Shown: positions 1-64,000 of the stretch, piece after piece
Layout: each line of letters starts with the position of its first letter
How positions within the stretch are numbered: the stretch's first letter is position 1
Origin: Desulfatibacillum sp.
Lineage (GTDB): Bacteria; Desulfobacterota; Desulfobacteria; Desulfobacterales; SpSt-501
DNA: 64,000 nucleotides
Assembly: GCA_020725555.1 (NCBI GenBank)
Contig: DYEU01000032.1
Coordinates: 241,656-305,655, forward strand
Direction of reading: 5' to 3'
Notes under the pieces: model-generated
Told to the model about the DNA's origin: nothing
Seen by the model: only the letters and a program-made list of their open reading frames with translations
Databases searched by the model: none
Program-made: the position numbers and the translations under genes

Positions 1-378
1 ATGGGGGATTCAACGCAGGAGGTCGAGACGTGGTATCGCGATGCCGGCCTGGAACTCGCTGCCGGCTTCACCGCAACCGCCGACCACGTGGCGGCCGAGC
101 TCGAGTTCATGTATTTCCTCGCCGCGAAAGAACACGAAGCGCTGCAGGCCGCCGATGCGGCAAGCGCCGCCCATTTCCGCGGCAAACAGCGCGCCTTCTT
201 GAACCGACACCTGGGAGCCTGGGTGCCGGATTTCACGCGCAACGTCGAGGCGCAGGCCCGTACTCTTTTTTATCGCGGCCTCGCGACGGCCACACGGCTG
301 TTCGTCGAAAGAGAGGCCCTTCATTGGACACGGGCCGACAGCGCTCCGGTAGGAGGCGGTGATGAAGCCCTTCCATGA
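1..378 (+). CDS. TorD/DmsD/NarJ-family redox-enzyme maturation chaperone, C-terminal part (5' end outside window)
   Basis: ORF open to window edge. Motif HVAAELEFMYFL and FLNRHLGAWVP are typical of TorD-like chaperones. Balanced amino-acid composition. Confidence 0.65.
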   Translation: MGDSTQEVETWYRDAGLELAAGFTATADHVAAELEFMYFLAAKEHEALQAADAASAAHFRGKQRAFLNRHLGAWVPDFTRNVEAQARTLFYRGLATATRLFVEREALHWTRADSAPVGGGDEALP

Positions 379-1072
379 ACTCCTGAAGAGCTCCGCCGCC
401 GCCCACGGCCACCTGTGCCCGGGGCAGGTGGTCGGCGTGCGCATGGCGCTGCTCGGCTGCCGCTTGATCGGCCTCGAGGACCCCACCTGCCGCGAGCAGA
501 TCAAGAAGCTGGTCGTCTTCGTGGAAATGGACCGCTGCGCGGCCGACGCCGTGGCCCACGTGACCGGGGCGAAGCTCGGCCGCCGCAGCCTGAAGTTCGT
601 GGACTACGGCATCATGGCCGCCGCGTTTCTCAACCTGGAGACGGGAAAGGCCGTGCGCGTCCTCTCCACCGAGGAGGCGCGCGAGCTGGCCGCCGTCTAC
701 GCGCCGGAGATCTGCGGCCGGTCGCGGCAACAGCTCGTCGGCTACTGCCGCATGCCGGACAGCGTGCTCTTCCGCGTGCAGGAGGTGCGCATCCCCCTGA
801 GGCCGGTCGATCTTCCCGGGCCGAGCCGCAGCAAGGCCGCCTGCGACCGCTGCGGCCAGGTCGTGCGCGACGGCCGCGAGATCCGCCGCGAGGGGATGAC
901 CCTTTGCCGCCCCTGCGCCGAGGGGGCCTATTTCACCTCGGCGCGCGACATCTGCTGGCCCGAGATGAACTGGACGCCCGGGGAACCCCCGGGTCTGGAT
1001 GCGCCCCACGACGGCCCCGCTCCCGCCTCGCGCGGGGGGCGGCCGCGGGCGGAGGTGATCGTGCTGCGCTGA
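359..1072 (+). CDS. FmdE-family protein (FmdE domain plus C-terminal Cys4 zinc ribbon)
   Basis: HGHLCPGQVVGVRM and DRCAADAVAHVTG motifs characteristic of FmdE. C-terminal CDRCG...CRPC ribbon. Overlaps the upstream chaperone gene by 20 nt. Confidence 0.8.
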   Translation: MMKPFHELLKSSAAAHGHLCPGQVVGVRMALLGCRLIGLEDPTCREQIKKLVVFVEMDRCAADAVAHVTGAKLGRRSLKFVDYGIMAAAFLNLETGKAVRVLSTEEARELAAVYAPEICGRSRQQLVGYCRMPDSVLFRVQEVRIPLRPVDLPGPSRSKAACDRCGQVVRDGREIRREGMTLCRPCAEGAYFTSARDICWPEMNWTPGEPPGLDAPHDGPAPASRGGRPRAEVIVLR

Positions 1073-1141
1073 GCCCCGGCTTGCCCGACAACACCCAAGG
1101 CCGTAAGATCACCAAAAGACGGCCGACGAGGATCGAGACCG

Positions 1142-2173
1142 ATGATGAAGAAAATCCGCCTGCAGGACGCCGTGGGGACCCGGCTCGCCCACGACATCAC
1201 CGAAATCCGGCCCGGGGAGTTCAAGGGGCCGGCCTTCCGCAAGGGGCACACGGTGTGTGCGGAGGATCTCTGCCGCCTCCAGAAGCTCGGCAAGAACCAT
1301 CTCTACGTGCTCGAGACGGCCGAGGACGAGATCCACGAAAACGAGGCGGCCGCGCTCCTGGCCGCCGCCCTCGCCGGCGAGGGCACCGAGTGGGAAAACG
1401 ACCCGCGGGAGGGGAAAATCGCGATCCGCGCCGCCCGCGACGGCCTGCTCTGCGTCCACACCGCCGCCCTCGCCGCCTTCAACCTCGTCGACGAGGTGAT
1501 GTGCGCAACGCTCCACACCCACAGCCTCGTGCCGCGGGGAAAGATCGTGGCCACAACGCGGGCCATCCCCCTGGTGATGAAGCGCGCGCCGGTCGAGCGT
1601 GCGGCCGCGATCGCGCGGCAGGAGGGGGGCGTGGTGTCGGTCCGGCCGCTCCGCCGGGCGCGGGCCGGGCTGGTGATCACCGGCAGCGAGGTCTTCCACG
1701 GCCTGATCCCCGACCGCTTCGCCCCGATCCTCACCGCAAAGCTCGCGGCGCTGGGAAGCGAGACGGCGGGGGTGCGTTTCGCGCCGGACGACACGGGCCT
1801 CATCCGCCAGGCGATCCTCGACCACCTCGCCGCCGGCTGCGACCTGATCCTGCTCTCCGGCGGCATGAGCGTCGACCCCGACGACGTCACGCGCCTGGCC
1901 ATCCGCGAAGCCGGCGCCCGGGAACTCCACTACGGCGCCGCCGCGCTCCCGGGGGCCATGTTCCTCGTGGCCTGGATCGAGGACACCCCCGTGCTCGGCG
2001 TCCCCGCCTGCGGGCTCTATCACCGCACCACGGTCCTGGACCTCATCCTGCCGCGCATCCTCGCCGGCGAGCGCATCGGGAAAAAGGAGCTCGCCTTTCT
2101 GGGGCACGGCGGGCTCTGCCAGGACTGCACGGCCTGCAACTTCCCGCACTGCGCGTTCGGCAAAGGGGCCTGA
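1142..2173 (+). CDS. Molybdopterin-binding (MoCF_biosynth/MogA-MoaB-like domain) protein
   Basis: LVITGSEV...LILLSGGMSVDPDDVT core typical of the MoCF biosynthesis domain. About 340-aa architecture seen next to FmdE genes. Confidence 0.7.
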   Translation: MMKKIRLQDAVGTRLAHDITEIRPGEFKGPAFRKGHTVCAEDLCRLQKLGKNHLYVLETAEDEIHENEAAALLAAALAGEGTEWENDPREGKIAIRAARDGLLCVHTAALAAFNLVDEVMCATLHTHSLVPRGKIVATTRAIPLVMKRAPVERAAAIARQEGGVVSVRPLRRARAGLVITGSEVFHGLIPDRFAPILTAKLAALGSETAGVRFAPDDTGLIRQAILDHLAAGCDLILLSGGMSVDPDDVTRLAIREAGARELHYGAAALPGAMFLVAWIEDTPVLGVPACGLYHRTTVLDLILPRILAGERIGKKELAFLGHGGLCQDCTACNFPHCAFGKGA

Positions 2174-2181
2174 GTCCGCCC

Positions 2182-2757
2182 ATGGAGCGCAGCGAAGCCG
2201 CGATGACTCCGCCCAAGGGGCCGCCGATCCGCCTGAGCGCCCTGGATCCGCAGTTTTCCCGCGAGATCAAGCGCCTGGCGGGCACCGACTTCCACGCCTG
2301 CCTGCAGTGCCGCAGCTGCAGCGGGGGCTGCCCCTTCAGCGACCACATGGACTACATGCCCAACGGCGTCATGCGCCTGGTGCAGCTCGGGCTCAAGCAG
2401 GAGGCGCTCTCCTGCAACACCATTTGGATCTGCGTCGGCTGCCACACCTGCTCGATCCAGTGCCCGATGGCGATCGACATCCCCGGCGTAATGGATGCCC
2501 TGCGGGAGCGGGCCCTCGCCGAACGCGTCGCGGTGATCGAGCCCGACATCCTCGCCTTCCACCGCGAGGTGTTGCACTCGATTGCGCGCTACGGCCGCAC
2601 CCACAAGCTGGAAATCATGCTGCGCTACAAGCTGAAACGGCGCGATCTCTTCAGCGACCTCGACGTGGGCCTGCGCATGCTCGCCAAGCGCAAGCTCGAT
2701 CTCACCCCCTCGCGCATCGAGCAGATCGCGGAGATCCAGAAGGTGTTCCGCCCATGA
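2182..2757 (+). CDS. HdrC-like 4Fe-4S dicluster protein
   Basis: Two ferredoxin motifs, CLQCRSCSGGCP and CVGCHTCSIQCP. The internal ATG at 2182 was chosen inside the artefactually long ORF 415..2757; the upstream part is Arg/Pro-rich and overlaps real genes. Confidence 0.8.
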   Translation: MERSEAAMTPPKGPPIRLSALDPQFSREIKRLAGTDFHACLQCRSCSGGCPFSDHMDYMPNGVMRLVQLGLKQEALSCNTIWICVGCHTCSIQCPMAIDIPGVMDALRERALAERVAVIEPDILAFHREVLHSIARYGRTHKLEIMLRYKLKRRDLFSDLDVGLRMLAKRKLDLTPSRIEQIAEIQKVFRP

Positions 2758-3617
2758 CCGCCGCCGGCCGCGCCGCGCCGATCGAAGTCTCCTACTTCCC
2801 GGGTTGCTCGCTGGCCACCACGGCGAAGGAGAACAACCAGTCGTTGATCGAGTCCTGCGCCCGCTTGGGCATCCGGCTCGTCGAGATCCCGGACTGGAAC
2901 TGCTGCGGCAGCTCCTCGGCCCACAGCATCGACCACCGGATCGCCTTCGACCTCGCCTGCCGCAACCTCGCCCTCGCCCCCGCCGGAAGGCCCCTGGTCA
3001 CGGCCTGCCCGAGCTGCACGCTGCGCCTCAAACACGCCCAGCACCTCCTGCGACACGACGCCGGGGCCCGCGGCCGATACGAGACGCTCTGGGGCCGTCC
3101 CTACGACCCCGACCTCCACGTGCGGCACTTCTTCGGGCTGATGGTGGAGATCGACTGGCGATCCCGCATCGGAAACGGGGATGTCGTCCCGCTCGATCTC
3201 ACCTTCGCCCCCTACTACGGCTGCATGCTCAACCGGCCGGCGGCGCTGCGGCCGAGCACCGACCACCACGGGGTCATGGAACGGGTGCTCGGCGACCTCG
3301 GCATGCGCTCCGTTCTCTGGGCCTCTTCGACCCAGTGCTGCGGGACCTTTCTCACCGTCGCCCGGCCGGACATCGTCACCCCGAAGGTGAACGCGATCCT
3401 GCAAAACGCGGCGGACAGCGGGGCCGAGTGCGTCGTCACGGCCTGCGCCATGTGCCATATGAACCTCGAGGTGCGCTGCACGCTCAAGGCCCCGATCCCG
3501 ATCTTCCATTTTTCGGAGCTGATCGCGCTCGCCTTCGGCTCCGCCCGGCGCGACTGGTTTTCGCGCCACCTCATCGACCCGCGGCCGCTTCTCTCCCGCA
3601 AGGGGCTTGCCGCCTGA
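2754..3617 (+). CDS. HdrB-like protein with two CCG-type cysteine-rich domains
   Basis: YFPGCS...NCCGSS...CPSC and YYGC...CCGTF...CAMC patterns. Start ATG overlaps the hdrC-like stop (ATGA at 2754-2757), implying translational coupling. Confidence 0.8.
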   Translation: MTAAGRAAPIEVSYFPGCSLATTAKENNQSLIESCARLGIRLVEIPDWNCCGSSSAHSIDHRIAFDLACRNLALAPAGRPLVTACPSCTLRLKHAQHLLRHDAGARGRYETLWGRPYDPDLHVRHFFGLMVEIDWRSRIGNGDVVPLDLTFAPYYGCMLNRPAALRPSTDHHGVMERVLGDLGMRSVLWASSTQCCGTFLTVARPDIVTPKVNAILQNAADSGAECVVTACAMCHMNLEVRCTLKAPIPIFHFSELIALAFGSARRDWFSRHLIDPRPLLSRKGLAA

Positions 3618-3681
3618 GGCCCTATCCCCCACTGTTCCCGTTGCGGCACGCGTCCAGCACCCGGCGGACGTCGGGCAGGCA

Positions 3682-3861
3682 TCACGTCCCCCGGGGGTTC
3701 GCCGCGGCGCAACGGCAGGCCCCGAGGCGCTTGGCGGCGAGGATCTCCTCAAGGATCCGCGAGCGCCCGTGTTCCAGGAAATCCCGGACGATCCGCTCCC
3801 GCGTGTGCCCGAAGCAGAAACAGATCGTCTCGTCCTCCGGCCGATCCCGTTCATCGCCCAT
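3682..3861 (-). CDS. Small BFD-like [2Fe-2S]-binding domain protein
   Basis: 59 aa, MGDERDRPEDETICFCFGHTRERIVRDFL...GACRCAAANPRG, matching the bacterioferritin-associated-ferredoxin-like Cys pattern. Start overlaps the moeA stop. Confidence 0.55.
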   Translation of the reverse strand: MGDERDRPEDETICFCFGHTRERIVRDFLEHGRSRILEEILAAKRLGACRCAAANPRGT

Positions 3862-5110
3862 GGAACCGGGGCACCTCCAGCAGTTCGATGGTGACCGGCT
3901 CCCCGGCGGCGAAAGACTCCCGCTCCTCCGGCAACACGACGAGCGCCTGCTTGTCGGCGAGCGAGCGCAGCACGCTGCCCCCGCGGAGGGGAAACGCCTC
4001 GGGCGGATCGGGGCCGGCCGCGAGCCTGACGGGCACAACGCGGGTCCAGCCGCGCTCCCCGCGCACGGCCTCGGCGAGACGGGCCCCGATCCGGGGGAAG
4101 GCCGGCGGCCCCTCCCCGCGCATGCGCAACAGGGCCGGCAGGGCGAGCATCAGGAACGCCGTCTCGTTGGCCGAGGGGCCGCCGGGCAAAAGGAAAAGCG
4201 GCTTTCCCGCAAGGAGGCCGAAGCCGACCGGCTTCCCCGGGCTCATCCGCACGCGGCGGTAAATCCCCTTGAGCCCCAGGTCGAGGGCCGCGTTCCAGGT
4301 GAGGTCCTTTTCGCTTCCCCAGGCCCCGCCGCAGGTGATCAGGGCATCGCAGCGGGAAAGCGCCCGCTCGAGCGCCCGGGCGATCTCCCCGCGCCGGTCG
4401 GCAACGACCCCGGCCTCGCAGGGGATGCCGAAGCGGGCCAGCCAGGCCGAGATCTGGACCAGGTTGCTCGCGTAGAGCTTTCCCGGCCCGAGCGGCTCTC
4501 CGGGGAGGACAAGCTCGCTGCCGGCGGCGATCACGGAGACGCGGGGATTGCCCACGACGCGCACCTGCGCATGGCCGGAGGCGGCGATCAGGGCGAGCAG
4601 GGCGGGCCCCAGCCGGGCCCCGGGGGAGGCAACGCGCTCGCCGGCCCGGATGTCGGCCCCCTGCAGCAGAATGTTCCTTCCGGGCTCGGCCGTGTTGCGG
4701 CAATGGAGACTTCCGCCCTCGAGGGCGGCGTACTCTTCGGAGAGCACCGCATCCGCCCCTTGCGGCAGGGGGGCGCCCGTGGTGACGCGGTGGGCCTGGC
4801 CGCGGCCGATGCGGCCCGCGAGTGCATCCCCGGCGCCCGAGCGGCCCGTGACCTGCAGCGTGACCGGGTTGTCCGGGGCGGCGTGTCGGAGGTCTTCGGA
4901 GACCACCGCATAGCCGTCGCGGCGCGAGGTCGCATGGAGCGGGCAGTCCACGCGGGCAAGGATCTCCCCCGCCAGCGTGCGGCCGAGCGCCGCCTCGAGC
5001 GGCAGCTCCTCCGCCGTCAGGGGGGTCGCATGCGCCAGCGTCATGGAGAGCGCTTCGCGGAAGCCGATGGCCGTGTCCATGCCGTCCTCGAACGCAGGCC
5101 GACCCGCCAC
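3851..5110 (-). CDS. moeA: Molybdopterin molybdotransferase MoeA
   Basis: SRRDGYAV, TGAPLPQGADAV and GGAWGSEKD motifs, about 410 aa. The start could instead be the internal Met at 5080. Confidence 0.88.
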   Translation of the reverse strand: MAGRPAFEDGMDTAIGFREALSMTLAHATPLTAEELPLEAALGRTLAGEILARVDCPLHATSRRDGYAVVSEDLRHAAPDNPVTLQVTGRSGAGDALAGRIGRGQAHRVTTGAPLPQGADAVLSEEYAALEGGSLHCRNTAEPGRNILLQGADIRAGERVASPGARLGPALLALIAASGHAQVRVVGNPRVSVIAAGSELVLPGEPLGPGKLYASNLVQISAWLARFGIPCEAGVVADRRGEIARALERALSRCDALITCGGAWGSEKDLTWNAALDLGLKGIYRRVRMSPGKPVGFGLLAGKPLFLLPGGPSANETAFLMLALPALLRMRGEGPPAFPRIGARLAEAVRGERGWTRVVPVRLAAGPDPPEAFPLRGGSVLRSLADKQALVVLPEERESFAAGEPVTIELLEVPRFHGR

Positions 5111-5191
5111 GCGGGTTGCAAGGCGGGGGCCGCCCGCGATAGACTTTCCTTACCATAGATCCCGATTCCCCCCCAAGGAGGAAAACGAACC

Positions 5192-5608
5192 ATGCCCCGA
5201 GGCCGATCCCTGATCCGACCGCTGGCCTTCTTCATGGCTTCCTGGATGCTCTTTACGGTCCTTCCTGTGGGGCCCGTGTCCGCCGCCCTCATCCCCACCG
5301 GCGAGCTGCTGCCCCAGGAGGGGTCTGGCGAAGCGGCGCGCGCAAAGATCCGCAGCCTGCTCGCCCGGGAGGAGGTGCAGGCCCGCCTCCGCGCGCAGGG
5401 GATCGACCCCGCGGAAGCTAAGGCCCGTGTGGCCGCCCTCTCCGACACCGAGGCCCGGGAGATCGCCCGCCGGATCGATGCGCTGCCCGCCGGGTCCGGC
5501 GCCGTCGGGGTGCTGGTCACGGCGATCCTGATCGTGTTCCTGGTCCTCCTGCTGACCGATCTGCTGGGCCTGACGGATGTCTTCCCCTTTGTGCGCAAAC
5601 ACCGCTAG
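5192..5608 (+). CDS. PA2779-family protein (signal peptide, Ala/Glu-rich helical repeat, C-terminal TM)
   Basis: LLAREEVQARLRAQGIDPAEAKARVAALSDTEAREIARRIDALPAGS followed by LLLTDLLGLTDVFPF, as I recall for the PA2779 family. AAGGAGG RBS precedes the ATG. Confidence 0.6.
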   Translation: MPRGRSLIRPLAFFMASWMLFTVLPVGPVSAALIPTGELLPQEGSGEAARAKIRSLLAREEVQARLRAQGIDPAEAKARVAALSDTEAREIARRIDALPAGSGAVGVLVTAILIVFLVLLLTDLLGLTDVFPFVRKHR

Positions 5609-5665
5609 CCGGCCGGGGCCTCTTGCCCCGCGGGCTGCCGCGCCGCTCCGCGGACCCCGCTGCCG

Positions 5666-6907
5666 ATGACCCCTGAGCCGCCGATCGCGCCGGATCCCTC
5701 CTGGAAACGAACGCTCGCCGTGATGGTGTTCTGCCAGGTGATCTCCTCGATCGGTTTTTCGAGCGTGTTTCCGTTTCTCCCGCTCTACGTCAAATCCCTC
5801 GGCTCGGTCACGGGGACGGACACCGAAATCCTCGCGGGGCTTGTCTTCTCCGGCCAGGCCCTCTCCATGGCCGTCGCCTCGCCGTTCTGGGGAGCGCTCG
5901 CCGACCGCTGGGGCAAGAAGCTCATGGTGGAGCGCGCCATGTTCGGCGGCGCGCTGCTTCTCGGCCTGATGGCCTTCGTGCGCTCGGCCGAGGAGCTCGT
6001 CGTGCTGCGGACCCTCCAGGGGGCGGTCACCGGCACGATCGCCGCGGCGAACGCCCTCGTCGCCGCGGCCGCCCCCCGCAAACGCTCGGGCTGGGCCATG
6101 GGGCTGCTCCAGGTCGGGCTGGCCGCGGGGGTCGGCGTCGGCCCCGTGATCGGCGGCGCCGTGGCCGACGCCTTCGGCTACGCGGCGGCCTTCTACGTCA
6201 CAAGCGCCCTGCTCGCCCTGGCCGGCGTCATCGTCGCCTTCGCGGTTCGCGAGCCGCGCGCGGCAGGGGAGGGCGCGCGCCGGCCCCACTCCGGCTTCCG
6301 CAGCGAGTGGCGGCACGTCCTCGGCGCCTCCGGAGTCGTCCCCTGCTATCTTCTGCGGTTCATCGACTCGCTGTGCCGCATGGCGTTCATCCCCATCCTG
6401 TCGCTCTACGCCTTCGAGCTGCTCGCCGACCCCGCCGGCGTGAACCGCTACACGGGGCTGGTCATCGGGGCCTCCTCGGCCGCGGCCGCGGCCGCCGCGG
6501 TGTTCTTCGGCCGCCTCGGCGACCGCCTCGGCCACCGCCCCCTCGTCTTCGGCTGCGCGCTCATGGGCGGTGCCGCCTTCCTGCTGCAGGTCGCCACCCG
6601 GGACCGCGCCGGCTTTCTGATGCTGCATCTCTTCGCCGGCATCGCGCACGGCGGCATCGTCACCGGCGTGAGCGCCCTGCTGGCGCGCTACACGGACTGC
6701 GGGGAGGAGGGTGCGGTCTACGGCCTGGACAACTCGGTGAACGCCGCCGCCCGCGCCCTCGCCCCGATGGTCGGCGTCACGATCGGCCTCTTCCTCGGCT
6801 ACCGGGCCGTCTTCGGGGCCATCGCCCTGTTCTACCTCGCCGCCGCCCTGATCGCCGGCCGCGCCCTGCCGCGGCCCGGCCCCCCCTGCCCGGCTCCCGC
6901 GCCCTGA
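5666..6907 (+). CDS. MFS transporter
   Basis: 12-TM-like hydrophobic pattern. GALADRWGKK loop motif between TM2 and TM3. Confidence 0.85.
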   Translation: MTPEPPIAPDPSWKRTLAVMVFCQVISSIGFSSVFPFLPLYVKSLGSVTGTDTEILAGLVFSGQALSMAVASPFWGALADRWGKKLMVERAMFGGALLLGLMAFVRSAEELVVLRTLQGAVTGTIAAANALVAAAAPRKRSGWAMGLLQVGLAAGVGVGPVIGGAVADAFGYAAAFYVTSALLALAGVIVAFAVREPRAAGEGARRPHSGFRSEWRHVLGASGVVPCYLLRFIDSLCRMAFIPILSLYAFELLADPAGVNRYTGLVIGASSAAAAAAAVFFGRLGDRLGHRPLVFGCALMGGAAFLLQVATRDRAGFLMLHLFAGIAHGGIVTGVSALLARYTDCGEEGAVYGLDNSVNAAARALAPMVGVTIGLFLGYRAVFGAIALFYLAAALIAGRALPRPGPPCPAPAP

Positions 6908-6920
6908 GCGCAGCGGCTCT

Positions 6921-6948
6921 TTGCCGCGGCGGCGTAACGTGCTATCAT
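6921..6948 (+). promoter_or_regulatory. Candidate sigma-70-type promoter for the ABC importer operon
   Basis: TTGCCG (6921-6926), 16-nt spacer, TATCAT (6943-6948). About 45 nt upstream of an AAAGGAGGA RBS and the ATG at 6995. Confidence 0.35.
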
Positions 6949-6994
6949 CCCGGAGAATCCGCTCCGCGCAGGCCTGCGAAAGGAGGAAAAGCCC

Positions 6995-7993
6995 ATGAAC
7001 GCGATCGCCCTGCTGCTCTGCGGGCTCGCGGCCGCCACCGCCGCTTTCGCCGCCGACCCCTCCCTGGTCGAGAAGGCCCGGGCTGAGAAGAAAGCGGCCT
7101 TCTACGCCAACATCACCGCGGTCGAGCCCATCCTCGAGGCCTTCGCCGCAGCCACCGGCGTCAAGGCCGAGTACACCCGACTTTCGACCTCCAAGTTCGT
7201 CTCCACCGTCCTGACCGAGCACCAGGCGAGGAAGCTTGCCGCCGACGTGCTGCAGGCGCCGCTGCCCATTCTCGAGCTCCTCAAGGAAAAGGGGGTGCTC
7301 GCCGCCCACCGCCCCGCCGCCCTGAAGGCCTACCCCGCGTGGGCGCAGCGGGACGATTGCATCTTCACCTTCGGGATCGAATACGTCGCCCCGATCTACA
7401 ACAAGGATCTCGTCAAGCCCGCCGACGTGCCCCGGCGCTACGAGGACCTCGCCGACCCGAAGTGGAAGGACAAAATCGTCATGGCCGATCCCTCCTCGCA
7501 CGCCACGACCATCTCCTGGCTCGTCGGGTTGAAGGAAAAGGCGTTCCCGGACGAGGAGGCCTGGCGGCGCTTTCTCAAGGGCCTCGCCGCCAACCGGCCG
7601 ATGTTCGTCGCTTCCTTCGGGCCCACGCCGGCGCCGATCGAAAGCGGCGAAAAATGGATCGCGATCTCGATGCCCAAGTACATCGTGACCAAAGCCCCCG
7701 CCCCCCTGGACTGGGCGCGGGTCGAGCAGCCGCTCTTCGGCACCCCCCGCGCCATGGCGATCGCCGCCGCCGCTCCCCGGCCGAACGCGGCCCGTCTCTT
7801 CGCCGAGTACTGGCTTTCCCGCGAGGCGATGACGATCCTCGCCGAAAAGGTGGGCGAATACGTGCTGCACCCGGGCATCTTCCCGCCGATCGCGGGCATC
7901 CAAACGGCGCGCGTCGAGGCGATCCGCGAGCTGCCCGACGAGGAGATCCGCCGCTGGGGGGCGGAATTCAAGAAACTCTTCAACACGCCCTGA
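6995..7993 (+). CDS. ABC transporter periplasmic substrate-binding protein (family 1; Fe3+/thiamine/2-AEP-like, substrate unknown)
   Basis: Signal peptide MNAIALLLCGLAAATAAFA. About 330 aa. Followed by ATPase and fused-permease genes. Confidence 0.8.
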   Translation: MNAIALLLCGLAAATAAFAADPSLVEKARAEKKAAFYANITAVEPILEAFAAATGVKAEYTRLSTSKFVSTVLTEHQARKLAADVLQAPLPILELLKEKGVLAAHRPAALKAYPAWAQRDDCIFTFGIEYVAPIYNKDLVKPADVPRRYEDLADPKWKDKIVMADPSSHATTISWLVGLKEKAFPDEEAWRRFLKGLAANRPMFVASFGPTPAPIESGEKWIAISMPKYIVTKAPAPLDWARVEQPLFGTPRAMAIAAAAPRPNAARLFAEYWLSREAMTILAEKVGEYVLHPGIFPPIAGIQTARVEAIRELPDEEIRRWGAEFKKLFNTP

Positions 7994-8014
7994 CCGCCGC
8001 CGGGGGGGTCGACC

Positions 8015-9103
8015 GTGGAGATCCGCATCCAGGGCCTACGCCGGATGTTCCCGGCCCACGGGAAGGTCATCCGGGCGCTCGACGGTGTGGACCTCGACAT
8101 CCCGGCCCGGAGCATCTTCACCCTGCTCGGGCCGAGCGGCTGCGGCAAGACCACGCTTCTGCGCTGCATCGTCGGCCTGGAGGTGCCCGATGCCGGTGAG
8201 ATCGCGATCGGCGGGGAAACCGTTTTCTCGAGCGCCCGGGGCATCTTCGTCCCCCCGGAAAAGCGCGGCCTCGGCATGGTCTTTCAGACCTACGCCATCT
8301 GGCCGCACATGAACGTCTTCCAGAACGTCGCCTACCCGCTTGAGACGCGGAAGCTGCCCCGCATGGAGATCCGCGAGCGGGTGCGCCGCGTGCTCGAGTT
8401 CGTCCAGCTCGCGGGCCTTGAATCCCGTCCGGCGACCCGGCTCTCCGGCGGGCAGCAGCAGCGCGTCGCCCTGGCCCGGGCGCTGGTCGCCGAGCCGCGG
8501 GTGATCCTCTTCGACGAGCCTCTCTCCAACCTCGACGCCAAGCTGCGCGAGGAAACCCGCAAAGAGCTGCGTGCCTTTCTCTCGCGACTCCACATCACCG
8601 CCGTTTACGTGACCCACGACCGCACCGAAGCCCTCTCCCTCTCCGACCGCATCGCCGTCATGAACGACGGCCGGATCCTCGAGGTGGGCTCCCCGCGGCA
8701 GATCTACTTCCGCTCCGGCCGCCGCTTCGTGGCCGATTTCGTCGGCCGCGCAAACCTGCTTGAGGGGCGGCTCCGCGCCCTGGCGGGGGACCTTGCGGTC
8801 GTGGATTCCGAAGTCGGGGTGCTGCGTTGCGCCGCCCGGGAAGGCCTTGCGACCGGCTCCCCGGTCACGGTGTGCATCCGGCCCGAGAACATCCGTGTCC
8901 CCCCGCCGCCGGAGGAGGCCGACGCGAATCGCCTGCGGGGGACGGTCGAAAGCCTGCTCTTCGTCGGGGAAAGCTGCGAAGGGGAAATCCGCGTCGGCGG
9001 CCGACGCTTGCTCGTGGAACTCCCGGCCGAAGGCGAGCTCGCCGAGGGCGGTGAAGTTGAACTCGGCTTCGCGCCGCGGCACGCCCTGTTGCTCACCCCA
9101 TGA
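8015..9103 (+). CDS. ABC transporter ATP-binding protein (FbpC/PotA-like, with C-terminal TOBE-like region)
   Basis: Walker A GPSGCGKTT, signature [15 protein letters not shown], Walker B ILFDEPLS. GTG start. Confidence 0.9.
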   Translation: MEIRIQGLRRMFPAHGKVIRALDGVDLDIPARSIFTLLGPSGCGKTTLLRCIVGLEVPDAGEIAIGGETVFSSARGIFVPPEKRGLGMVFQTYAIWPHMNVFQNVAYPLETRKLPRMEIRERVRRVLEFVQLAGLESRPATRLSGGQQQRVALARALVAEPRVILFDEPLSNLDAKLREETRKELRAFLSRLHITAVYVTHDRTEALSLSDRIAVMNDGRILEVGSPRQIYFRSGRRFVADFVGRANLLEGRLRALAGDLAVVDSEVGVLRCAAREGLATGSPVTVCIRPENIRVPPPPEEADANRLRGTVESLLFVGESCEGEIRVGGRRLLVELPAEGELAEGGEVELGFAPRHALLLTP

Positions 9104-10818
9104 GAGGCCCCGTCCGATCGCCCGCGCACGCCGACGGCAGCCGCGCCCTGACCGGCGGCCTCGTCGTCCTCGTCGGCTTTCTCACGGTTTGCCCCGTCCT
9201 GCTGCTTTTGCTCGGCAGCCTCTCCGAGGGCCTGGGCGCGTTCGGCCGCCTGACCCTCTCCAAATACCGCGAAGCCTACGGCGATCCGGGCTTCGGCGTC
9301 ATTCTCTACAACACCTTCGTCTTCACCGTGGGTTCGGCAGCCGTGTGCACGGCGCTCGCCCTCTTTCTCGCCTACCTCAACACGCGCACGAACATCCCGG
9401 GCAAGTTTCTCTTCCGCTTCCTCTCGCTCGTGCCCATGATGGTCCCCCACATCCTCTTCTGCGTGAGCTGGGTGCTGCTCCTCAACCCCTCCAACGGGCT
9501 GCTCAACCTGCTGCTCCGGGAGGTGCTGGGGCTTGCCTCCTCCCCCGTCAACATCTACACCCTGCCGGGAATGATCCTTGTCGAGGCCCTGCTCGATCTG
9601 CCCATCGCCTACCTCGTGCTCGCCCCGGCGCTCTCGGCCTTCGACGCGACGCTCGAGGAGTCCTCGCGCGTCTGCGGCGCCTCGACCCGGCGCACCCTGC
9701 TCCGGGTGACCCTTCCCGTTCTGCGGCCCGCGATCCTCTCCGCCTTCATCCTGGTCATCGTGCGCAGCCTCGCTTCCTTCGCCGTGCCCTCGGTGATCGG
9801 CATCCCGGGCCGGATCTACGTCCTCGCCTCCCACATCTACCGCCTGATCGCGACCGGCTTTTCCCCAGACTACGGTCAAGCCGCCGCCGTGGGGACGAGC
9901 GCGCTCGCCGCCTCGATCGTCCTGGTCGTCCTCTACCGCCGCCTGACGGCCTCGGCCGAGCGTTTCGTCACCGTCTCCAGCCGCGGGTTCCGGCCGGCGA
10001 TCCTCGAGCTCCAGGGTGCGAAACTCCCCCTTTCTCTCGCGGTGGGGTTGCTCTCCTTCGTCCTGATCGCGCTGCCGGTGCTCGTGTTGGGCTACGTCTC
10101 GCTTCTGCCCTACTCCATGGTCCCGGGGGCGAAGGCCTTTGCGCTCATGAGCCTCAAGAACTGGCGCCAGGTCCTTGCAGACCCGATCTCGATCCTCGCC
10201 CTGCGCAACAGCCTCCTCCTCGGCGTCGGCGGCGCCGCCATGGGGATGATCCTGTCGTTCTTCGTCTCCTGGGTGATCGTGCGCGTGCGCTCCACCGCCT
10301 CGGGCCTCCTTGAGTCCTTAAGCTTTCTTTCCTTTTCCTTCCCCGGGATCGTGATCGGCGTGGGCTTCCTGTGGTTCTTCGTCTTCACGCCGCTCTACGG
10401 CACGCTCTGGGCGCTGCTCTTCGGCTACATCGCCGCCTACCTGCCCTACGGCATCCGGCCGCTCACGAGCGCGCTCGTCCAGATCCACGGCCACCTCGAA
10501 GAATCCTCGCGCGTCTGCGGTGCGGGACGGCTCACCACCCTGCGCCGCATCGTCCTGCCCCTGCTCGTCCCCGGGGTCGTCTCCGGCTGGATCCTCATGG
10601 CCACGATGTTCGTGCGCGAGCTTTCGCTTTCCGTCGTGCTCTCCCGCCCGGGGACCGAGGTGCTCGCCGTGCAGATTCTGCGCTTTTCCGAGGACGGCCT
10701 GTGGGGCCGGCTTGCGGCCCTGGGGATCGTCATGATCCTCATCTCGACCTCGCTGGTCGTGATCGCGGGGCTCGTCGGCCGGCAGCGCATGCGGGCCTAC
10801 GGCCTCGAGGGAGCCTGA
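9100..10818 (+). CDS. ABC transporter permease, duplicated (two BPD transmembrane domains, FbpB/ThiP-like)
   Basis: 572 aa. Two EESSRVCGA... EAA-loop motifs (LEESSRVCGASTRRTLLRVTLPV and LEESSRVCGAGRLTTLRRIVLPL). 4-nt overlap with the ATPase gene. Confidence 0.9.
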   Translation: MRGPVRSPAHADGSRALTGGLVVLVGFLTVCPVLLLLLGSLSEGLGAFGRLTLSKYREAYGDPGFGVILYNTFVFTVGSAAVCTALALFLAYLNTRTNIPGKFLFRFLSLVPMMVPHILFCVSWVLLLNPSNGLLNLLLREVLGLASSPVNIYTLPGMILVEALLDLPIAYLVLAPALSAFDATLEESSRVCGASTRRTLLRVTLPVLRPAILSAFILVIVRSLASFAVPSVIGIPGRIYVLASHIYRLIATGFSPDYGQAAAVGTSALAASIVLVVLYRRLTASAERFVTVSSRGFRPAILELQGAKLPLSLAVGLLSFVLIALPVLVLGYVSLLPYSMVPGAKAFALMSLKNWRQVLADPISILALRNSLLLGVGGAAMGMILSFFVSWVIVRVRSTASGLLESLSFLSFSFPGIVIGVGFLWFFVFTPLYGTLWALLFGYIAAYLPYGIRPLTSALVQIHGHLEESSRVCGAGRLTTLRRIVLPLLVPGVVSGWILMATMFVRELSLSVVLSRPGTEVLAVQILRFSEDGLWGRLAALGIVMILISTSLVVIAGLVGRQRMRAYGLEGA

Positions 10819-10834
10819 GCTTCCCGGGGGGAGG

Positions 10835-13279
10835 TCAGCGCCGCGGCGGTGGAAGCGGCAGGTAGTGGGTGGCGGGGCCCTTGCCCGCCTTGCGGAGCAG
10901 GCCCCGGGCGACCAGATCCTGCAGGTCGTAAATCGCCGTGCGCACGGGAAGACCCCCGCCGACGAGTTCCTGGTAGCGGCTGCGCGTGATGCGCCCCTCG
11001 GCCAGGATGGCCGGCCAGGCGCGGAGCTGGCGCGGGTTGAGCCCTTCCGGCGCGGAGGCGGGGGGGGCGGAACGATGGGCTTCCGGCGCGGGTTCGCCGG
11101 CCTCCTCCTCCCCGCCCTCGCTCGGGAGCTGAAGGTCCTCGGCCTGAATGAGCGGCCCTTCCGCCATCACCGCCGCGCGCATCAGGCAGTTCTGCAGCTC
11201 GCGGACGTTTCCCGGCCAGTCGTGGCGGAGCAGCTTGGCGAGCGCCCCCCGGCTCAGGCCGAGGCCCGCGCGCCCGGTGCGCCGCTCCTCGCGATCGAGA
11301 AAATGCCGGACCAGGAGTGGGATGTTTTCTCTCTGCTCCCGCAGGGGAACGGTGTGCAGGGTGATCACCTTCAGCCGGAAATAGAGGTCTTCGCGGAACT
11401 CCCCCCGGCGGATGAGCTCCTCAAGATCGGCGTTGCTCGCCGCGATCAAGCGCACGTTCACCGCGATCTCGCGGTCGCTTCCGAGCGGCTTGATCTTGCG
11501 CTCCGCGAGGGCGCGCAGCAGCGCCTGCTGCACGCGCGGCGAGGCGACCTGGACCTCGTCCAGAAAGAGGGTCCCGCCGTCGGCCTCGAGGAAGGCCCCT
11601 TTGCGGTCGGTCTTGGCCTCGGTGAAGGCCCCGCGCACGTGCCCGAAGAGGGTGTCGAGGAGGAGATTCTCATCCAGCGCCCCGCAGTTGATCGAGACGA
11701 AGGACGCGGCGGCGCGGGCGCTCAGGAGATGGATCGCTTCCGCCGCCAGCTGTTTCCCCGACCCGGTCTCGCCCACGATGAGCACGTCGTAGTCGACCTG
11801 GGAGGCCTTCACGATTTCGGCCTTGAGTCGTTCCACACGCTCCCCGCGGCCCACGATCGCTGCCACCGGATCGGTGGCGGCACCCGTGGGGAGGTGCTCC
11901 AGCGGGGCCTCCTTTTTTAAGCCGGCGTCGCGAAGGGCGCGGTCTTTGCGCTGGAGTTCCTCGAGGTGCCTTTGCAGGTCCGCGACCAGCCGGTTGATCG
12001 CCTCCTGCAGGGTCACGATTTCCTTGCCGCGGTAGGGAAGCCGGATGGGCCGCAGGCCCTCGTGAAGCGCCTTGACGGCCTCGGCCAGGCGCAGGATCGG
12101 CCGGGTGAGGATGCGGCCGATCAGGTAGATCAGCACCCCCACGAGGAGGGCGGAAACGGCCGTAATCGTGAGCATGAGGTCGATATGCCGGTATCCCGCG
12201 GCCGCGGAAAGGCGGCTCACGTCCCGGAAGGCTAGGCCGCCGATCGGCTGCGGCGCCAGAGCCTGGCTGCTGCGGAAGCGAACCGGCGCATAGGCGAGAA
12301 AATGGCTCCCGCCGATGGCGCCGGAAGGCGGCGGCGGAAGACCGATGACCCCGTGCTTGCCCCGCAGCACGTCTTCCACCATGGTCCAGTAGGTCGCGAC
12401 CGTGGAATCCGGGCGGAAGGCGAAGGGTTGGCCCTTTCTGCCGAGGGTGCCGCTGAAGCCGGCGCGGACCTGATGGGTGGTGAGTTCGGCCGGGGGCTTT
12501 TCCGGCGGCTCCGAATCGAAGAGAACCCACCCCTCGGCGTCGAAATAATAGAAAAAGCGGGCTTCCCGCGTCCGTGGGAAGCCTCTGGCCGGTGAATCCA
12601 ACTCATTGTGCCGCGCGAGCAGGTCCCTCAGGCGGCGCGCGTCTAGCAGGAGAAGAAGGTAGCCCCGATCGTCATCCGGGCTTCTCTGCGCCGGGGTCGC
12701 CATCCAAAAAACCTGGCGCGTGAGGCGCTGGTTGCGGTTTTCGGGCTCGGGAAACGGAAACTCCATTTCGGAGAGCGATGAAAAGGAGACTTGCCCCGGC
12801 TCCAGATTTTTGAGGCTCTCAAAGAACGAAAGCAGGCTTGGCTTAATGGCTTCGGCTTCCGCCGGCAGGATCATCTTTTCTTTGGCCAGATACACCAGAT
12901 GACCCGGCGTTTTGCGCGATAGATAGGCAATCCCGCAAAGATCGTCGCCGCCTCGTTCCACCGCTTTTTCCAAATAAAGCCGCAACCCTTCCGCCTGAAG
13001 AGGTTTAGCTGCGAAATCAAAGAGATCTTCGCGATACCGGTCGAGCAGGTGCTCCAGTTCGTTGCGCAACAAGAGGGTTTCCAGGATCGCCGAGCGCTCC
13101 AGCGCCTGGTTGATGAACTGCCTGGAAATCAAGTAGGTAAAATAGCCGGTGACAACCATGAGCAGGATCACCGGCGGGATGAGACCGAGCAGCAAGCGGG
13201 TCTTCAAGCTGCTCGTCAGGATTGCGTTGCGCAGCCTTTCAAAGCTCGAATCAGGGGTTTCGCCTTTGAGCCAGCGCAT
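10835..13279 (-). CDS. Membrane-anchored sigma-54-dependent transcriptional activator (TM, about 330-aa sensor region, TM, HAMP-like, AAA+, C-terminal DNA-binding region)
   Basis: Walker A GETGSGKQ, Walker B TLFLDEV, ESELFGHVRGAFTEA loop (GAFTGA variant), RVIAASN-like LIAASNADL, ELQNCL. No receiver domain. Confidence 0.9.
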   Translation of the reverse strand: MRWLKGETPDSSFERLRNAILTSSLKTRLLLGLIPPVILLMVVTGYFTYLISRQFINQALERSAILETLLLRNELEHLLDRYREDLFDFAAKPLQAEGLRLYLEKAVERGGDDLCGIAYLSRKTPGHLVYLAKEKMILPAEAEAIKPSLLSFFESLKNLEPGQVSFSSLSEMEFPFPEPENRNQRLTRQVFWMATPAQRSPDDDRGYLLLLLDARRLRDLLARHNELDSPARGFPRTREARFFYYFDAEGWVLFDSEPPEKPPAELTTHQVRAGFSGTLGRKGQPFAFRPDSTVATYWTMVEDVLRGKHGVIGLPPPPSGAIGGSHFLAYAPVRFRSSQALAPQPIGGLAFRDVSRLSAAAGYRHIDLMLTITAVSALLVGVLIYLIGRILTRPILRLAEAVKALHEGLRPIRLPYRGKEIVTLQEAINRLVADLQRHLEELQRKDRALRDAGLKKEAPLEHLPTGAATDPVAAIVGRGERVERLKAEIVKASQVDYDVLIVGETGSGKQLAAEAIHLLSARAAASFVSINCGALDENLLLDTLFGHVRGAFTEAKTDRKGAFLEADGGTLFLDEVQVASPRVQQALLRALAERKIKPLGSDREIAVNVRLIAASNADLEELIRRGEFREDLYFRLKVITLHTVPLREQRENIPLLVRHFLDREERRTGRAGLGLSRGALAKLLRHDWPGNVRELQNCLMRAAVMAEGPLIQAEDLQLPSEGGEEEAGEPAPEAHRSAPPASAPEGLNPRQLRAWPAILAEGRITRSRYQELVGGGLPVRTAIYDLQDLVARGLLRKAGKGPATHYLPLPPPRR

Positions 13280-13328
13280 GGCAAAACATGCCCCCGAACA
13301 GGCAAAAAGGACAGCTTTTACGGCAAGG
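13280..13328. promoter_or_regulatory. Three GGCAA(A/G)(A/G) direct repeats at exact 21-bp spacing; candidate upstream activator sites
   Basis: GGCAAAA at 13280, GGCAAAA at 13301 and GGCAAGG at 13322. They lie 77-119 bp upstream of the -24 element, in the divergent region between the activator gene and its putative target. Confidence 0.35.
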
Positions 13329-13397
13329 AGGTTTCATCATCCTGCATAACACAAAAAAAAGCAAGTGAAATCAATTTTTACACGATTGCCAGATCCT

Positions 13398-13413
13398 GGG
13401 CACGGGCTTTGCT
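13398..13413 (+). promoter_or_regulatory. Sigma-54 (-24/-12) promoter
   Basis: GGGCACGGGCTTTGCT versus consensus TGGCACG-N4-TTGCW. GG at 13399-13400 and GC at 13411-12 have the canonical 12-nt offset; 15 of 16 informative positions match. The ATG at 13480 is about 56 nt downstream of the predicted TSS. Confidence 0.75.
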
Positions 13414-13479
13414 TGGCATAGAACGACGATTTTTGGGTTGCAAAACCCCATCTGCCTGACCTGAAAGGAGGAATAAGGC

Positions 13480-13770
13480 ATGCAGCTCATGAAGCGGATC
13501 TGGATCGCCTGCGCCGTGTTCAACCTATCCACCCAGGCCGCGCTCGCCGCCGGCGGTGGAGGGGAGCCAATCGTGATTGTCGCCGATTCGCGCAAGCTCA
13601 CCGGCATCATGGCCTGGTGGGCCAACCTCTACAACGAAAGCCACGTTTACTTTACCCTCCTGACCATCATCATCATTCCCGTGATCGGTGTCATTTTCGG
13701 GCTGCTGGCCGACCTGGCGATGCACTTCGTGGGCATCGATCTCTCCTCGCGCGACCTGGCCGAGCACTGA
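13480..13770 (+). CDS. Small exported protein with C-terminal TM anchor (unknown function)
   Basis: Signal peptide MKRIWIACAVFNLSTQAALAAG, Gly4 linker, C-terminal helix LLTIIIIPVIGVIFGLLADLAM. GGAGG RBS. From memory it resembles the small proteins beside TauE/DUF4881 genes in Desulfovibrio sigma-54 regulons (unverified). Confidence 0.65.
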   Translation: MQLMKRIWIACAVFNLSTQAALAAGGGGEPIVIVADSRKLTGIMAWWANLYNESHVYFTLLTIIIIPVIGVIFGLLADLAMHFVGIDLSSRDLAEH

Positions 13771-13776
13771 AGAAAA

Positions 13777-13807
13777 CCGCGCCCCCGGAAACCGCCCTGG
13801 GGCGCGG
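13777..13807 (+). other. Intercistronic stem-loop (9-bp GC stem)
   Basis: CCGCGCCCC (13777-13785) pairs with GGGGCGCGG (13799-13807). 13-nt loop, no U-tract. Lies between the small gene and the TauE gene. Confidence 0.45.
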
Positions 13808-13821
13808 CGAACGAAAGGAGA

Positions 13822-14886
13822 TTGCCCATGGACTGGTTGTACATTCTCATGCCCATCGCGGGCGTTAAGATCTTCTGGCCCGGGCTCATCATTTTGGGCG
13901 TCGGTGTGGGGGTGATCGGCGGCTTCTTCGGCATGGGCGGGGCCTGGATGGTGACCCCCGGCCTGAACATCCTGGGGTTTCCGATGGCCTTCGCCATCGG
14001 GACCGACATCGCCCACATGGCGGGCAAATCGCTCATCTCCACCTTGCGCCACGGCAAATTCGGCAACGTGGACTACAAGCTGGGGTTCATCATGCTGGTG
14101 GGAACCGTGGTGGGCTTTGAGGTGGGGGCGCAGATGATCATGTGGCTCGAGCGCATCGGCATCGTCGGCCCGGTGGTGCGCTGGATGTACCTCATGCTGC
14201 TCGCCCTGATCGCCTGGATGGTCTTCGCCGACGTCGCCAAGCGGCGCCGCAAGGAACGGGAAGCCCTCGCGGCCGGGAAAGAGGTGGACAAGCTCGCCAC
14301 CGGCCTCGAGTGGCACAAGACCCTGCACCGGATCAAGATCCCCCCGATGGTGACTTTCAAGCAAGCGGGGATCACCTGCTCGGCCTGGCTGCCGATCCTG
14401 GTCTCCTTCTTCACCGGCTGGCTGGCCGGCATTCTGGGGATCGGCGGCGGGCTGATCCGCATGCCGGCCCTGATCTACCTCGTCGGCTGCCCCACCCATG
14501 TCGCCGTCGGGACCGATCTCTTCGAGGTCATGATCTCCGGCCTCTACGGCGCGGCCTCCTATACCTACAAGGGCCGTACCGAGCTTGTGGCGGCGATCAT
14601 CATGCTGGTCGGCGCGGCGGTCGGGGCCCAGGTCGGCTCGGTGGCGACCAAGTACATCAAGGGCTACGGCATCCGCATCGTCTTCGGCCTGGCCGTCATC
14701 GGCTGCTTCATCTCCGTTCTGCTCAAGCTGATCCCGACCTACTACCCGCCGCTCTACACGATCTGCGACGTGAGCGCGACCATCCTCATCCTGGGGCTCG
14801 TGGCCGCGATGTCGGCCTACATCACGGTGAAGATGGTCCAGGGGGCTGCGCGGGAAGTGGCCATGAAAAAGGGCAAAACGGCCTGA
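13822..14886 (+). CDS. TauE/SafE-family anion exporter, enlarged (354 aa, charged central loop)
   Basis: Duplicated 4-TM halves with GIGGG / GMGGAW motifs. Central loop ADVAKRRRKEREALAAGKEVDKL... not present in minimal family members. Confidence 0.8.
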   Translation: MPMDWLYILMPIAGVKIFWPGLIILGVGVGVIGGFFGMGGAWMVTPGLNILGFPMAFAIGTDIAHMAGKSLISTLRHGKFGNVDYKLGFIMLVGTVVGFEVGAQMIMWLERIGIVGPVVRWMYLMLLALIAWMVFADVAKRRRKEREALAAGKEVDKLATGLEWHKTLHRIKIPPMVTFKQAGITCSAWLPILVSFFTGWLAGILGIGGGLIRMPALIYLVGCPTHVAVGTDLFEVMISGLYGAASYTYKGRTELVAAIIMLVGAAVGAQVGSVATKYIKGYGIRIVFGLAVIGCFISVLLKLIPTYYPPLYTICDVSATILILGLVAAMSAYITVKMVQGAAREVAMKKGKTA

Positions 14887-14918
14887 CCGCGGGATAGGTC
14901 GTCCGCCAAGGAGGGGAT

Positions 14919-15512
14919 ATGTCGAAGAAACGCATGTGGTTGCCGCTGCTTTTCGTTCTGCCCGTGAGCCTCGTCCTCGGATGTGGCGAGGGGGGGAAGG
15001 TCGATCAGGGCCGGGTGGTCGAATTCGATGCCGCCAAAAGACTCGTCACCATCATACGGGATGTGAAAAACGACTCGCTCAACCCGGATTATTCCTATCT
15101 TCCGCCGCTCACCTACGCCCTGCCCGAAGACCCGGCCGAGACGGGGCCGCTGCCGCTGGCCGGGGGGCGGCTGAAACTCGACGCCGAGAAAAACCAGATC
15201 AAAATCTACAACCCCAAGACCAAAACCTTCCTCTGGATCGACTTCAAGCCGATCGAGAAGAAAACCGGCATCGACCGCGACAACCCCTTGGTGAAGAACC
15301 AAAGGTTCCCGGTCGTCGACAAGGCCAAAAAGACGATCACCCTCTACTCGGCACGCCAGAAAATTCTCGAAACGATCGCGGTGCCGGAAGAGTACCTGGA
15401 ATGGCCCGAGTCGACTTGGACGGCGGGGGACGAGGTGCGGATCTACTACAAGGAAGAGGGCAAGGCGCTGCGCTTCATGAACATCACCCAGACCGACATC
15501 TTCAAGAAGTGA
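14919..15512 (+). CDS. Lipoprotein of unknown function (DUF4881-like from memory)
   Basis: Lipobox LVLGC at the N-terminus (MSKKRMWLPLLFVLPVSLVLGC). Lys/Asp/Glu-rich soluble domain with natural composition. Confidence 0.7.
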   Translation: MSKKRMWLPLLFVLPVSLVLGCGEGGKVDQGRVVEFDAAKRLVTIIRDVKNDSLNPDYSYLPPLTYALPEDPAETGPLPLAGGRLKLDAEKNQIKIYNPKTKTFLWIDFKPIEKKTGIDRDNPLVKNQRFPVVDKAKKTITLYSARQKILETIAVPEEYLEWPESTWTAGDEVRIYYKEEGKALRFMNITQTDIFKK

Positions 15513-15518
15513 CCCAAA

Positions 15519-15559
15519 GCTCCTGCGGCCGGCCCCCATCCCCGGCCGGCCGCAGGAGC
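15519..15559 (+). other. Strong stem-loop (14-bp perfect stem) after the lipoprotein gene
   Basis: GCTCCTGCGGCCGG (15519-15532) pairs with CCGGCCGCAGGAGC (15546-15559). 13-nt loop, no U-run. Followed by GGAGG and the ATG at 15574. Confidence 0.55.
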
Positions 15560-15573
15560 GCCTGGAGGCGCCC

Positions 15574-15783
15574 ATGCATCTGGTTTTCGCTTTCGGGGTG
15601 AACGCCGCGGTCCTGGTCGAGCTCTGCGTGGCGATGGCCTTCGCCGCCGCCTGCCCGCCGGAGCGGTTCACGACCGTGTTTCTCAAGGTCTTTTTCGGGC
15701 TCCTGGCGCCCACGCTCCTGCTCGCCGGACTGGGAAAGCGCCTGCTCCTCCACCGCACCGGGGACCGCCGCGACCCGGCCTGA
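15574..15783 (+). CDS. Hypothetical small membrane protein (69 aa)
   Basis: Two hydrophobic helices. GGAGG RBS 5 nt upstream. No recognisable family. Confidence 0.4.
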   Translation: MHLVFAFGVNAAVLVELCVAMAFAAACPPERFTTVFLKVFFGLLAPTLLLAGLGKRLLLHRTGDRRDPA

Positions 15784-15812
15784 AAACGCCCCCTGCGGGC
15801 CGGAAGGGCGCC

Positions 15813-16055
15813 ATGGACCGCGAAGCCTCCACCCCGATCTACATGGTCAAAAAAACCCCCCAGGGCTTGAGCGTCATCTTCCATGCCGGAAGGCTCCAGG
15901 GCATCCGGCCCGGGGACCGCCTCGCGGTCCTGAACGAGGAAGGCCTCCGCGTGGGCGAAATCGAGATTCGCTCCTGCTCGGAGACCGACGCCGAAGGGGT
16001 CGCCCCGGCCGACAGCGCCGTCCGCATGGGATGCCGGGTCCTTCTGCCGCGCTAA
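15813..16055 (+). CDS. Hypothetical protein (80 aa)
   Basis: Balanced composition (IYMVKKTPQGLSVIFHAGRLQGIRPGDRLAVLNEEGLRVGEIEI). Last gene of the sigma-54 transcription unit. Its stop overlaps the convergent gene by 4 nt. Confidence 0.45.
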   Translation: MDREASTPIYMVKKTPQGLSVIFHAGRLQGIRPGDRLAVLNEEGLRVGEIEIRSCSETDAEGVAPADSAVRMGCRVLLPR

Positions 16056-18724
16056 CGCCCGCGATCGCCTTCGTTTCCCTGCGGGGCGGGCGCCAGGGAA
16101 CAGCTCCCCGACCCACCCCCTTCCGGGTCCAGCCGGTAATTGCCTTCCAGGAAACAGCGCGTCAGCTGCCGGACATGCTCGTCCGTGTGCATGATCATGT
16201 CCATCTGGCGGGTGAAGAGGAGCAGGCTGCCCAGCATGGTGAGCATCGCCTCGATCTCGGGCTCCGGCTGCTTGTCCAGCCGCGCCCGGACATTGTCGCC
16301 CTGCGTGTCCACGAGAAAGCCGTGGTGGGCGAGAACCTGCTCGATCATGCGCGCGCGGCGCGCCCGGCGCACGTCGTCCGCCGCCCCGCCCTTGAACTGG
16401 AAATGGATGTAGTTCTTGGCCGGCGTTTTGCCGCAGTAGCTGTCGAGCACGCTGTAGTGGTAGCCCACCCGGGAGCTGAAGTTGAGGTATTTGTCGGAAA
16501 TGATGGCGTAGCTGCGGTCGCCGAAGCGCTCGTTGCCCACCCCCGGCTGGGAGGTCATCTGCTCGCTTAAAACGGACATGAACCCGCTCAGGTTGACCGG
16601 CCGGGGGTGTGGCGAGGAGAGAGCGGGGTGCAGCATCCCCCGCAGCAGGGCGCGGAAGGGGACGGAGAGGACCTGCTCCGGGGTGACAACGGATGCCCGG
16701 GTCGCATCCACGGAGAGCCCGCCGAAGAGGTCGATCACGTAGAGATCGAGCGGCACCGGGGCCTTGAGCCGCACGGAGATGCGGCTGCGGTCGGTCACCA
16801 GATCGCCGAGCTGGAAGACCACCGCGTAGGCGGTCTCGTGGACGAAGCGCATGATATCGTGAATGGTGCGGCAGTGTTCCTCGCTGAACTGCGGCGACTT
16901 GGGATCGGTCAGGTGGAGGGGCACGATCCGGTCCGCGCGCCGCCGCAGGGCCTGATAGGCGGGCCCACGGGTGAAAACACCCCCCCGCTGCACCGCCGCC
17001 TCGAGGATTTCCGGAACGCGGCCCAGGTAGACCCGGCCGTGGTAAGCGTCGACGGTCACCTCCGCGCCGGGGGGGATCGCCTCCGTCGCCCGCCGGGCGT
17101 TGAGCAGGGTGGGCACCAAGTATTCGCGGGCGAGCGACGCCATGTGGCAGACGACGCCGCCGGTGTCGGTCACGATGGCCCGCGCCTTGTTCATGGCGAT
17201 GACATACTGCGGCGAGGGGTGCACGGCGACGAGGACGGCGCCCTCCGGAAAGTCGGCGAGGTCCCGTTCCGTCCGCACGTGCACGGCGGGCCCGCAGCCC
17301 ACGCCGATGCAGGCGATCTCGGCCCCTTCGAGGAGGGTCACGGCACCGGGCGGGGCCTCGGGGATGGGGCAATCGCGGCCGGCTTCGCAGCCCTCGATGC
17401 GGAGCGGCCGGGTCTGCAGGATCACGACCCGCCCCTCCTCGTCGAGCGCCCACTCGACGTCCTGGGGAGCCTGGAAGTGCGCCTCCAGCCTTCGTGCGGC
17501 CGCCGCGAGCTCGGCGGCTTGGCCGTCGCTCAGGCTGGGAAGGCGGCGTTCCTCCGCGGGGACTTCCTGCTCGGCGACGGACCCGCCGGGAAGGGGGATG
17601 AGCCGGACCGCCTGGTCGCCGGGGCGTTTCTCGACCAGCCGCGGGGGATCGGATTTCTCAAAGACGTAGTGGTCCGGAGGGACGATGCCCTCCACCGCGT
17701 AGGGCCCCAGGCCGCGGACGGCCTGGATGAGGATGCGGTCGTCGAAGGGGTTCACCGGGTGGCGGGTGTAGAGCACGCCGCTCGCCCGCGCCGGGATCAT
17801 CTCCAGGCAGGCGACCGCCATCGCGGCCTCGTGGAAGGGAATGCCCATGTGCAGCCGGTAGGCGATCGCCCGGGGGGAAAAGAGGCTGGCCACGACGTTC
17901 TTGTATTCGGCGAGCACCCGTTCCCGGGGCACGTTCAGCACCGTGAGGTACTGGCCGGCAAAGGAGAGGGTCGCGTCCTCGCCGATGGCGCTGCTGCGCA
18001 TGGAAATGCACAGCGGACGGCGGGAGGGCGGGGCTGAGGCCTCAAGCTCGTCGAAGGCTTCGAGGATCGCCCGCCCCAGACTGGGCGGCACCTCGGCCTC
18101 GGCGATCAGCATCTGGATCTGCTCGCTCACCTGGAGGATGGTTTCGGTCTCGATGATGTCGACCTTGGCCTTGAGGCGGCGGACGACTTCCTCGAGCCGG
18201 TTGGCGGCCATAAAATGCTCGAAGGCGGCCGTGGTCACGGCAAACCCCCGCGGCACGGAGAGCCGGACGCGGTTGCGGATCTCGGCGAGGTTGGCGTTCT
18301 TTTCCCCCACGGCGGGGGCGAATTCCCGCGAGGGGATGTCCGCATAGCGCAGGACGAATTCGCGGCTGACGGCCGGCACGGCGCGGTTCTCCTCGGCCTC
18401 CCCCTTGACGGCGTTCTGGATCGCCTCGAGCGCGCACCGCAGGTGGGGATAGGGCCGGCCGGACATCTTCTCGATGCAATCGATCATGCGGCCGCAATGG
18501 AAGAAGGTTCGGAGCGTCTGGGCCTCGATGTAGGGGAAGCCGAAGGGGGCCTTGCCGCGCAGTTTGTCCTCGATGTCGGCGATGATCTTGAGCAGCTCGG
18601 TGTTCGATTCGAGCAGGAGCTTGAAATTGTCGTAGCGGACGGCGAAGCGGGCCATCACCTCCCGGCGGGGGCTCGACCGGAGGGACCGAAAGAGGTTGAA
18701 AATCGGAAGATCCAGGATGTTCAT
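16052..18724 (-). CDS. PEP/pyruvate-binding plus PEP-utilising mobile-domain protein with uncharacterised N- and C-terminal regions (890 aa)
   Basis: PPDK_N-like ATP-grasp (VGEKNANLAEI, MRSSAIGEDATLSFAGQY, DVEWALDEEGRVVILQTRP). Swivel His motif TDTGGVVCHMASLAREYLVP. About 300-aa C-terminal region without the canonical PEP-utilizers_C motifs. Confidence 0.85.
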   Translation of the reverse strand: MNILDLPIFNLFRSLRSSPRREVMARFAVRYDNFKLLLESNTELLKIIADIEDKLRGKAPFGFPYIEAQTLRTFFHCGRMIDCIEKMSGRPYPHLRCALEAIQNAVKGEAEENRAVPAVSREFVLRYADIPSREFAPAVGEKNANLAEIRNRVRLSVPRGFAVTTAAFEHFMAANRLEEVVRRLKAKVDIIETETILQVSEQIQMLIAEAEVPPSLGRAILEAFDELEASAPPSRRPLCISMRSSAIGEDATLSFAGQYLTVLNVPRERVLAEYKNVVASLFSPRAIAYRLHMGIPFHEAAMAVACLEMIPARASGVLYTRHPVNPFDDRILIQAVRGLGPYAVEGIVPPDHYVFEKSDPPRLVEKRPGDQAVRLIPLPGGSVAEQEVPAEERRLPSLSDGQAAELAAAARRLEAHFQAPQDVEWALDEEGRVVILQTRPLRIEGCEAGRDCPIPEAPPGAVTLLEGAEIACIGVGCGPAVHVRTERDLADFPEGAVLVAVHPSPQYVIAMNKARAIVTDTGGVVCHMASLAREYLVPTLLNARRATEAIPPGAEVTVDAYHGRVYLGRVPEILEAAVQRGGVFTRGPAYQALRRRADRIVPLHLTDPKSPQFSEEHCRTIHDIMRFVHETAYAVVFQLGDLVTDRSRISVRLKAPVPLDLYVIDLFGGLSVDATRASVVTPEQVLSVPFRALLRGMLHPALSSPHPRPVNLSGFMSVLSEQMTSQPGVGNERFGDRSYAIISDKYLNFSSRVGYHYSVLDSYCGKTPAKNYIHFQFKGGAADDVRRARRARMIEQVLAHHGFLVDTQGDNVRARLDKQPEPEIEAMLTMLGSLLLFTRQMDMIMHTDEHVRQLTRCFLEGNYRLDPEGGGSGSCSLAPAPQGNEGDRGR

Positions 18725-18817
18725 AGGCTCCCCTGGAACCGGTCCGGGTGCATCCCTGACGGCCGCGGCACGATACCACGAAACCGGGCGAAAAGACGAG
18801 CCGCCGGCGCACCCCCC

Positions 18818-18846
18818 TTGTCAAGGGGAAAGGGCCGCCCTATAAG
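18818..18846 (+). promoter_or_regulatory. Candidate sigma-70-type promoter of metY
   Basis: TTGTCA (18818-18823), 17-nt spacer, TATAAG (18841-18846). AAGGAG RBS before the ATG at 18883. Confidence 0.45.
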
Positions 18847-18882
18847 GGTTTTCATTCCCACATCGCACACAAGGAGCCCACC

Positions 18883-20193
18883 ATGGCCGCGTCCACGCCG
18901 CACCTGGAAACCCTGGTCCTGCACGCCGGGCACACCCCCGACGCCCAGACGCTCTCCCGCGCCGTCCCCATCTACCAGACAACGAGCTTCGTCTTCCGCG
19001 ACACGCGCCACGCCGCCGACCTCTTCGCCCTGCGCGACACGAGCGGCTACATCTACACGCGCATCGGCAACCCGACGACCGATGTTCTCGAGCGGCGCCT
19101 GGCCGCGATCCACGGCGGATCGGCCGCGATCTGCACCGCCTCGGGCATGGCGGCCGTCTTCTACACCGTGGCCGCGATCACCGGGGCGGGCCAGAACCTC
19201 GTCTCGGGCTCGAACCTCTACGGCGGGACCCACGTCCTCTTCGAAAACACGCTCCGGCGCTTCGGCATCGAGGTCCGCTTCGTCGACACCGGCCGCCCCG
19301 ACGAGGTCGAGGCGGCGATCGACGAAAACACGCGCCTGCTCTACACCGAGAGCATCGGCAACCCGCGCTGCAACGTCGACGACTTCGCCGCCCTCGCCGC
19401 GATCGCCCGCCGGCGGCGCATCCCCTTCGTCGTCGACAACACCGTCTCGCCGCCCCCCATCTTCAACCCCTTCGAACACGGCGCGGATTTGGCGATCTAC
19501 TCCCTCACCAAGATCGTCGGCGGCCACGGCAACAGCATCGGCGGGGCGGTGGTCGAGGCCGGCCGCTTCGACTGGGCCGGGGCGGGCAAGTACCCCGAAA
19601 TCACCGCCCCCGACCCGAGCTACCATGGGCTGAATTTCTGGGAGGCGCTCTGCTCGCTCGAGGGCACCCCCTGCAGCGCCTTCTGCGTCAAGCTGCGGAC
19701 CGGCCTGATGCGCGACATCGGGGCCGCGCTCAGCCCGATGAACAGCTTCCTCATCCTCCAGGGGCTGGAGACGCTGCCGCTGCGGGCGCGCGCCCACTGC
19801 GAAAACGCGCGCGCCGTCGCCGCCTTTCTGGAATCCCACCCGCTCGTCCGCTGGGTGAACTACGCCGGACTCCCCAGCCATCCGGACCACGAGCGGGCGC
19901 GCCGCTATTTCCCCCTGGGTCCCAGCGCGGTGTTCGGGTTCGGGCTCCGGGGCGGCCTCGAGGCCGGCCGCCGCTTCATCGAGTCGGTGCGGCTCTGCTC
20001 GCATCTGGCGAACATCCTCGATGCGCGCACCCTCGTCATCCACCCGGCCTCGACGACCCACTCGCAGCTCTCCCCGGAGGAGCAGCGCCGCGCGGGGGTG
20101 GAGCCGGAGATGGTGCGCATCTCGGTCGGCATCGAGCACCTCGACGATATCCTGGCGGACCTGGACCAGGCGCTGAAAGCGGCCCATGGCTGA
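18883..20193 (+). CDS. metY: O-acetylhomoserine aminocarboxypropyltransferase / sulfhydrylase (PLP-dependent)
   Basis: HTPDAQT..VPIYQTTSF, YTRIGNPT and YSLTKIVGGHGNSIGG (PLP Lys) motifs. About 430 aa. Confidence 0.9.
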   Translation: MAASTPHLETLVLHAGHTPDAQTLSRAVPIYQTTSFVFRDTRHAADLFALRDTSGYIYTRIGNPTTDVLERRLAAIHGGSAAICTASGMAAVFYTVAAITGAGQNLVSGSNLYGGTHVLFENTLRRFGIEVRFVDTGRPDEVEAAIDENTRLLYTESIGNPRCNVDDFAALAAIARRRRIPFVVDNTVSPPPIFNPFEHGADLAIYSLTKIVGGHGNSIGGAVVEAGRFDWAGAGKYPEITAPDPSYHGLNFWEALCSLEGTPCSAFCVKLRTGLMRDIGAALSPMNSFLILQGLETLPLRARAHCENARAVAAFLESHPLVRWVNYAGLPSHPDHERARRYFPLGPSAVFGFGLRGGLEAGRRFIESVRLCSHLANILDARTLVIHPASTTHSQLSPEEQRRAGVEPEMVRISVGIEHLDDILADLDQALKAAHG

Positions 20194-20208
20194 GGCGCAC
20201 GGCCGCGC

Positions 20209-21405
20209 TCAGCCCCTTGCGGGGGGCTCCTCCGGCGCGGCGGGGGCGTTCGCGACCCGCCCCGTCCCGAGAAGAGCGAGCACCCGCCGGGCGACCTCGA
20301 AGGCGGCCTCCGGCCGGGCCAGGCGCTTCGCCTGACGCTTGAGGCGGCTCAGGCGCGGGGGGTCGGCGAGCAGGCGTTCGATTTTCCAGGTCAGGGTGGC
20401 GATCGGCCCGATTTTCACTGCCGCCCCGTTTTCCAGCAGATAATCGGCGTTGCGGCTTTCCTGTCCGGGAATGGGGTTGACGATCGCAAACGGCGTCCCC
20501 CGCGCCAGGATCTCGGAAGCGGTCAGGCCGCCCGGCTTGCTGATCACGAGATCGGCGACCGCAAGCCAGCGGTCCAGCTCGGAGGTGTATCCCAGCACCC
20601 GGAGGCGATGGGGGGAAGGCGGCGCAAGCGCCGCCAGGCGCCGCTCGAGCCGGGCGTTGCGGCCGCAGACCACGACCGCCTCGATCGGCCGCGCGATCGC
20701 CAGCACGGATGCGAGAATCGACTCGACCGGGCCGACGCCGAACCCGCCGGAGAGCAGGAGCACGATCGGCCGCTCGCCCTGGCACCCCAGGGCCTGCAGG
20801 CAGGGCCCGCGGCGCACGGGGCGGCCGAAGGCCGGATGGATCGGGATCCCCGTGACCGCGATCCGCTCCGCGGAAACGCCGAGCGCCCGGACGTAGGCCG
20901 CGCACTCGGAGGTGGCAAGGAAGTAATGCTCGCAGGGCTCCTGGACCCAGAGGCGATGGGCCATGAAATCGGTCACCACCGTCACCTGGGGGAGGCTCGT
21001 CTTGCCGCGCCGTCGCAGCGAGGCGATGATCTCCGCAGGCAGAAAGTGGGTGTTGATCACGAGGTCCCAGGGCTTGGCCTGCAGGAGCTTGAGAAAGGGC
21101 TTGAGGTTCTGCTTCTCCAGGGCGACCCGCAGCGCGGCCGCCGCCGGGTCTTTGGGGGAGGGACGGTCGAGGACGTCGTAGACGAAGCCGAGAAGATGCG
21201 GGGCGCGGTTTGCGAAATCGAGGTAGCCCTTGCCGTAGAGACGGCGGAAGGCCTTGCTGGCCAGGCTCAGGACGTCGCGGTTCTCGATCGCGCAGCCGGG
21301 GGCGAGCTCCCGCAGGGCGAGCTCAACCGCCTCGGCGGCCCGCAGGTGCCCGCCGCCGACCGATGCCGAAAGAATGAGGATGCGCGCCGCGGGGGAAGGC
21401 TCCAT
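20209..21405 (-). CDS. MGDG-synthase/UgtP-family diacylglycerol glycosyltransferase (GT28-like)
   Basis: N-terminal ILILSASVGGGHLRAAEA motif and HFLPAEI..., typical of the MGDG_synth domain. ATG at 21405 chosen; the 29 codons upstream in the track ORF are Arg-rich and lack support. Confidence 0.8.
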   Translation of the reverse strand: MEPSPAARILILSASVGGGHLRAAEAVELALRELAPGCAIENRDVLSLASKAFRRLYGKGYLDFANRAPHLLGFVYDVLDRPSPKDPAAAALRVALEKQNLKPFLKLLQAKPWDLVINTHFLPAEIIASLRRRGKTSLPQVTVVTDFMAHRLWVQEPCEHYFLATSECAAYVRALGVSAERIAVTGIPIHPAFGRPVRRGPCLQALGCQGERPIVLLLSGGFGVGPVESILASVLAIARPIEAVVVCGRNARLERRLAALAPPSPHRLRVLGYTSELDRWLAVADLVISKPGGLTASEILARGTPFAIVNPIPGQESRNADYLLENGAAVKIGPIATLTWKIERLLADPPRLSRLKRQAKRLARPEAAFEVARRVLALLGTGRVANAPAAPEEPPARG

Positions 21406-21499
21406 GTACCGCAACCGGGGGGGATGCCGGTTCACCTTCTTTCGAAGTACCGAAACGCGGCGCCGCAGGCAAGGGAAATTCCCGCCGGGCAATCCAAAT

Positions 21500-21528
21500 C
21501 TAGCTGGATCCTAGCCTCAGGCCAACGA
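21500..21528 (+). promoter_or_regulatory. Candidate Pho box upstream of phoB (three 11-bp-phased units)
   Basis: CTAGCTG (21500), CTAGCCT (21511) and CCAACGA (21522). 70-100 bp upstream of the phoB ATG. Confidence 0.45.
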
Positions 21529-21598
21529 AAGGAAAACAGAATGATCGCTTCGGAGCCTCGGCAGACCATGCCGGGCCCGTCAGGGAGGGGTTGAGCCG

Positions 21599-22291
21599 AT
21601 GGCCAAAGAGCGCATCCTGGTCGTCGACGATGAGGAAGACATCGTCGAACTGGTCCGTTTTCACCTCGCCCGCGAGGGGTTCGCCGTGGAGACGGCCGCA
21701 AGCGGCGAGGAGGCCCTGAAGAAAGTCCGGCAGGGGGCCTTTGCGCTGCTCGTCCTGGACCTCATGCTCCCCGGGCTGGACGGCCTGGAGGTCGCCCGTG
21801 CCCTGAAGGCCGAAACCCGCACCGCGGGCCTTCCGATCGTCATGCTGACGGCCAAGGGCGAGGACGCCGACGTCGTGGCCGGCCTCGAGCTCGGGGCCGA
21901 CGACTACGTCACCAAGCCGTTCAGCCCGCGGGTTCTGCTCGCCCGCATCAAGGCCGTCTTGCGGCGCCGCTCGCGGGCGGCGGTCGACGACCAGAGCGTG
22001 ATCACGATCCACGATCTCGAGATCCACCCCGGGCGGCGCTCGGTCCTCGCGGGCGGAAAACCGATCGACCTCACCTTCACCGAGTTCCAGCTGCTCACGT
22101 TTTTGGCCCGCCGCCCCGGATGGGTGTTCACCCGCTCCCAGATCGTGGATGCCGTGCGCGGGACCGACTACCCCGTCACCGACCGCAGCGTCGATGTCCA
22201 GGTGGTGGGCCTGCGGAAGAAGCTCGGCCCCTACGGCCGCTACATCGAGACGGTGCGCGGGGTGGGGTACCGCTTCCGCGAGGCGCCATGA
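21599..22291 (+). CDS. phoB: OmpR-family response regulator PhoB
   Basis: REC domain (ILVVDDEEDI, LDLMLPGLDG, MLTAKG) plus winged-helix (TVRGVGYRF). Coupled to a PhoR-like kinase and surrounded by pst, phn and phoU genes. Confidence 0.9.
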   Translation: MAKERILVVDDEEDIVELVRFHLAREGFAVETAASGEEALKKVRQGAFALLVLDLMLPGLDGLEVARALKAETRTAGLPIVMLTAKGEDADVVAGLELGADDYVTKPFSPRVLLARIKAVLRRRSRAAVDDQSVITIHDLEIHPGRRSVLAGGKPIDLTFTEFQLLTFLARRPGWVFTRSQIVDAVRGTDYPVTDRSVDVQVVGLRKKLGPYGRYIETVRGVGYRFREAP

Positions 22292-24117
22292 AGCCGCCCC
22301 GCAGACTCCTCTGGCGCCTCTTTTTCTCCTATCTCTTCATCGCCCTCGGGGCGCTTTCCGTGGCGGGATGGCATTTCTCCCGCGGCCTGGAACGATTCTT
22401 CGAAGAGCAGCTCACCGCCGACCTCTTCGGCCGCGCCCGGCTGATCGAACAGGAAATCCAGCCGCTGCTCGATCCACTGCAGGCCGAGGCCGTGGACGCC
22501 GTCTGCAAGCGGCTGGGGCGCCACGCCAACACCCGCTTCAGCGTCGTACTCCCCGAGGGCAAGGTCATCGGCGACACCTGGGCGGCCCCGGATACCCTGG
22601 ACAACCACGCCGGCCGGCCGGAAATCGCCGCGGCCCTCGCCTCCGGATCCGGCCGCGCCCGGCGCTACAGCTCCACCCTGCGCCAGAACGTGCTCTATGC
22701 CGCCGTGGCCGTCGAGTCCGAGGGGCGGCGCCTCGGCGTCGTCCGGGCGGCCTTTCCGCTCTCGCACATGGAAGCCCAGATGGCGGAGATCCGCCTCGAG
22801 TTCTTCGCCGTCGGGGCCCTCGTGGCCCTGCTCGCCCTAGCCGTCACGCTGCTGATCTCCCGCCGCTACGGCCGCAAGGTCGAGGAGCTCAAGGACGGGG
22901 CGCGGCGGCTCGCCCGCGGCGAGCTCGGCCATCGTCTCCCCATCCCCGATTCCGAGGAGCTCGGCGGGCTCGCCGAGTCCCTCAACCGCATGGCCGCCGA
23001 GCTCGAGGCACGCCTGCAAACCGTGGTGCGCCAGCGAAACGAGCTCGAGGCCGTGCTCTCGAGCATGGTGGAAGGGGTCATCGCGGTCGACCCCGGGGAG
23101 CGCATCCTCAGCCTAAACCCCGCCGCCGCGCGCTGGTTCGAACTCGACGCGGAGCGGGTGCGCGGGAAAACCATCCCCGAGGCGGTCCGCAACCACGCCA
23201 TCCAGCAGTTCATCCTGCGCGCCCTGGCGACGCCCGCCGTGCTGGAAGAGGACATCACCGTCTACCGCGACGGCGAGCGCATCCTGAACATCCGGAGCAC
23301 CCCGCTGCGCGGCGCCGGGACGGAGGCGATCGGCGTCCTCATCGTCTTCAGCGACGTCACCCGCCTCAGGCGCCTCGAGGAGGTGCGCCGCGATTTCGTG
23401 GCCAACGTCTCCCACGAGATCAAGACCCCTCTCACGGCCATCCAGGGGTTCGTCGAGACGCTGCAACAGCACGGCTTCGAGAACCCGGCGGAGGCCTCGC
23501 GCTTTCTGCAGATCATCGCGCGGCACGCCGACCGCCTCAAGGCCATCGTGGACGACCTGCTTTTGCTCTCACGGATCGAAAACGAGGGCGAGCGCGGAGG
23601 GCTCAAGCTCGAGCCGGTGCGTCTGGAGCGGCTGCTGCAAAGCGCGGTGCAGATCTGTCGCCTCCCGGCCCAGGAAAAGGGGATCCCGATCACGGTGGAG
23701 GCCGACCCCTCCCTGTTCACCGCCGCCGACCCCGTGCTCCTCGAGCAGGCCGTGGTCAACCTGCTGGACAACGCGATCAAGTACAGCGACCCCGGCAAAC
23801 CCGTCGCCGTGCGCTGCCGCGCCACCGGGGGGATCGTGGCGATCGAGGTCGAGGACCGCGGCATCGGCATCGAGCGCAAACACCTGCCCCGCCTCTTCGA
23901 GCGCTTCTACCGCGCAGACAAGGCACGCAGCCGAAGCCAGGGGGGGACCGGGCTGGGCCTGGCGATCGTCAAGCACATCGCCCAGGCGCACGGGGGGCGG
24001 GTCTCCGTGGAAAGCCGGGTGGGCGAGGGAAGCCGCTTCCGCATCGAGCTGCCGCTCGGCCGGGGCGGCGAGGCGGCCCCGGCGGCTGCCGATCAGCCGA
24101 AGCGGCCGGTGATGTAA
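22288..24117 (+). CDS. phoR: Phosphate-regulon sensor histidine kinase PhoR-like (2 TM with about 170-aa outer domain, HAMP, PAS, HisKA, HATPase)
   Basis: H-box [15 protein letters not shown]-boxes DRGIGI and [16 protein letters not shown] overlap with the phoB stop. Confidence 0.85.
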
Positions 24118-24980
24118 TCCTGGGTGAGCGGGTGCCGGGGGTTGGTGAAGATCCGGTCGGTCGGGCCCACCTCGATCAGGTCCCCGAGGTGGAAGTAGGC
24201 GGTGCGCTGGGAGACCCGCGCCGCCTGCTGCATCGAGTGCGTGACGATGCAGATCGAGTACTGGGTCCGCAGCTCGAAGATCAGGTCCTCGATGACCGAG
24301 GTGGCGATGGGGTCGAGGGCCGAACAGGGCTCGTCCATCAGGATGATTTCGGGGTTGACGGCGATCGTGCGCGCGATGCACAGGCGCTGCTGCTGCCCGC
24401 CGGAGAGCCCGGTCCCGGGCTCGTGCAACCGGTCCTTCACCTCATCCCACAGGCCCGCCTTGCGCAGGGCCCTCTCGACGATCTCGTCGAGCTCGGCGCG
24501 GTTGCGCGCCAGGCCGTGGATGCGCGGGCCGTAGGCCACGTTTTCGTAGACCGACTTGGGAAAGGGGTTGGGTTTCTGGAAGACCATCCCCACTTGGGCG
24601 CGAAGCGGCACGACGTCGACCTTGCGGTCGTAGATGTTCACGCCGTCAAGCAGGATCTCGCCCGTCACCCGGCACCCCTCGATCGTGTCGTTCATGCGGT
24701 TCAGGCAGCGGATGAAGGTCGACTTGCCGCACCCCGAGGGGCCGATCATGGCGAGGACCTCGTTGCGGCCGATGTCGATCGAGACGTTGCGGATCGCCTG
24801 CTTGTCGCCGTAGAAGACGTTGACGCCGCGGCAGACCATGCGCGGGTTTTCGACCGTCACCGTGCCCACGGTCTCGCGGCTTTCGCGATCCGGCCGGCCC
24901 CTGGCCGGCTCTTCGCCGGGTGATGTTCCCAAACCGACCCCCTTCGTCATGGCCTCTTCGACCCGCGTCAGGGTGAGCAT
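24093..24980 (-). CDS. pstB: Phosphate ABC transporter ATP-binding protein PstB
   Basis: [48 protein letters not shown], and a C-terminal [10 protein letters not shown] highly characteristic of PstB. Start uncertain (24980 or 24950). The 3' end overlaps the phoR 3' end by 25 nt. Confidence 0.92.
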
Positions 24981-25035
24981 CGCCACACCGCCTTTCCTAG
25001 TAGCCGATGCCGCCGGCCCCGTAAAGACCGCAAAT

Positions 25036-25080
25036 CCGGGGCGGCTCCGCAGCGCTTCGGGCGCACGGAAACCGCCCCGG
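25036..25080 (-). other. Stem-loop between pstS and pstB (possible attenuator or mRNA-stability element)
   Basis: CCGGGGCGG (25036-25044) pairs with CCGCCCCGG (25072-25080). The 27-nt loop has an internal GCGC/GCGC pairing. Only a weak T-rich tail on the transcribed strand. Confidence 0.4.
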
Positions 25081-25096
25081 ACCCGGATTCCGGACT

Positions 25097-26149
25097 CTAT
25101 TTCGCTTCCTTCAGGACGACGAGGTTTTTCACGTTCTCGGCGACCTTCTTGCGCTCGGCCTCCGGGAGCGGGATCAGGCCCTTCTCGCTCAGGTAGCCGT
25201 CTTTGCCCCAGGCCTTCTCGCTCGTGAACTCGGCAAGGTATTCCTGGATCCCCGGGATCACGCCGACGTGCGCCTTTTTCACGTAGAAAAAGAGCGGCCG
25301 GGAGAGGGGGTACTTCCCGTCGGCGATGTTTTCGAAGCTGGGGACATGGCCGTCCACCTTGGCCCCCTGGATCTTGTCGGTGTTCTGGTCGAGGAAGCTG
25401 AAGCCGAAGATGCCCACGGCGTTCGGGTTGGCGACGAGCTTCTGCACGATCAGGTTGTCGTTTTCCCCGGCGTCCACCCAACCGCCGTCCTCGCGCAGCG
25501 AAGCAAACACCTTCTGGAACTTCTTGGCGTCCTCCTTGGAGAGCTTTTTCAGCGACTCGAAGGCGAGCGCACCGCGCTCCATGGCGAGCTCAAGAAAGGC
25601 ATCCCGCGTCCCCGAGGTGGGCGGCGGGCCGAGGACCTCGATCTTCACGTCCGGAAGCGCGGGGTTGACCTCTTTCCAGGTCTTGTAGGGGTTGGCCACC
25701 AGCGCCTCACCCCCCTTGGGGTCGGGGACCTCCTTGGCAAGCGCAAGGAAAATGTCCTTCGACGTAAACGACAGCGGGGGCGCCTTCTTCGAGTTGGCGA
25801 GCACGATCCCGTCGAAGCCGATCTTCACCTCGACGATCTCGGTCACGCCGTTTTTCTGGCAGGTCTCGAACTCGGAGGCCTTGATCGCCCGCGAGGCGTT
25901 GGAGATGTCCGGGTGCTGGACGCCGACCCCGGCGCAGAAGAGCTTGAAGCCGCCGCCCGTCCCGGTCGATTCGATCTTGGGGGTCTTGAACCCGCCCGCC
26001 TTGCCGAAACGCTCGGCCACGACCGTGGCGAAGGGATAGACGGTGGAGGAGCCGACGATGCTGATCGCATCGCGCTGCTGGGCCCGGGCCGGAATGACGG
26101 CGGCCAGGCAGAACACCAACGCCAGGGAAACAACGGTTAACCTCTTCAT
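25097..26149 (-). CDS. pstS: Phosphate ABC transporter substrate-binding protein (PstS family)
   Basis: Signal peptide [31 protein letters not shown] and SGTRDAF motifs. Confidence 0.88.
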
Positions 26150-26247
26150 GAATGCCCTCCTTTTGCATTGGGGAGAATGTGGATTCTGTCGATGACGTCG
26201 GATCTGCGGGCAACGTAAGCGCCCGGCGTGAGCCGATTGTGGGGTTT

Positions 26248-26265
26248 GGGTTTGAATTCGGTTAG
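26248..26265 (-). promoter_or_regulatory. Candidate internal Pho box upstream of pstS (two units)
   Basis: + strand GGGTTTG (26248) and CGGTTAG (26259), 11 bp apart (gene orientation CTAACCG aatt CAAACCC). About 100 bp upstream of the pstS ATG, directly after the pstA stop. Confidence 0.45.
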
Positions 26266-26269
26266 GGAC

Positions 26270-27574
26270 TCACCAACGCCGCTCGAAGCGCTTGCGCAGC
26301 CAGATCGCCCCCGCGTTCATCACCACCAGGAACGCCAGCAGGACGAGAATCGCCGCCGAGGTGCGCTCCACGAAGGCGCGCTCCGGGCTGTCCGCCCAGA
26401 GGTAGATCTGCACCGGCAGCACGGTCGCCGGGTCGGTAAAGCCCTTGGGGATTTCCACGATGAAGGCCACCATGCCGATCATGAGCAGCGGGGCGCTTTC
26501 CCCCAGGGCGCGCGCCATGCCGATGATCGTCCCGGTCAGCATGCCCGGAAGCGCCAGCGGCAGCACGTGGTGCAGAACCGTCTGCATGCGCGAGGCCCCG
26601 ACCCCCAGCGCGGCCTCGCGGATCGAGGGCGGGACGGACTTCAGCGCCGAGCGGCCGGCGATGATGATCGTGGGCAGGGTCATGAGCGTGAGCACCAGCC
26701 CGCCGACGAGCGGGGCCGAGCGCGGCAGGTGCAGGAAATTCAAAAACACGGCCAGCCCCAGCAGGCCGAAGACGATCGAGGGCACGGCCGCGAGGTTGTT
26801 GATGTTGACCTCGATCAGGTCGGTGATCCGGCCCTTGCGCGCGAACTCCTCGAGATACACCGCGGCCGCGACCCCGATGGGGAAGGAGAGCATCAGCGTG
26901 ACCGCAAGCGTGAAGAAGGAGCCGCTGACCGCCCCCCAGATCCCGGCCTGCTCGGGCTCGCGCGAGTCGCCGGCGGTGAAGAAGGTGCGGTTGAAGCGCT
27001 TCTCGAGCCGTCCCTCCGCCGCCAGGCGCTCCAGCCAGGCGAATTGGCGGTCCGAGACGCGGCGCTCGGCCTCGGGGAGATCGCGGCGGAAATGGCCCTT
27101 GACCGCCATGTCGATGTCGGCCCCGGCCTTGAGCCAGACCTCGCGCGTCTGCCCGATCACGCCGGGATCGCGCATGACGAGATCGCGGAGATCGTAGACC
27201 GCGGCGCTGCTGACGAGGGCGGCGAGCTCGCGCCGCTCCCGGCGCCCCTCGACGTCGGGGAAGAGCCGCCCCAGGCTCGCGCGGATGAGCTGGCCGTAGT
27301 CGGCCTGGGCGAGCGCCTCGGCGTGCAGGACCTCGGGGTCGAAATGGACCGGCAGCCGGATTTCCGTCTGGCGGAAGGCGCTCACGCCGTTGGCGAGGAG
27401 GCTTGCGAACATCAGGGCGAGAAACCCCAGGCTCAGAACCACCGCTGCCAGCCCAAGGAGGCGGAACCGCCGTTCGCTGCGGTAGCGCCGGGGGAGGCTC
27501 GCCCGCACGACGGCGATCGTGCGGCTGTTTTCCGGGGTTTTCCCGGCCCTCGGGTGCCCTTGCGTCTTACTCAT
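26270..27574 (-). CDS. pstA: Phosphate ABC transporter permease PstA (long form)
   Basis: EAA-type loop GMARALGESAPLLMIG. 434 aa with an N-terminal extension. Confidence 0.88.
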   Translation of the reverse strand: MSKTQGHPRAGKTPENSRTIAVVRASLPRRYRSERRFRLLGLAAVVLSLGFLALMFASLLANGVSAFRQTEIRLPVHFDPEVLHAEALAQADYGQLIRASLGRLFPDVEGRRERRELAALVSSAAVYDLRDLVMRDPGVIGQTREVWLKAGADIDMAVKGHFRRDLPEAERRVSDRQFAWLERLAAEGRLEKRFNRTFFTAGDSREPEQAGIWGAVSGSFFTLAVTLMLSFPIGVAAAVYLEEFARKGRITDLIEVNINNLAAVPSIVFGLLGLAVFLNFLHLPRSAPLVGGLVLTLMTLPTIIIAGRSALKSVPPSIREAALGVGASRMQTVLHHVLPLALPGMLTGTIIGMARALGESAPLLMIGMVAFIVEIPKGFTDPATVLPVQIYLWADSPERAFVERTSAAILVLLAFLVVMNAGAIWLRKRFERRW

Positions 27575-28955
27575 ATTGCTCCCGGTAACGGCGCACGATG
27601 TAGAGGGCGATGACGTTCAGGCAGAGGGTCACCACGAACAGCACCAGCCCCAGGGCGAAGGCGGCGAGCGTCTTGGGGCTGTCGAACTCCTGGTCGCCGA
27701 TCAGCAGGGTCACGATCTGGACGGTGACCGTGGTCACGGCCTTGAGGGGATTCACGGTGAGGTTGGCGGCAAGACCCGCCGCCATGACCACGATCATCGT
27801 CTCCCCGATGGCCCGGGAGACCGCCAGGAGGATCCCCCCCATGATCCCGGGGAGCGCGGCGGGAACGACCACGCGCCGTACGGTCTCCGAGCGGGTCGCC
27901 CCCAGGCTGTAGGCGCCGTCCCGCAGCGACTGGGGGACGGCGTTGATGAAATCGTCGGAGAGCGAGCAGACGAAGGGGATGATCATGATCCCCATGACGA
28001 CGCCGGCGGCAAGGGCGCTCTCCGAGGCGACATCGAGCCCGAGCAGGCCGCCTGCGTCGCGGACGAAGGGGGCGACGGTCAGGGCGGCGAAAAAGCCGTA
28101 CACCACGGTGGGGATGCCGGCGAGAATCTCGATCAGCGGCTTGGCGACCGCGCGGAAGCTCTTTCCGGCATACTCCGAGAGATAGATGGCCGACATCAGC
28201 CCGATCGGGACCGCGACCACCATGGCGATGGCGGAGATGAGGGCCGTCCCCAGAAAGACGGGGACGGCGCCGAAGGCACCCGAGGCCCCCACCTGGTCGG
28301 CGCGGATCGCCATCTGCGGGCTCCAGGAGAGGCCGAAGAGAAACTCCCCGACGGGGATGATGCGGAAAAAGAGAACCGCCTCGTAGACCACGGAAAGGAC
28401 GATGCCGACGGTGGTGAAAACGGCGATCGTGGAGCAGGCGACGAGCATGGCGGTCAAAATGCCCTCGACGTGGTTGCGCGCCCGGAGCGTCGGCCGCAGG
28501 CGGCGGCGCACGAGGAGGGCCATGGCGGCGGCCAGGGAGAGCGTCACCACGGCGAGCGCCTGGCGGCTCAGGCCGAGAAGCCGCCGGTAGGTCGCCGCGG
28601 CCTCCCGCACCGCCGGATCCGCTGCCGTCTCCTCGAAACGCCCGCCGGCGACATTGCGGATGTCGTTCACGATCAGGCTGAGCCGGTCCCCGGGCAGGCT
28701 GCGCTGGGGCTCGGGGAGGCCCTCGACGACGATCCGGGTGATCACCTGGGATTCAAAGGCAAGCCAGAGGGCAAACAGCAAGATCGCCGGCAGGGCGCAC
28801 CACAGAGCGACCAGGGCGCCGTGATAATTCGGCCGGGAGTGCAACCTCTGCGCCCGGCCGCCTGCGCCGGCCAGGGCGAAAGCCCGGCGCCGGCCGAGGT
28901 GGTAGGCCGCCGCGGAAAAGGCGAGCAGCACGGCAAGCAGGACAAACGGAGGCAT
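27567..28955 (-). CDS. pstC: Phosphate ABC transporter permease PstC (long form)
   Basis: SRAIGETMIVVMAAG loop typical of PstC. 462 aa with an about 150-aa N-terminal extension. 8-nt overlap with pstA. Confidence 0.88.
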   Translation of the reverse strand: MPPFVLLAVLLAFSAAAYHLGRRRAFALAGAGGRAQRLHSRPNYHGALVALWCALPAILLFALWLAFESQVITRIVVEGLPEPQRSLPGDRLSLIVNDIRNVAGGRFEETAADPAVREAAATYRRLLGLSRQALAVVTLSLAAAMALLVRRRLRPTLRARNHVEGILTAMLVACSTIAVFTTVGIVLSVVYEAVLFFRIIPVGEFLFGLSWSPQMAIRADQVGASGAFGAVPVFLGTALISAIAMVVAVPIGLMSAIYLSEYAGKSFRAVAKPLIEILAGIPTVVYGFFAALTVAPFVRDAGGLLGLDVASESALAAGVVMGIMIIPFVCSLSDDFINAVPQSLRDGAYSLGATRSETVRRVVVPAALPGIMGGILLAVSRAIGETMIVVMAAGLAANLTVNPLKAVTTVTVQIVTLLIGDQEFDSPKTLAAFALGLVLFVVTLCLNVIALYIVRRYREQYE

Positions 28956-29025
28956 CGACCCCTTTCTCCGCCCATGGCGGCCCGGGAGTCCGGGCCTGTC
29001 GAAGAGGACGTAGTGTTGCGGTCTT

Positions 29026-29065
29026 TGGTTAGGTTTCGGTTAGACTTCGGTTAACATCTCGTTAG
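29026..29065 (-). promoter_or_regulatory. Pho box array upstream of pstC (four units at exact 11-bp phase)
   Basis: + strand TGGTTAG (29026), CGGTTAG (29037), CGGTTAA (29048) and TCGTTAG (29059). Gene orientation CTAACGA/TTAACCG/CTAACCG/CTAACCA. 71-110 bp upstream of the pstC ATG. Confidence 0.7.
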
Positions 29066-29070
29066 ACCGC

Positions 29071-29358
29071 TCATTCGTAAAAGAGCTCCGGCGAGACGGC
29101 CAAGAATTGGGCCTGCCGCGAAAGAAGCGCCACCCGCGGCAGGGCCTCCTGGGGGGAGTTGCGGGTGGCGGCGAACGCGAGCTCCGCCGCCAGGCGGCGG
29201 ACGTAGTCGACCCGCTTGACGCAATGCATGCAGGTGTCGTTGTTCTTGTCGGCGTCGTGAAGAAGGCAACTGCGGCAGGGGCTGGTCATGGGTTCCATCC
29301 TTTTCACAGCGTGCGGTTTTTGGATCGATCCGCCGCGGCCGCGGCGGATCACGACCAC
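29071..29358 (-). CDS. Hypothetical small Cys4 (zinc-ribbon-like) protein
   Basis: SPCRSCLLHDADKNNDTCMHCVKRVDY (CxxC-N13-CxxC). Natural composition, unlike the overlapping frames. The true start is probably an internal Met (29298 or 29289). Confidence 0.45.
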   Translation of the reverse strand: MVVIRRGRGGSIQKPHAVKRMEPMTSPCRSCLLHDADKNNDTCMHCVKRVDYVRRLAAELAFAATRNSPQEALPRVALLSRQAQFLAVSPELFYE

Positions 29359-29406
29359 CCTGACGCCCGGGCGTTGCCCCGCGATGAGGAGCAGGTGAGA
29401 ATCGCG

Positions 29407-29424
29407 CTAACCCGGGCCTGCTCC
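29407..29424 (+). promoter_or_regulatory. Candidate Pho box (distal) upstream of the RPH-like gene
   Basis: CTAACCC (29407) and CTGCTCC (29418), 11 bp apart. Confidence 0.4.
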
Positions 29425-29461
29425 GGAACGACACCGCCCTCGGGGGCTCCGCTTGCTCGGG

Positions 29462-29490
29462 CTCATCGAATTCTAACCCGCCTGTGCCAT
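29462..29490 (+). promoter_or_regulatory. Candidate Pho box (proximal) upstream of the RPH-like gene
   Basis: CTCATCG (29462), CTAACCC (29473) and GTGCCAT (29484) at 11-bp phase. 58-86 bp upstream of the ATG at 29548. Confidence 0.5.
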
Positions 29491-29547
29491 CCGTTCGCTG
29501 GCCGGCACAGGGCTTCCGCCTATCCCACCCGAGGATGAGGATCCGTC

Positions 29548-31920
29548 ATGGGCGACATCGTCCGCATCGAAGACCCCGAGGCCATCGACGAAACCCGGGT
29601 CGGCCGCAAGTTCGCCGCCCTGGCTCGAGCCTCGCGCCTGGGCATCGCCGTGCCCGAGGCCGTGGCCGTCGGCACGCGGGCCCACGCCTCCTGGCGCAGC
29701 TCCGGCGCATGGCCCGAGGGGTTGAAGGAGGAGGTCCTCGCGGCAGCGGAGCGGCTGGGATGGGACGCGGGCCTTGCGGTCCGATCCTCGGCCGTCAAGG
29801 AGGATCTCGCCGGCTGCAGCTTTGCCGGGCAATACCGCAGCTTTCTCCAAGTCTCCACGCCGGAGGAGCTTTTCCGCCGCGTGGAAGATTGCTGGGATAG
29901 CGCCGCCTCGGAAACAGTGCGTGCCTACCTCGCGGCGCTCGCCGTCGAGGGGGCGGAAGCGGAAGCCCCGCTTCTCGCCGTGGTGCTGCAGCGCATGGTC
30001 CCGGCCGCCTGGTCGGGGGTGGCCTTCAGCCGTGACCCGCGGGCGCCGCAGCGCTCGGAGGCGCTCTGGATCGAGGCCGTGGCGGGAACGGCGGAATCGC
30101 TGGTTTCGGGCCTCGCGATCCCCTGGCGGGTCCGGATCGCCCGCCGGCCGGGAGCGCGGCCCGAAGCGGACGCCGGAAGCGCCCGCCGGATGCCGCCGGC
30201 TCTCCCCTGGAAGGCGGTCGCCGGCCTGCTCCTCACTCTGGAACAACGGCTGGGGGAAAACGGCCTGGACATCGAGTGGGCGGTCGACCGCGACGGCATC
30301 CTCTGGCTCCTCCAGCTCCGACCCATCACCGCGGCCGCAGCCGTCCCCGAGGACCTTCCGCCCCCCGGAATCTGGACGCGACGGCTGGCCGAGGATCTCT
30401 GGGGCGACCGGATCGAGCCGTTTTTCGCCGATGTCCTGCTGCGGCATGCGCCGCGTTTCGATCTCTCCCGCATTCTGACCCGCCTGGGCATCCCCCCGGT
30501 GCGGCCGTCGCTCGCCGTCATCGCCGGTTACCTCTACCTGAACGCCGGGGCCCTCTCCCGGATGGCGGCACAGCTTCCGCGGCGCTGGCGCCCCGCCGAG
30601 CTCGAAGGCCTTCTTCCGCCCGGGGCGAGGCCGGAGGCGACGCCGGCCCCGCCCTTTCCGCGACGGGGTGAGCTTTTGCTGCGGCTGCTCGCCCTGCCGT
30701 TTCGCGAGCCGCAATGCCTGCCGGGCATCTGCCTGCGGCGGGCGGCACGCACCGTCGCCGCCCTCGGCGAGCGCATCGCCGAGAGCCTCAGGCTTCCCGG
30801 GGGGACGGCCGCGGAGCGCCTCGCAGCACTTGCCTTCGACCTCGAAACCCTCGCCCGGATCCAGGAGAACAACCAGTGGCCTTACTTCCACGCCGCCGCC
30901 CTGCTCGCGGCTCTCCGCGAGGCGGCAGCCCGCCGGGGCCTGCCGGGAGAGGATGTGCTGCGGCTGATCGGCCGCAAGGCCGACAACGTGACGATCCGGA
31001 TCGAGGCCTGGTTCCGCGAGACGGCCGCACGCATCCGCAGCCGGCCGGAACTGGCGCACCGCTTTGCCTCAGCCCCGGCGGGAAGCGATCTGCGGCGCAT
31101 CCTGCCGCCGGACCTGGACCGGGAGCTCGAGCGGTTCCTCGCCGCCTGGGGCGCACGCGCCCGGCACCGCTCGCTCCTTGTGCCGCGCTGGGCCGAAGCC
31201 CCGGAGGAGGTCTTGAGAATTCTTCAGGCGCTGGTCCGCAACCCCGCCCCCGCCCGGTCGGCCGGGGGCGGAGAGGTCCTCGCCCCGCCGCTTCTTCTCC
31301 GGTGGCTCTCCCGCCGGGTGACCCGGTTTCTCGACCTGCGGGAGGAGCTGCGCTTTCTCCTCGACCGGGCGCTCTACCGCATCCGGATCGATCTTCTGGC
31401 GTTGGGGCGGCTGCTCGGAGCGGGGGAAGAGATCTTTTACCTCAGGCTCGAGGAGATCGAGGCGCTCGCGCTGGGCGCACTTGCCCTCCCGGAGGCCCTT
31501 TCCCGGGCCGGAAGGCGCAAGCGGCGTTTCGCGACAGCGCCCGATCCGAGCCCCTTCTGGATCGACGGCCGGCCCCACCACGAGCTGACCACCGCGCACC
31601 GCATCCTGCGGGGCATCGGGGCGAGCCCGGGGACGGCGACCGGGCGGGCCGTTCTGGTGACCGACCCGGCGGATCCCTCGGTGCGCCGCGGCGACATTCT
31701 CGTGGCGCGGCACACCGACCCCGGGTGGACGCCGGTCTTCAGCATCGCGGGGGGGGTCGTCACCGAGGAGGGCGGGCTCCTGAATCACTGTGCGATCGTG
31801 GCCCGCGAGCTGGGCATCCCCACCGTCGTCGGGGTTCGGGGGGCGATGCGCCTTGTGCCGCAGGGCTCGCGGATCACCGTGGACGGCAGCTCGGGGACGA
31901 TCCTGATTCCGCCGGAATGA
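29548..31920 (+). CDS. PEP-synthase-family phosphotransferase with rifampicin-phosphotransferase-like architecture (ATP-grasp, helical middle domain, C-terminal swivel His domain)
   Basis: N-terminal VGRKFAALA...SSAVKEDLAGCSFAGQY...DIEWAVDRDGILWLLQLRP. Middle GIWTRRLAEDLWGD. C-terminal GIGASPGTATGRAV...GGLLNHCAIVARELGIPTVVG. Confidence 0.85.
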   Translation: MGDIVRIEDPEAIDETRVGRKFAALARASRLGIAVPEAVAVGTRAHASWRSSGAWPEGLKEEVLAAAERLGWDAGLAVRSSAVKEDLAGCSFAGQYRSFLQVSTPEELFRRVEDCWDSAASETVRAYLAALAVEGAEAEAPLLAVVLQRMVPAAWSGVAFSRDPRAPQRSEALWIEAVAGTAESLVSGLAIPWRVRIARRPGARPEADAGSARRMPPALPWKAVAGLLLTLEQRLGENGLDIEWAVDRDGILWLLQLRPITAAAAVPEDLPPPGIWTRRLAEDLWGDRIEPFFADVLLRHAPRFDLSRILTRLGIPPVRPSLAVIAGYLYLNAGALSRMAAQLPRRWRPAELEGLLPPGARPEATPAPPFPRRGELLLRLLALPFREPQCLPGICLRRAARTVAALGERIAESLRLPGGTAAERLAALAFDLETLARIQENNQWPYFHAAALLAALREAAARRGLPGEDVLRLIGRKADNVTIRIEAWFRETAARIRSRPELAHRFASAPAGSDLRRILPPDLDRELERFLAAWGARARHRSLLVPRWAEAPEEVLRILQALVRNPAPARSAGGGEVLAPPLLLRWLSRRVTRFLDLREELRFLLDRALYRIRIDLLALGRLLGAGEEIFYLRLEEIEALALGALALPEALSRAGRRKRRFATAPDPSPFWIDGRPHHELTTAHRILRGIGASPGTATGRAVLVTDPADPSVRRGDILVARHTDPGWTPVFSIAGGVVTEEGGLLNHCAIVARELGIPTVVGVRGAMRLVPQGSRITVDGSSGTILIPPE

Positions 31921-32995
31921 GCGGCCGGGCGGACCGCCTGCCGCCCGCCGGCACCGCCTCGACCGGAAAGAGGGTCTCCTCCCAGCAGCGGCGCGCCAGG
32001 TCCGCCGGATCTTCCCACGAGCAGCCTGCGATCCAGCGGGCGATGTGCGCGGCCACGTCGGGGTAGCGGACGCGGACGCCGCCGGGGCGCCGCAGAAAGG
32101 CCTCCACCGCCCTTCCGTCCAGCCGGTTCATCACCTCCCCCAGGCCGAGCAGGGTGAGCGCCCGCGCGTTGGAGAGCTGCTCCATCTGACCGCCTAGCGG
32201 CTTGACGAGGATCTTCTTGCCGAGCTGCAGCGCCTCGCTGGCGAGCTCGAAGCCGGCATTGGTGATCACCCCGGCGCTCTCGGCGAGCGCCCGGAGAAAG
32301 CCGGCGCGGCGGAGCGGACGCCAGCGGAGATGCCCCTCGTCGACGGGGCGCTCAAGATGATGATGGATACGAAATTCCCACCCGGAAAAGGGGGCGAGGA
32401 GCCGGCGGATGTCCTCGATCTCCTCAAAGGGCAGGTAGACAAGAATGCATCTCTCGCGCACCAGACCGCCGGCCGGCAGCTCCGGCACCACGGGGGGAAG
32501 GATCGGCTGGCCGAAGGAATGCCAGTGCAGGCCCAGGCGGTGGCGGGCCGGGGCGAACCGCCGCAGGACGAACCAGGCGAAGGGGTCGAAGCCGGCGACG
32601 GGGATGCGGTAGTGGAAGGCGTACTGGTGGCCGATGCCGATCGCGGGCAGGCGGTGGCGGAGCGCGATGCGCGCGGTGATGGGCTCGAAGTCGGTGATCA
32701 CCAGATCCACGCCGCGGGCGTCCTCGAGGCGGATGTCGCGGTAGAAACGGGCGAGGTTCAACCCGGCGAGCGTCCGGAACGGCTGGAGCCTTCCCCGGCG
32801 CGTGGCGAAGGTGAGCCCGGGCAACACCCGGTAGGGCTCGAAGGCCTCCATGTCCCAGAGGCGCTCGGCGGGGCGGCCGCTCACGATCACGCGCACCTCG
32901 TGCCCGTCCTGCTTGAGGCGGCGGACGATTTCCCGCGAGCGGCTGAGATGGCCGTTGCCCGTTCCCTGGACGCCGTAGAGGATGCGCAAACCCAT
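31874..32995 (-). CDS. MJ1255/VC2487-family (GT28/MurG-like fold) glycosyltransferase
   Basis: N-terminal ILYGVQGTGNGHLSRSREI motif characteristic of this family. 373 aa. The 3' end overlaps the convergent RPH-like gene by 47 nt. Confidence 0.75.
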   Translation of the reverse strand: MGLRILYGVQGTGNGHLSRSREIVRRLKQDGHEVRVIVSGRPAERLWDMEAFEPYRVLPGLTFATRRGRLQPFRTLAGLNLARFYRDIRLEDARGVDLVITDFEPITARIALRHRLPAIGIGHQYAFHYRIPVAGFDPFAWFVLRRFAPARHRLGLHWHSFGQPILPPVVPELPAGGLVRERCILVYLPFEEIEDIRRLLAPFSGWEFRIHHHLERPVDEGHLRWRPLRRAGFLRALAESAGVITNAGFELASEALQLGKKILVKPLGGQMEQLSNARALTLLGLGEVMNRLDGRAVEAFLRRPGGVRVRYPDVAAHIARWIAGCSWEDPADLARRCWEETLFPVEAVPAGGRRSARPLIPAESGSSPSCRPR

Positions 32996-32998
32996 CGA

Positions 32999-33526
32999 TC
33001 ATCCCACGGCGCGGATGCCGCAGGCGGCGCTCAGGATGCCGAGGAGCATCCCCGCCAGGACATCGCTGGGGAAATGAACCCCTAAATAGACGCGGGAGAC
33101 GCCCACGGCGGCGGCCCAGAGACCCGCCGCGGGGAGGAGCGGCGGGCAGGCCTCCGCAAGGAGGGTCGCCGCCACGAAGGCGGCGGCCGTGTGGCCGGAA
33201 GGGAAGCTGAAGCGGTCGGAGGGCCTCCGGCGGCAGGCGATGCCGGCGACGACTTCGAAGGGCCGGCTGCGCCGGACCGCCTGTTTGATGAGCCGGTAGG
33301 CGGCGAGCTCCACGGCGAAGGCGATGCTCCCCGCCAGAAGGAAGAAGCGGCCGGCGGGCGGATCCAGCAACCACAGCAGGATCGCCAGCAGCGGATAGGC
33401 CGGGCCGTCGCCGCTCGCGGAGATGCGGCGCAACCCGCGGGCGATCCACCGCCGGTCGTCCAGGCAAAATATTGCCGCCACGCCGCGGGCGTCCCAGCGC
33501 ACCAAACGATCGACAAGCGCCTGCAT
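32999..33526 (-). CDS. PAP2-family phosphatase (phosphatidic-acid / lipid phosphate phosphatase type)
   Basis: KxxxxxxRP (IKQAVRRSRP), PSGH (FPSGHTAAAF) and SRxxxxxHxxxD (SRVYLGVHFPSD) signature motifs. ATG at 33526 chosen inside the artefactual long ORF. Confidence 0.85.
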   Translation of the reverse strand: MQALVDRLVRWDARGVAAIFCLDDRRWIARGLRRISASGDGPAYPLLAILLWLLDPPAGRFFLLAGSIAFAVELAAYRLIKQAVRRSRPFEVVAGIACRRRPSDRFSFPSGHTAAAFVAATLLAEACPPLLPAAGLWAAAVGVSRVYLGVHFPSDVLAGMLLGILSAACGIRAVG

Positions 33527-33582
33527 GGTGTCAGGATGGCGGTTTCCTGTTTCGATCGCGTGAGGAAGACGTGCGTTTTCGG

Positions 33583-34776
33583 TTACAGCCCGGTGGCGAT
33601 CACGAGGTCCGTGATCGGGCCGCGGGACTTCTCCCCCTTGAGCACGAGGTGCGCGTAGATGCGGCTTCCCCTGAACTTCTTGACCAACCAGTTCAGGCCG
33701 TTGTTCTCGGGGCTGAGGTAGGGCGGGTCCACCTGGCGGGTGTCTCCCAGGCAGAAGCATTTCACCCCTTCGCCCATGCGGGAGAGCAGGGTGCGGCACT
33801 CCTGGCGCGAGAGGTTCTGCATTTCGTCGATGATGACGACCGCCTGTTCCAGGTTCATGCCGCGGATGAAATTGAGCGGGAGAATTTCGAAGAGCCGGGG
33901 GTTGAACAGCGGCGGGTTCGTCTCCGCGTCCTGAAACAGCTTGTTCGCCGGGCGCAGGCGGTGGAGCTTGAGCACCAGGTCGGAGACGGCGCGCGTGTAG
34001 GGCTCCATTTTTTCGTCGAGCCTCCCCGGCAGGTAGCCCAGCTTCTGGCCGATTTCGACGGTGGGCTTGACCACGTAGATTTTCTCGTGGCTCTTGCGCT
34101 CCAAGACGAGCGTCAAGGCGCAGGCGAGCGCCAGAAAGCTCTTGCCGTAGCCCGCTTCGCTCTGGATCGAAACCACCAGAAGCTCCGGGTTCATCATCAG
34201 CTCGATCGCCAGGTTCTGGTAGACGTTGCGCGGGGTGACCTTCCAGGCCCGGTGCAGGTAGTCGATCGTCTTCTCCCCTTCGGCGCCGACAAAGACCGGC
34301 TTTCCCTGCTCGTTCCAGAAGAAGCTGTTCACCGGGGCCCGGGCGCGGTCGGGGGCAAAGCCGGTAAAATGCTCGGCCTCGGAGCGGAAGGGGACGGACT
34401 CGCGGTAAATTTCGCTCGGGATGCCGTTCAGCCGGGCCTCGAGCTGCAGCATGCGGTCGTTGGTCACGAGAATCGGCCGCTCGAGGCGGCTTGCCCGGAT
34501 CTCCTCGAGGATGAATCGGTCCACGCGGTCGGCGAAGCGGGCGGCGACGCCGGCGGTTTCGAGGACCTGGAAGGCATCCGGGTCCGCCATGAGCTGGTCC
34601 ACCACGCGGCCGACGACATGGCGGTGCCGGGGGTGCTTGCGAAGATGGTTCAGCTCGAGGAGGACGTGGTGCGGAATGAAAATGCGGTTCTGGTTTCCGT
34701 TGCGCAGCTTGAGGAGGCATTGCGGGTCTTCGAGCAAGACGTTGGTGTCGACAACATACTCCTTGGCTTCATTCAT
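33583..34776 (-). CDS. phoH: PhoH-family ATPase with N-terminal PIN domain (YlaK-like)
   Basis: PIN start YVVDTNVLLEDP. P-loop SIQSEAGYGKSFLA. PhoH core VVIIDEMQNL. ATG at 34776 has a GGAGGA RBS 9 nt upstream (track start 34785 is a TTG). Confidence 0.85.
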   Translation of the reverse strand: MNEAKEYVVDTNVLLEDPQCLLKLRNGNQNRIFIPHHVLLELNHLRKHPRHRHVVGRVVDQLMADPDAFQVLETAGVAARFADRVDRFILEEIRASRLERPILVTNDRMLQLEARLNGIPSEIYRESVPFRSEAEHFTGFAPDRARAPVNSFFWNEQGKPVFVGAEGEKTIDYLHRAWKVTPRNVYQNLAIELMMNPELLVVSIQSEAGYGKSFLALACALTLVLERKSHEKIYVVKPTVEIGQKLGYLPGRLDEKMEPYTRAVSDLVLKLHRLRPANKLFQDAETNPPLFNPRLFEILPLNFIRGMNLEQAVVIIDEMQNLSRQECRTLLSRMGEGVKCFCLGDTRQVDPPYLSPENNGLNWLVKKFRGSRIYAHLVLKGEKSRGPITDLVIATGL

Positions 34777-34922
34777 GCGCGGCAATCCTCCGCTGGGGTT
34801 TGGGAAAGCCGAAACTGCTGCGGCTGGCGGCGGCCGGGCGGCGCCGCAGGCCTGCGGGGCGGCAGGAACAGAGCGGATCGGGGGGAGAAGAAAGGGAAAC
34901 CCTGTCGGCCATGGAAACGGGG

Positions 34923-36773
34923 TCAGATCCCTCCCTGGGCGGCCCGCCGTACCGGCCGGCGCCGCCCCGCGGCCTCATCCTCGGCCCGCACGCGGGCCTC
35001 GAGCCGGATTTTTTCCGCCGGCACCCCTTTCTCTATCAGCTCGCGGGCGACCCCCGGCGAGGGGACGTAGACCGTGCGCACATGGCCGTAGAACCAAGCG
35101 AGGTATTTCCAGGCGAGGTCCTCGATGAAGGTGTCGTGCGTGAGCTGGCGCGCCAGGCGGGGAATCGCCTCGCTGTGGGTCGCCTCCAGCGGCAGGCCGA
35201 GGAAGCGGCCGATGAAGAGCCCGGCAAGACCGGTCGGCCCGGAACCCGCCAGGTGAAGACGCTCGATCGGCTGCGAAAAACAGAAATCGAGCATCTCCAG
35301 GAGCGGGGGGTAGACCAGCCGTTCCCCCGGGAGCTCCTCGAAGGCATAGACGCCAATCGGTGCAAAGCGCCGGACCGCCCCGCCTTCCGTGTCCGCTTCG
35401 CAGGTGAGCACCACCCGCTCCGCTTCCTCCCGGCCCCCGGCGGCGGCCAGCCCCTGAGCGGCGTTTTCGGCGAAGACGGCGCAGCGCAAGGGCCGCGCCG
35501 CGGCGCCCTGCGCGCCCAGCTGCCCCGCCGCCTCGCGGGCCAGGCGGATCTGGGCGTTGTGGTGGGCGAAGCCCACGAAGTAGGGGGCGAGCAGGGTGCA
35601 GAACCCGCCGGCGGAGCCGATCGTGTGAAAGATGCTGAAGAGATTCGCCCCCGAGAGGTGGTCAAGCAGGTGGTTGGCGAAGCCGAGCAAAATGCGGCTC
35701 GACATCTTGTGAATGAAGTCGAACCAGCGTTCGGCCGACGGCTGCGGCACCTGCTTCGCCCTGCGCGGGAGAGCGAAGAGTTCCGGCTCATCGCGGATCA
35801 GGCGCGCCGTTTCCTTGCGCAGGAGATCGACCAGGGGCCCCGGCAGGCTGCCCCGGATCCGGCGCAAGCGGCGGGCCTGCCAGAGAAAGTGCAACCGGGA
35901 GAGTATCCCGCCCTCTTCTTCCTCCGGCGTCCCGCGCAGGCTGCGATCCACGAACCGCAGCAGAAAATCGTGCGGCACCTGGGCACCGAGATCGAGCCGG
36001 GCGCGATAGAACTGGTAGGCGATGCTGTAGAGGTTGTGGGCGAGATGCTTCGGCGAGGAGGGCTCCTCGATCACCTGCGCCGCCCCCGCCTCGATCCCCG
36101 CGAAGAACTCCGCCGCCGACCGGGCGCCCTCGACCCGGGTGAAGGTGCGGCCGATGGTGAGGGAGCTGTGATCATCGGAGCCGCCGATCAGCCGCTTGAC
36201 CCAAGGGAGGGGGCCGACGGGGGCGATCCCGTGCCGGTCCGCAAGCTGCCCAAGCGCCTGCGGGGTCAGTGCCGCGAGCATCTCGCGCAGGCGGCGGTTC
36301 GCCTCGGGGTGGCTGTCGCCGTTGATTTCGAAGACCGAAAACAGCAGCAACAGTTTCTCGATGTGCGCGGGGGTCAGCCGGTCGTTGACCGCGTAAAACG
36401 GATGGGCCGCGGCGTGAAACACCCCTTCCTGCCGCAGGTAGCCGAGAAGCTCGTAGAGGTTCGGGCGCAGTTTCTGGATCTCGGCGTGTTGGGCTTCGCT
36501 GATGCGGTAGACGAGGACATGCACCTTGCAGCCGTCCTCCGGCAAATAGCTCGTCACCTCCTCGCCGATCACGACGCCGGGGAGGTGCGCGATCTCGAGC
36601 GCCCCCTCGATGCGGTTGTGATCGGTGACCGTCACCAGATCCATGCCGCGACGGCGGGCGAGGTGATAGAGCCGGAGGGGTTCGGTAAAGCTCTCGGGAC
36701 AGCCGATCTTCTGCAGCAGCCACTGGGAGGGCCGCTGCGAGTGCCGTGAGTGCACATGCAGGTCCGCTTGCAT
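34923..36773 (-). CDS. Fusion protein: N-terminal PHP-domain metallophosphoesterase, helical linker, and a GT4-type glycosyltransferase N-terminal half only
   Basis: PHP motifs ADLHVHSRHS, DLVTVTDHN and GGSDDHS. The C-terminal part aligns by eye to the SqdX/GT4 N-domain (IERLHLAGSGPTGLAGL..., LEATHSE, VYVPSPGVARELIEKGVPAEKIRL) but ends where the nucleotide-sugar-binding C-domain should start. ATG at 36773 chosen. Confidence 0.7.
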   Translation of the reverse strand: MQADLHVHSRHSQRPSQWLLQKIGCPESFTEPLRLYHLARRRGMDLVTVTDHNRIEGALEIAHLPGVVIGEEVTSYLPEDGCKVHVLVYRISEAQHAEIQKLRPNLYELLGYLRQEGVFHAAAHPFYAVNDRLTPAHIEKLLLLFSVFEINGDSHPEANRRLREMLAALTPQALGQLADRHGIAPVGPLPWVKRLIGGSDDHSSLTIGRTFTRVEGARSAAEFFAGIEAGAAQVIEEPSSPKHLAHNLYSIAYQFYRARLDLGAQVPHDFLLRFVDRSLRGTPEEEEGGILSRLHFLWQARRLRRIRGSLPGPLVDLLRKETARLIRDEPELFALPRRAKQVPQPSAERWFDFIHKMSSRILLGFANHLLDHLSGANLFSIFHTIGSAGGFCTLLAPYFVGFAHHNAQIRLAREAAGQLGAQGAAARPLRCAVFAENAAQGLAAAGGREEAERVVLTCEADTEGGAVRRFAPIGVYAFEELPGERLVYPPLLEMLDFCFSQPIERLHLAGSGPTGLAGLFIGRFLGLPLEATHSEAIPRLARQLTHDTFIEDLAWKYLAWFYGHVRTVYVPSPGVARELIEKGVPAEKIRLEARVRAEDEAAGRRRPVRRAAQGGI

Positions 36774-36827
36774 ACGCTCCTTTCCGCATCGCGTCGCCAC
36801 GCGTTTGCCCATCATTCAACCCCGTGC

Positions 36828-36856
36828 GGGTTAGCCGGCGATTACGCAACCGCTAA
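36828..36856 (-). promoter_or_regulatory. Candidate Pho box upstream of the PHP-fusion/phoH/PAP2/GT operon
   Basis: + strand GGGTTAG (36828), CGATTAC (36839) and CCGCTAA (36850) at 11-bp phase. 55-83 bp upstream of the ATG at 36773. It would sit only 13 bp from the track start at 36815, which supports the shorter ORF. Confidence 0.5.
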
Positions 36857-36904
36857 ATGTTGATGAAGGCGGCGCAGTGCGGGCAAAAAAGGCCGGAGGG
36901 CGGC

Positions 36905-37531
36905 TCAGGGGGCGGGCACCCACCAGGGGGCCGCGGCCACGCCGAGGCCGATCGCGAAAAGGGAGGCCCCGCAGAGGCGCGCAATCAGCGCTGGAGGCAG
37001 GCGGGCGGCGAGAGGGACGAGGGCGTTCGCCCCCAGGGCGAGCAGAGGCGCCCAGAGTGCCGATCCCGTGAACACCCCCGCGGCCCAAGCGGTCGCCGCC
37101 GCAGGGCCGCCGCCGCTAAGGTTCAAGGCCGAGAAGGACGCGCTCAGCACGAGAATCGGCAGCGGATTGGAGAGCATGAGGACGGCCGAGGTGAAAAACG
37201 CCCCCCGCAGCCGCCCTCCCCGATCCGCTCGCGCCGCGGCGCCGGCCGCCTGCCCGGGCGGCAGGCGGCGGAAGAGGCGCAGGCCGACGCCGGCCAGCAC
37301 GGCTCCGGCCGCAGGATGGAAGAGATCGCGGTGTTGCTGGAGAAAAGCGTTCAGCAGCGCAAGCCCCCAGCCCGCCGCCAAGGCGTAGAGGGCATCCACG
37401 ACCGCCGCCCCCAGCACGGCGAAGATCCCGGCCAGGCGGCCGTCGCTGAGCGTCCGCTGCAGGCTAAGAATGCCGATCGGGCCGAGCGGGGCGCAGAGAA
37501 TGAAGCCGATCGCCGTTCCTTCCCAGAACAT
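36905..37531 (-). CDS. LysE/RhtB-family amino-acid exporter
   Basis: About 208 aa with 6 hydrophobic segments. N-terminal GFILCAPLGPIGIL motif typical of the LysE superfamily. ATG at 37531 chosen. Confidence 0.75.
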   Translation of the reverse strand: MFWEGTAIGFILCAPLGPIGILSLQRTLSDGRLAGIFAVLGAAVVDALYALAAGWGLALLNAFLQQHRDLFHPAAGAVLAGVGLRLFRRLPPGQAAGAAARADRGGRLRGAFFTSAVLMLSNPLPILVLSASFSALNLSGGGPAAATAWAAGVFTGSALWAPLLALGANALVPLAARLPPALIARLCGASLFAIGLGVAAAPWWVPAP

Positions 37532-37644
37532 CCCGAGGGGGTGCCTCGCTTTCCGCGTTGCTTCGGTCGCCTGGCGTTTTGCCCCACTCCGGCTCGGAGG
37601 CCGCCGCGCGGGATCAACGCACTCTTTGCGTTCATCCAACCCTC

Positions 37645-37673
37645 CGGTTAGGCCGTCGTTGCCAAACGGTTAG
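37645..37673 (-). promoter_or_regulatory. Candidate Pho box in the lysE / olsF-like divergent region
   Basis: + strand CGGTTAG (37645), TCGTTGC (37656) and CGGTTAG (37667) at 11-bp phase. Orientation matches the minus-strand gene (114-142 bp upstream of its ATG). Confidence 0.55.
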
Positions 37674-37726
37674 AAATCGATCGCCGCAGGGTCCTGACGA
37701 GAGGGGGGCCCCTGCCGCGGCGGCGG

Positions 37727-37766
37727 CAAACCAAAAATTCGCATCTCTTTAGCAAAACCCTAAGAC
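37727..37766 (+). promoter_or_regulatory. Weaker 11-bp-phased array oriented toward the OlsF-like gene
   Basis: CAAACCA (37727), TTCGCAT (37738), TTAGCAA (37749) and CTAAGAC (37760). The last unit is 54 bp upstream of the ATG at 37820. Confidence 0.3.
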
Positions 37767-37819
37767 AAGCGCGCGAAGATGCCTCCGTTTCGGGCGTACC
37801 GCCCGCAAGGAGGAGGCCC

Positions 37820-39694
37820 ATGCGCACCGAGATCCCTTCCCCCCGCGTGTTCTCTCTCGTCCCGCAATCGGCCGCCGGCACCGGTTGGCTGGCCTGCGCC
37901 CTGCGTCCGGTCGAAGGGCTTCTCGGGCTGCGGGAATGCGAGGCCGTCTATCGCGGCCTGGCGGCGATCGAGGACCCCCGGCGATTCCTGCAGGCGACGC
38001 TCGCGGCCCTCGGCGTGCGCTGCGCCGGGCCGGAAGGGATGGAACAGATCCCCCCCGCGGGCCCGACGGTCGTCGTGGCCAACCACCCCTACGGCGGCAT
38101 CGAGGGGGTCCTGCTCGCCGAACGGCTGCTGTCGGTGCGCGGCGACGTGAAAATCCTCGCGAACTACCTGCTCCACCGCATCCCCCAGCTCCGGCCCCTC
38201 GTCATCCCCGTCGACCCCTTCGGCCGGCGGGGAGCGGCGTCCGCGAACCTCGCCCCGCTGCGACAGGCGATGCGCTGGGTGGCCCAGGGCGGCCTCCTGC
38301 TGGTGTTCCCCGCAGGCGAGGTCGCGCACCTGAGGCTCTCGGCGCGCGAAATCACCGATCCGCCCTGGAACCCCGCCGTGGCCCGGATCGTGCGTCACGC
38401 CCGGGCCACGGTCGTCCCCGTGTTCGTCCGCGGTCGCAACCGCATGCGCTTTCATCTCGCAGGCCTCGTCCACCCGCGGCTGCGGACCGCGCTTCTCGGC
38501 CGCGAGTTGCTCCACCGGCGGGGAAAGCCGCTGGACGTCAAGATCGGCAGCCCGATCCCCTACCGCTGGCTGCAAGCCCATCGCGACGATCGCCGCCTGA
38601 TGGAGTACCTGCGTTGGCGGACCTACGTCCTGGGCTGCACCGCCCGCCCCCCGCGGCGCTTTCCGGCCCTTCCGGTTGCAGCCTTGGGCCGCAAGCAGGC
38701 GGCGATCGCCCCCGCCCAGGACCCCGCCCGGCTCGCCGCCGAAATCGCCGCCCTGCCCGCCGACCGGCTTCTTGCGCGCAGCGGCGCCTTCCGGGTCTTT
38801 CTGGCGGAAGCCCGCGACATCCCGCGGGTCCTGCTCGAAATCGGCCGCCTGCGTGAACTCACGTTTCGCGCGGCCGCGGAAGGAACCGGCAAGCCCTTCG
38901 ATCTCGACCGCTTCGATTCGCTCTACCTCCACCTGTTCATCTGGGACGAGGGGGAGAAAAGGATCGTCGGGGCCTACCGCATCGGCCAAACCGACCGCAT
39001 CCTCGCGTGCCACGGCCGGGAGGGTCTCTACACGACGACCCTCTTTCACAGCCGCATGGAATTTTTCCGCAAAATCGGGCCCGCCCTCGAGATGGGCCGC
39101 TCCTTCATCCGGCCGGAATACCAGAAGTCCTACTCCTCGCTGCTGCTCCTGTGGAAAGGGATCGGAAGCTTCGTCGCCCGCAACCCGCGGTACCGGACGC
39201 TCTTCGGACCCGTGAGCATCAGCCGCGACTACAGCGAACTCTCGCGCCGCCTGATCGCCTCCACGCTCCTCCAGCACAGCCAGGCGAAGGACCTCTCGCT
39301 CATGGTCCGGCCCCGCAAGCCCGCCGCCCTGAAGCCTCCGCGGGTGCCCGGCTGCGGACGCATCGGCCGCAACCTCTCGTTTCAGGATTTCCGGGAGGTC
39401 TGCGCGCTGATCGCGGACCTCGAACTGCAACAAAAAGAGGTTCCCGTCCTGCTGCGCCAGTACCTGAACTTGGGCGGGCAGTTGCTCGCATTCAGCATCG
39501 ACCGCAGTTTCGGAAACGTGATGGACGGCCTGATCGTGGTCGATCTGCTGAAAACCGACCGCCGCACCCTCAGGCGCTATCTGGGGGAGGAGGGCGCGGC
39601 AACCTTTCTTTCGTTCCATGAGGAACGGGGTGGCGTGGAATCGGGGGTTGCCGAAGACGCCGGGGGAACCCTGCGGCCGGCGGAAAGCGCCTGA
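37820..39694 (+). CDS. Bifunctional acyltransferase, OlsF-like: N-terminal PlsC-type (HX4D-like NHPYGGIEG) O-acyltransferase plus C-terminal OlsB/GNAT-type N-acyltransferase
   Basis: VVANHPYGGIEG and FPAGEV blocks (lysophospholipid acyltransferase). C-terminal LRELTFRAAAEGTGKPFDLDRFD...YRIG...GRSFIRPEYQ typical of the OlsB/hemolysin-like N-acyltransferase domain. Confidence 0.8.
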   Translation: MRTEIPSPRVFSLVPQSAAGTGWLACALRPVEGLLGLRECEAVYRGLAAIEDPRRFLQATLAALGVRCAGPEGMEQIPPAGPTVVVANHPYGGIEGVLLAERLLSVRGDVKILANYLLHRIPQLRPLVIPVDPFGRRGAASANLAPLRQAMRWVAQGGLLLVFPAGEVAHLRLSAREITDPPWNPAVARIVRHARATVVPVFVRGRNRMRFHLAGLVHPRLRTALLGRELLHRRGKPLDVKIGSPIPYRWLQAHRDDRRLMEYLRWRTYVLGCTARPPRRFPALPVAALGRKQAAIAPAQDPARLAAEIAALPADRLLARSGAFRVFLAEARDIPRVLLEIGRLRELTFRAAAEGTGKPFDLDRFDSLYLHLFIWDEGEKRIVGAYRIGQTDRILACHGREGLYTTTLFHSRMEFFRKIGPALEMGRSFIRPEYQKSYSSLLLLWKGIGSFVARNPRYRTLFGPVSISRDYSELSRRLIASTLLQHSQAKDLSLMVRPRKPAALKPPRVPGCGRIGRNLSFQDFREVCALIADLELQQKEVPVLLRQYLNLGGQLLAFSIDRSFGNVMDGLIVVDLLKTDRRTLRRYLGEEGAATFLSFHEERGGVESGVAEDAGGTLRPAESA

Positions 39695-39909
39695 AACGCG
39701 TGCGCGCCGCCTGCAAAGCCGCCGCCGGCCGACCCGTCGGGTGTTCTCTCGCCCGCGATGGGACTCGGGCTGCTCGCCCCGCCACCGGCTGCCGGCCGGC
39801 AGAACCCAATAGAAACCAACACCTTTTCATCCTGCCCCGTCGCTCACGGCGAAGGCCTGCGGCGTCTCGGCTCCCCCGACCCGCTCTCGATTCCGGCTTC
39901 AACGCAAAA

Positions 39910-39938
39910 CAAACCGAACGCTAATGAGCCGCTCACCC
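39910..39938 (+). promoter_or_regulatory. Candidate Pho box upstream of phnC
   Basis: CAAACCG (39910), CTAATGA (39921) and CTCACCC (39932) at 11-bp phase. 67-95 bp upstream of the ATG at 40005. It overlaps the track start at 39924, arguing against that start. Confidence 0.5.
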
Positions 39939-40004
39939 GCTGACCTTACAACCCCAGCCGACCGTCTCGGGCGGTCCCCGACCACGTTCCCGAAAGGGGG
40001 AGGC

Positions 40005-40856
40005 ATGCAGAAAACCGATCCGATCCCTCCGGCCGTCGAGGTCGAATCCCTCTCCAAGCGCTTCGGCCGCCGCCACGCCCTGAGGCACGTCAGCCTGCGG
40101 ATCGATACGGGCGAGATGGTGGCCCTGATCGGCCCCTCGGGTTCCGGCAAGTCGACGCTCCTGCGCCACATCGCGGGGCTGCTCGCCGGGAGCCGCGACT
40201 CCGGGGCGATCCGCCTTTTCGGCCGCGAGGTTCAGTGCCGCGGCGCCGTCTCGCCACGGATCCGCGCCATCCGCTCCGAGGTGGGGTTCATCTTCCAGCA
40301 GTTCAATCTGGTGGGCCGCCTGCCGCTCCTCACCAACGTGCTGACCGGGACCCTCTCCCGGGTGGGAACCCTGAGGAGCCTGCTCGGGCTCTTCCCCCGG
40401 GCGGAAAAACTGCGCGCCCTGGAGGCGCTTCAATGCGTGGGGCTCGCCGAGTACGCGGCCCAGCGGGCCAGCACGCTCTCCGGCGGGCAGCAGCAGCGCG
40501 CGGCCATCGCGCGGGCGATGCAGCAGCGCGCGCGGATCCTGCTGGCCGACGAGCCGATCGCCTCGCTCGACCCGGAATCGGCGCGCATCGTGATGGAGCT
40601 GCTCCAGTGCATGAACCGGGACGAAGGCGTGACCGTGCTCGTCAGCCTGCATCAGGTGCAGTTCGCCATGCAGTACTGCCCGCGATCGATCGCCATGAAG
40701 GAGGGTCGGATCGTCTTCGACGGCCCGAGTCAGGAACTCACCCCCGCCGCCTTGCGCCGGATCTACGGCTTGAAATCCGACGATTTCGATCTCGACGGCA
40801 CCGAGCCGCTCCGTTTTCGGGTGTGTACGCCGCCTGCCGCAGCGGCAGGTGCATGA
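40005..40856 (+). CDS. phnC: Phosphonate/phosphite ABC transporter ATP-binding protein PhnC
   Basis: [44 protein letters not shown] and LADEPIASLDP. AAAGGGGGAGG RBS before the ATG. Confidence 0.9.
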   Translation: MQKTDPIPPAVEVESLSKRFGRRHALRHVSLRIDTGEMVALIGPSGSGKSTLLRHIAGLLAGSRDSGAIRLFGREVQCRGAVSPRIRAIRSEVGFIFQQFNLVGRLPLLTNVLTGTLSRVGTLRSLLGLFPRAEKLRALEALQCVGLAEYAAQRASTLSGGQQQRAAIARAMQQRARILLADEPIASLDPESARIVMELLQCMNRDEGVTVLVSLHQVQFAMQYCPRSIAMKEGRIVFDGPSQELTPAALRRIYGLKSDDFDLDGTEPLRFRVCTPPAAAAGA

Positions 40857-40908
40857 CGCCGGATCCCTCGCGGGATCCCGGCCCAGGTTCAGAAAGGAGA
40901 AGGAGTCC

Positions 40909-41910
40909 ATGAAGAAACGGTTGGTGTCCCTGGTTCTGGCGGCCGCCTGTCTGTGGGCGGGCCACGCCTTCGCCCAGGAGGTCAAGGAGCTCACCATCGG
41001 CGTCATCCCCACCGAGGCGACGGCCACGGCGATGAAGGGTTTTGAGCCCTTCCGGGCGGACATGGAAAAGGCCCTCGGCATCCCCGTCAAGCTGTTCATC
41101 GCGCCCGACTACGCCGGGGTGATCGAGGCCATGCGGTTCAACAAGGTGCAGATCGCCTGGTTCGGCAACAAGTCGGCCATCGAGGCCGTCAACCGCGCCA
41201 GCGGCGAAGTCTTTTGCCAGACCGTGGACGTGAACGGCAACCCCGGCTACTGGTCGCTGATCGTGGTCCACAAGGACAGCCCCCTGCAGACGATCGACGA
41301 CATCATCCGCGAAGGGAAAAACCTGACCTTCGGCAACGGGGACCCGAATTCCACCTCGGGGTACCTGATTCCCACCTACTACATCTGGGCGCAGCGCGGC
41401 ATCGACCCCGTCAAGCACTTCAAGCTCGTGCGCAACGCGAACCACGAGACCAACCTCATGGCCGTCGCCAACAAGCAGGTCGACTTCGCCACCAACAACA
41501 CCGAGAACTGGGACAAGTTCGCGAAGGCGCACCCGGATCTGATCAAGAACGTGCGGGCCGTCTGGAAAAGCCCGCTGATCCCGAGCGACCCCATGGTGTG
41601 GCGCAAGGATCTGCCGCGGGAGTGGAAAAGCCGGATCAAGGGCTTCTTTCTCGCCTACGGCCGCCTCGGGCCGAACCGGGAGAAGGAACTCGAGGTCCTG
41701 CGCAACATGAGCTCGGGCTGGGCGCCTTTCCAGGACTCCTCGAACCATCAGCTGCTCCCGATTATGGAGATCGACCTGGCGAAGGAAAAAATGAAGCTGG
41801 AGGGCAGCACCACCCTCGCCGAGGCCGAAAAAGCCCAGAAGATGGCCGAGATCGAAAAGAAGCTGGCCGACATCCGCTCCTACGTGCAGCTGGTCTCCAA
41901 ATACAACTGA
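40909..41910 (+). CDS. phnD: Phosphonate ABC transporter substrate-binding protein PhnD
   Basis: Signal peptide MKKRLVSLVLAAACLWAGHAFA. LTIGVIPTE, DYAGVIEAMRFNKVQIAWFG and PNSTSGYLIP motifs. Confidence 0.88.
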   Translation: MKKRLVSLVLAAACLWAGHAFAQEVKELTIGVIPTEATATAMKGFEPFRADMEKALGIPVKLFIAPDYAGVIEAMRFNKVQIAWFGNKSAIEAVNRASGEVFCQTVDVNGNPGYWSLIVVHKDSPLQTIDDIIREGKNLTFGNGDPNSTSGYLIPTYYIWAQRGIDPVKHFKLVRNANHETNLMAVANKQVDFATNNTENWDKFAKAHPDLIKNVRAVWKSPLIPSDPMVWRKDLPREWKSRIKGFFLAYGRLGPNREKELEVLRNMSSGWAPFQDSSNHQLLPIMEIDLAKEKMKLEGSTTLAEAEKAQKMAEIEKKLADIRSYVQLVSKYN

Positions 41911-41980
41911 CCTTCCCGTCGTCTCGGGGGCCGCGCCTTCGGGCTGCGGCCCCCGGGCCTTCTCCTCCGGCAGGTGACTA

Positions 41981-42778
41981 ATGACCACCGCGGAATCCGC
42001 CCTCTTGCCGCCCGTTCTTCCCCTGCGAACCAAGATCCTGAGGCTGCTCCTCGCCCTCGCCGCCGCCGCACTGCTCGCCTGGGCCTGGCACGGATCGGAG
42101 ATGCGGCCGCTCGACCTCTTCACCTACCGCGGCAACATGGCCGCCTACCTGAAGGGGTTTCTCACCCCGGACTTCAGCGAGTGGCGGGACTATTTCCATC
42201 ACACGATCGTCACGATCCAGATCGCGATCTGGGGCACCCTGCTCGCCGTCGTCGGGGCGGTCCCCTTCGGGCTGCTCTCCTCGGCGAACGTGGCCCCGGC
42301 CTGGATCCACCAGCCGGTCCGCCGCCTGATGGACGCCTGCCGTTCGATCAACGAAATGATCTTCGCCATGCTGTTCATCAGCGCGGTCGGCCTCGGCCCC
42401 TTCGCCGGCGTGCTCGCCCTCTTCATGCACACCTTGGGAACGCTCGCCAAGCTCTTCTCCGAGGCGGTCGAGGCGATCGACCCCCAGCCGGTGGAGGGCA
42501 TCCGCGCCACAGGGGCAAACCGCCTGCAGGAGATCGCCTACGGCGTGATCCCCCAGGTCGTGCCCCTCTGGATTTCCTACTCCCTCTACCGCTTCGAGTC
42601 GAACGTCCGCTCGGCGAGCGTCGTCGGCATGGTGGGCGCGGGCGGGATCGGTATGCTCCTGTGGGATGCGATCCGCAGCTTCAACTACGGGGCGACCGCC
42701 GCCATGCTGATCATCCTGGTCGTCGTGGTGAGTGTCCTCGATCTCGGCTCGGCGACCATCCGCAAACGATACATCTGA
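41981..42778 (+). CDS. phnE: Phosphonate ABC transporter permease PhnE
   Basis: [41 protein letters not shown] and [14 protein letters not shown] motifs. Confidence 0.88.
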
Positions 42779-43398
42779 TGGCCGCCGCGCCTCCCCCCCG
42801 GCAGGCGGCGCTCCGCATCCGCCGCGCACGGCCGGCGGACGCCCCCTTCGTCGCCGCCCGGATGGCCGAGCTGGGCTACCCCTGCGGCGCGGAGGAGATG
42901 GCCGCCCGCTTGGGCAGGCTCCTTTCCCGCCGGGAGTGTCGCGTCGCGGTCGCCCAAGAGGGAGAACGGATCGTCGGGGTGGTCGCCGCCTGTATCGAAC
43001 ACGGGATCGAGGCCGATCGGCCCCTGGGGCGGGTCACGGCGCTCGCGGTCGCGGCGGAGTGTCGCGGCCGGGGGGTCGGCGCCTGCCTGCTCGCGGATGC
43101 CGAGGCGTGGCTCCGAAAGAAGGGGGCGTTCTGCGCGGTCGTGAACAGCGCGACCCGGCGGCGGTGCGCCCACCGCTTTTACCGCCGCGAGGGCTACCGA
43201 ATGACGGGCCTGCGCTTCCGCAAGGAGCTTCCGCCCCCCGCGCCCGCGGGCCGCGGTGCCAGCAGCGCCTCCAGCCCCGGCGCCCCCGCCGCCACCTGCC
43301 ACTCGCCCGGCGCGGTCTCCCGGGCGGCGAAAAACCCCCCGGCCTCCTCCACCAGAATCCTACCTGCAGCGAAATCCCACAGCCGGATCCCCTCGTAG
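42778..43398 (+). CDS. GNAT-family N-acetyltransferase (PhnO-like by position)
   Basis: Acetyl-CoA motif ECRGRGVGACLLADAEAWL. ATG overlaps the phnE stop (TGATG). The GNAT fold ends near residue 150; the last about 55 codons run through the 3' end of the convergent IMPase-family gene. Confidence 0.7.
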   Translation: MAAAPPPRQAALRIRRARPADAPFVAARMAELGYPCGAEEMAARLGRLLSRRECRVAVAQEGERIVGVVAACIEHGIEADRPLGRVTALAVAAECRGRGVGACLLADAEAWLRKKGAFCAVVNSATRRRCAHRFYRREGYRMTGLRFRKELPPPAPAGRGASSASSPGAPAATCHSPGAVSRAAKNPPASSTRILPAAKSHSRIPS

Positions 43399-44036
43399 AA
43401 GAGCCCGTCGAGGTAGCCGGCCGCGATGTAGGCGAGCTCGCCGGCGGCCGCCCCAAGGCAGCGCGCCTTGCGCACGCGGGGGAGAAGGTGCGCCAGCCGC
43501 CGCGCCATCCGCCGCATCAGGGGCTCCGTTTTGCCGAAGCTCACCGAAACGACCGCCCGCTCAGGCGAAACCCCCTCCCGCCGCCGCAGCGGCGTGCCGT
43601 TCACCTCCCCCCCCCGGCCGGCGACGGCCGAGAACATCTCGCCGCTGAAGGGCAGAAAGACCGCGCCGGCGACGGGCGTGGGGGGGGAGGCGCCGTTGCG
43701 CCGGTAACAGGCGACCGCGGCGCAGAAGAAGGGCAGGCCCTGCAGGAAATTGACCGTGCCGTCGAGGGGGTCGACGATCCAGAGGTAGCCGCCGTCGCCG
43801 GGGATCTCGCCGCCCTCCTCGCCGAGCACGGCGTGATCCGGAAAGCGGGAGCGGACCGTCTCCACCACGGCCGCCTCGCACAGCCGGTCGGTGGCGAGCT
43901 TGACGTCGTGAAGCGCCTGCGCGCGGACCGCGGGCCCGCGCCGGAAATGCTGCATCTGGAGCTCGCCTGCGCGGCGTGCCGCCTCCCGGGCCGTCGCCGC
44001 GAGCTCCCGCGCCGAGGGCGGCCGGCCGGCCCTCAC
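43194..44036 (-). CDS. Inositol-monophosphatase-family (SuhB/CysQ-like) phosphatase, terminal gene of the C-P lyase operon
   Basis: AVLGEEGG, WIVDPLDGTVNF and WDFAAG motifs. 4-nt overlap with the phnM stop. Confidence 0.85.
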   Translation of the reverse strand: MRAGRPPSARELAATAREAARRAGELQMQHFRRGPAVRAQALHDVKLATDRLCEAAVVETVRSRFPDHAVLGEEGGEIPGDGGYLWIVDPLDGTVNFLQGLPFFCAAVACYRRNGASPPTPVAGAVFLPFSGEMFSAVAGRGGEVNGTPLRRREGVSPERAVVSVSFGKTEPLMRRMARRLAHLLPRVRKARCLGAAAGELAYIAAGYLDGLFYEGIRLWDFAAGRILVEEAGGFFAARETAPGEWQVAAGAPGLEALLAPRPAGAGGGSSLRKRRPVIR

Positions 44037-45241
44037 CGCTGCCCCCCCGGATCGGCCGGGTCGGCCGCGCGGAAGACTTCGCGCCCGCCGACGTAGGTCC
44101 GCACCACGGCCGGGACCCTGCGGCCGTCGTCGACGAGAACGAGGTCGGCCGCCTTGCCCTCCTCGATCGACCCGGTGAGGCCGTCGATGCCCGCCGCCCG
44201 GGCCGGGTTCAGGCTGATCAGCCTCACGGCGGAGGGCAGGTCGAGGATGCCCTCGCCGTGCAGCTTGAGGGCGGCGTGCAAGAGCGACATGGGGGCGTAG
44301 TCCGAGCAGAGGATGTCGCCCAGGCCGGCGCGCAGGGCCTCGCGGGCGGAGAGGTTCCCGGTGAGCGAGGCCCCGCGGAGCACGTTGGGTGAGCCGAGCG
44401 AGACCATCAACCCCCGACTGCGGGCGGCCTGTGCCGCCTCCCGGTTGACCGGGAACTCGGAGAGCGAAACCCCCAGGCGGCTCACCGCCTCGATTTTGGC
44501 TTCGCTGTCGTCGTCGTGGCTCGCCATGCGGATGCCCCGCGCCCGGCAGGCCGCCGCCAGGCGCTCGATGCCCAACCAGGAGAGGCGGGCGCTGGCCTCG
44601 AGCCGGCGGGCGATGACGCGCTCGATGTGATCCTCCGTGAGGCCGCGCGCCTTGGCGTAGTAGGCGCGGAAATGCTCGATCTCGCGGAACTGGCCCTGGC
44701 CGGGGGTGTGGTCCATGAGGGAGAAGAAGTCGATCCGGCCATGGCCGATCAGGTCCTCGACCGTCTCCACGGCCTCCGTGTTGGTGATCTCGTAGCGGGC
44801 GTGAATGCGGGTGCGGGCCTGGAACCCGCCCCGCAGCTCGTGGATCTGGCCGATGAGAAAGTGGGCCATTTCGGCCGTGCGGAAGGGCGGGTTTTCATCG
44901 GAGGGGAGAAAGCAGAGGCAGTGGTAGATGGTCGTCACCCCGCAGGCGACGAGCTGCTTGTCGAGCTCGTGCAGCGCCACATCGACGGGAAAACGCCCTC
45001 CCGGCCGCGGCTGGATCGCGTTTTCGATCACATCGCTGTGGATGTCGATGAAGCCGGGGACGAGCAGCCGGCCGCGGGCGTCGACAGCCGGCCGCGAAGA
45101 CACTCCCGCGGCCGAGCGGGACACGGCCCGGATGATCCCCCCTTCGATCTCCACGGCGGCGTCGGGCAGGACCGCCTCGGGGGTGACGACACGGGCGTTG
45201 ACGATGCGAAACGCGGGCGGCGGAGAATTCCACTCGTTCAT
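44033..45241 (-). CDS. phnM: Alpha-D-ribose 1-methylphosphonate 5-triphosphate diphosphatase PhnM
   Basis: Amidohydrolase fold, GFIDIHSD and MASHDDD motifs. ATG at 45241 overlaps the phnL stop (ATGA). Confidence 0.88.
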   Translation of the reverse strand: MNEWNSPPPAFRIVNARVVTPEAVLPDAAVEIEGGIIRAVSRSAAGVSSRPAVDARGRLLVPGFIDIHSDVIENAIQPRPGGRFPVDVALHELDKQLVACGVTTIYHCLCFLPSDENPPFRTAEMAHFLIGQIHELRGGFQARTRIHARYEITNTEAVETVEDLIGHGRIDFFSLMDHTPGQGQFREIEHFRAYYAKARGLTEDHIERVIARRLEASARLSWLGIERLAAACRARGIRMASHDDDSEAKIEAVSRLGVSLSEFPVNREAAQAARSRGLMVSLGSPNVLRGASLTGNLSAREALRAGLGDILCSDYAPMSLLHAALKLHGEGILDLPSAVRLISLNPARAAGIDGLTGSIEEGKAADLVLVDDGRRVPAVVRTYVGGREVFRAADPADPGGQR

Positions 45242-45945
45242 CGCTGGGGTTCCTTTGCGGGCAGGGCGCACCCGTCGTCCATCAGGGAGGCGAGGGGTGA
45301 CCCCTCGTGAAAGACGGCGACCATCGTGGTGCCGCGGGCCTTCATCTCGGAGAGCACCGCGACCACGACCTCCATGGCGCGCGGGTCCAGGGAGGCCGTG
45401 GGCTCGTCGAGCAGCAGCAGGCGCGGGGGGCGGATGACCGCCCGGGCGAAGTTGACGCGCTGTTTTTCGCCGCCGCTGAAGGTCGCGGGGTAGGCGTCCC
45501 AGAGCGCCCGGTCGATCCCCAGCCGCTCAAGCAGCGCCTGCGCGCGCATCCGGGCCTCCGCCGGCGGGGTCCCCGCCGCCGTGAGCGGCTCGGCCACGAC
45601 ATCCACGGCGGGGACGCGCGGCAGCGCGTGCAGAAACTGCGTGACGTAGCCCATCTCCCGGCTGCGGATGCGCAGCACCTCGGTTTCCGAGGCCCGGGCG
45701 AGGTCGATGTCCCCGCCGTCCGCCGTGCGGTAGCGGATGCTGCCGCGGCCCGGGAGGTAACTGCGGTAGATGCACTTGAGGACCGAGCTCTTGCCCGCCC
45801 CGCTCGGGCCCGTCAGGGCGAGCGCCGCCCCGGCGGGCAGGCGGAAGGAGACCCCCTCGAAGCCGAGGATCTCCTTGCCGCCCTGCATGTGGCAAACGAA
45901 CCGTTTGGCCAGGTCTTCGACGCGCAGCAGGATGTCCGGGCTCAC
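45238..45945 (-). CDS. phnL: C-P lyase system ATP-binding protein PhnL
   Basis: GPSGAGKSS, FSGGEKQRVNFARA and LLLDEPTASLD. Position between phnK and phnM. Confidence 0.88.
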   Translation of the reverse strand: MSPDILLRVEDLAKRFVCHMQGGKEILGFEGVSFRLPAGAALALTGPSGAGKSSVLKCIYRSYLPGRGSIRYRTADGGDIDLARASETEVLRIRSREMGYVTQFLHALPRVPAVDVVAEPLTAAGTPPAEARMRAQALLERLGIDRALWDAYPATFSGGEKQRVNFARAVIRPPRLLLLDEPTASLDPRAMEVVVAVLSEMKARGTTMVAVFHEGSPLASLMDDGCALPAKEPQR

Positions 45946-46787
45946 AGGACCGAATTCACCAGAAGCTGGGTGTAGGGGTGCTGGGGGTCCTCAAGAATCT
46001 GGTCAGAGAGCCCCTGTTCGATGATCTCGCCGTGGCGCATGACGATGGTGCGCGAGGTGAGCAGCCGGATCACCCCCAGGTCGTGCGACACGACGAGGGT
46101 GGCGATCCCGAGCTCACGCTGCAGGGAGCGAAGGAGGTCGAGCACTTTCGCCTGCACCGAGACGTCGAGGCCGGTCGTCACCTCGTCGAGCAGCAGGACC
46201 GCCGGCCGGGTGGAGAGGGCCTTGGCGATCTGGACGCGCTGCTGCATGCCGCCCGAGAAATTGCGCGGCGGCTCATCCATGCGCGCAAGCGGCACCTCGG
46301 TCTGCCGGAGCAGTTCGGAGGCCCGCTCGCGGATGCGCCCGACGTGCCGCCAGCCGGCCATGAGCAGCCGCTCGGCGATGTTGCCACCGGCGCTCACCTT
46401 GAGCCGCAGCCCGAGCCGCGGGTTCTGGTAGACGATGCCCATGTGCTCGTTGCGGATCCGGCGGCGCTGAAAGGGGCTCAGGGCGAAGAGGTTCCGGCCG
46501 CCGCCTCCCGCCGCGGCGTCGGCCACGGCGAGGCGGTACTCGCCCGCCGTGGGCTCGAGGTCGAAGTGCAAAAGCCTCACCACCGTGCTCTTCCCCGAGC
46601 CGCTCTCCCCCACGATCCCGAGCACCTCGCCCGGGTAGAGGTCGAAGGAGACCTCCCGGCAGGCGAGGATCGCGCCGCAGCGTGGGCAGCGGTTCGTCTC
46701 CCGGAGCGCGCCGGTCCGGTCGAGGCACTCCCCGCAGCCTGCCCCAAAGCGCTTGGTGAGCCCGCGCACCGCAAGCAGGGGGGTCAT
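45942..46787 (-). CDS. phnK: C-P lyase system ATP-binding protein PhnK
   Basis: GESGSGKST, FSGGMQQRVQIAKAL. N-terminal Cys cluster GCGEC...CPRCG typical of PhnK. Confidence 0.88.
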   Translation of the reverse strand: MTPLLAVRGLTKRFGAGCGECLDRTGALRETNRCPRCGAILACREVSFDLYPGEVLGIVGESGSGKSTVVRLLHFDLEPTAGEYRLAVADAAAGGGGRNLFALSPFQRRRIRNEHMGIVYQNPRLGLRLKVSAGGNIAERLLMAGWRHVGRIRERASELLRQTEVPLARMDEPPRNFSGGMQQRVQIAKALSTRPAVLLLDEVTTGLDVSVQAKVLDLLRSLQRELGIATLVVSHDLGVIRLLTSRTIVMRHGEIIEQGLSDQILEDPQHPYTQLLVNSVL

Positions 46788-47722
46788 CGGCTCCCCCCGG
46801 GGGCCTCGGCCGGCGGCGCGTTCCGCGTTCGCCGCTTTTCACAGAAGGCGGTATCCGAGCAGACCCAGCTCCGCAGGCCGCGCGCATCGTCGATCACCTC
46901 GTCGAGGAAGCTGTCGCCGGCGCCGCAGCGGCTGCAGGATCGGCCGGGGAAGCGTTCCACGCGGGAGGCGAAATCCTCGAAGGAGAGGGGCTCGACGTCC
47001 GTGTGCGGCGGAACGGCGTAAATGCGTTTTTCGCGTCCCGCACAGAAGAGGAACAAATTCTCGGCCCGGTGAAGACGCGGCAGGTCCCAGCGGGGGATGG
47101 GGCTCGGGTCCATGAGGTAGCGGCCGTTCACCATCACCGGGTACCGCGCGCCGACCGTGATCTCGCCGTAGCGCACGATGTCCTCGTAGAGGTAGAGCCA
47201 CATGCGGCTGTAGTCGGCCTCGGCGTGCATGCGCCGCGTCTCCCGCTCGGAGGGCTCGACCAGCCGCAGGGGCTCGGGGATCGGCACCTGGAAAATCAGC
47301 ACCTGCCCGGAATCGAGCTTCTCCTCCGGGATGCGGTGCCGGGTCTGAATGAGGGTCGCCGCACGGGTGTCGGTGGTCATGCGCACCCCGGCGACCCGGC
47401 CGACGAACTTCTTGATGTTGACGGCGTTCACCGAGTCGTCGCAGCCCTGGTCGATCACCTTGAGCACGTCCTCGGGGCCGATCAGGGCGAGGGTCAGCTG
47501 AAGCCCCCCCGTCCCCCAGCCGCGGGCGATCGGCATCTCCCGCGACCCGAAGGGGACCTGGCAGCCGGGCAGGGCGATCGCCTTGAGGATGCGTCGCCGG
47601 ATCTCGCGCTTGGCGCTCTCGTCGAGGAAGGCGTAGGAGTAGCGCGACGCCCCCTCCTCGAGGGCGCGGCGCCACCCGCCGGGGAAAGCGGTGCCGGAGG
47701 GCGTCGGCTCAGGCCTCGTCAC
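46784..47722 (-). CDS. phnJ: Alpha-D-ribose 1-methylphosphonate 5-phosphate C-P lyase PhnJ
   Basis: YAFLDE..KREIRR, PFGSREMP and the C-terminal Cys cluster CSRCGAGDSFLDEV...WVCSDTAFC. Confidence 0.92.
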   Translation of the reverse strand: MTRPEPTPSGTAFPGGWRRALEEGASRYSYAFLDESAKREIRRRILKAIALPGCQVPFGSREMPIARGWGTGGLQLTLALIGPEDVLKVIDQGCDDSVNAVNIKKFVGRVAGVRMTTDTRAATLIQTRHRIPEEKLDSGQVLIFQVPIPEPLRLVEPSERETRRMHAEADYSRMWLYLYEDIVRYGEITVGARYPVMVNGRYLMDPSPIPRWDLPRLHRAENLFLFCAGREKRIYAVPPHTDVEPLSFEDFASRVERFPGRSCSRCGAGDSFLDEVIDDARGLRSWVCSDTAFCEKRRTRNAPPAEAPGGSR

Positions 47723-48815
47723 GGCCGTCTCCTTTCGCCGCCGCCCCTCCCCCGCGGATGGCCCGCAGGCGGTCGAGGTCCGATTGGAAGGTCACGTAAT
47801 GCGGCAGCTTGTAGTGGTTGCAAAAGCCCATGGACTCGATCCCGTCCACGTGGGTGAGGACGAACTCCTCGTCCTCCGACGGCGAGGAGGGCTCCTCGCT
47901 GTCCAGGGCCCGGTCCAGGACCGCCATGGCGATGGCCTTGGTTTCGTTGTGGCCGAAGCAGAGCCCGTAGCCCAGCCCGAAGCGCGCCCCGCCCTCGCCC
48001 TCGCCGATCCGCGCGATCACCTCGGCCTCGGTGACGAGGATCTCGCCGATCGTCTCCTCGCCGCCGTCCTCCGGCCGCCGGATGCGAACGGGCACGGTCC
48101 CCACGCGGAGCTCCCCAATCACCGGGTGGACCGAGCCGTAGCCCCGCATGTTGGAGTACGCGAGCGCAAGCAGCCCCCCCGTCTCCCCCCGCGCCAGCGC
48201 CTGCAGGCGGGCGCTCCGCGGGGCGGGGAAGGTGAGCGCCTCGCGGGTTGCGTCCACCAGGCGCTCGGGCGCCCGGCGCAAGGAGCGGCTTTCCACGAGC
48301 AGCCCCTCGCGGCGCAGCAGGTCGATCACCTTGGGGAGCTCCGGCGGCAGCGGCCCGGCCTCGGCCGCGCGCAACTCCCGGAGCAGCCGCTCGCGGGCGG
48401 CCTGCGGATCGGCGTCGAGCTCGAAGTCGAGCAGCCGCAGGGTGTAGTCGGCGGTGGGCCCCAGGACCTGGCCGCCGGGGATCTCCTTGAACGCGGCCGA
48501 GATCCGGCGCACGATGCGCATGCCGGAGGTCGCAATCGGCAAGGTCGCGCCCCGGCGCGGCAGCGTCGTGCGGTAGGCGCGCAGGATGAAGGCCGCCTCG
48601 AGGGGGTCGCCCGCGGCCTGCTTGAGGGCGAGGGCGGCGAGATCCGGGGCGTAGAGCGATCCCTCCCCCATCACGCGGTCGACGGCGAGATGCAGCGCGC
48701 TGCGGACCTGCGCGACCGTCGGCGGCGGGACCCCGGGGGCCAAGCGGCGCAGCTCGCGGAAGCGCTCGGCGTTCTCGATGGCGGCCGTTCCGCCCTTGAC
48801 GGCGACATAGCCCAT
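47709..48815 (-). CDS. phnI: C-P lyase core complex subunit PhnI
   Basis: MGYVAVKGG start and FCNHYKLPHYVTFQS motif. 368 aa. Confidence 0.9.
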   Translation of the reverse strand: MGYVAVKGGTAAIENAERFRELRRLAPGVPPPTVAQVRSALHLAVDRVMGEGSLYAPDLAALALKQAAGDPLEAAFILRAYRTTLPRRGATLPIATSGMRIVRRISAAFKEIPGGQVLGPTADYTLRLLDFELDADPQAARERLLRELRAAEAGPLPPELPKVIDLLRREGLLVESRSLRRAPERLVDATREALTFPAPRSARLQALARGETGGLLALAYSNMRGYGSVHPVIGELRVGTVPVRIRRPEDGGEETIGEILVTEAEVIARIGEGEGGARFGLGYGLCFGHNETKAIAMAVLDRALDSEEPSSPSEDEEFVLTHVDGIESMGFCNHYKLPHYVTFQSDLDRLRAIRGGGAAAKGDGRDEA

Positions 48816-48816
48816 G

Positions 48817-49419
48817 TCAGCCTCCGATCCGGATGCGTGTCGAGCGCGGAATGGCCATGAGCGCCCCTTCCGGCTGGAGAAAGACGGCCTCCACGCCCAG
48901 GGGGAACTCGGCGTTCACCGCGGCCAGCTCCTCGAAAACGAAGAGGGGGATCCCATCCATTTCGGGGGCGATTCCCGATGCCGCTCCGATTCCCGGGCCG
49001 GAGAGCCGCACGCGCAGGCGCTCCGGCGTGGGGCTGGCCGGGCCGGGCCCAAGGCAGCAGACCACGGTCGCCCCCTGCTGCGGCTCCTCGGCGGTTCCCC
49101 GCCGCGGCCGGGAAAGGACCCCTCGGCCCGCCCCCCAGATCCAGAGGAAATCGGCCTCCTCGACGCCGGCCGGGCGCGCGCGGGTTTCGCGCCCCAGAAA
49201 CTCGCCCAGCCTGCGCGCCTCCGGAGACTCCCCGGCGACGCAATAGCTCACGGTCTCGTCAAGCAGGCAGCGGGCGAGCGCCCGGGCGCAGGCAAACGGC
49301 GCCGCGGGGTCGCCGGGCTCGAGGCGGGCGATTCTCCCCGGCCGGCTGAAGGCGGCAAGCAGGGCACGAAAGATCCGTTGGCTTTCCCATTCCGGCGGGG
49401 TGATCGCGGGCATCCTCAC
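48817..49419 (-). CDS. phnH: C-P lyase core complex subunit PhnH
   Basis: SQRIFRALLAAFSRPG motif. Position between phnG and phnI. Confidence 0.85.
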   Translation of the reverse strand: MRMPAITPPEWESQRIFRALLAAFSRPGRIARLEPGDPAAPFACARALARCLLDETVSYCVAGESPEARRLGEFLGRETRARPAGVEEADFLWIWGAGRGVLSRPRRGTAEEPQQGATVVCCLGPGPASPTPERLRVRLSGPGIGAASGIAPEMDGIPLFVFEELAAVNAEFPLGVEAVFLQPEGALMAIPRSTRIRIGG

Positions 49420-49892
49420 TCCCCCAGGGATCCGAAATCGATGCGCTCGCCGGCCATGGAATCAAAGCGCACGCGGGTTGCGGCCGCGAAATGGGCGGTC
49501 TCCTGCAGCTTGCGGCGCCGGCGGGGGGCGAGGCGCCGGAGAAACTCCTCCAGCACACCCTTGGCCTCGGGGTGGCCGGACCGATCCACCGCCTCGGCCG
49601 CGGCCGCAAGCAGCGCCCCTTGCGGCTCGTCGCCGCAGACGGTGGCGGCACCGGTGGCCTCGCCCAGGCCGACCTCGGCCTCGGTCACGAGCAGCTCGCC
49701 CAGGTAAAAGGGTGTCGCGAACGGATCGCGGGCGGCGACGAGGAGGAGAGCCGGCTGCGGCGGCCTAAGCACCGCAAAGGGGGCCTTCTCCCAGAGTCGG
49801 TCCAGCACGGCCTCGAGCTCGGCTCGCTCGGCCGCCTCCAGGACAGCGAGGAGCCGCGGTTTCAGGCCGAAAACGGGGGTCGTTTCATCCAT
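49416..49892 (-). CDS. phnG: C-P lyase core complex subunit PhnG
   Basis: About 158 aa, [13 protein letters not shown] motif, 4-nt overlap with phnH. Confidence 0.85.
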
Positions 49893-50520
49893 AGAGATCG
49901 AGAAACCGGTTCAGGTCGTAAAAATCGGCAAAGCGCCGCTCGAGCGTTTCCCGGTCCCAGTCCCACCAGGCGATCGCCAAGAGCTTTTCGGCCACCGCTG
50001 CGGGGAACCGGGCCCGCAGCGGCCGGGCCGGCACGCCGGCGACCACCTGGTAGGGGGCCACCTCGCGGGTCACCACCGCGCCCGCGGCCACCACGGCCCC
50101 GGTCCCGATGCGCACCCCGGCCATGACCATGGCCCCATGGCCGATCCAGACGTCATGGCCGATCCGGCAGCCCCGACGTTTCCGCCAGGCGAAGACCTCC
50201 TCGTCGTCGCTGGCGGCGAACCCGTAGCGCACGCGGCGGTAGGTGCAATGGTGCTGGGTGACGCGGTGCATCGGGTGATCGCCGGGGTGGATGACGACAT
50301 GGGAAGCGATGGAGCAGAACTTGCCGATCTCGGAGTACATCACCGTCCCGTCCGTGCCGGCGAGATAGCTGTAGTCGCCGAGGCTCGAGGAGACCACCTG
50401 CCAGCCGGCGCCGATGTCGGTGTAGTCCCCGAGGCGCGAGTCGACCACTCGGGCCGAAGGGTCGATGCGGGGGAGGGCGGCCTCCGGGAGGCGCTCAAGT
50501 GCCGGGGTGGAATTCTTCAT
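49885..50520 (-). CDS. Hexapeptide-repeat (LbH) acyl/acetyltransferase, phosphonate-operon-associated type
   Basis: Left-handed beta-helix repeats ([31 protein letters not shown]). First gene of the phn operon, as in the transferase family I recall being annotated as a phosphonate-metabolism hexapeptide transferase. ATG at 50520 chosen (GGAAGG RBS; the Pho box would be only 13 bp from the track start at 50541). Confidence 0.75.
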
Positions 50521-50553
50521 GTCCTGCCTTCCGCGGGGCATCCTGAAACGGCA

Positions 50554-50593
50554 GGATTAGGCGCCGATGAGGCTGGGGTTAAAATACGGCAAA
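50554..50593 (-). promoter_or_regulatory. Pho box array upstream of the C-P lyase operon (four units)
   Basis: + strand GGATTAG (50554), CGATGAG (50565), GGGTTAA (50576) and CGGCAAA (50587) at exact 11-bp phase. 34-73 bp upstream of the ATG at 50520. Confidence 0.6.
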
Positions 50594-50635
50594 GCGTCCC
50601 GGACTCCGCCCCCGCGGGGGGCTCCGGCGGCCGTG

Positions 50636-50686
50636 CTCACGGAATCGCAACTTTTTCCTCACACGGCGCGAATTTTCTGGTAGAAT
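50636..50686 (+). promoter_or_regulatory. Candidate phoU promoter: CTCAC-type units in the -35 region plus an extended -10
   Basis: CTCACGG (50636) and CTCACAC (50658), 22 bp apart. The latter occupies -35 relative to TGgTAGAAT (50678-50686). phoU ATG at 50740. Confidence 0.4.
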
Positions 50687-50739
50687 GATAGCGTCCGCCG
50701 AGGGGCGAACGAGCGACCGCAACGAGGGGAACCCGGTGC

Positions 50740-51396
50740 ATGACCAAGCACTTCCGCAGAGAACTCGAAAACGTGAAGAAGCGGATCCTCACCCTGGGGT
50801 CCCTCGTCGAAGACCGTGTCCGCGAGGCGGCCCTGGCCGTCGAGCACCGGGACGGGGAGAGCGCCGAGCGCATCGTGAAGGCCGACTACGAGATCGACGA
50901 GCTGGAGGTCGAGATCGAGGAGGAGTGCCTGAAGATCCTCGCCCTGCACCAGCCGGTCGCCGTGGACCTGCGCTTCATCATCACCGTGATCAAGATCAAT
51001 AACGAACTCGAGCGGATCGGCGATCAGGTGGTGAACATCGGCCAGCGCGTCATGATCATCGCCAAGCGCCCCAAGCCGCCCTTCTCCTTCGACTACGGCG
51101 AGATGGCCGAAAAGGTGCAGCGCATGCTCAAGATGAGCCTCGATGCCCTCGTCAACCTCGACGTGGACATCGCCTACAAGGTGATCACGCTCGACGACGA
51201 GGTGGACCAGATCAAAAACGAGGCCTACGACCGCATCAAGCAGGCCATCCAGGATCTTCCCGAACGGGTCGGCTATTACATCAACCTCCTACTCATTTCG
51301 CGGCACCTGGAACGGATCGCCGACCACGCGACGAACATCGCCGAGGAAGTGGTCTATCTCGTGGAAGGCGAAATCTTCCGCCACACCCCCTACTGA
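50740..51396 (+). CDS. phoU: Phosphate signalling complex protein PhoU
   Basis: Two PhoU repeats with ERIGDQVVNI and ERIADHATNIAE motifs. 218 aa. Confidence 0.92.
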   Translation: MTKHFRRELENVKKRILTLGSLVEDRVREAALAVEHRDGESAERIVKADYEIDELEVEIEEECLKILALHQPVAVDLRFIITVIKINNELERIGDQVVNIGQRVMIIAKRPKPPFSFDYGEMAEKVQRMLKMSLDALVNLDVDIAYKVITLDDEVDQIKNEAYDRIKQAIQDLPERVGYYINLLLISRHLERIADHATNIAEEVVYLVEGEIFRHTPY

Positions 51397-51534
51397 AACC
51401 GCCGTCGAACCGTCGGCGGAGCTCCCCCCCCTGCCCCGCCCCTCCCGTGCTGCGGCTTGAAACGCAGCCCTGCACCGGCTAAAGAAAGCGCCTGACGGGG
51501 GAAACCCCGCAGCCAAAACCGGAAAGGGGCGCGG

Positions 51535-52776
51535 ATGAAGGTCGGGGTGGGCTACGCCAATTGCGCCGATCCCCGGGCGGCCGGCCGGGAGGCCGCCGCG
51601 CAGGCGCTGGCCGCAGGCGGCATCCGCCGGCCCGATCTCCTCTTCGCCTTCATCGCCGGGACGGTCGCGCCCGATGCGTTTCTCGAGGGGCTGCGTTCCG
51701 TGGTCGGGGAGGCGGCTCCGGTCGTGGGAGGATCGGCGGTCGGCGTCATCACCCCCCGCGAGATCTCCTACCGCGGGCACCCCTGCGGCCTGCTCGCCCT
51801 GGAGGGCGCCGGGACCTGCATCCGGCTCGCCGCCGCGGAGAACCTCGCCGCGGACGAATCCGCAGCCGGTCGGCGGCTGCTCGCGGACCTCGCCCCGGCG
51901 CCGGGGGACGCCTGCCTCCTCGTCTTCTACGACTCCATCCGCCGCCCGCCCTCGTCTCAGGGGGGACCTCCCGAACTCAACGTCTCCGCCCGCCTGCTCG
52001 CCGGGCTCGCCGCCTCCCCGGGACCGGGGCTCCCGGTCTTCGGCGCCGGTCTCTTGGGCGACTACGGGTTCGCCCCGACCGTCCAGTTCCACGGATTCGG
52101 GGCGGGCAGCCAGCGGGCGGTGGGCCTCCTGGTCTCGCGGCGGCTTCTTCCCCGCCATCGCATCATGCATGGCTGCAGCCCGCTCGACGGCGTTCTGCAC
52201 CGGGTCACCCGCGCCGCGGGGAACCTCCTCTTCGAAATCGACGGCCGGCCCGTCGTGGAAATGATCGACGGGCTCTACGGCAGCCGCGAGTGGCGGAGCG
52301 GCCGGCCGGTCGACTTATTGACCATCGGCCGCTACCTCGGGGAGCCCTATTCGGGGACCGACGAGGATCTCACCGTGAACCGGCTGATCACCGGGGTCCT
52401 CCCGGACGGGGCCGGCATCGCGCTCTTCGAACCGGACATCCCGGAGGGCGCCGAGATCCTGTTCATGATCCGCGACGCCGAGAAAATGAACGCCTCGGCG
52501 CGACGGCAGACCGAGGCGCTCCTGGGCGAGATCCGCGCCGCAGGCGAGCGTCCGGTCTTCGGGCTCTACATCGATTGCGCCGGCCGCACCGCCGCCTATT
52601 CCCAGACGAGCACGGAGGAAGCCTCCGAGGTCCAGCGCCTCCTCGGCGCCCACGGGGTCCCTTTCCTGGGCTTTTACTCGGGGGTCGAGATCGCCCCCTG
52701 CGGGGGTGCAAGCCGCGGGCTCGACTGGACCGGCGTGCTCCTCGTCTTCGTGGAGGGCCCCGCCGATGACCGCTGA
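51535..52776 (+). CDS. FIST-domain (FIST_N plus FIST_C) sensory protein
   Basis: About 410 aa. PDLLFAFIAG..., GGSAVGVI and FLGFYSGVEIAP patterns typical of FIST proteins. 11-nt overlap with the downstream kinase gene. Confidence 0.7.
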   Translation: MKVGVGYANCADPRAAGREAAAQALAAGGIRRPDLLFAFIAGTVAPDAFLEGLRSVVGEAAPVVGGSAVGVITPREISYRGHPCGLLALEGAGTCIRLAAAENLAADESAAGRRLLADLAPAPGDACLLVFYDSIRRPPSSQGGPPELNVSARLLAGLAASPGPGLPVFGAGLLGDYGFAPTVQFHGFGAGSQRAVGLLVSRRLLPRHRIMHGCSPLDGVLHRVTRAAGNLLFEIDGRPVVEMIDGLYGSREWRSGRPVDLLTIGRYLGEPYSGTDEDLTVNRLITGVLPDGAGIALFEPDIPEGAEILFMIRDAEKMNASARRQTEALLGEIRAAGERPVFGLYIDCAGRTAAYSQTSTEEASEVQRLLGAHGVPFLGFYSGVEIAPCGGASRGLDWTGVLLVFVEGPADDR

Positions 52777-54466
52777 GCGGCCCGTCTCCGCAGAAGGCCC
52801 CGACACCGGCCCGCCGCAGGACGCTGCCCTGTGGAAGCGCAAGGCGGACTACTTCCGGGCCGTGGCCGAGGAAACGGGCAAGCAGCGGCTGCGGGAGCTC
52901 TTCCATCTCACGCGGCTGATCGCCCGGCACCGGGAAATCGAGCAACGGCTGCTCGAATCCGAGCAGCGCTACCGCACGGTGGTCGAAAACCTGACCGGCG
53001 GGATGCTCGTCATCGCCGGGGGCCGCATCGTGTTCGCCAACCGGGCGGCCCTCAGATTTCTGGGCCTTCGCCTGGAGGAGCTGCTCGCCGACCCGGATCC
53101 GTTCCGCCACGTCCATCCCGAGGAGCGTGAGGCGGTCCGCGCCCGGCACCAAGCGCGCCTGGCGGGCCGTCCCGTCCCCGACCCCTTCGTTTTCCGGCTG
53201 GTCACCGAGGCCGGGGAGACGCGCTGGGTGGAGGTGACGGGGGCCCCGCTGGAGTGGGAGGGAAAGCCCGCAGCCCTCAACTTTCTCATGGACGTCACCG
53301 AGCGCGTGCGCGCCGCCGAGCGCGAGAAGCAGCTCGCCGAGCAGCTGCACCGCGCGCAGAAAATGGAGGCCCTCGGCACGCTCGCAGGCGGGATCGCCCA
53401 CGACTTCAACAACCTCATGGCCTCGGCGCTCGCCCACGTTTCGCTGCTGCTCTGCGAGGCCGACCCCTCCCACCCCTGGCACGAGCCCCTGACGCAGATC
53501 GAGCGCCAGATCCGCCGGGGCGCGCAGCTCACCTCGCGGCTGCTCGCCCACCTGCGCCGCCGGCCGGACCGCAAAACGCCCGTCGACCTAAACCGCCTGG
53601 TCCGCGAGGTGCTCGACGTCTTCGGCCGGACCCGCAAGGACATCCGGCTCGTCACCGAGCTCGAGGCGGTTCCGTCCATCCTCGCCGACGAAACCCAGAT
53701 CGAGCAGGTCCTGCTCAACCTGTTCGTCAACGCCGCCGACGCCATGCCCGAGGGCGGAACGCTCACCGTCCAGAGTCGCCCCCTCGATCTTCCCGGGGAA
53801 GCGCCCACGGCCGAGGCGGCCCCCGGCGTCGAGCTGGCGGTCGCCGACACCGGGGTCGGCATGACGCCCGACGTCTTGGAGCGAATCTTCGACCCCTTCT
53901 TCACGACCAAGGAATACGGCCGCGGGACGGGCCTCGGGCTCGCTTCGGTCTTCGGGATCGTCCGGGGGCACGGCGGCCGCATTGACGTCGCCTCCCGGCC
54001 CGGCTGCGGGACGCGGTTCACCCTCTGGTTCCCGGCGACGGAGGCGGGCGCCCCGGCGGAACCGGCCGCCGCCCCCGCCCCAAGCCGCGCCTGCCGCCGG
54101 CTGACCGTCCTTCTCGTCGACGACGAGCCTGCGGTCATCGAGTCGGCCTCCCGCATGCTCGAGCGGCTGGGTTTTTCCGTGATCCGGGCGCCGGGGGGCG
54201 CGGAGGCCCTCGCGCTCTTCTCCCGGCACGGGGACGAGATCGACCTCGTGGTCCTCGATGTCGTCATGCCCGGAACCGGCGGGGAGGCGGTCTATCGCCG
54301 CATCCGCGAAATGCGGCCGGAGACGCGCATCCTGGTCGCCAGCGGCTACGACCTGGGCGGGAAGATGACCCCCCTGCTGCGCCAAGGCCGCGACGGCTTC
54401 ATTCAAAAGCCCTTCGATCTGCAGGAACTCTCGCAGGCGATCGCCGCGGTGCTCTCCAACCCGTGA
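52766..54466 (+). CDS. Hybrid sensor histidine kinase (coiled coil, PAS, HisKA, HATPase, C-terminal receiver)
   Basis: PAS (SEQRYRTVVENLTGGMLVI), H-box GGIAHDFNNLM, G-boxes DTGVGM and GTGLGLASV. REC LLVDDEP...LDVVMPG. Confidence 0.88.
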   Translation: MTAERPVSAEGPDTGPPQDAALWKRKADYFRAVAEETGKQRLRELFHLTRLIARHREIEQRLLESEQRYRTVVENLTGGMLVIAGGRIVFANRAALRFLGLRLEELLADPDPFRHVHPEEREAVRARHQARLAGRPVPDPFVFRLVTEAGETRWVEVTGAPLEWEGKPAALNFLMDVTERVRAAEREKQLAEQLHRAQKMEALGTLAGGIAHDFNNLMASALAHVSLLLCEADPSHPWHEPLTQIERQIRRGAQLTSRLLAHLRRRPDRKTPVDLNRLVREVLDVFGRTRKDIRLVTELEAVPSILADETQIEQVLLNLFVNAADAMPEGGTLTVQSRPLDLPGEAPTAEAAPGVELAVADTGVGMTPDVLERIFDPFFTTKEYGRGTGLGLASVFGIVRGHGGRIDVASRPGCGTRFTLWFPATEAGAPAEPAAAPAPSRACRRLTVLLVDDEPAVIESASRMLERLGFSVIRAPGGAEALALFSRHGDEIDLVVLDVVMPGTGGEAVYRRIREMRPETRILVASGYDLGGKMTPLLRQGRDGFIQKPFDLQELSQAIAAVLSNP

Positions 54467-54497
54467 GCCGGGGAGGGGGGATGCGGACCGCCGCCGC

Positions 54498-55544
54498 TCA
54501 GGCGGGGATCTCCTGGCTCAGGCAGTGAAGCGTGCCCAGGCCCCAGACCAGATCCAGAGCGTGGATCCCGATCACCGTGCGGCCGGGCAGCAGTTCGGCC
54601 AGGAGGCCGAGTGCCGCGCGGTCGCGCGGGTCGTTGAAGGTGGGGACGAGGACGCTTTCGTTGGTGATGAGGAAGTTCGCGTAGCTTGCGGGGAGGCGCA
54701 GGTCCTCGAAATCGACCCGGCCGGGAAGCGGGAGCGGCACGACCTCCAGGCGCCTGCCGTCCTCGAGGCGAGCGCCCTCGAGGCGCTCCCGGTTTGCGGC
54801 GAGCCGGCGGTGGTTGGGGTCGCGCGCGTCGTCCTCCACGCAGGCGACGACGGTGGTGGGGTTGACGAAGCGGCAAATGTCGTCCACGTGGCCGTGGGTG
54901 TCGTCGCCCTCGATGCCCCGATCCAGCCAGATCACGTTCGTGACGCCCAGGTAGTCCCGGAACACGGACTCGTAGTCCGCGCGGCCGAATCCCGGGTTGC
55001 GCACCTGGACCCGGGTTTCGAGCAGGCATTCCTCGGTCGTGATCAGGGTGCCCCGGCCGTTCACCTCGATCGCCCCCCCCTCGAGCACGACCGGCCGGCC
55101 GCGGTGCCGGACGGGAACCCGGGGGATCCGCAGAGCGCGCGCGGCCGCTTCCGGGACGCGGCGGTCGAGGCGGTGGTTGCCGTATTTCGCCCAGCCCGTG
55201 AAACGGAACTCGAGCGCCTCGCGACCGCCCTCCGCCGTCCGGACGACGATCGGGCCCGAATCCCGCATCCAGCAGCGGTTGGTGCGCTGGAGGAGAAAGC
55301 GGATACGCGCGAGCGGCACACGGGCCCTGCGGAGGAGATCGCGGACCGCCGCGCGGTGCTCCGGGGAGGCGACCAGGAGGAGCACGGGTTCGGCCTCGGC
55401 GACCCGGCGGATAAACTCGACGAAGGCCCAGCGGATCGCACCGAATTTCCCGGGCCAGTCGCGGCCGTCGGCGGGAAAGGCGAGCAGTGTCGCCTCGTGC
55501 GGCTCCCACTCGGCCGGCCGGCGGCGCGCGGGCGGGGGGCTCAT
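54498..55544 (-). CDS. aguA: Agmatine deiminase
   Basis: PAD_porph family motifs WMRDSGP, GGAIEVNGRGTLITTEECLL, DDTHGHVD and the C-terminal GTLHCLSQ catalytic Cys. ATGA-type overlap with aguB. Confidence 0.88.
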   Translation of the reverse strand: MSPPPARRRPAEWEPHEATLLAFPADGRDWPGKFGAIRWAFVEFIRRVAEAEPVLLLVASPEHRAAVRDLLRRARVPLARIRFLLQRTNRCWMRDSGPIVVRTAEGGREALEFRFTGWAKYGNHRLDRRVPEAAARALRIPRVPVRHRGRPVVLEGGAIEVNGRGTLITTEECLLETRVQVRNPGFGRADYESVFRDYLGVTNVIWLDRGIEGDDTHGHVDDICRFVNPTTVVACVEDDARDPNHRRLAANRERLEGARLEDGRRLEVVPLPLPGRVDFEDLRLPASYANFLITNESVLVPTFNDPRDRAALGLLAELLPGRTVIGIHALDLVWGLGTLHCLSQEIPA

Positions 55545-56443
55545 GGCCGGCCCCGCGGCCCGTCCAGGAAACGCGCGAGCAGCCCCGCGTAGGCGTCGAT
55601 GCGGCGGTCGCGCAGAAAGGGCCAGTTGCGCCGCACCGCCTCGAGGTGCGCGGGGTCGACCGTGGCGAGAAGGATCTCCTCGGCCCCGGCCCCGGCCCGG
55701 CAAAGCATCTCCCCCTGGGGGCCGACGACGAAGGAATGGCCCCAGAACTCGATCCCTTCCCCATGGGGGACGGGCCGCTCGCGGCCGACGCGGTTGACCG
55801 CGGCGAGGTAGACGCCGTTGGCCACGGCGTGGCCGCGCTGGACGGTCACCCAGGCATCGAGCTGGCGTTCGCCCAAGGGTTCTTTTTCCCGCGGGTGCCA
55901 GCCGATCGCCGTCGGGATCACCACGACGCAGGCGCCCTGCAGGGCGCTCAGGCGGGCGGCCTCCGGAAACCACTGGTCCCAGCAGATCAATACCCCGACG
56001 GGCCCGACGGCGGTCTCGAAGGCGAAGGCCTCCCGGTCGCCCGGGGTGAAATAGAACTTCTCGTAGTACCCGGGATCGTCGGGGATGTGCATCTTGCGGT
56101 AGAGCCCGGCCAGACGGCCGTCGGCGTCGAGGATGAGCGCGCTGTTGTGGTAGAGGCCGGGGGCGCGGCGCTCGAAAATGGGGACCACGAGGACGACCCC
56201 GAGCTCGGCTGCGAGCGCTGAAAACGCCTGCGCCGAGGGGCCCTCCGCGGTCTCGGCGAGGTCGAAGAACCGGGGATCCTCCGTCTGGCAGAAATAGGGG
56301 GAGCGGTAGAGCTCGGGGAGGCAGATGAGCCGCGCGCCGCGGGCGGCCGCATCCCGGACCCCCTGCAGGGCTTTTTCGAGGTTTTCCTCGGGGGTGCCGT
56401 CGAGCGCAAGCTGCAGCAGTCCGATCTGAAAAGGCGAACCCAT
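55541..56443 (-). CDS. aguB: N-carbamoylputrescine amidase (carbon-nitrogen hydrolase family)
   Basis: CN-hydrolase triad context (LPELY, YRKMHIP, LICWDQWFPE). Coupled to aguA. Confidence 0.85.
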   Translation of the reverse strand: MGSPFQIGLLQLALDGTPEENLEKALQGVRDAAARGARLICLPELYRSPYFCQTEDPRFFDLAETAEGPSAQAFSALAAELGVVLVVPIFERRAPGLYHNSALILDADGRLAGLYRKMHIPDDPGYYEKFYFTPGDREAFAFETAVGPVGVLICWDQWFPEAARLSALQGACVVVIPTAIGWHPREKEPLGERQLDAWVTVQRGHAVANGVYLAAVNRVGRERPVPHGEGIEFWGHSFVVGPQGEMLCRAGAGAEEILLATVDPAHLEAVRRNWPFLRDRRIDAYAGLLARFLDGPRGRP

Positions 56444-56540
56444 GCCGAAACCGCCTTTGCCGCCCCGCGGGGATGCCCCCCACCGGGCGGCCCGCCGGAT
56501 CCATCTGCCCGGGCGCCGGCCGGGGCCATGCTCTACTGTG

Positions 56541-56577
56541 AAAAATCAGGGGCCCGCCGCTTCCGGCCGAGCCCCTG
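56541..56577 (-). terminator. Rho-independent terminator after dsrP
   Basis: On the minus strand, CAGGGGC, a 17-nt loop and GCCCCTG are followed by ATTTTTC. It begins 27 nt after the dsrP stop. Confidence 0.6.
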
Positions 56578-56603
56578 GGGCGCGCGTTCTTTCGCGGCTG
56601 GGG

Positions 56604-57761
56604 TCAGGCGCGCACTTCCTCCTTCACCCCGATGGCGATCTTGTAGAGCACGGTCAGGACGAAGAACCCGAGCCCGTAGACCCCGATCGTGATCAGCCCC
56701 TCGAGCAGGGTGGGGATATACTCGTTCACCTCGTGCAGGGGGTTGGGGACGAAGCCGCCCGAGATCATGCCCAGCCCCTTGTCGATCCAGCAGCCGAAGA
56801 AAACGGCCAGGCAGCCGACGATCAGCGTCCCCTCGGTCTTGCGGGTCACCGGGTTGACGAGCAGGATGATGCCGAGCACCATGAGCGCCATCGCCGCCCA
56901 CATCCAGGGGACATAGGCCCCGTGGCCGTGAAGCCCGACGAAGAGGTACTTGATGTGGTCCATGTGCTCGGGGATCTGGCTGTAGAAGGCGACGAAGACC
57001 TCGCAGAGGAAGAAGAAGACGTTGACGCAGATCGCGTAGGCGACCGTGACCGCGAGCGACTGGATCTGCTTCCAGCCCGGGTCGAAGTTGCTGACGCGGC
57101 GGATGATGAGGCACAGCAGGATCAGCAGCGCCGGCCCCGAGGCGAAGGCCGAGGAGAGAAACCGCGGGGCGAGGATCGCGGTCAGCCAGAACCCGCGGCC
57201 GGGGAGGCCGCAGTAGAGGTAGGCCGTCACCGTGTGGATGCTGATCGCCCAGGGGATCGAAAGGTAGATCAGCGGCTTGAGCCAGCCCTGGTAATGGACG
57301 CCGTTGCGCTCGGCCTCGAGCACGTTCCAGCCGATGATCAGGTTGAGGAGCAGGTAGCCGTTCAGCACGATCGTGTCCCAGAAGAGCACCGAGTTCGGCG
57401 TGGGGTAGAGAAGCACGTTCAGCACGCGCATCGGCTGCCCGAGGTCGACGAGGATGAAGGTGATGCACATCACGACGGCGGCGATGGCGAGGAACTCGCC
57501 CAGGATCGTCACCTTGCCGTAGGCCTTGTAGTCATGGAGGTAGTAGGGCAGCACCACCATGACGCCCCCCGCCGCCACCCCGACGAGAAAGGTGAAGTTG
57601 GCGATGTAGAAGCCCCAGGAGACATCCCGGTTCATCCCGGTGATGCCCAGGCCCACGTCCAGCTGCCTCAGGTAGACGAGGAACCCGACCCCGACCAGCC
57701 CGAGCAGGAAGATCATCCACCCATAGTAGCGTTTGGACCCCTTGACGGCGAACTCGAGCAT
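56604..57761 (-). CDS. dsrP: DsrP (NrfD/PsrC-type integral membrane quinone-interacting subunit)
   Basis: 385 aa, about 10 TM, NrfD-like. Last gene of the M-K-J-O-P order. Confidence 0.85.
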   Translation of the reverse strand: MLEFAVKGSKRYYGWMIFLLGLVGVGFLVYLRQLDVGLGITGMNRDVSWGFYIANFTFLVGVAAGGVMVVLPYYLHDYKAYGKVTILGEFLAIAAVVMCITFILVDLGQPMRVLNVLLYPTPNSVLFWDTIVLNGYLLLNLIIGWNVLEAERNGVHYQGWLKPLIYLSIPWAISIHTVTAYLYCGLPGRGFWLTAILAPRFLSSAFASGPALLILLCLIIRRVSNFDPGWKQIQSLAVTVAYAICVNVFFFLCEVFVAFYSQIPEHMDHIKYLFVGLHGHGAYVPWMWAAMALMVLGIILLVNPVTRKTEGTLIVGCLAVFFGCWIDKGLGMISGGFVPNPLHEVNEYIPTLLEGLITIGVYGLGFFVLTVLYKIAIGVKEEVRA

Positions 57762-57769
57762 CTCTCACC

Positions 57770-58552
57770 TCACACGATATAGTAGACGGCGGGTTCGGTT
57801 CCCAGGTTGACCTTGCGCCGGAGGGTGTAGTTTTTCCGGACCCACTGATGGGCTTCGGAGGCTGGGTCGTAGAGGTCGCCGAAGGCGATCTTTCCGCCCG
57901 CCGCCTCGACGCAGGCCGGCCGTTTGCCCTCGGCCAGCCGTTCCGCGCAGAAGCTGCACTTTTCCACGACCCCCTTCATGCGCGTGGGAAAGAGCTTGTT
58001 GGTGTGCTTCAGGTAGGGGCGCGGATCGGTGTAGTTGAAGCTGCGGGCGCCGAAGGGGCAGGCGGCCATGCAGAAGCGGCAGCCGATGCAGCGGTGGAAG
58101 TCCATCATGACGATGCCGTCTTCGCGCTTGAAGGTCGCCTTGGTGGGGCAGGCGCGCACGCAGGGCGGGTTTTCGCACTGGTTGCAGAGCACGAGGAAGG
58201 GCCGCTTCTCGACCGCGTCGGCGAGGAAGCGGTCCGAGGAGGTGCCGCTGAAGGCGTGCTTGTACTCGGTCGCCCAGATCCACTTGATCTCCCAGCGCTT
58301 GAGCTCGAAGTGGGGGACGTTGTGGATGCGGTGACAGGCCTCGATCAGGGGCTCGACGTCGGCTTCCGAGGCGAACCGCCGGGTATCGATCACCATGGCC
58401 CACTGCTTGGCCTTGAGCTGCTCGCGGCCGGGTCCCACCCGGGGCCGACCCGCGGCCGGATCGGCCGCCAGCGCATCGTAGACCGGCTTGACCGTCAGCG
58501 CGGCCGCCGAGAGGCCGAGGAGCTGCAGGACGCGTCTTCTGCGGATGTCCAT
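57770..58552 (-). CDS. dsrO: DsrO (periplasmic 4Fe-4S ferredoxin-like subunit, Tat signal)
   Basis: Twin-arginine leader MDIRRRRVLQLLGLSAAAL. Cys clusters CNQCENPPCVRACP and CIGCRFCMAACP. Confidence 0.88.
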   Translation of the reverse strand: MDIRRRRVLQLLGLSAAALTVKPVYDALAADPAAGRPRVGPGREQLKAKQWAMVIDTRRFASEADVEPLIEACHRIHNVPHFELKRWEIKWIWATEYKHAFSGTSSDRFLADAVEKRPFLVLCNQCENPPCVRACPTKATFKREDGIVMMDFHRCIGCRFCMAACPFGARSFNYTDPRPYLKHTNKLFPTRMKGVVEKCSFCAERLAEGKRPACVEAAGGKIAFGDLYDPASEAHQWVRKNYTLRRKVNLGTEPAVYYIV

Positions 58553-58942
58553 TTACCGGGCCTCCTTGGGATTCTCGATGTGGCAGTCCCAGCAGTAGGG
58601 ACGCACCGAGGCGTAGTTGTGGCACTTGTCGCAGAACTCGGCCTTGTTGGAGTGACAGTCGAGGCAGGTGTTGGAGAGGCTCATCACGAACTCCCGGCCC
58701 TTGGGGTTGGTGTAGATGCGGTTTCCTTCCCGCACGACCGTCTCGCGCCAGAGGTCGAGGATCTGCATGTGCTCGGCCTTCATGTAGTCCCGCGCCAGGA
58801 CGCATTCTTTCTCGGCCTTCGCCTTCTCCGTGAGTTTCACCTCGGGCGGCGGCACGGCCCGCCCGCGGTTGTACCAGAACGGGAAGAGGACGATCAGGAG
58901 AAAGACGACAAGCCCGCTGACGATCCAACGCTTATCCTTCAT
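58553..58942 (-). CDS. dsrJ: DsrJ (membrane-anchored triheme cytochrome c)
   Basis: Three CxxCH motifs (CLDCH, CDKCH, CWDCH). N-terminal TM anchor. Confidence 0.88.
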   Translation of the reverse strand: MKDKRWIVSGLVVFLLIVLFPFWYNRGRAVPPPEVKLTEKAKAEKECVLARDYMKAEHMQILDLWRETVVREGNRIYTNPKGREFVMSLSNTCLDCHSNKAEFCDKCHNYASVRPYCWDCHIENPKEAR

Positions 58943-60581
58943 CGCTCTGGCCCTCCGCCTGTGCCATGAGTTCCTCGAACTCCTCCCCGCGCAGGTTGGT
59001 CGTGCGTTCGTTCTGCCCCGGCAAATTGAGCGCGTTGGCGACCAGCTCGTGCACGCCGGTCACCTGGACCCCCGGCACCCAGTAGTCCATCAGGGCCGGC
59101 AGGGCCGCGCGGTCGATCGCGCAGATGCAGGCGAGCATGTTGACGCCGTATTTGCGGTGGACGTGCTGGACGGCGTTCGCCCGCGGCAGCCCGCCGGCCA
59201 GCCGCAGCTCCATGTTTTCGCCGGCGTTCAGGCCGGCCCCCGAGCCGCAGCAGAAGGTCTGCTCGCGGATCGTGTTGGCCGGCATCTCGTAGAAGTGGTT
59301 GCAGACGTTGCGGATGACGTAGCGCGGCTCCTCGAAGAAGCCCATTCCGCGCGAGGGGTTGCAGGAGTCGTGGAAGGTGACCTTGAGGTAATCGTTGCGG
59401 CGCGGGTCGAGATCGAGCTTGCCGTGGTGGATGAGATCGGCGGTGAACTCGACGAGGTGGACCATCTTGGTCGAGCGCGCCTGCTCGAAGCGCGTCCCGG
59501 TGATCGGGTTGACGGGGACCTCGAGAAAGTCCGCCGGCCCGTTCATCGTGTCCATGTACTGGTGGATCACGCGCCACATGTGGCCGCACTCGCCGCCCAG
59601 GATCCATTTCACCTTGAGCCGCTTCGCCTCGGCGTACATCTTGGCGTTCAGCCGCTTCATGGTTTCATGCGAGGTGAAGAAGCCGAAGTTGCCTCCCTCC
59701 GAGGCGTAGGTGCTCCAGGTGACCTTCAGGCCGTATTTCTCCTCCAGGTAGTGGAAGAGCATGAGGTAGCCCATCGCCGTGTAGGTCCCCGGGTCGGCGA
59801 AGACGTCCCCCGAGGGGGTGATGAAGAGGATGTCCGCGCCCTTCTCCATGAAGCGCGGCTTGACGCGCACGCCGGTTTTCTCCTCGATGTCGTCCACGAA
59901 GAAATCGATCATGTCCTTGAAGGCGTGCGGCTGGATCCCCAGGTGGTTGCCGTTCATGTAGCAGTTGGCGACCGGGGTGGCGATCCAGTCGATGTTGAGT
60001 CCCAAGAGGTTCAACAGCTCGCGGCCCATGATCGTGATCTCGGCGGTGTCGATGCCGTAGGGGCAGAAGAGCGAACAGCGGCGGCACTCCGAGCACTGGA
60101 AGAGGTAGTACCACCACTCGCGCAGCACCTCGAAGCTCATGGGCCGGGCGCCGTTGACCTTGCCGAGGAGGCGGCCCATGCGGCTGAAGTCGTTGCGGTA
60201 GACGGAGCGCAGCAGCTCGGCGCGCAAGACCGGCATGTTCTTGGGGTCGCCGGTGCCGATGAAGTAGTGGCACTTGTCGGCGCAGGCGCCGCAGCGCACG
60301 CAGATGTCCATGAAGACCTTAAAGGAGCGGAAGCGCTCGAGCCGCTCCTTGAAGCCCTCGTGGAGGATCTGCTGCCAGTTCTCGGGAAGGTGCCAGTCGT
60401 CCTCGACGGGGTTCCAGGCGTGGGGGTGGGGCAGCCCGAGCGTCGCGACACTCTTCGGGTTGGCGGCGTAGCAATACATCCCCTTGCGGATCTCGACCGG
60501 GGTCTCCATCCAGTCGCTGCGCGGCGGGGTGTGCTGGATCCGGTGCAACACGTCCTGCGGGGTCGGTTTCGCTTCGGCCAT
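58932..60581 (-). CDS. dsrK: DsrK (HdrD-like cytoplasmic Fe-S subunit with CCG domains)
   Basis: CVRCGACADKCH and CSECRRCSLFCP ferredoxin motifs. CCG-type CCGSGAG near the C-terminus. 549 aa. Confidence 0.9.
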   Translation of the reverse strand: MAEAKPTPQDVLHRIQHTPPRSDWMETPVEIRKGMYCYAANPKSVATLGLPHPHAWNPVEDDWHLPENWQQILHEGFKERLERFRSFKVFMDICVRCGACADKCHYFIGTGDPKNMPVLRAELLRSVYRNDFSRMGRLLGKVNGARPMSFEVLREWWYYLFQCSECRRCSLFCPYGIDTAEITIMGRELLNLLGLNIDWIATPVANCYMNGNHLGIQPHAFKDMIDFFVDDIEEKTGVRVKPRFMEKGADILFITPSGDVFADPGTYTAMGYLMLFHYLEEKYGLKVTWSTYASEGGNFGFFTSHETMKRLNAKMYAEAKRLKVKWILGGECGHMWRVIHQYMDTMNGPADFLEVPVNPITGTRFEQARSTKMVHLVEFTADLIHHGKLDLDPRRNDYLKVTFHDSCNPSRGMGFFEEPRYVIRNVCNHFYEMPANTIREQTFCCGSGAGLNAGENMELRLAGGLPRANAVQHVHRKYGVNMLACICAIDRAALPALMDYWVPGVQVTGVHELVANALNLPGQNERTTNLRGEEFEELMAQAEGQSDEG

Positions 60582-60587
60582 GTCCGG

Positions 60588-61646
60588 TCACTCCTTTTCC
60601 TGGGCGGCTTCGTCGGCGGCGTCGGCAAGCGGCTTTTCCACGGGCAGCCCGGCCTCGACCATCTTGTCGCGGAACTCCTCCTCGTATTCCTCGTAGGTGT
60701 GCACGGGGACGGGATAGTTCCACGGGTTGACGTGCCGGTAGGCGCGCGTGTCGCCGCGCAGGTTGCGCGTGGGGCTGAGGAACACCCCCCCCAGATGCAT
60801 CAGCTTGCTGTACGGGAAGTAGGCGAGCAGCGTGCACACGAGGAACAGATGGATGTAGAAGACCGCCCCGATGCCCTCGGGCACGGTCGGCCGGAAGGTG
60901 ACCAGCCCCAGCGTGAGCTCCTTGACGGCCCGGATGTCCACCTTGGTCACGTAGCGCATGAGGATGCCGCTGAAGGCGATGCCGAAGATGAGCAGCAGCG
61001 GGAAGTAGTCCGAGGCAAGCGAGACGTAGCGCACCGAGGGGATCACGATGCGGCGCAGGGCGAGGTAGACCACCGCGGCGAGCAGGACGAAGCCCGAGAG
61101 GTAGACGGCGGGCAGGCCGAACTGGACGCCGGGGTAGAGGATCTCGACGCGGAAGAAGCTGTCGAGCGTCTCCAGCACCTGGATGCACCATGGGGTGGGC
61201 TCAAGGAAAAAGCGGGTGTGCCGCAAGAGCACGGTCAGAAAGGCGTAGTGGAAGGCGAGCGCCCCCACCCAGAGGAAGATCTCGAGCTGGTAGGTGAGCT
61301 TTTCCTCCTTGAGCCGCATGCGTGTGTTGCGGAAAAGGGAGCGGAAGGTCAGCACCTCGAAGAGCAGGCGCAGGAAGACCCCCCAGTTGCTCGCGGGGTT
61401 GTCGATCTTCGCCTGGGGGATCCAGGGGAAGGACCTTCCCTGACCGGCGGTCGTGGGGATGGCGAAGGGGACGGGCGAGGCCGCCCAGGAGAGCACCTTG
61501 CGCGCGAAGCCCACCACGAAGACGACGACCGCCGCGTAGGGGATCACGACCCCGAAGAGCCATCCCAGACCGGCCGCCGCCCCGAGCCAGGAAACGAGGA
61601 AAAGCACGAAGACGACGAGGAATGCGAACAGGTAGCGTGTGTTCAT
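60588..61646 (-). CDS. dsrM: DsrM (NarI-like dihaem cytochrome b membrane subunit)
   Basis: Nitrate reductase gamma-like TM pattern with conserved His (AFHYAF, YIHLFLV). First gene of dsrMKJOP. Confidence 0.88.
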   Translation of the reverse strand: MNTRYLFAFLVVFVLFLVSWLGAAAGLGWLFGVVIPYAAVVVFVVGFARKVLSWAASPVPFAIPTTAGQGRSFPWIPQAKIDNPASNWGVFLRLLFEVLTFRSLFRNTRMRLKEEKLTYQLEIFLWVGALAFHYAFLTVLLRHTRFFLEPTPWCIQVLETLDSFFRVEILYPGVQFGLPAVYLSGFVLLAAVVYLALRRIVIPSVRYVSLASDYFPLLLIFGIAFSGILMRYVTKVDIRAVKELTLGLVTFRPTVPEGIGAVFYIHLFLVCTLLAYFPYSKLMHLGGVFLSPTRNLRGDTRAYRHVNPWNYPVPVHTYEEYEEEFRDKMVEAGLPVEKPLADAADEAAQEKE

Positions 61647-61714
61647 CGATCGGCACCTCTCGATCCGTCTTTGCCCGGGGCGGCCGGGGGGCCGCCCGGA
61701 AGGGCATCCCGAGT

Positions 61715-62275
61715 CTATTCTCCGTCCGCCTCCGGCGCCTTCTCGTGCTCGGGGCGGACGAGACCCGCCCGCTGGAAGGCACGGAAGGTCCGCTGGCGCA
61801 TCTCGTTCGCCTTGAGTTCCATCACCTGTTCGCGGCAGGCCATGTAGACGTCGAAGGCTGCGAGGACCATGCGGTCGATGCGTTCGTGGAGCTCGAAAAG
61901 AAGACCGGCGGCCTCGGCCGATCGCGGCGCCGCGCCGAAGCGCTCGGAAAGGATGCGCTTGAAGCGAAAGAGAAACTCGACCGCACGCGCGGGGGTGAGG
62001 TGCTGGACGGCGCGGATGCGCAGGATGGGGTCCAGCGCCTGCGTCACGGCCTCCATGTCCATCGCCCCGACCAGCTCGTCAAAGAGCCTCTCCAGCCCCC
62101 GCCGCGTGTGGTGCCCCACGGGGTTGGCGAAGGGGTCGCGGCGGTCCTTCAGGAAGGAGGCGGTGTCGCGGGCGTAGCCCTCGAGGGCGGCATCGAACCA
62201 GAGGGACAGCAGGGGCGCGCGTTCCTTGGCGATCCGAGCGAACAGAGCCTCTCCCATCGATGCCCCAGAGTCCAC
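61715..62275 (-). CDS. RsbRD_N-like domain protein (unknown function)
   Basis: FLKDRRDPFANPVGHHTRRGLERLFDEL matches my recollection of the RsbRD N-terminal domain family. The start may be the Met at 62257. Confidence 0.5.
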   Translation of the reverse strand: MDSGASMGEALFARIAKERAPLLSLWFDAALEGYARDTASFLKDRRDPFANPVGHHTRRGLERLFDELVGAMDMEAVTQALDPILRIRAVQHLTPARAVEFLFRFKRILSERFGAAPRSAEAAGLLFELHERIDRMVLAAFDVYMACREQVMELKANEMRQRTFRAFQRAGLVRPEHEKAPEADGE

Positions 62276-62397
62276 TCACCCCGCCTGCGGGCCGGAACCC
62301 CGCGGCGGTAGGGGGGAAACGGAGTGCGGCGAAACGGCCGGGAATGAGGGAGTTTTATTAGACGAGCTTGATGACCCTGTCAAGAATAAAGCCGCGG

Positions 62398-62425
62398 CTT
62401 GACGCGCGGCCGAGGGCCGGTAGAA
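62398..62425 (+). promoter_or_regulatory. Candidate sigma-70-type promoter for the zinc-ribbon gene
   Basis: TTGACG (62398-62403), 16-nt spacer, TAGAAT (62420-62425). ATG at 62477. Confidence 0.45.
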
Positions 62426-62476
62426 TGGCCGCGGAAGCCTTCGCGGAGCGCGGTCTCCGGGGGACGGGAAACGAGG

Positions 62477-62794
62477 ATGGAAAGCTTCTTCGTGTTCATC
62501 GGCGGCATCCAGCCCCGGCGGGTGACCGTGGACCCCGCGCCCCGCCGCTGCCCGCGCTGCGGCCGGCTCACGGCGACCCTGCAGCGCATCGACCATTACC
62601 TCAGCCTTTTTTTCATCCCCCTGCTCCGCGTGAAGCGCGGCGAGGACACCCTCGTCTGCAGCCGCTGCGGGGAGGCCCCCGCCGCGGGCTCCGGCCCGGA
62701 GCCCGACGCAACCGCCGCCCGCTTCTGCCGTTTCTGCCGGGAACCCTTCCCGGCCGACTATGTCTACTGCCCGCGCTGCGGCAGGCGGATGTGA
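62477..62794 (+). CDS. Zinc-ribbon domain protein (four CxxC pairs, one central TM-like segment)
   Basis: CPRCG...CSRCG...CRFCR...CPRCG. ATG at 62477 chosen, downstream of the candidate promoter. Confidence 0.6.
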   Translation: MESFFVFIGGIQPRRVTVDPAPRRCPRCGRLTATLQRIDHYLSLFFIPLLRVKRGEDTLVCSRCGEAPAAGSGPEPDATAARFCRFCREPFPADYVYCPRCGRRM

Positions 62795-62828
62795 CCTTCG
62801 GGGTGGGGCACCGCCATGGAGGGAGCTC

Positions 62829-63923
62829 TCAGGGGCGGAGCCCGCGGAAGATGCGCACCGCCCGGCCGAGCGCCGCAAGGCGCGCCGCCGGCCGCGCCGG
62901 CGCCCCGGCGGGCGGTTTCGCCGGGATGCGGATCAGGCGCCGCGCCAGACGGTCGGCCGTGTCCGGGACACGCCGCCCCCAGTAGCGATCGATGCGGCCG
63001 GCCAAGCGGTGCAGGGCCTCTGCGGCCGGGCCCTCGGGGTGGTCCGCGAGGAACGCCCGGCCCCGGCGCAACGCCTCCGCCACCGCCGGATCCTCCCGGA
63101 TGAAGCCGTAGAATTCCGGGGTCACCCCCAGCTTGACCCGGAGTGCGTTTTCGACCGCGTAGGCGACCTCGATCTCCTCGTCGCGCAGGGCGCGGTTGAG
63201 CACCACCCGCGGCCGGAGGCCTTCGCCGAGGGAGCGGATCTCGGCGGCGGCCGGGGGAAAGGCGGCGGCGATCCGCGCGGCGAACTCCTCCAGGCTGGAG
63301 GCCTGGGAGGCGAGCGGCTTCTCGCGCTCGGCCTTGAGCAGGCGGCTCAGCGCGGGGTTCTTCCACGCCGCCAGACGCTTTTCGATCCGGCGGTGGAGAT
63401 CGTTCTTCAGAAAAACCAGCATGCCCCCCAGCGCGGCCGCATCGGGGGTCGACACCAGAAGCCCCGCCTCCGTCATCCCGAAAAAGTCCAGCGTGGAAAG
63501 CGACGATCCCGCCCCGAGGTCGAGCACGACGACGTCGGCGGCGAGGCGCGCGAGATGCCGGATGAGCTTTGCCTTCTTTGCGCCGGGCAGGTTGGCGAGA
63601 AGCGGCGTCCAGCCGTCCCCGGGGAGAAAGCGCAACCGCTCCCAGGGAGTCTCGACCGCGAGGTCCTCCAGGTCGCCCGCGTGGCCGCAGAGAAAGTCGG
63701 AGAGGCCCGGGTTGCGGTTGGGAAGCCCGAGGAACCGGTGCAGGCTTGAGCCGCCGAAATCGAGATCGCAGACGATCGTGCGCCGGCCGCGGGCGGCCAG
63801 GGCGATCGCGAGGTTGGCGGCGAGAAACGATTTCCCCACCCCGCCTTTGCCGGAGGCGACGGGGAGCAGAAGCGGGCCGCCGGGCGGGGGGTCCGCACCC
63901 GGGTTTGACAGATCGGCAACCAT
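62829..63923 (-). CDS. MinD/ParA-family P-loop ATPase (FlhG/MinD-like) with long C-terminal extension
   Basis: Deviant Walker A VASGKGGVGKS, Walker B VVVLDLGAG. 364 aa. Confidence 0.8.
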   Translation of the reverse strand: MVADLSNPGADPPPGGPLLLPVASGKGGVGKSFLAANLAIALAARGRRTIVCDLDFGGSSLHRFLGLPNRNPGLSDFLCGHAGDLEDLAVETPWERLRFLPGDGWTPLLANLPGAKKAKLIRHLARLAADVVVLDLGAGSSLSTLDFFGMTEAGLLVSTPDAAALGGMLVFLKNDLHRRIEKRLAAWKNPALSRLLKAEREKPLASQASSLEEFAARIAAAFPPAAAEIRSLGEGLRPRVVLNRALRDEEIEVAYAVENALRVKLGVTPEFYGFIREDPAVAEALRRGRAFLADHPEGPAAEALHRLAGRIDRYWGRRVPDTADRLARRLIRIPAKPPAGAPARPAARLAALGRAVRIFRGLRP

Positions 63924-64000
63924 GATTAACGTTCTTCATGCAAAATTTAGACCATAAATCGCGGAACACTTTTCCGCCGGGGAGGAAGAATGCGGCTTGA

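Follow-up and report, generated by a model that had tools for sequence, protein, structure and literature searches.

The phosphorus-free glycolipids of sulfate reducers are markers of phosphate limitation in anoxic environments and, to our knowledge, their sole genetically defined synthase is Dde_3613. A Dde_3613 ('Agt') mutant of Oleidesulfovibrio (Desulfovibrio) alaskensis G20 is devoid of MGDG and GADG under phosphate limitation (PMC5193443); the main text of that work does not discuss the role of the conserved PHP domain that Dde_3613 carries. In other bacteria, plcP often shares an operon with agt (PMC4796936), and this pair, described in Alphaproteobacteria and SAR11, consists of a metallophosphoesterase-family phospholipase C and a GT4 glycosyltransferase. 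The known PHP enzymes of the TrpH/YciV type are soluble nucleotide or RNA enzymes, with neither a linker nor a glycosyltransferase (GT) module.

We analysed a stretch of 64,000 nt (64 kb, hereafter the window) from Desulfatibacillum sp., in which one gene encodes a relative of Dde_3613 that ends at the middle of its GT4 module (Table 1). We consider it probable (about 0.55) that the product is a membrane-associated phosphoesterase of a lipid remodelling pathway encoded in a Pho island, with glycosylation passed to separate enzymes, by a mechanism that we infer below.

Table 1. Features of the window on which the analysis is based (positions are those of the window, aa those of the 616-aa protein)
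Feature	Coordinates	Strand	Basis or remark
PHP / helical linker / GT4 N-half gene	34923..36773	-	616 aa
PHP-type phosphoesterase domain, aa 1-235	36069..36773	-	Foldseek; NCBIfam sub-cut-off; conserved His/Asp/Glu
Helical linker, aa 236-372	35658..36068	-	DSSP helices 241-375, AlphaFold2 model
Best-conserved segment, long moderately hydrophobic helix, aa 373-420	35514..35657	-	core LFSIFHTIGSAGGFCTLLAPYFVGFA
Orphan GT4 N-terminal Rossmann half, aa 430-591	35001..35486	-	PF13439; AlphaFold2; Foldseek
Low-complexity 25-residue tail and stop codon	34923..35000	-	pLDDT <50
PIN-PhoH, directly downstream	33583..34776	-	Pfam PhoH E 4.5e-39, PIN_4 E 3e-14
PAP2-family lipid phosphatase, 175 aa	32999..33526	-	Pfam PAP2 E 1e-23
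Complete MJ1255/VC2487-family glycosyltransferase (GT-B)	31874..32995	-	TIGR00661, PF13528 E 4.5e-39
LysE-family exporter, upstream, same strand	36905..37639	-	Pfam LysE E 3.5e-14
OlsF-like bifunctional acyltransferase (ornithine or amino-lipid synthase), divergent	37820..39694	+	Acyltransf_2 + Acetyltransf_5
GT28-type MGDG-synthase-like glycosyltransferase, beside phoB/phoR-like genes	20209..21492	-	PF06925 MGDG_synth E 5e-21

The open reading frame spans positions 34923..36815 (-), and the Met codon at 36773 was taken as the start because the N-terminus MQADLHVHS is common to all the homologues. An earlier note on this DNA, made by a model from the sequence alone, had proposed a PHP domain, a helical linker and an N-terminal GT4 half, and this parsing was borne out by Pfam (PF13439), AlphaFold2 and Foldseek. 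The motifs on which it relied were located at aa 6 (HVHSRHS), aa 49 (VTDHN), aa 197 (GGSDDHS) and aa 568-591 (VYVPSPGVARELIEKGVPAEKIRL, the interdomain junction), and its statement that the ORF ends within about 30 codons of the junction, 146 bp from phoH, is accurate: the stop lies 25 codons past KIRL and the phoH ATG is at 34776, with a 146 bp gap. The AlphaFold2 model of the 616-aa protein (pLDDT 85.7, pTM 0.84) is laid out as a PHP-type barrel followed by helices (241-418) and by a Rossmann half (430-591). When searched by sequence, the PDB gave chance PDZ matches only with the whole protein (E > 0.07), no matches with a PHP-only profile, and GT4 C-domains only, contributed by the full-length rows, with a whole-family profile.

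The N-terminal part of the model folds as the distorted (beta/alpha)7 barrel of PHP proteins, with pLDDT mostly >90 over aa 30-250, and its Foldseek matches were RNase AM 7ug9 (E 3.5e-7), 9etk, 3o0f and 2yb1, in a range of E from 3.5e-7 to 1e-4. The Pfam profiles remained below threshold even at lax settings (PF02811, 12.1 bits vs 26.4; PHP_C, 15.4 vs 21.3), and the NCBIfam model CehA_McbA_metalo matched with E 1e-10, yet under its own cut-off. The assignment to PHP is thus a structural one, made on a predicted model, and corresponds to a divergent branch recognised by structure and CehA_McbA_metalo only. Conservation outlines the putative metal-ligand motifs (HxH, DH, E, H, H, DxH): H6, H8, D51-H52, E72, H85, H124 and D200-D201-H202 show little or no variation among 82 to 120 relatives, full-length and truncated, and these positions are kept equally in the half and full-length forms. 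On visual inspection, the Asp found after HxH in TrpH-type enzymes is not kept in the window protein. The dN/dS of the PHP domain was 0.09-0.26.

The linker (aa 236-372) had no Pfam or PDB match, and its dN/dS was 0.05-0.24. After it, the pairwise identity over aa 373-405 reaches 0.87 in the truncated clade and 0.76 in the full-length forms, the top values among all regions. AlphaFold2 places a helix at 378-418, and the Kyte-Doolittle 19-residue maximum (1.45, at aa 378-396) is under the usual transmembrane threshold, so that membrane association of the protein is unproven; an interaction of the helix at aa 373-420 with the membrane is possible.

The GT4 half was matched by PF13439 at aa 435-590 (39.6 bits vs a cut-off of 28.5, E 7e-10) and by PF13579 (33.7 bits vs 29.7), with pLDDT mostly >90, and Foldseek aligned to it only ~180-200 columns of the 360-390-aa GT4 enzymes GlgM, MshA and BshA, in their N-halves. 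The nucleotide-sugar-binding C-domain is absent, as the earlier note had claimed: Pfam PF00534 has no match in the ORF, and no trace of a GT4 C-domain was found in the 146-bp spacer or in the whole 64-kb window (best tblastn E 0.04). A split gene or a nearby pseudogene remnant was rejected on the same tblastn search of the window with GT4 C-domains.

What is left of the module has also lost residues that full-length relatives keep. Their invariant motifs FTDTFYEVNGVA (the FTDT..NGVA loop), ATPGP and GTYHT have as counterparts in the window protein FAENAAQGLAAA, from which 9 residues of helix alpha1 are missing, GSGP and ATHSE; T435A, N442R, the 9-aa deletion, G531A, H534S and T535D all fall at positions at least 95% conserved in the full-length proteins. 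In the family as a whole, 54 of 67 full-length forms vs 3 of 53 half forms have both N-domain motifs intact, and the erosion is graded by the age of the truncation. Since the donor domain is missing and the N-domain motifs are eroded, the remnant N-domain would no longer be capable of glycosyl transfer. The dN/dS of this half was 0.14-0.27, with one pair at 0.42, and over aa 1-591 it was far below 1 at dS up to ~1; the half is therefore retained under purifying selection similar to that on the PHP domain. Of the 25-residue tail, in which dN/dS was 0.34-1.76 and most pairs were near or above 1, only the last few residues look conserved, its end ..AQGGI resembling the ..PLPxA[VI] C-termini of full-length proteins. 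Functional conservation of the whole tail was dropped, given the dN/dS of ~1 in most pairs.

The earlier note had taken a uniformly complete GT-B fold among the orthologues as the sign of an assembly error or of a pseudogene. The alignment with orthologues showed instead that the truncated form is conserved: the nearest 45 representatives of 90%-identity clusters (59-100% identity) are 585-650 aa long, all truncated, and form a single clade, and all those that reach the junction end 19-40 aa beyond it. The half form was present in 14 species-level genomes, and in 5 independent assemblies (the window and loci L087, L001, L007 and L009) the stop codons align with one another. Relatives at <=53% identity are 783-849 aa long and carry PF00534. 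One might still suppose a frameshift, a misassembly or a recent inactivation with neutral drift, with which the low-complexity, nearly neutral tail and the eroded motifs of the N-half would agree, but the same architecture throughout 14 species genomes and 45 clusters, the stop in register, the low dN/dS over aa 1-591 and a downstream spacer of only 146 bp free of any C-domain remnant leave this explanation a nearly negligible probability; the truncation in all the nearest clusters, the dN/dS and the in-register stop already refute it. Accordingly, of the 'decayed fusion' suggested by the note, the decay of glycosyltransferase function holds, and the neutral drift of a pseudogene does not.

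The truncated C-termini resemble the full-length ones, and the final helix of the full-length form survives in the tail of protein P0101. The window protein derives from the ~817-aa PHP-GT4 fusion family of Desulfobacterota; in its lineage the nucleotide-sugar-binding domain (~190 aa) was lost by an in-frame deletion within the gene, which left in place the PHP domain, the linker, the GT4 N-domain and the last residues. The G20 protein ABB40406 (816 aa) is a full-length member of the PHP-GT4 family. C-domain loss was recurrent, with about six events near the window clade and roughly tens family-wide, the latter being a rough NJ/Fitch count of ~30. Half forms account for ~44% of those 50%-identity representatives that look complete, in a set made up of the best 150 plus reference sequences. 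In metagenomes, a first scan with a single distant half form as query returned nothing, and a second with the alignment as query returned 80 loci.

The gene lies in a Pho island with pstSCA, phoB/phoR-like genes, phoU, phnCDE, C-P lyase genes, olsF and PIN-phoH, and OlsF, PhoH, PAP2, glycosyltransferases and pst are its conserved partners in related loci. The olsF-like gene, whose product scores 378.8 bits with the OlsF model NF052615, under the equivalog cut-off of 620, adjoins the truncated gene in nearly all the truncated loci; lysE is syntenic in L001, L003, L007-L009 and L087; PIN-phoH keeps its place in most related loci, has another position in the basal subclade and has been lost by deletion from L090 and L091. 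GT28 homologues are found 2-8 kb from the truncated gene in L002, L003, L011-L015, L021 and L033, and the GT28 gene of the window is, by its sequence, a candidate second glycolipid synthase.

As regards regulation, the Pho-box scan detected, upstream of pstC and pstS, a TTNGGTTA repeat. Directly upstream of the PHP gene it found no such repeat, only isolated TAACC half-sites, which are also present upstream of lysE, so that they give no usable support for direct control of the PHP gene by PhoB. A terminator/promoter scan gave 7 terminator-like sites vs 4.6 expected and 0 sigma-70-like sites. A reading as anti-phage defence was dropped, there being no PADLOC match for the PHP gene, PhoH or the downstream GT.

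A further association is with the two genes that follow PIN-phoH in the window. The MJ1255-type GT starts 3 nt past the PAP2 stop and matches TIGR00661 with 204 bits (cut-off 195.9) over model positions 4-312 of 321. PAP2 and this GT are downstream in 16/16 truncated loci with enough flank; among the full-length loci they occur in the 817-aa sister clade only and are absent from about 60 others. In the window lineage, the C-domain was lost only where PAP2 and a complete MJ1255-type GT follow in the operon. Two independent deletions (L090, L091) also abut PAP2-GT, and in L093, a distant half form, the gene has PAP2 on one side and two complete GT4 genes on the other. Other distant half forms adjoin a HAD-AIRS fusion gene or NeuB/CMP-sugar genes; L141, L145 and L092 are in different contexts, and an association with PAP2 and GT for every half form was therefore dropped. 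With distant half forms in such unrelated contexts, the link to lipid remodelling may fail for the family as a whole.

A glycosyltransferase in the same operon, together with an N-half whose fold is intact and under purifying selection, might suggest a split enzyme, in which the N-half pairs in trans with a separate donor-binding half or with the downstream GT, as the earlier note had also envisaged. We give this arrangement very little credence: sequence resembling a GT4 C-domain occurs in no frame of the window, so that no orphan C-half is at hand, nor do the 16 truncated loci that extend far enough downstream have a GT4 C-domain in their flanks; the GT that follows belongs to another family (TIGR00661) and is a GT-B enzyme complete with both domains; and residues that never vary in the active relatives are replaced in the N-half, with part of helix alpha1 gone. 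Functional replacement by the downstream GT is likelier than complementation in trans, and the MJ1255-type GT is a candidate replacement for the lost GT4 activity.

The phn genes raise a further alternative, also put forward in the earlier note, namely that the PHP domain hydrolyses 5-phosphoribosyl-1,2-cyclic phosphate, as a PhnPP-like enzyme, and so substitutes for the PhnP that the neighbouring C-P lyase pathway lacks. A cyclic phosphodiesterase of the PHP family is known, the window contains phnCDE and phnG-M with PhnJ ~10 kb from the PHP gene, and no PhnP was found among the ORFs scanned. However, PhnJ occurs in the 8-10 kb flanks of the PHP gene in 0/89 related loci, only L001/L008 keeps partial phn synteny, fusion to an Agt-type glycolipid synthase is the ancestral state of the family, and a phosphatase of the Inositol_P family, at the end of the C-P lyase operon, could take the place of PhnP; the proposal found no support, and we regard it as very improbable.

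A more serious competitor is an action of the PHP domain on nucleotides, as a phosphate-scavenging nucleotidase or nuclease for which the half-GT is a structural scaffold only; the activity might convert UDP to UMP and Pi, thereby relieving product inhibition of a GT, hydrolyse pAp, or degrade RNA with PIN-PhoH. RNase AM and the pAp phosphatase 2yb1 head the Foldseek matches, PIN-PhoH (predicted RNA processing) is the most widespread neighbour of full-length and truncated forms alike, and a Pho island suits any phosphate-salvage activity. Against it, the half that survives with PHP after repeated deletions is the acceptor (lipid) side; the UDP-binding half is the part lost, which disfavours a coupling of PHP to the nucleotide product. 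In addition, PhoH is deleted in L090 and L091 and is elsewhere in the basal subclade, and the identity to the structural neighbours is only 14-17%. On balance we judge a nucleotide substrate unlikely.

We return, then, to the membrane-associated phosphoesterase. Its putative substrate, in our view the most likely one, would be the phosphate or phospho-headgroup of a glycerophospholipid or of phosphatidate; removal of this group would release phosphorus and supply diacylglycerol, as PlcP does beside Agt in other bacteria. The dead GT4 N-domain may serve as a lipid- or membrane-side scaffold of the phosphoesterase activity, and glycosylation of diacylglycerol would fall to the MJ1255-type GT, translationally coupled to PAP2, and/or to the nearby GT28 MGDG-synthase-like gene. 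The suggestion in the earlier note that the half-GT is a lipid- or membrane-binding module is the best-fitting reading of its low dN/dS (0.14-0.27) and eroded motifs, with the correction that the module was not recruited to a phosphoesterase: it arose by loss from a full-length PHP-GT4 protein.

Some points count against a lipid substrate. We know of no PHP-family enzyme that acts on lipids, and in the literature searched we found nothing that ties PHP domains to lipid remodelling. The nearest structural neighbours, RNase AM and the pAp phosphatase Cv1693, have nucleotides or RNA as their substrates. The PAP2 of the operon could already make diacylglycerol from phosphatidate, which leaves a specific need for PHP unexplained.

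More tentatively, the module may be a lipid phosphoesterase of a kind not recognised before, namely an enzyme of PHP fold with phospholipase C or phosphatidate phosphatase activity and no relation to PlcP, whose acceptor-side GT Rossmann half docks the lipid or the membrane. If so, the 'Agt' of sulfate-reducing bacteria would be a bifunctional phospholipid-to-glycolipid converter, and the half forms, which evolved repeatedly, would be stand-alone diacylglycerol generators that supply further synthases of glycolipids and aminolipids.

The truncated forms amount to a dissection of the Dde_3613-type enzyme by nature. They show that, apart from sugar transfer, PHP, linker and acceptor-side half perform a function on which selection can act, and they give a direct experimental handle on the PHP activity. 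Homology searches for 'agt' will count many genes incapable of glycolipid synthesis. The MJ1255/VC2487-family glycosyltransferases emerge as candidate glycolipid synthases; no functional study of PF13528/MJ1255/TIGR00661 glycosyltransferases was found in the literature searched.

Among known systems, the TrpH/YciV-type PHP enzymes (RNase AM, the pAp phosphatase Cv1693 and BAD_1165) are the best structural matches of aa 1-~235, and the His, Asp and Glu positions are conserved, but the identity is only 14-17% and sequence profiles draw no connection. The retaining GT4 enzymes (GlgM, MshA, BshA and PimA-type GT-B) share the GT-B N-terminal Rossmann domain at aa 430-591, whereas the window protein has half the fold, without EX7E and without a donor site. 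The nearest homologues are Dde_3613 and its family of ~800-830-aa PHP-GT4 proteins, related over PHP, linker, hydrophobic helix and GT4 N-domain (96% of the query aligned, at 47-53% identity, E ~1e-180 to 1e-200) and placed, like the window gene, in a phosphate-starvation context with olsF, PIN-phoH and pst. Unlike Dde_3613, the window protein has no PF00534 domain and has lost the family-invariant N-domain motifs, and it therefore cannot be a MGDG/GADG synthase of that kind. The PlcP-Agt pair offers the closest parallel to the proposed logic, in which a phosphoesterase gives diacylglycerol and phosphate and a glycosyltransferase makes MGDG and GADG, under Pho control. This likeness is a functional analogy only: the fold here is PHP, so there is no homology to PlcP, and the window protein has no Metallophos match in Pfam. 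The two activities, of which that of PHP on lipids is putative, are fused in the PHP-GT4 parent family, whereas in the PlcP-Agt systems they are encoded by adjacent genes.

Translated from its in-frame Met, the protein of the PHP-half gene has 616 aa and begins with MQADLHVHS, an N-terminus common to every homologue. The earlier note described it as a PHP phosphoesterase fused to only the N-terminal half of a GT4 glycosyltransferase (GT), and the motifs it named were located at aa 6 (HVHSRHS), aa 49 (VTDHN), aa 197 (GGSDDHS) and aa 568-591 (VYVPSPGVARELIEKGVPAEKIRL). The stop lies 25 codons past KIRL, the end of the GT4 interdomain junction, within the about 30 codons claimed, and the 146-bp gap to PIN-phoH (ATG at 34776) is exact. 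In Pfam, the GT4 N-terminal domain (GT-N) was the sole recognition (PF13439, 39.6 bits, E 7e-10, cut-off 28.5 bits; PF13579, 33.7 bits; both at aa 435-590), and the nucleotide-sugar-binding domain PF00534 was not found in the protein. The described fusion therefore stands, with the caveat that its PHP half is assigned by structure and not by any sequence model above threshold. The Pfam PHP models were far under threshold, PDB sequence searches found nothing, and the NCBIfam model CehA_McbA_metalo reached E 1e-10, yet under its cut-off.

The AlphaFold2 model, which rests on 82 relatives (mean pLDDT 85.7, pTM 0.84), has alternating strands and helices to about aa 235, a helical region at 241-418, a Rossmann-type domain at 430-591 and a disordered tail. 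Using Foldseek against the PDB, the first part matched PHP enzymes, namely the RNase AM PHP domain (7ug9, E 3.5e-7), BAD_1165 (3o0f) and Cv1693 (2yb1). The last part matched about 180-200 columns of the 360-390-residue GT4 enzymes GlgM, MshA and BshA and is, as modelled, half a GT-B fold.

The truncated form is conserved among orthologues, a point that the earlier note had left to be checked: in a search of 5.8 billion proteins, the 45 closest cluster representatives (59-100% identity) were all 585-650 aa long, without exception lacking a GT4 C-domain. At identities of 53% or lower, the relatives mostly measured 783-849 aa and had PF00534. In the alignment, all the truncated proteins that reach the junction stop 19-40 residues later, and the full-length ones run on for about 212 residues. 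In the NJ tree, the 45 truncated proteins group into a single clade, and among the matches listed 14 species-level genomes, all from uncultured Desulfobacterales, have the half form. No remnant of the donor-binding C-domain, which had been claimed to be simply absent, was found in the whole 64-kb window either (tblastn, five GT4 C-domains). The stop codons of the window and of four independent assemblies align at one position, although synonymous divergence among them is up to about 0.9. An artefact or pseudogene, which is contradicted by the 45 truncated clusters, the low dN/dS and the in-register stop codon, was considered to have a negligible probability.

In the full-length family the GT-N motifs, FTDTFYEVNGVA with the following TLQQQ helix, ATPGP and GTYHT, are essentially invariant. 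The clade of the window carries T435A, N442R, V444A, G531A, H534S and T535D as well as a nine-residue deletion in helix alpha1. Mean pairwise identity in the truncated clade was 0.61 for GT-N versus 0.76 for the PHP domain; in full-length proteins overall GT-N was at least as conserved (0.66 versus 0.64), and in the 817-aa sister clade of the truncated proteins the values were 0.81 and 0.80. By the Nei-Gojobori method on eleven pairs, dN/dS was 0.14-0.27 for GT-N (0.42 in one pair), 0.09-0.26 for PHP and 0.04-0.24 for the linker. Since the motifs are replaced or deleted while dN/dS is low, the remaining half is non-catalytic yet selected, and not drifting. The protein cannot bind nucleotide-sugar, its PHP site is intact (H6, H8, H52, E72, H85, H124, D200, D201 and H202 are kept equally in full-length and half forms), and selection acts on PHP-linker-GT-N as a unit. 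The earlier note had also proposed that the half GT is completed in trans by the separate GT downstream; this is contradicted by that GT being itself complete, by the loss of the N-half motifs and by the failure to find a C-domain in the window or in the flanks of the truncated loci, and we consider it highly improbable. Conservation peaks in a helix of moderate hydrophobicity at aa 373-405 (identity 0.87). As its Kyte-Doolittle maximum (1.45) falls short of the value usually required for a transmembrane segment, a membrane association can be no more than suggested.

Other truncations were found in the NJ tree: a second clade (P0071, P0106 and P0118, 666-673 aa) and isolated proteins within the 817-aa sister clade (P0049/P0056, P0054, P0101 and P0062). 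The P0056 and P0101 contigs contain real deletions, with the lipid phosphatase gene PAP2 22 bp or 140 bp past the shortened gene and phoH also gone. A HMMER scan with aa 1-430 over 1.84 billion 50%-identity representatives returned 1685 relatives; the best 150 of these were analysed, to which 13 reference sequences were added. We considered as half forms the proteins in which a GT-N-length region was followed by a 10-70-aa tail. Among the 120 complete-looking proteins of this set, 67 were full-length and 53 were half forms, scattered through the tree; Fitch parsimony on the NJ tree gave about 30 changes from a full-length root, a rough value and probably an overestimate. Both N-domain motifs were intact in 54/67 full-length proteins versus 3/53 half forms. 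Motif erosion tracks truncation age: the recent isolated cases have intact motifs, P0062 has lost part of them and the two older clades have lost them.

At the extreme C-terminus, truncated (..LPQAV, ..RRGAI, ..MPEAI; window ..AQGGI) and full-length proteins (..PLPEAV, ..PLPKAI, ..LVQAV) resemble each other, and P0101 keeps the last helix of the full-length enzyme right after the junction; this points to an in-frame internal deletion of the donor-binding domain, not a nonsense mutation. The tail from the junction to the last residues had a pLDDT <50; its dN/dS ranged over 0.34-1.76, with most pairs close to 1 or higher. Short, small-hydrophobic ends (..PLPxA[VI], ..VHAA, ..AVNA; in the window at 34926-34940) occur in both forms across P0001-P0233. 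These ends stay conserved also in proteins whose preceding tail does not, and may act as a degron-like or docking signal.

Features of the window around the PHP-half gene
Feature	Position	Strand	Remarks
Second PPDK-like gene	16052-18724		
GT28 MGDG-synthase-like gene	20209-21492		
phoB/phoR-like genes	21599-24117		
pstS, pstA, pstC	25097-28955		
PPDK/Rph-like gene	29548-31920	+	PPDK_N, Rph_4th and PEP-utilizers domains; rifampicin-phosphotransferase-like, ~790 aa
Operon lysE, PHP-half, PIN-phoH, PAP2, MJ1255-type GT	37639 down to 31874	-	
PHP-half ORF	34923..36815	-	In-frame Met at 36773
olsF-like bifunctional acyltransferase	37820-39694	+	Divergent; 378.8 bits vs OlsF equivalog cut-off 620
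Inositol-monophosphatase-family gene	43194-44036	-	Last of phnG-M operon
C-P lyase operon phnG-M	44033-49892		Ends in Inositol_P-family gene
phnCDE; phoU			In window

The window is a phosphate-starvation island, and the PHP-half gene sits in a lipid-remodelling and Pho context. TTNGGTTA, a candidate PhoB box for this lineage, occurs three times at 11-bp spacing upstream of pstC (29024-29055) and twice upstream of pstS (26246-26264); lysE and the PHP gene are preceded only by isolated TAACC half-sites (for lysE at about 37653 and 37675). Glycine-lipid enzymes (GlsB and GlsA) are also among the matches of the olsF-like protein. The GC content, about 0.69 elsewhere in the window, falls to 0.605 at 12001-14000, where the 5' portion of a sigma-54 activator gene (10835-13279, minus strand) and the start of a TauE/DUF4881 pair (13822-15512) lie.

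The neighbours were surveyed in a tblastn matrix of 89 related loci. PAP2 and the MJ1255-type GT (a complete GT-B of another family, starting 3 nt past the PAP2 stop) were directly downstream in 16/16 truncated loci having downstream sequence. Among full-length loci the pair was present only in the 817-aa sister clade (L004/L022, L019, L023) and absent at about 60 others. From this matrix, the truncations seen near the clade all fall in the one lineage with PAP2 and a second complete GT already in the operon. The PPDK/Rph-like gene is convergent to the MJ1255-type GT, between the pair and pstC, at every locus with that pair (window, L001-L004, L007-L017, L019, L022, L023, L033). An independent lineage repeats the combination of half form, PAP2 and separate glycosyltransferases: metagenomic locus L093 (2925-7648, 48% GC) has, in order, PAP2, a complete GT4, a 623-aa half form and a complete GT4. 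An 816-aa Sulfatase/LtaS-like gene lies upstream of these in divergent orientation. The association does not hold everywhere, since other distant half forms (about 630-645 aa; L141 3715-5649 and L145 6983-8884, metagenome, ~70% GC) are directly downstream of a HAD phosphatase-AIR-synthase-related (PurM/SelD-like) fusion gene, a context unlike lipid remodelling, and another adjoins NeuB/CMP-sugar genes.

Neither PhnP nor PhnN was seen among the window ORFs scanned, and the inositol-monophosphatase-family phosphatase, found in the same arrangement with phnG-M at L001, may process the ribosyl-phosphate end products of C-P lyase. A hydrolysis of 5-phosphoribosyl-1,2-cyclic phosphate by the PHP-half protein itself, as by PhnPP, had been suggested; PhnJ was within the flanks of 0/89 related loci in the matrix and the family includes Dde_3613, both of which contradict this role and make it very unlikely.

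The full-length family is very large, with at least 585 genome matches in Desulfobacterales, Syntrophobacterales and Desulfovibrionales. A Fundidesulfovibrio member used as query retrieved an 816-aa Oleidesulfovibrio alaskensis protein. Dde_3613 is a full-length member, because this cluster includes ABB40406.1 of strain G20 and the entry for Dde_3613 in a fitness table supplementing Bosak et al. 2016 agrees with the gene neighbourhood at the O. alaskensis locus. A transposon mutant of Dde_3613 shows poor growth at 2-10 uM phosphate and lacks MGDG and GADG, glycolipids that replace most of the wild-type phospholipid (PMC5193443). That work regards Dde_3613 as an Agt homologue, and the word PHP is absent from its main text. 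The literature searched was found to describe neither the half form nor the role of the PHP domain.

We propose that the half form would be a membrane-associated phosphoesterase stripping phosphate or phospho-headgroups from glycerophospholipids or phosphatidate, thereby freeing phosphate and supplying diacylglycerol. The dead N-domain would serve as a docking or substrate-binding scaffold, and glycosylation would be done by the MJ1255-type GT and/or the GT28 enzyme. In lipid GT-B enzymes, GT-N makes up the acceptor (lipid) side; a lipid-side role is suggested because, of the two halves, it is always the UDP-binding one that the repeated deletions drop and the acceptor one that they keep. Against the lipid reading, we know of no PHP enzymes acting on lipids, the PAP2 of the same operon could already provide diacylglycerol, and the nearest structures of the PHP part are nucleotide or RNA enzymes; that the PHP domain works instead in nucleotide- or RNA-directed phosphate salvage is judged unlikely. 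For the lipid phosphoesterase combined with the evolutionary and structural account we estimate a probability of roughly 0.55; that account taken by itself is very probably correct, and a lipid substrate is tentative, at somewhat below even odds.

It is unusual for a catalytically dead half-GT to be retained recurrently and under selection, and the half forms offer clean access to an unstudied domain in an enzyme of environmental importance. Homology surveys of 'agt' will count many genes unable to make glycolipids. The proposed role would follow a logic parallel to that of the PlcP-Agt pair, in which the phospholipase C is often in one operon with the glycolipid synthase (PMC4796936). The half form does not represent a new kind of system; it is a variant, by domain loss, of a family already characterised by genetics.
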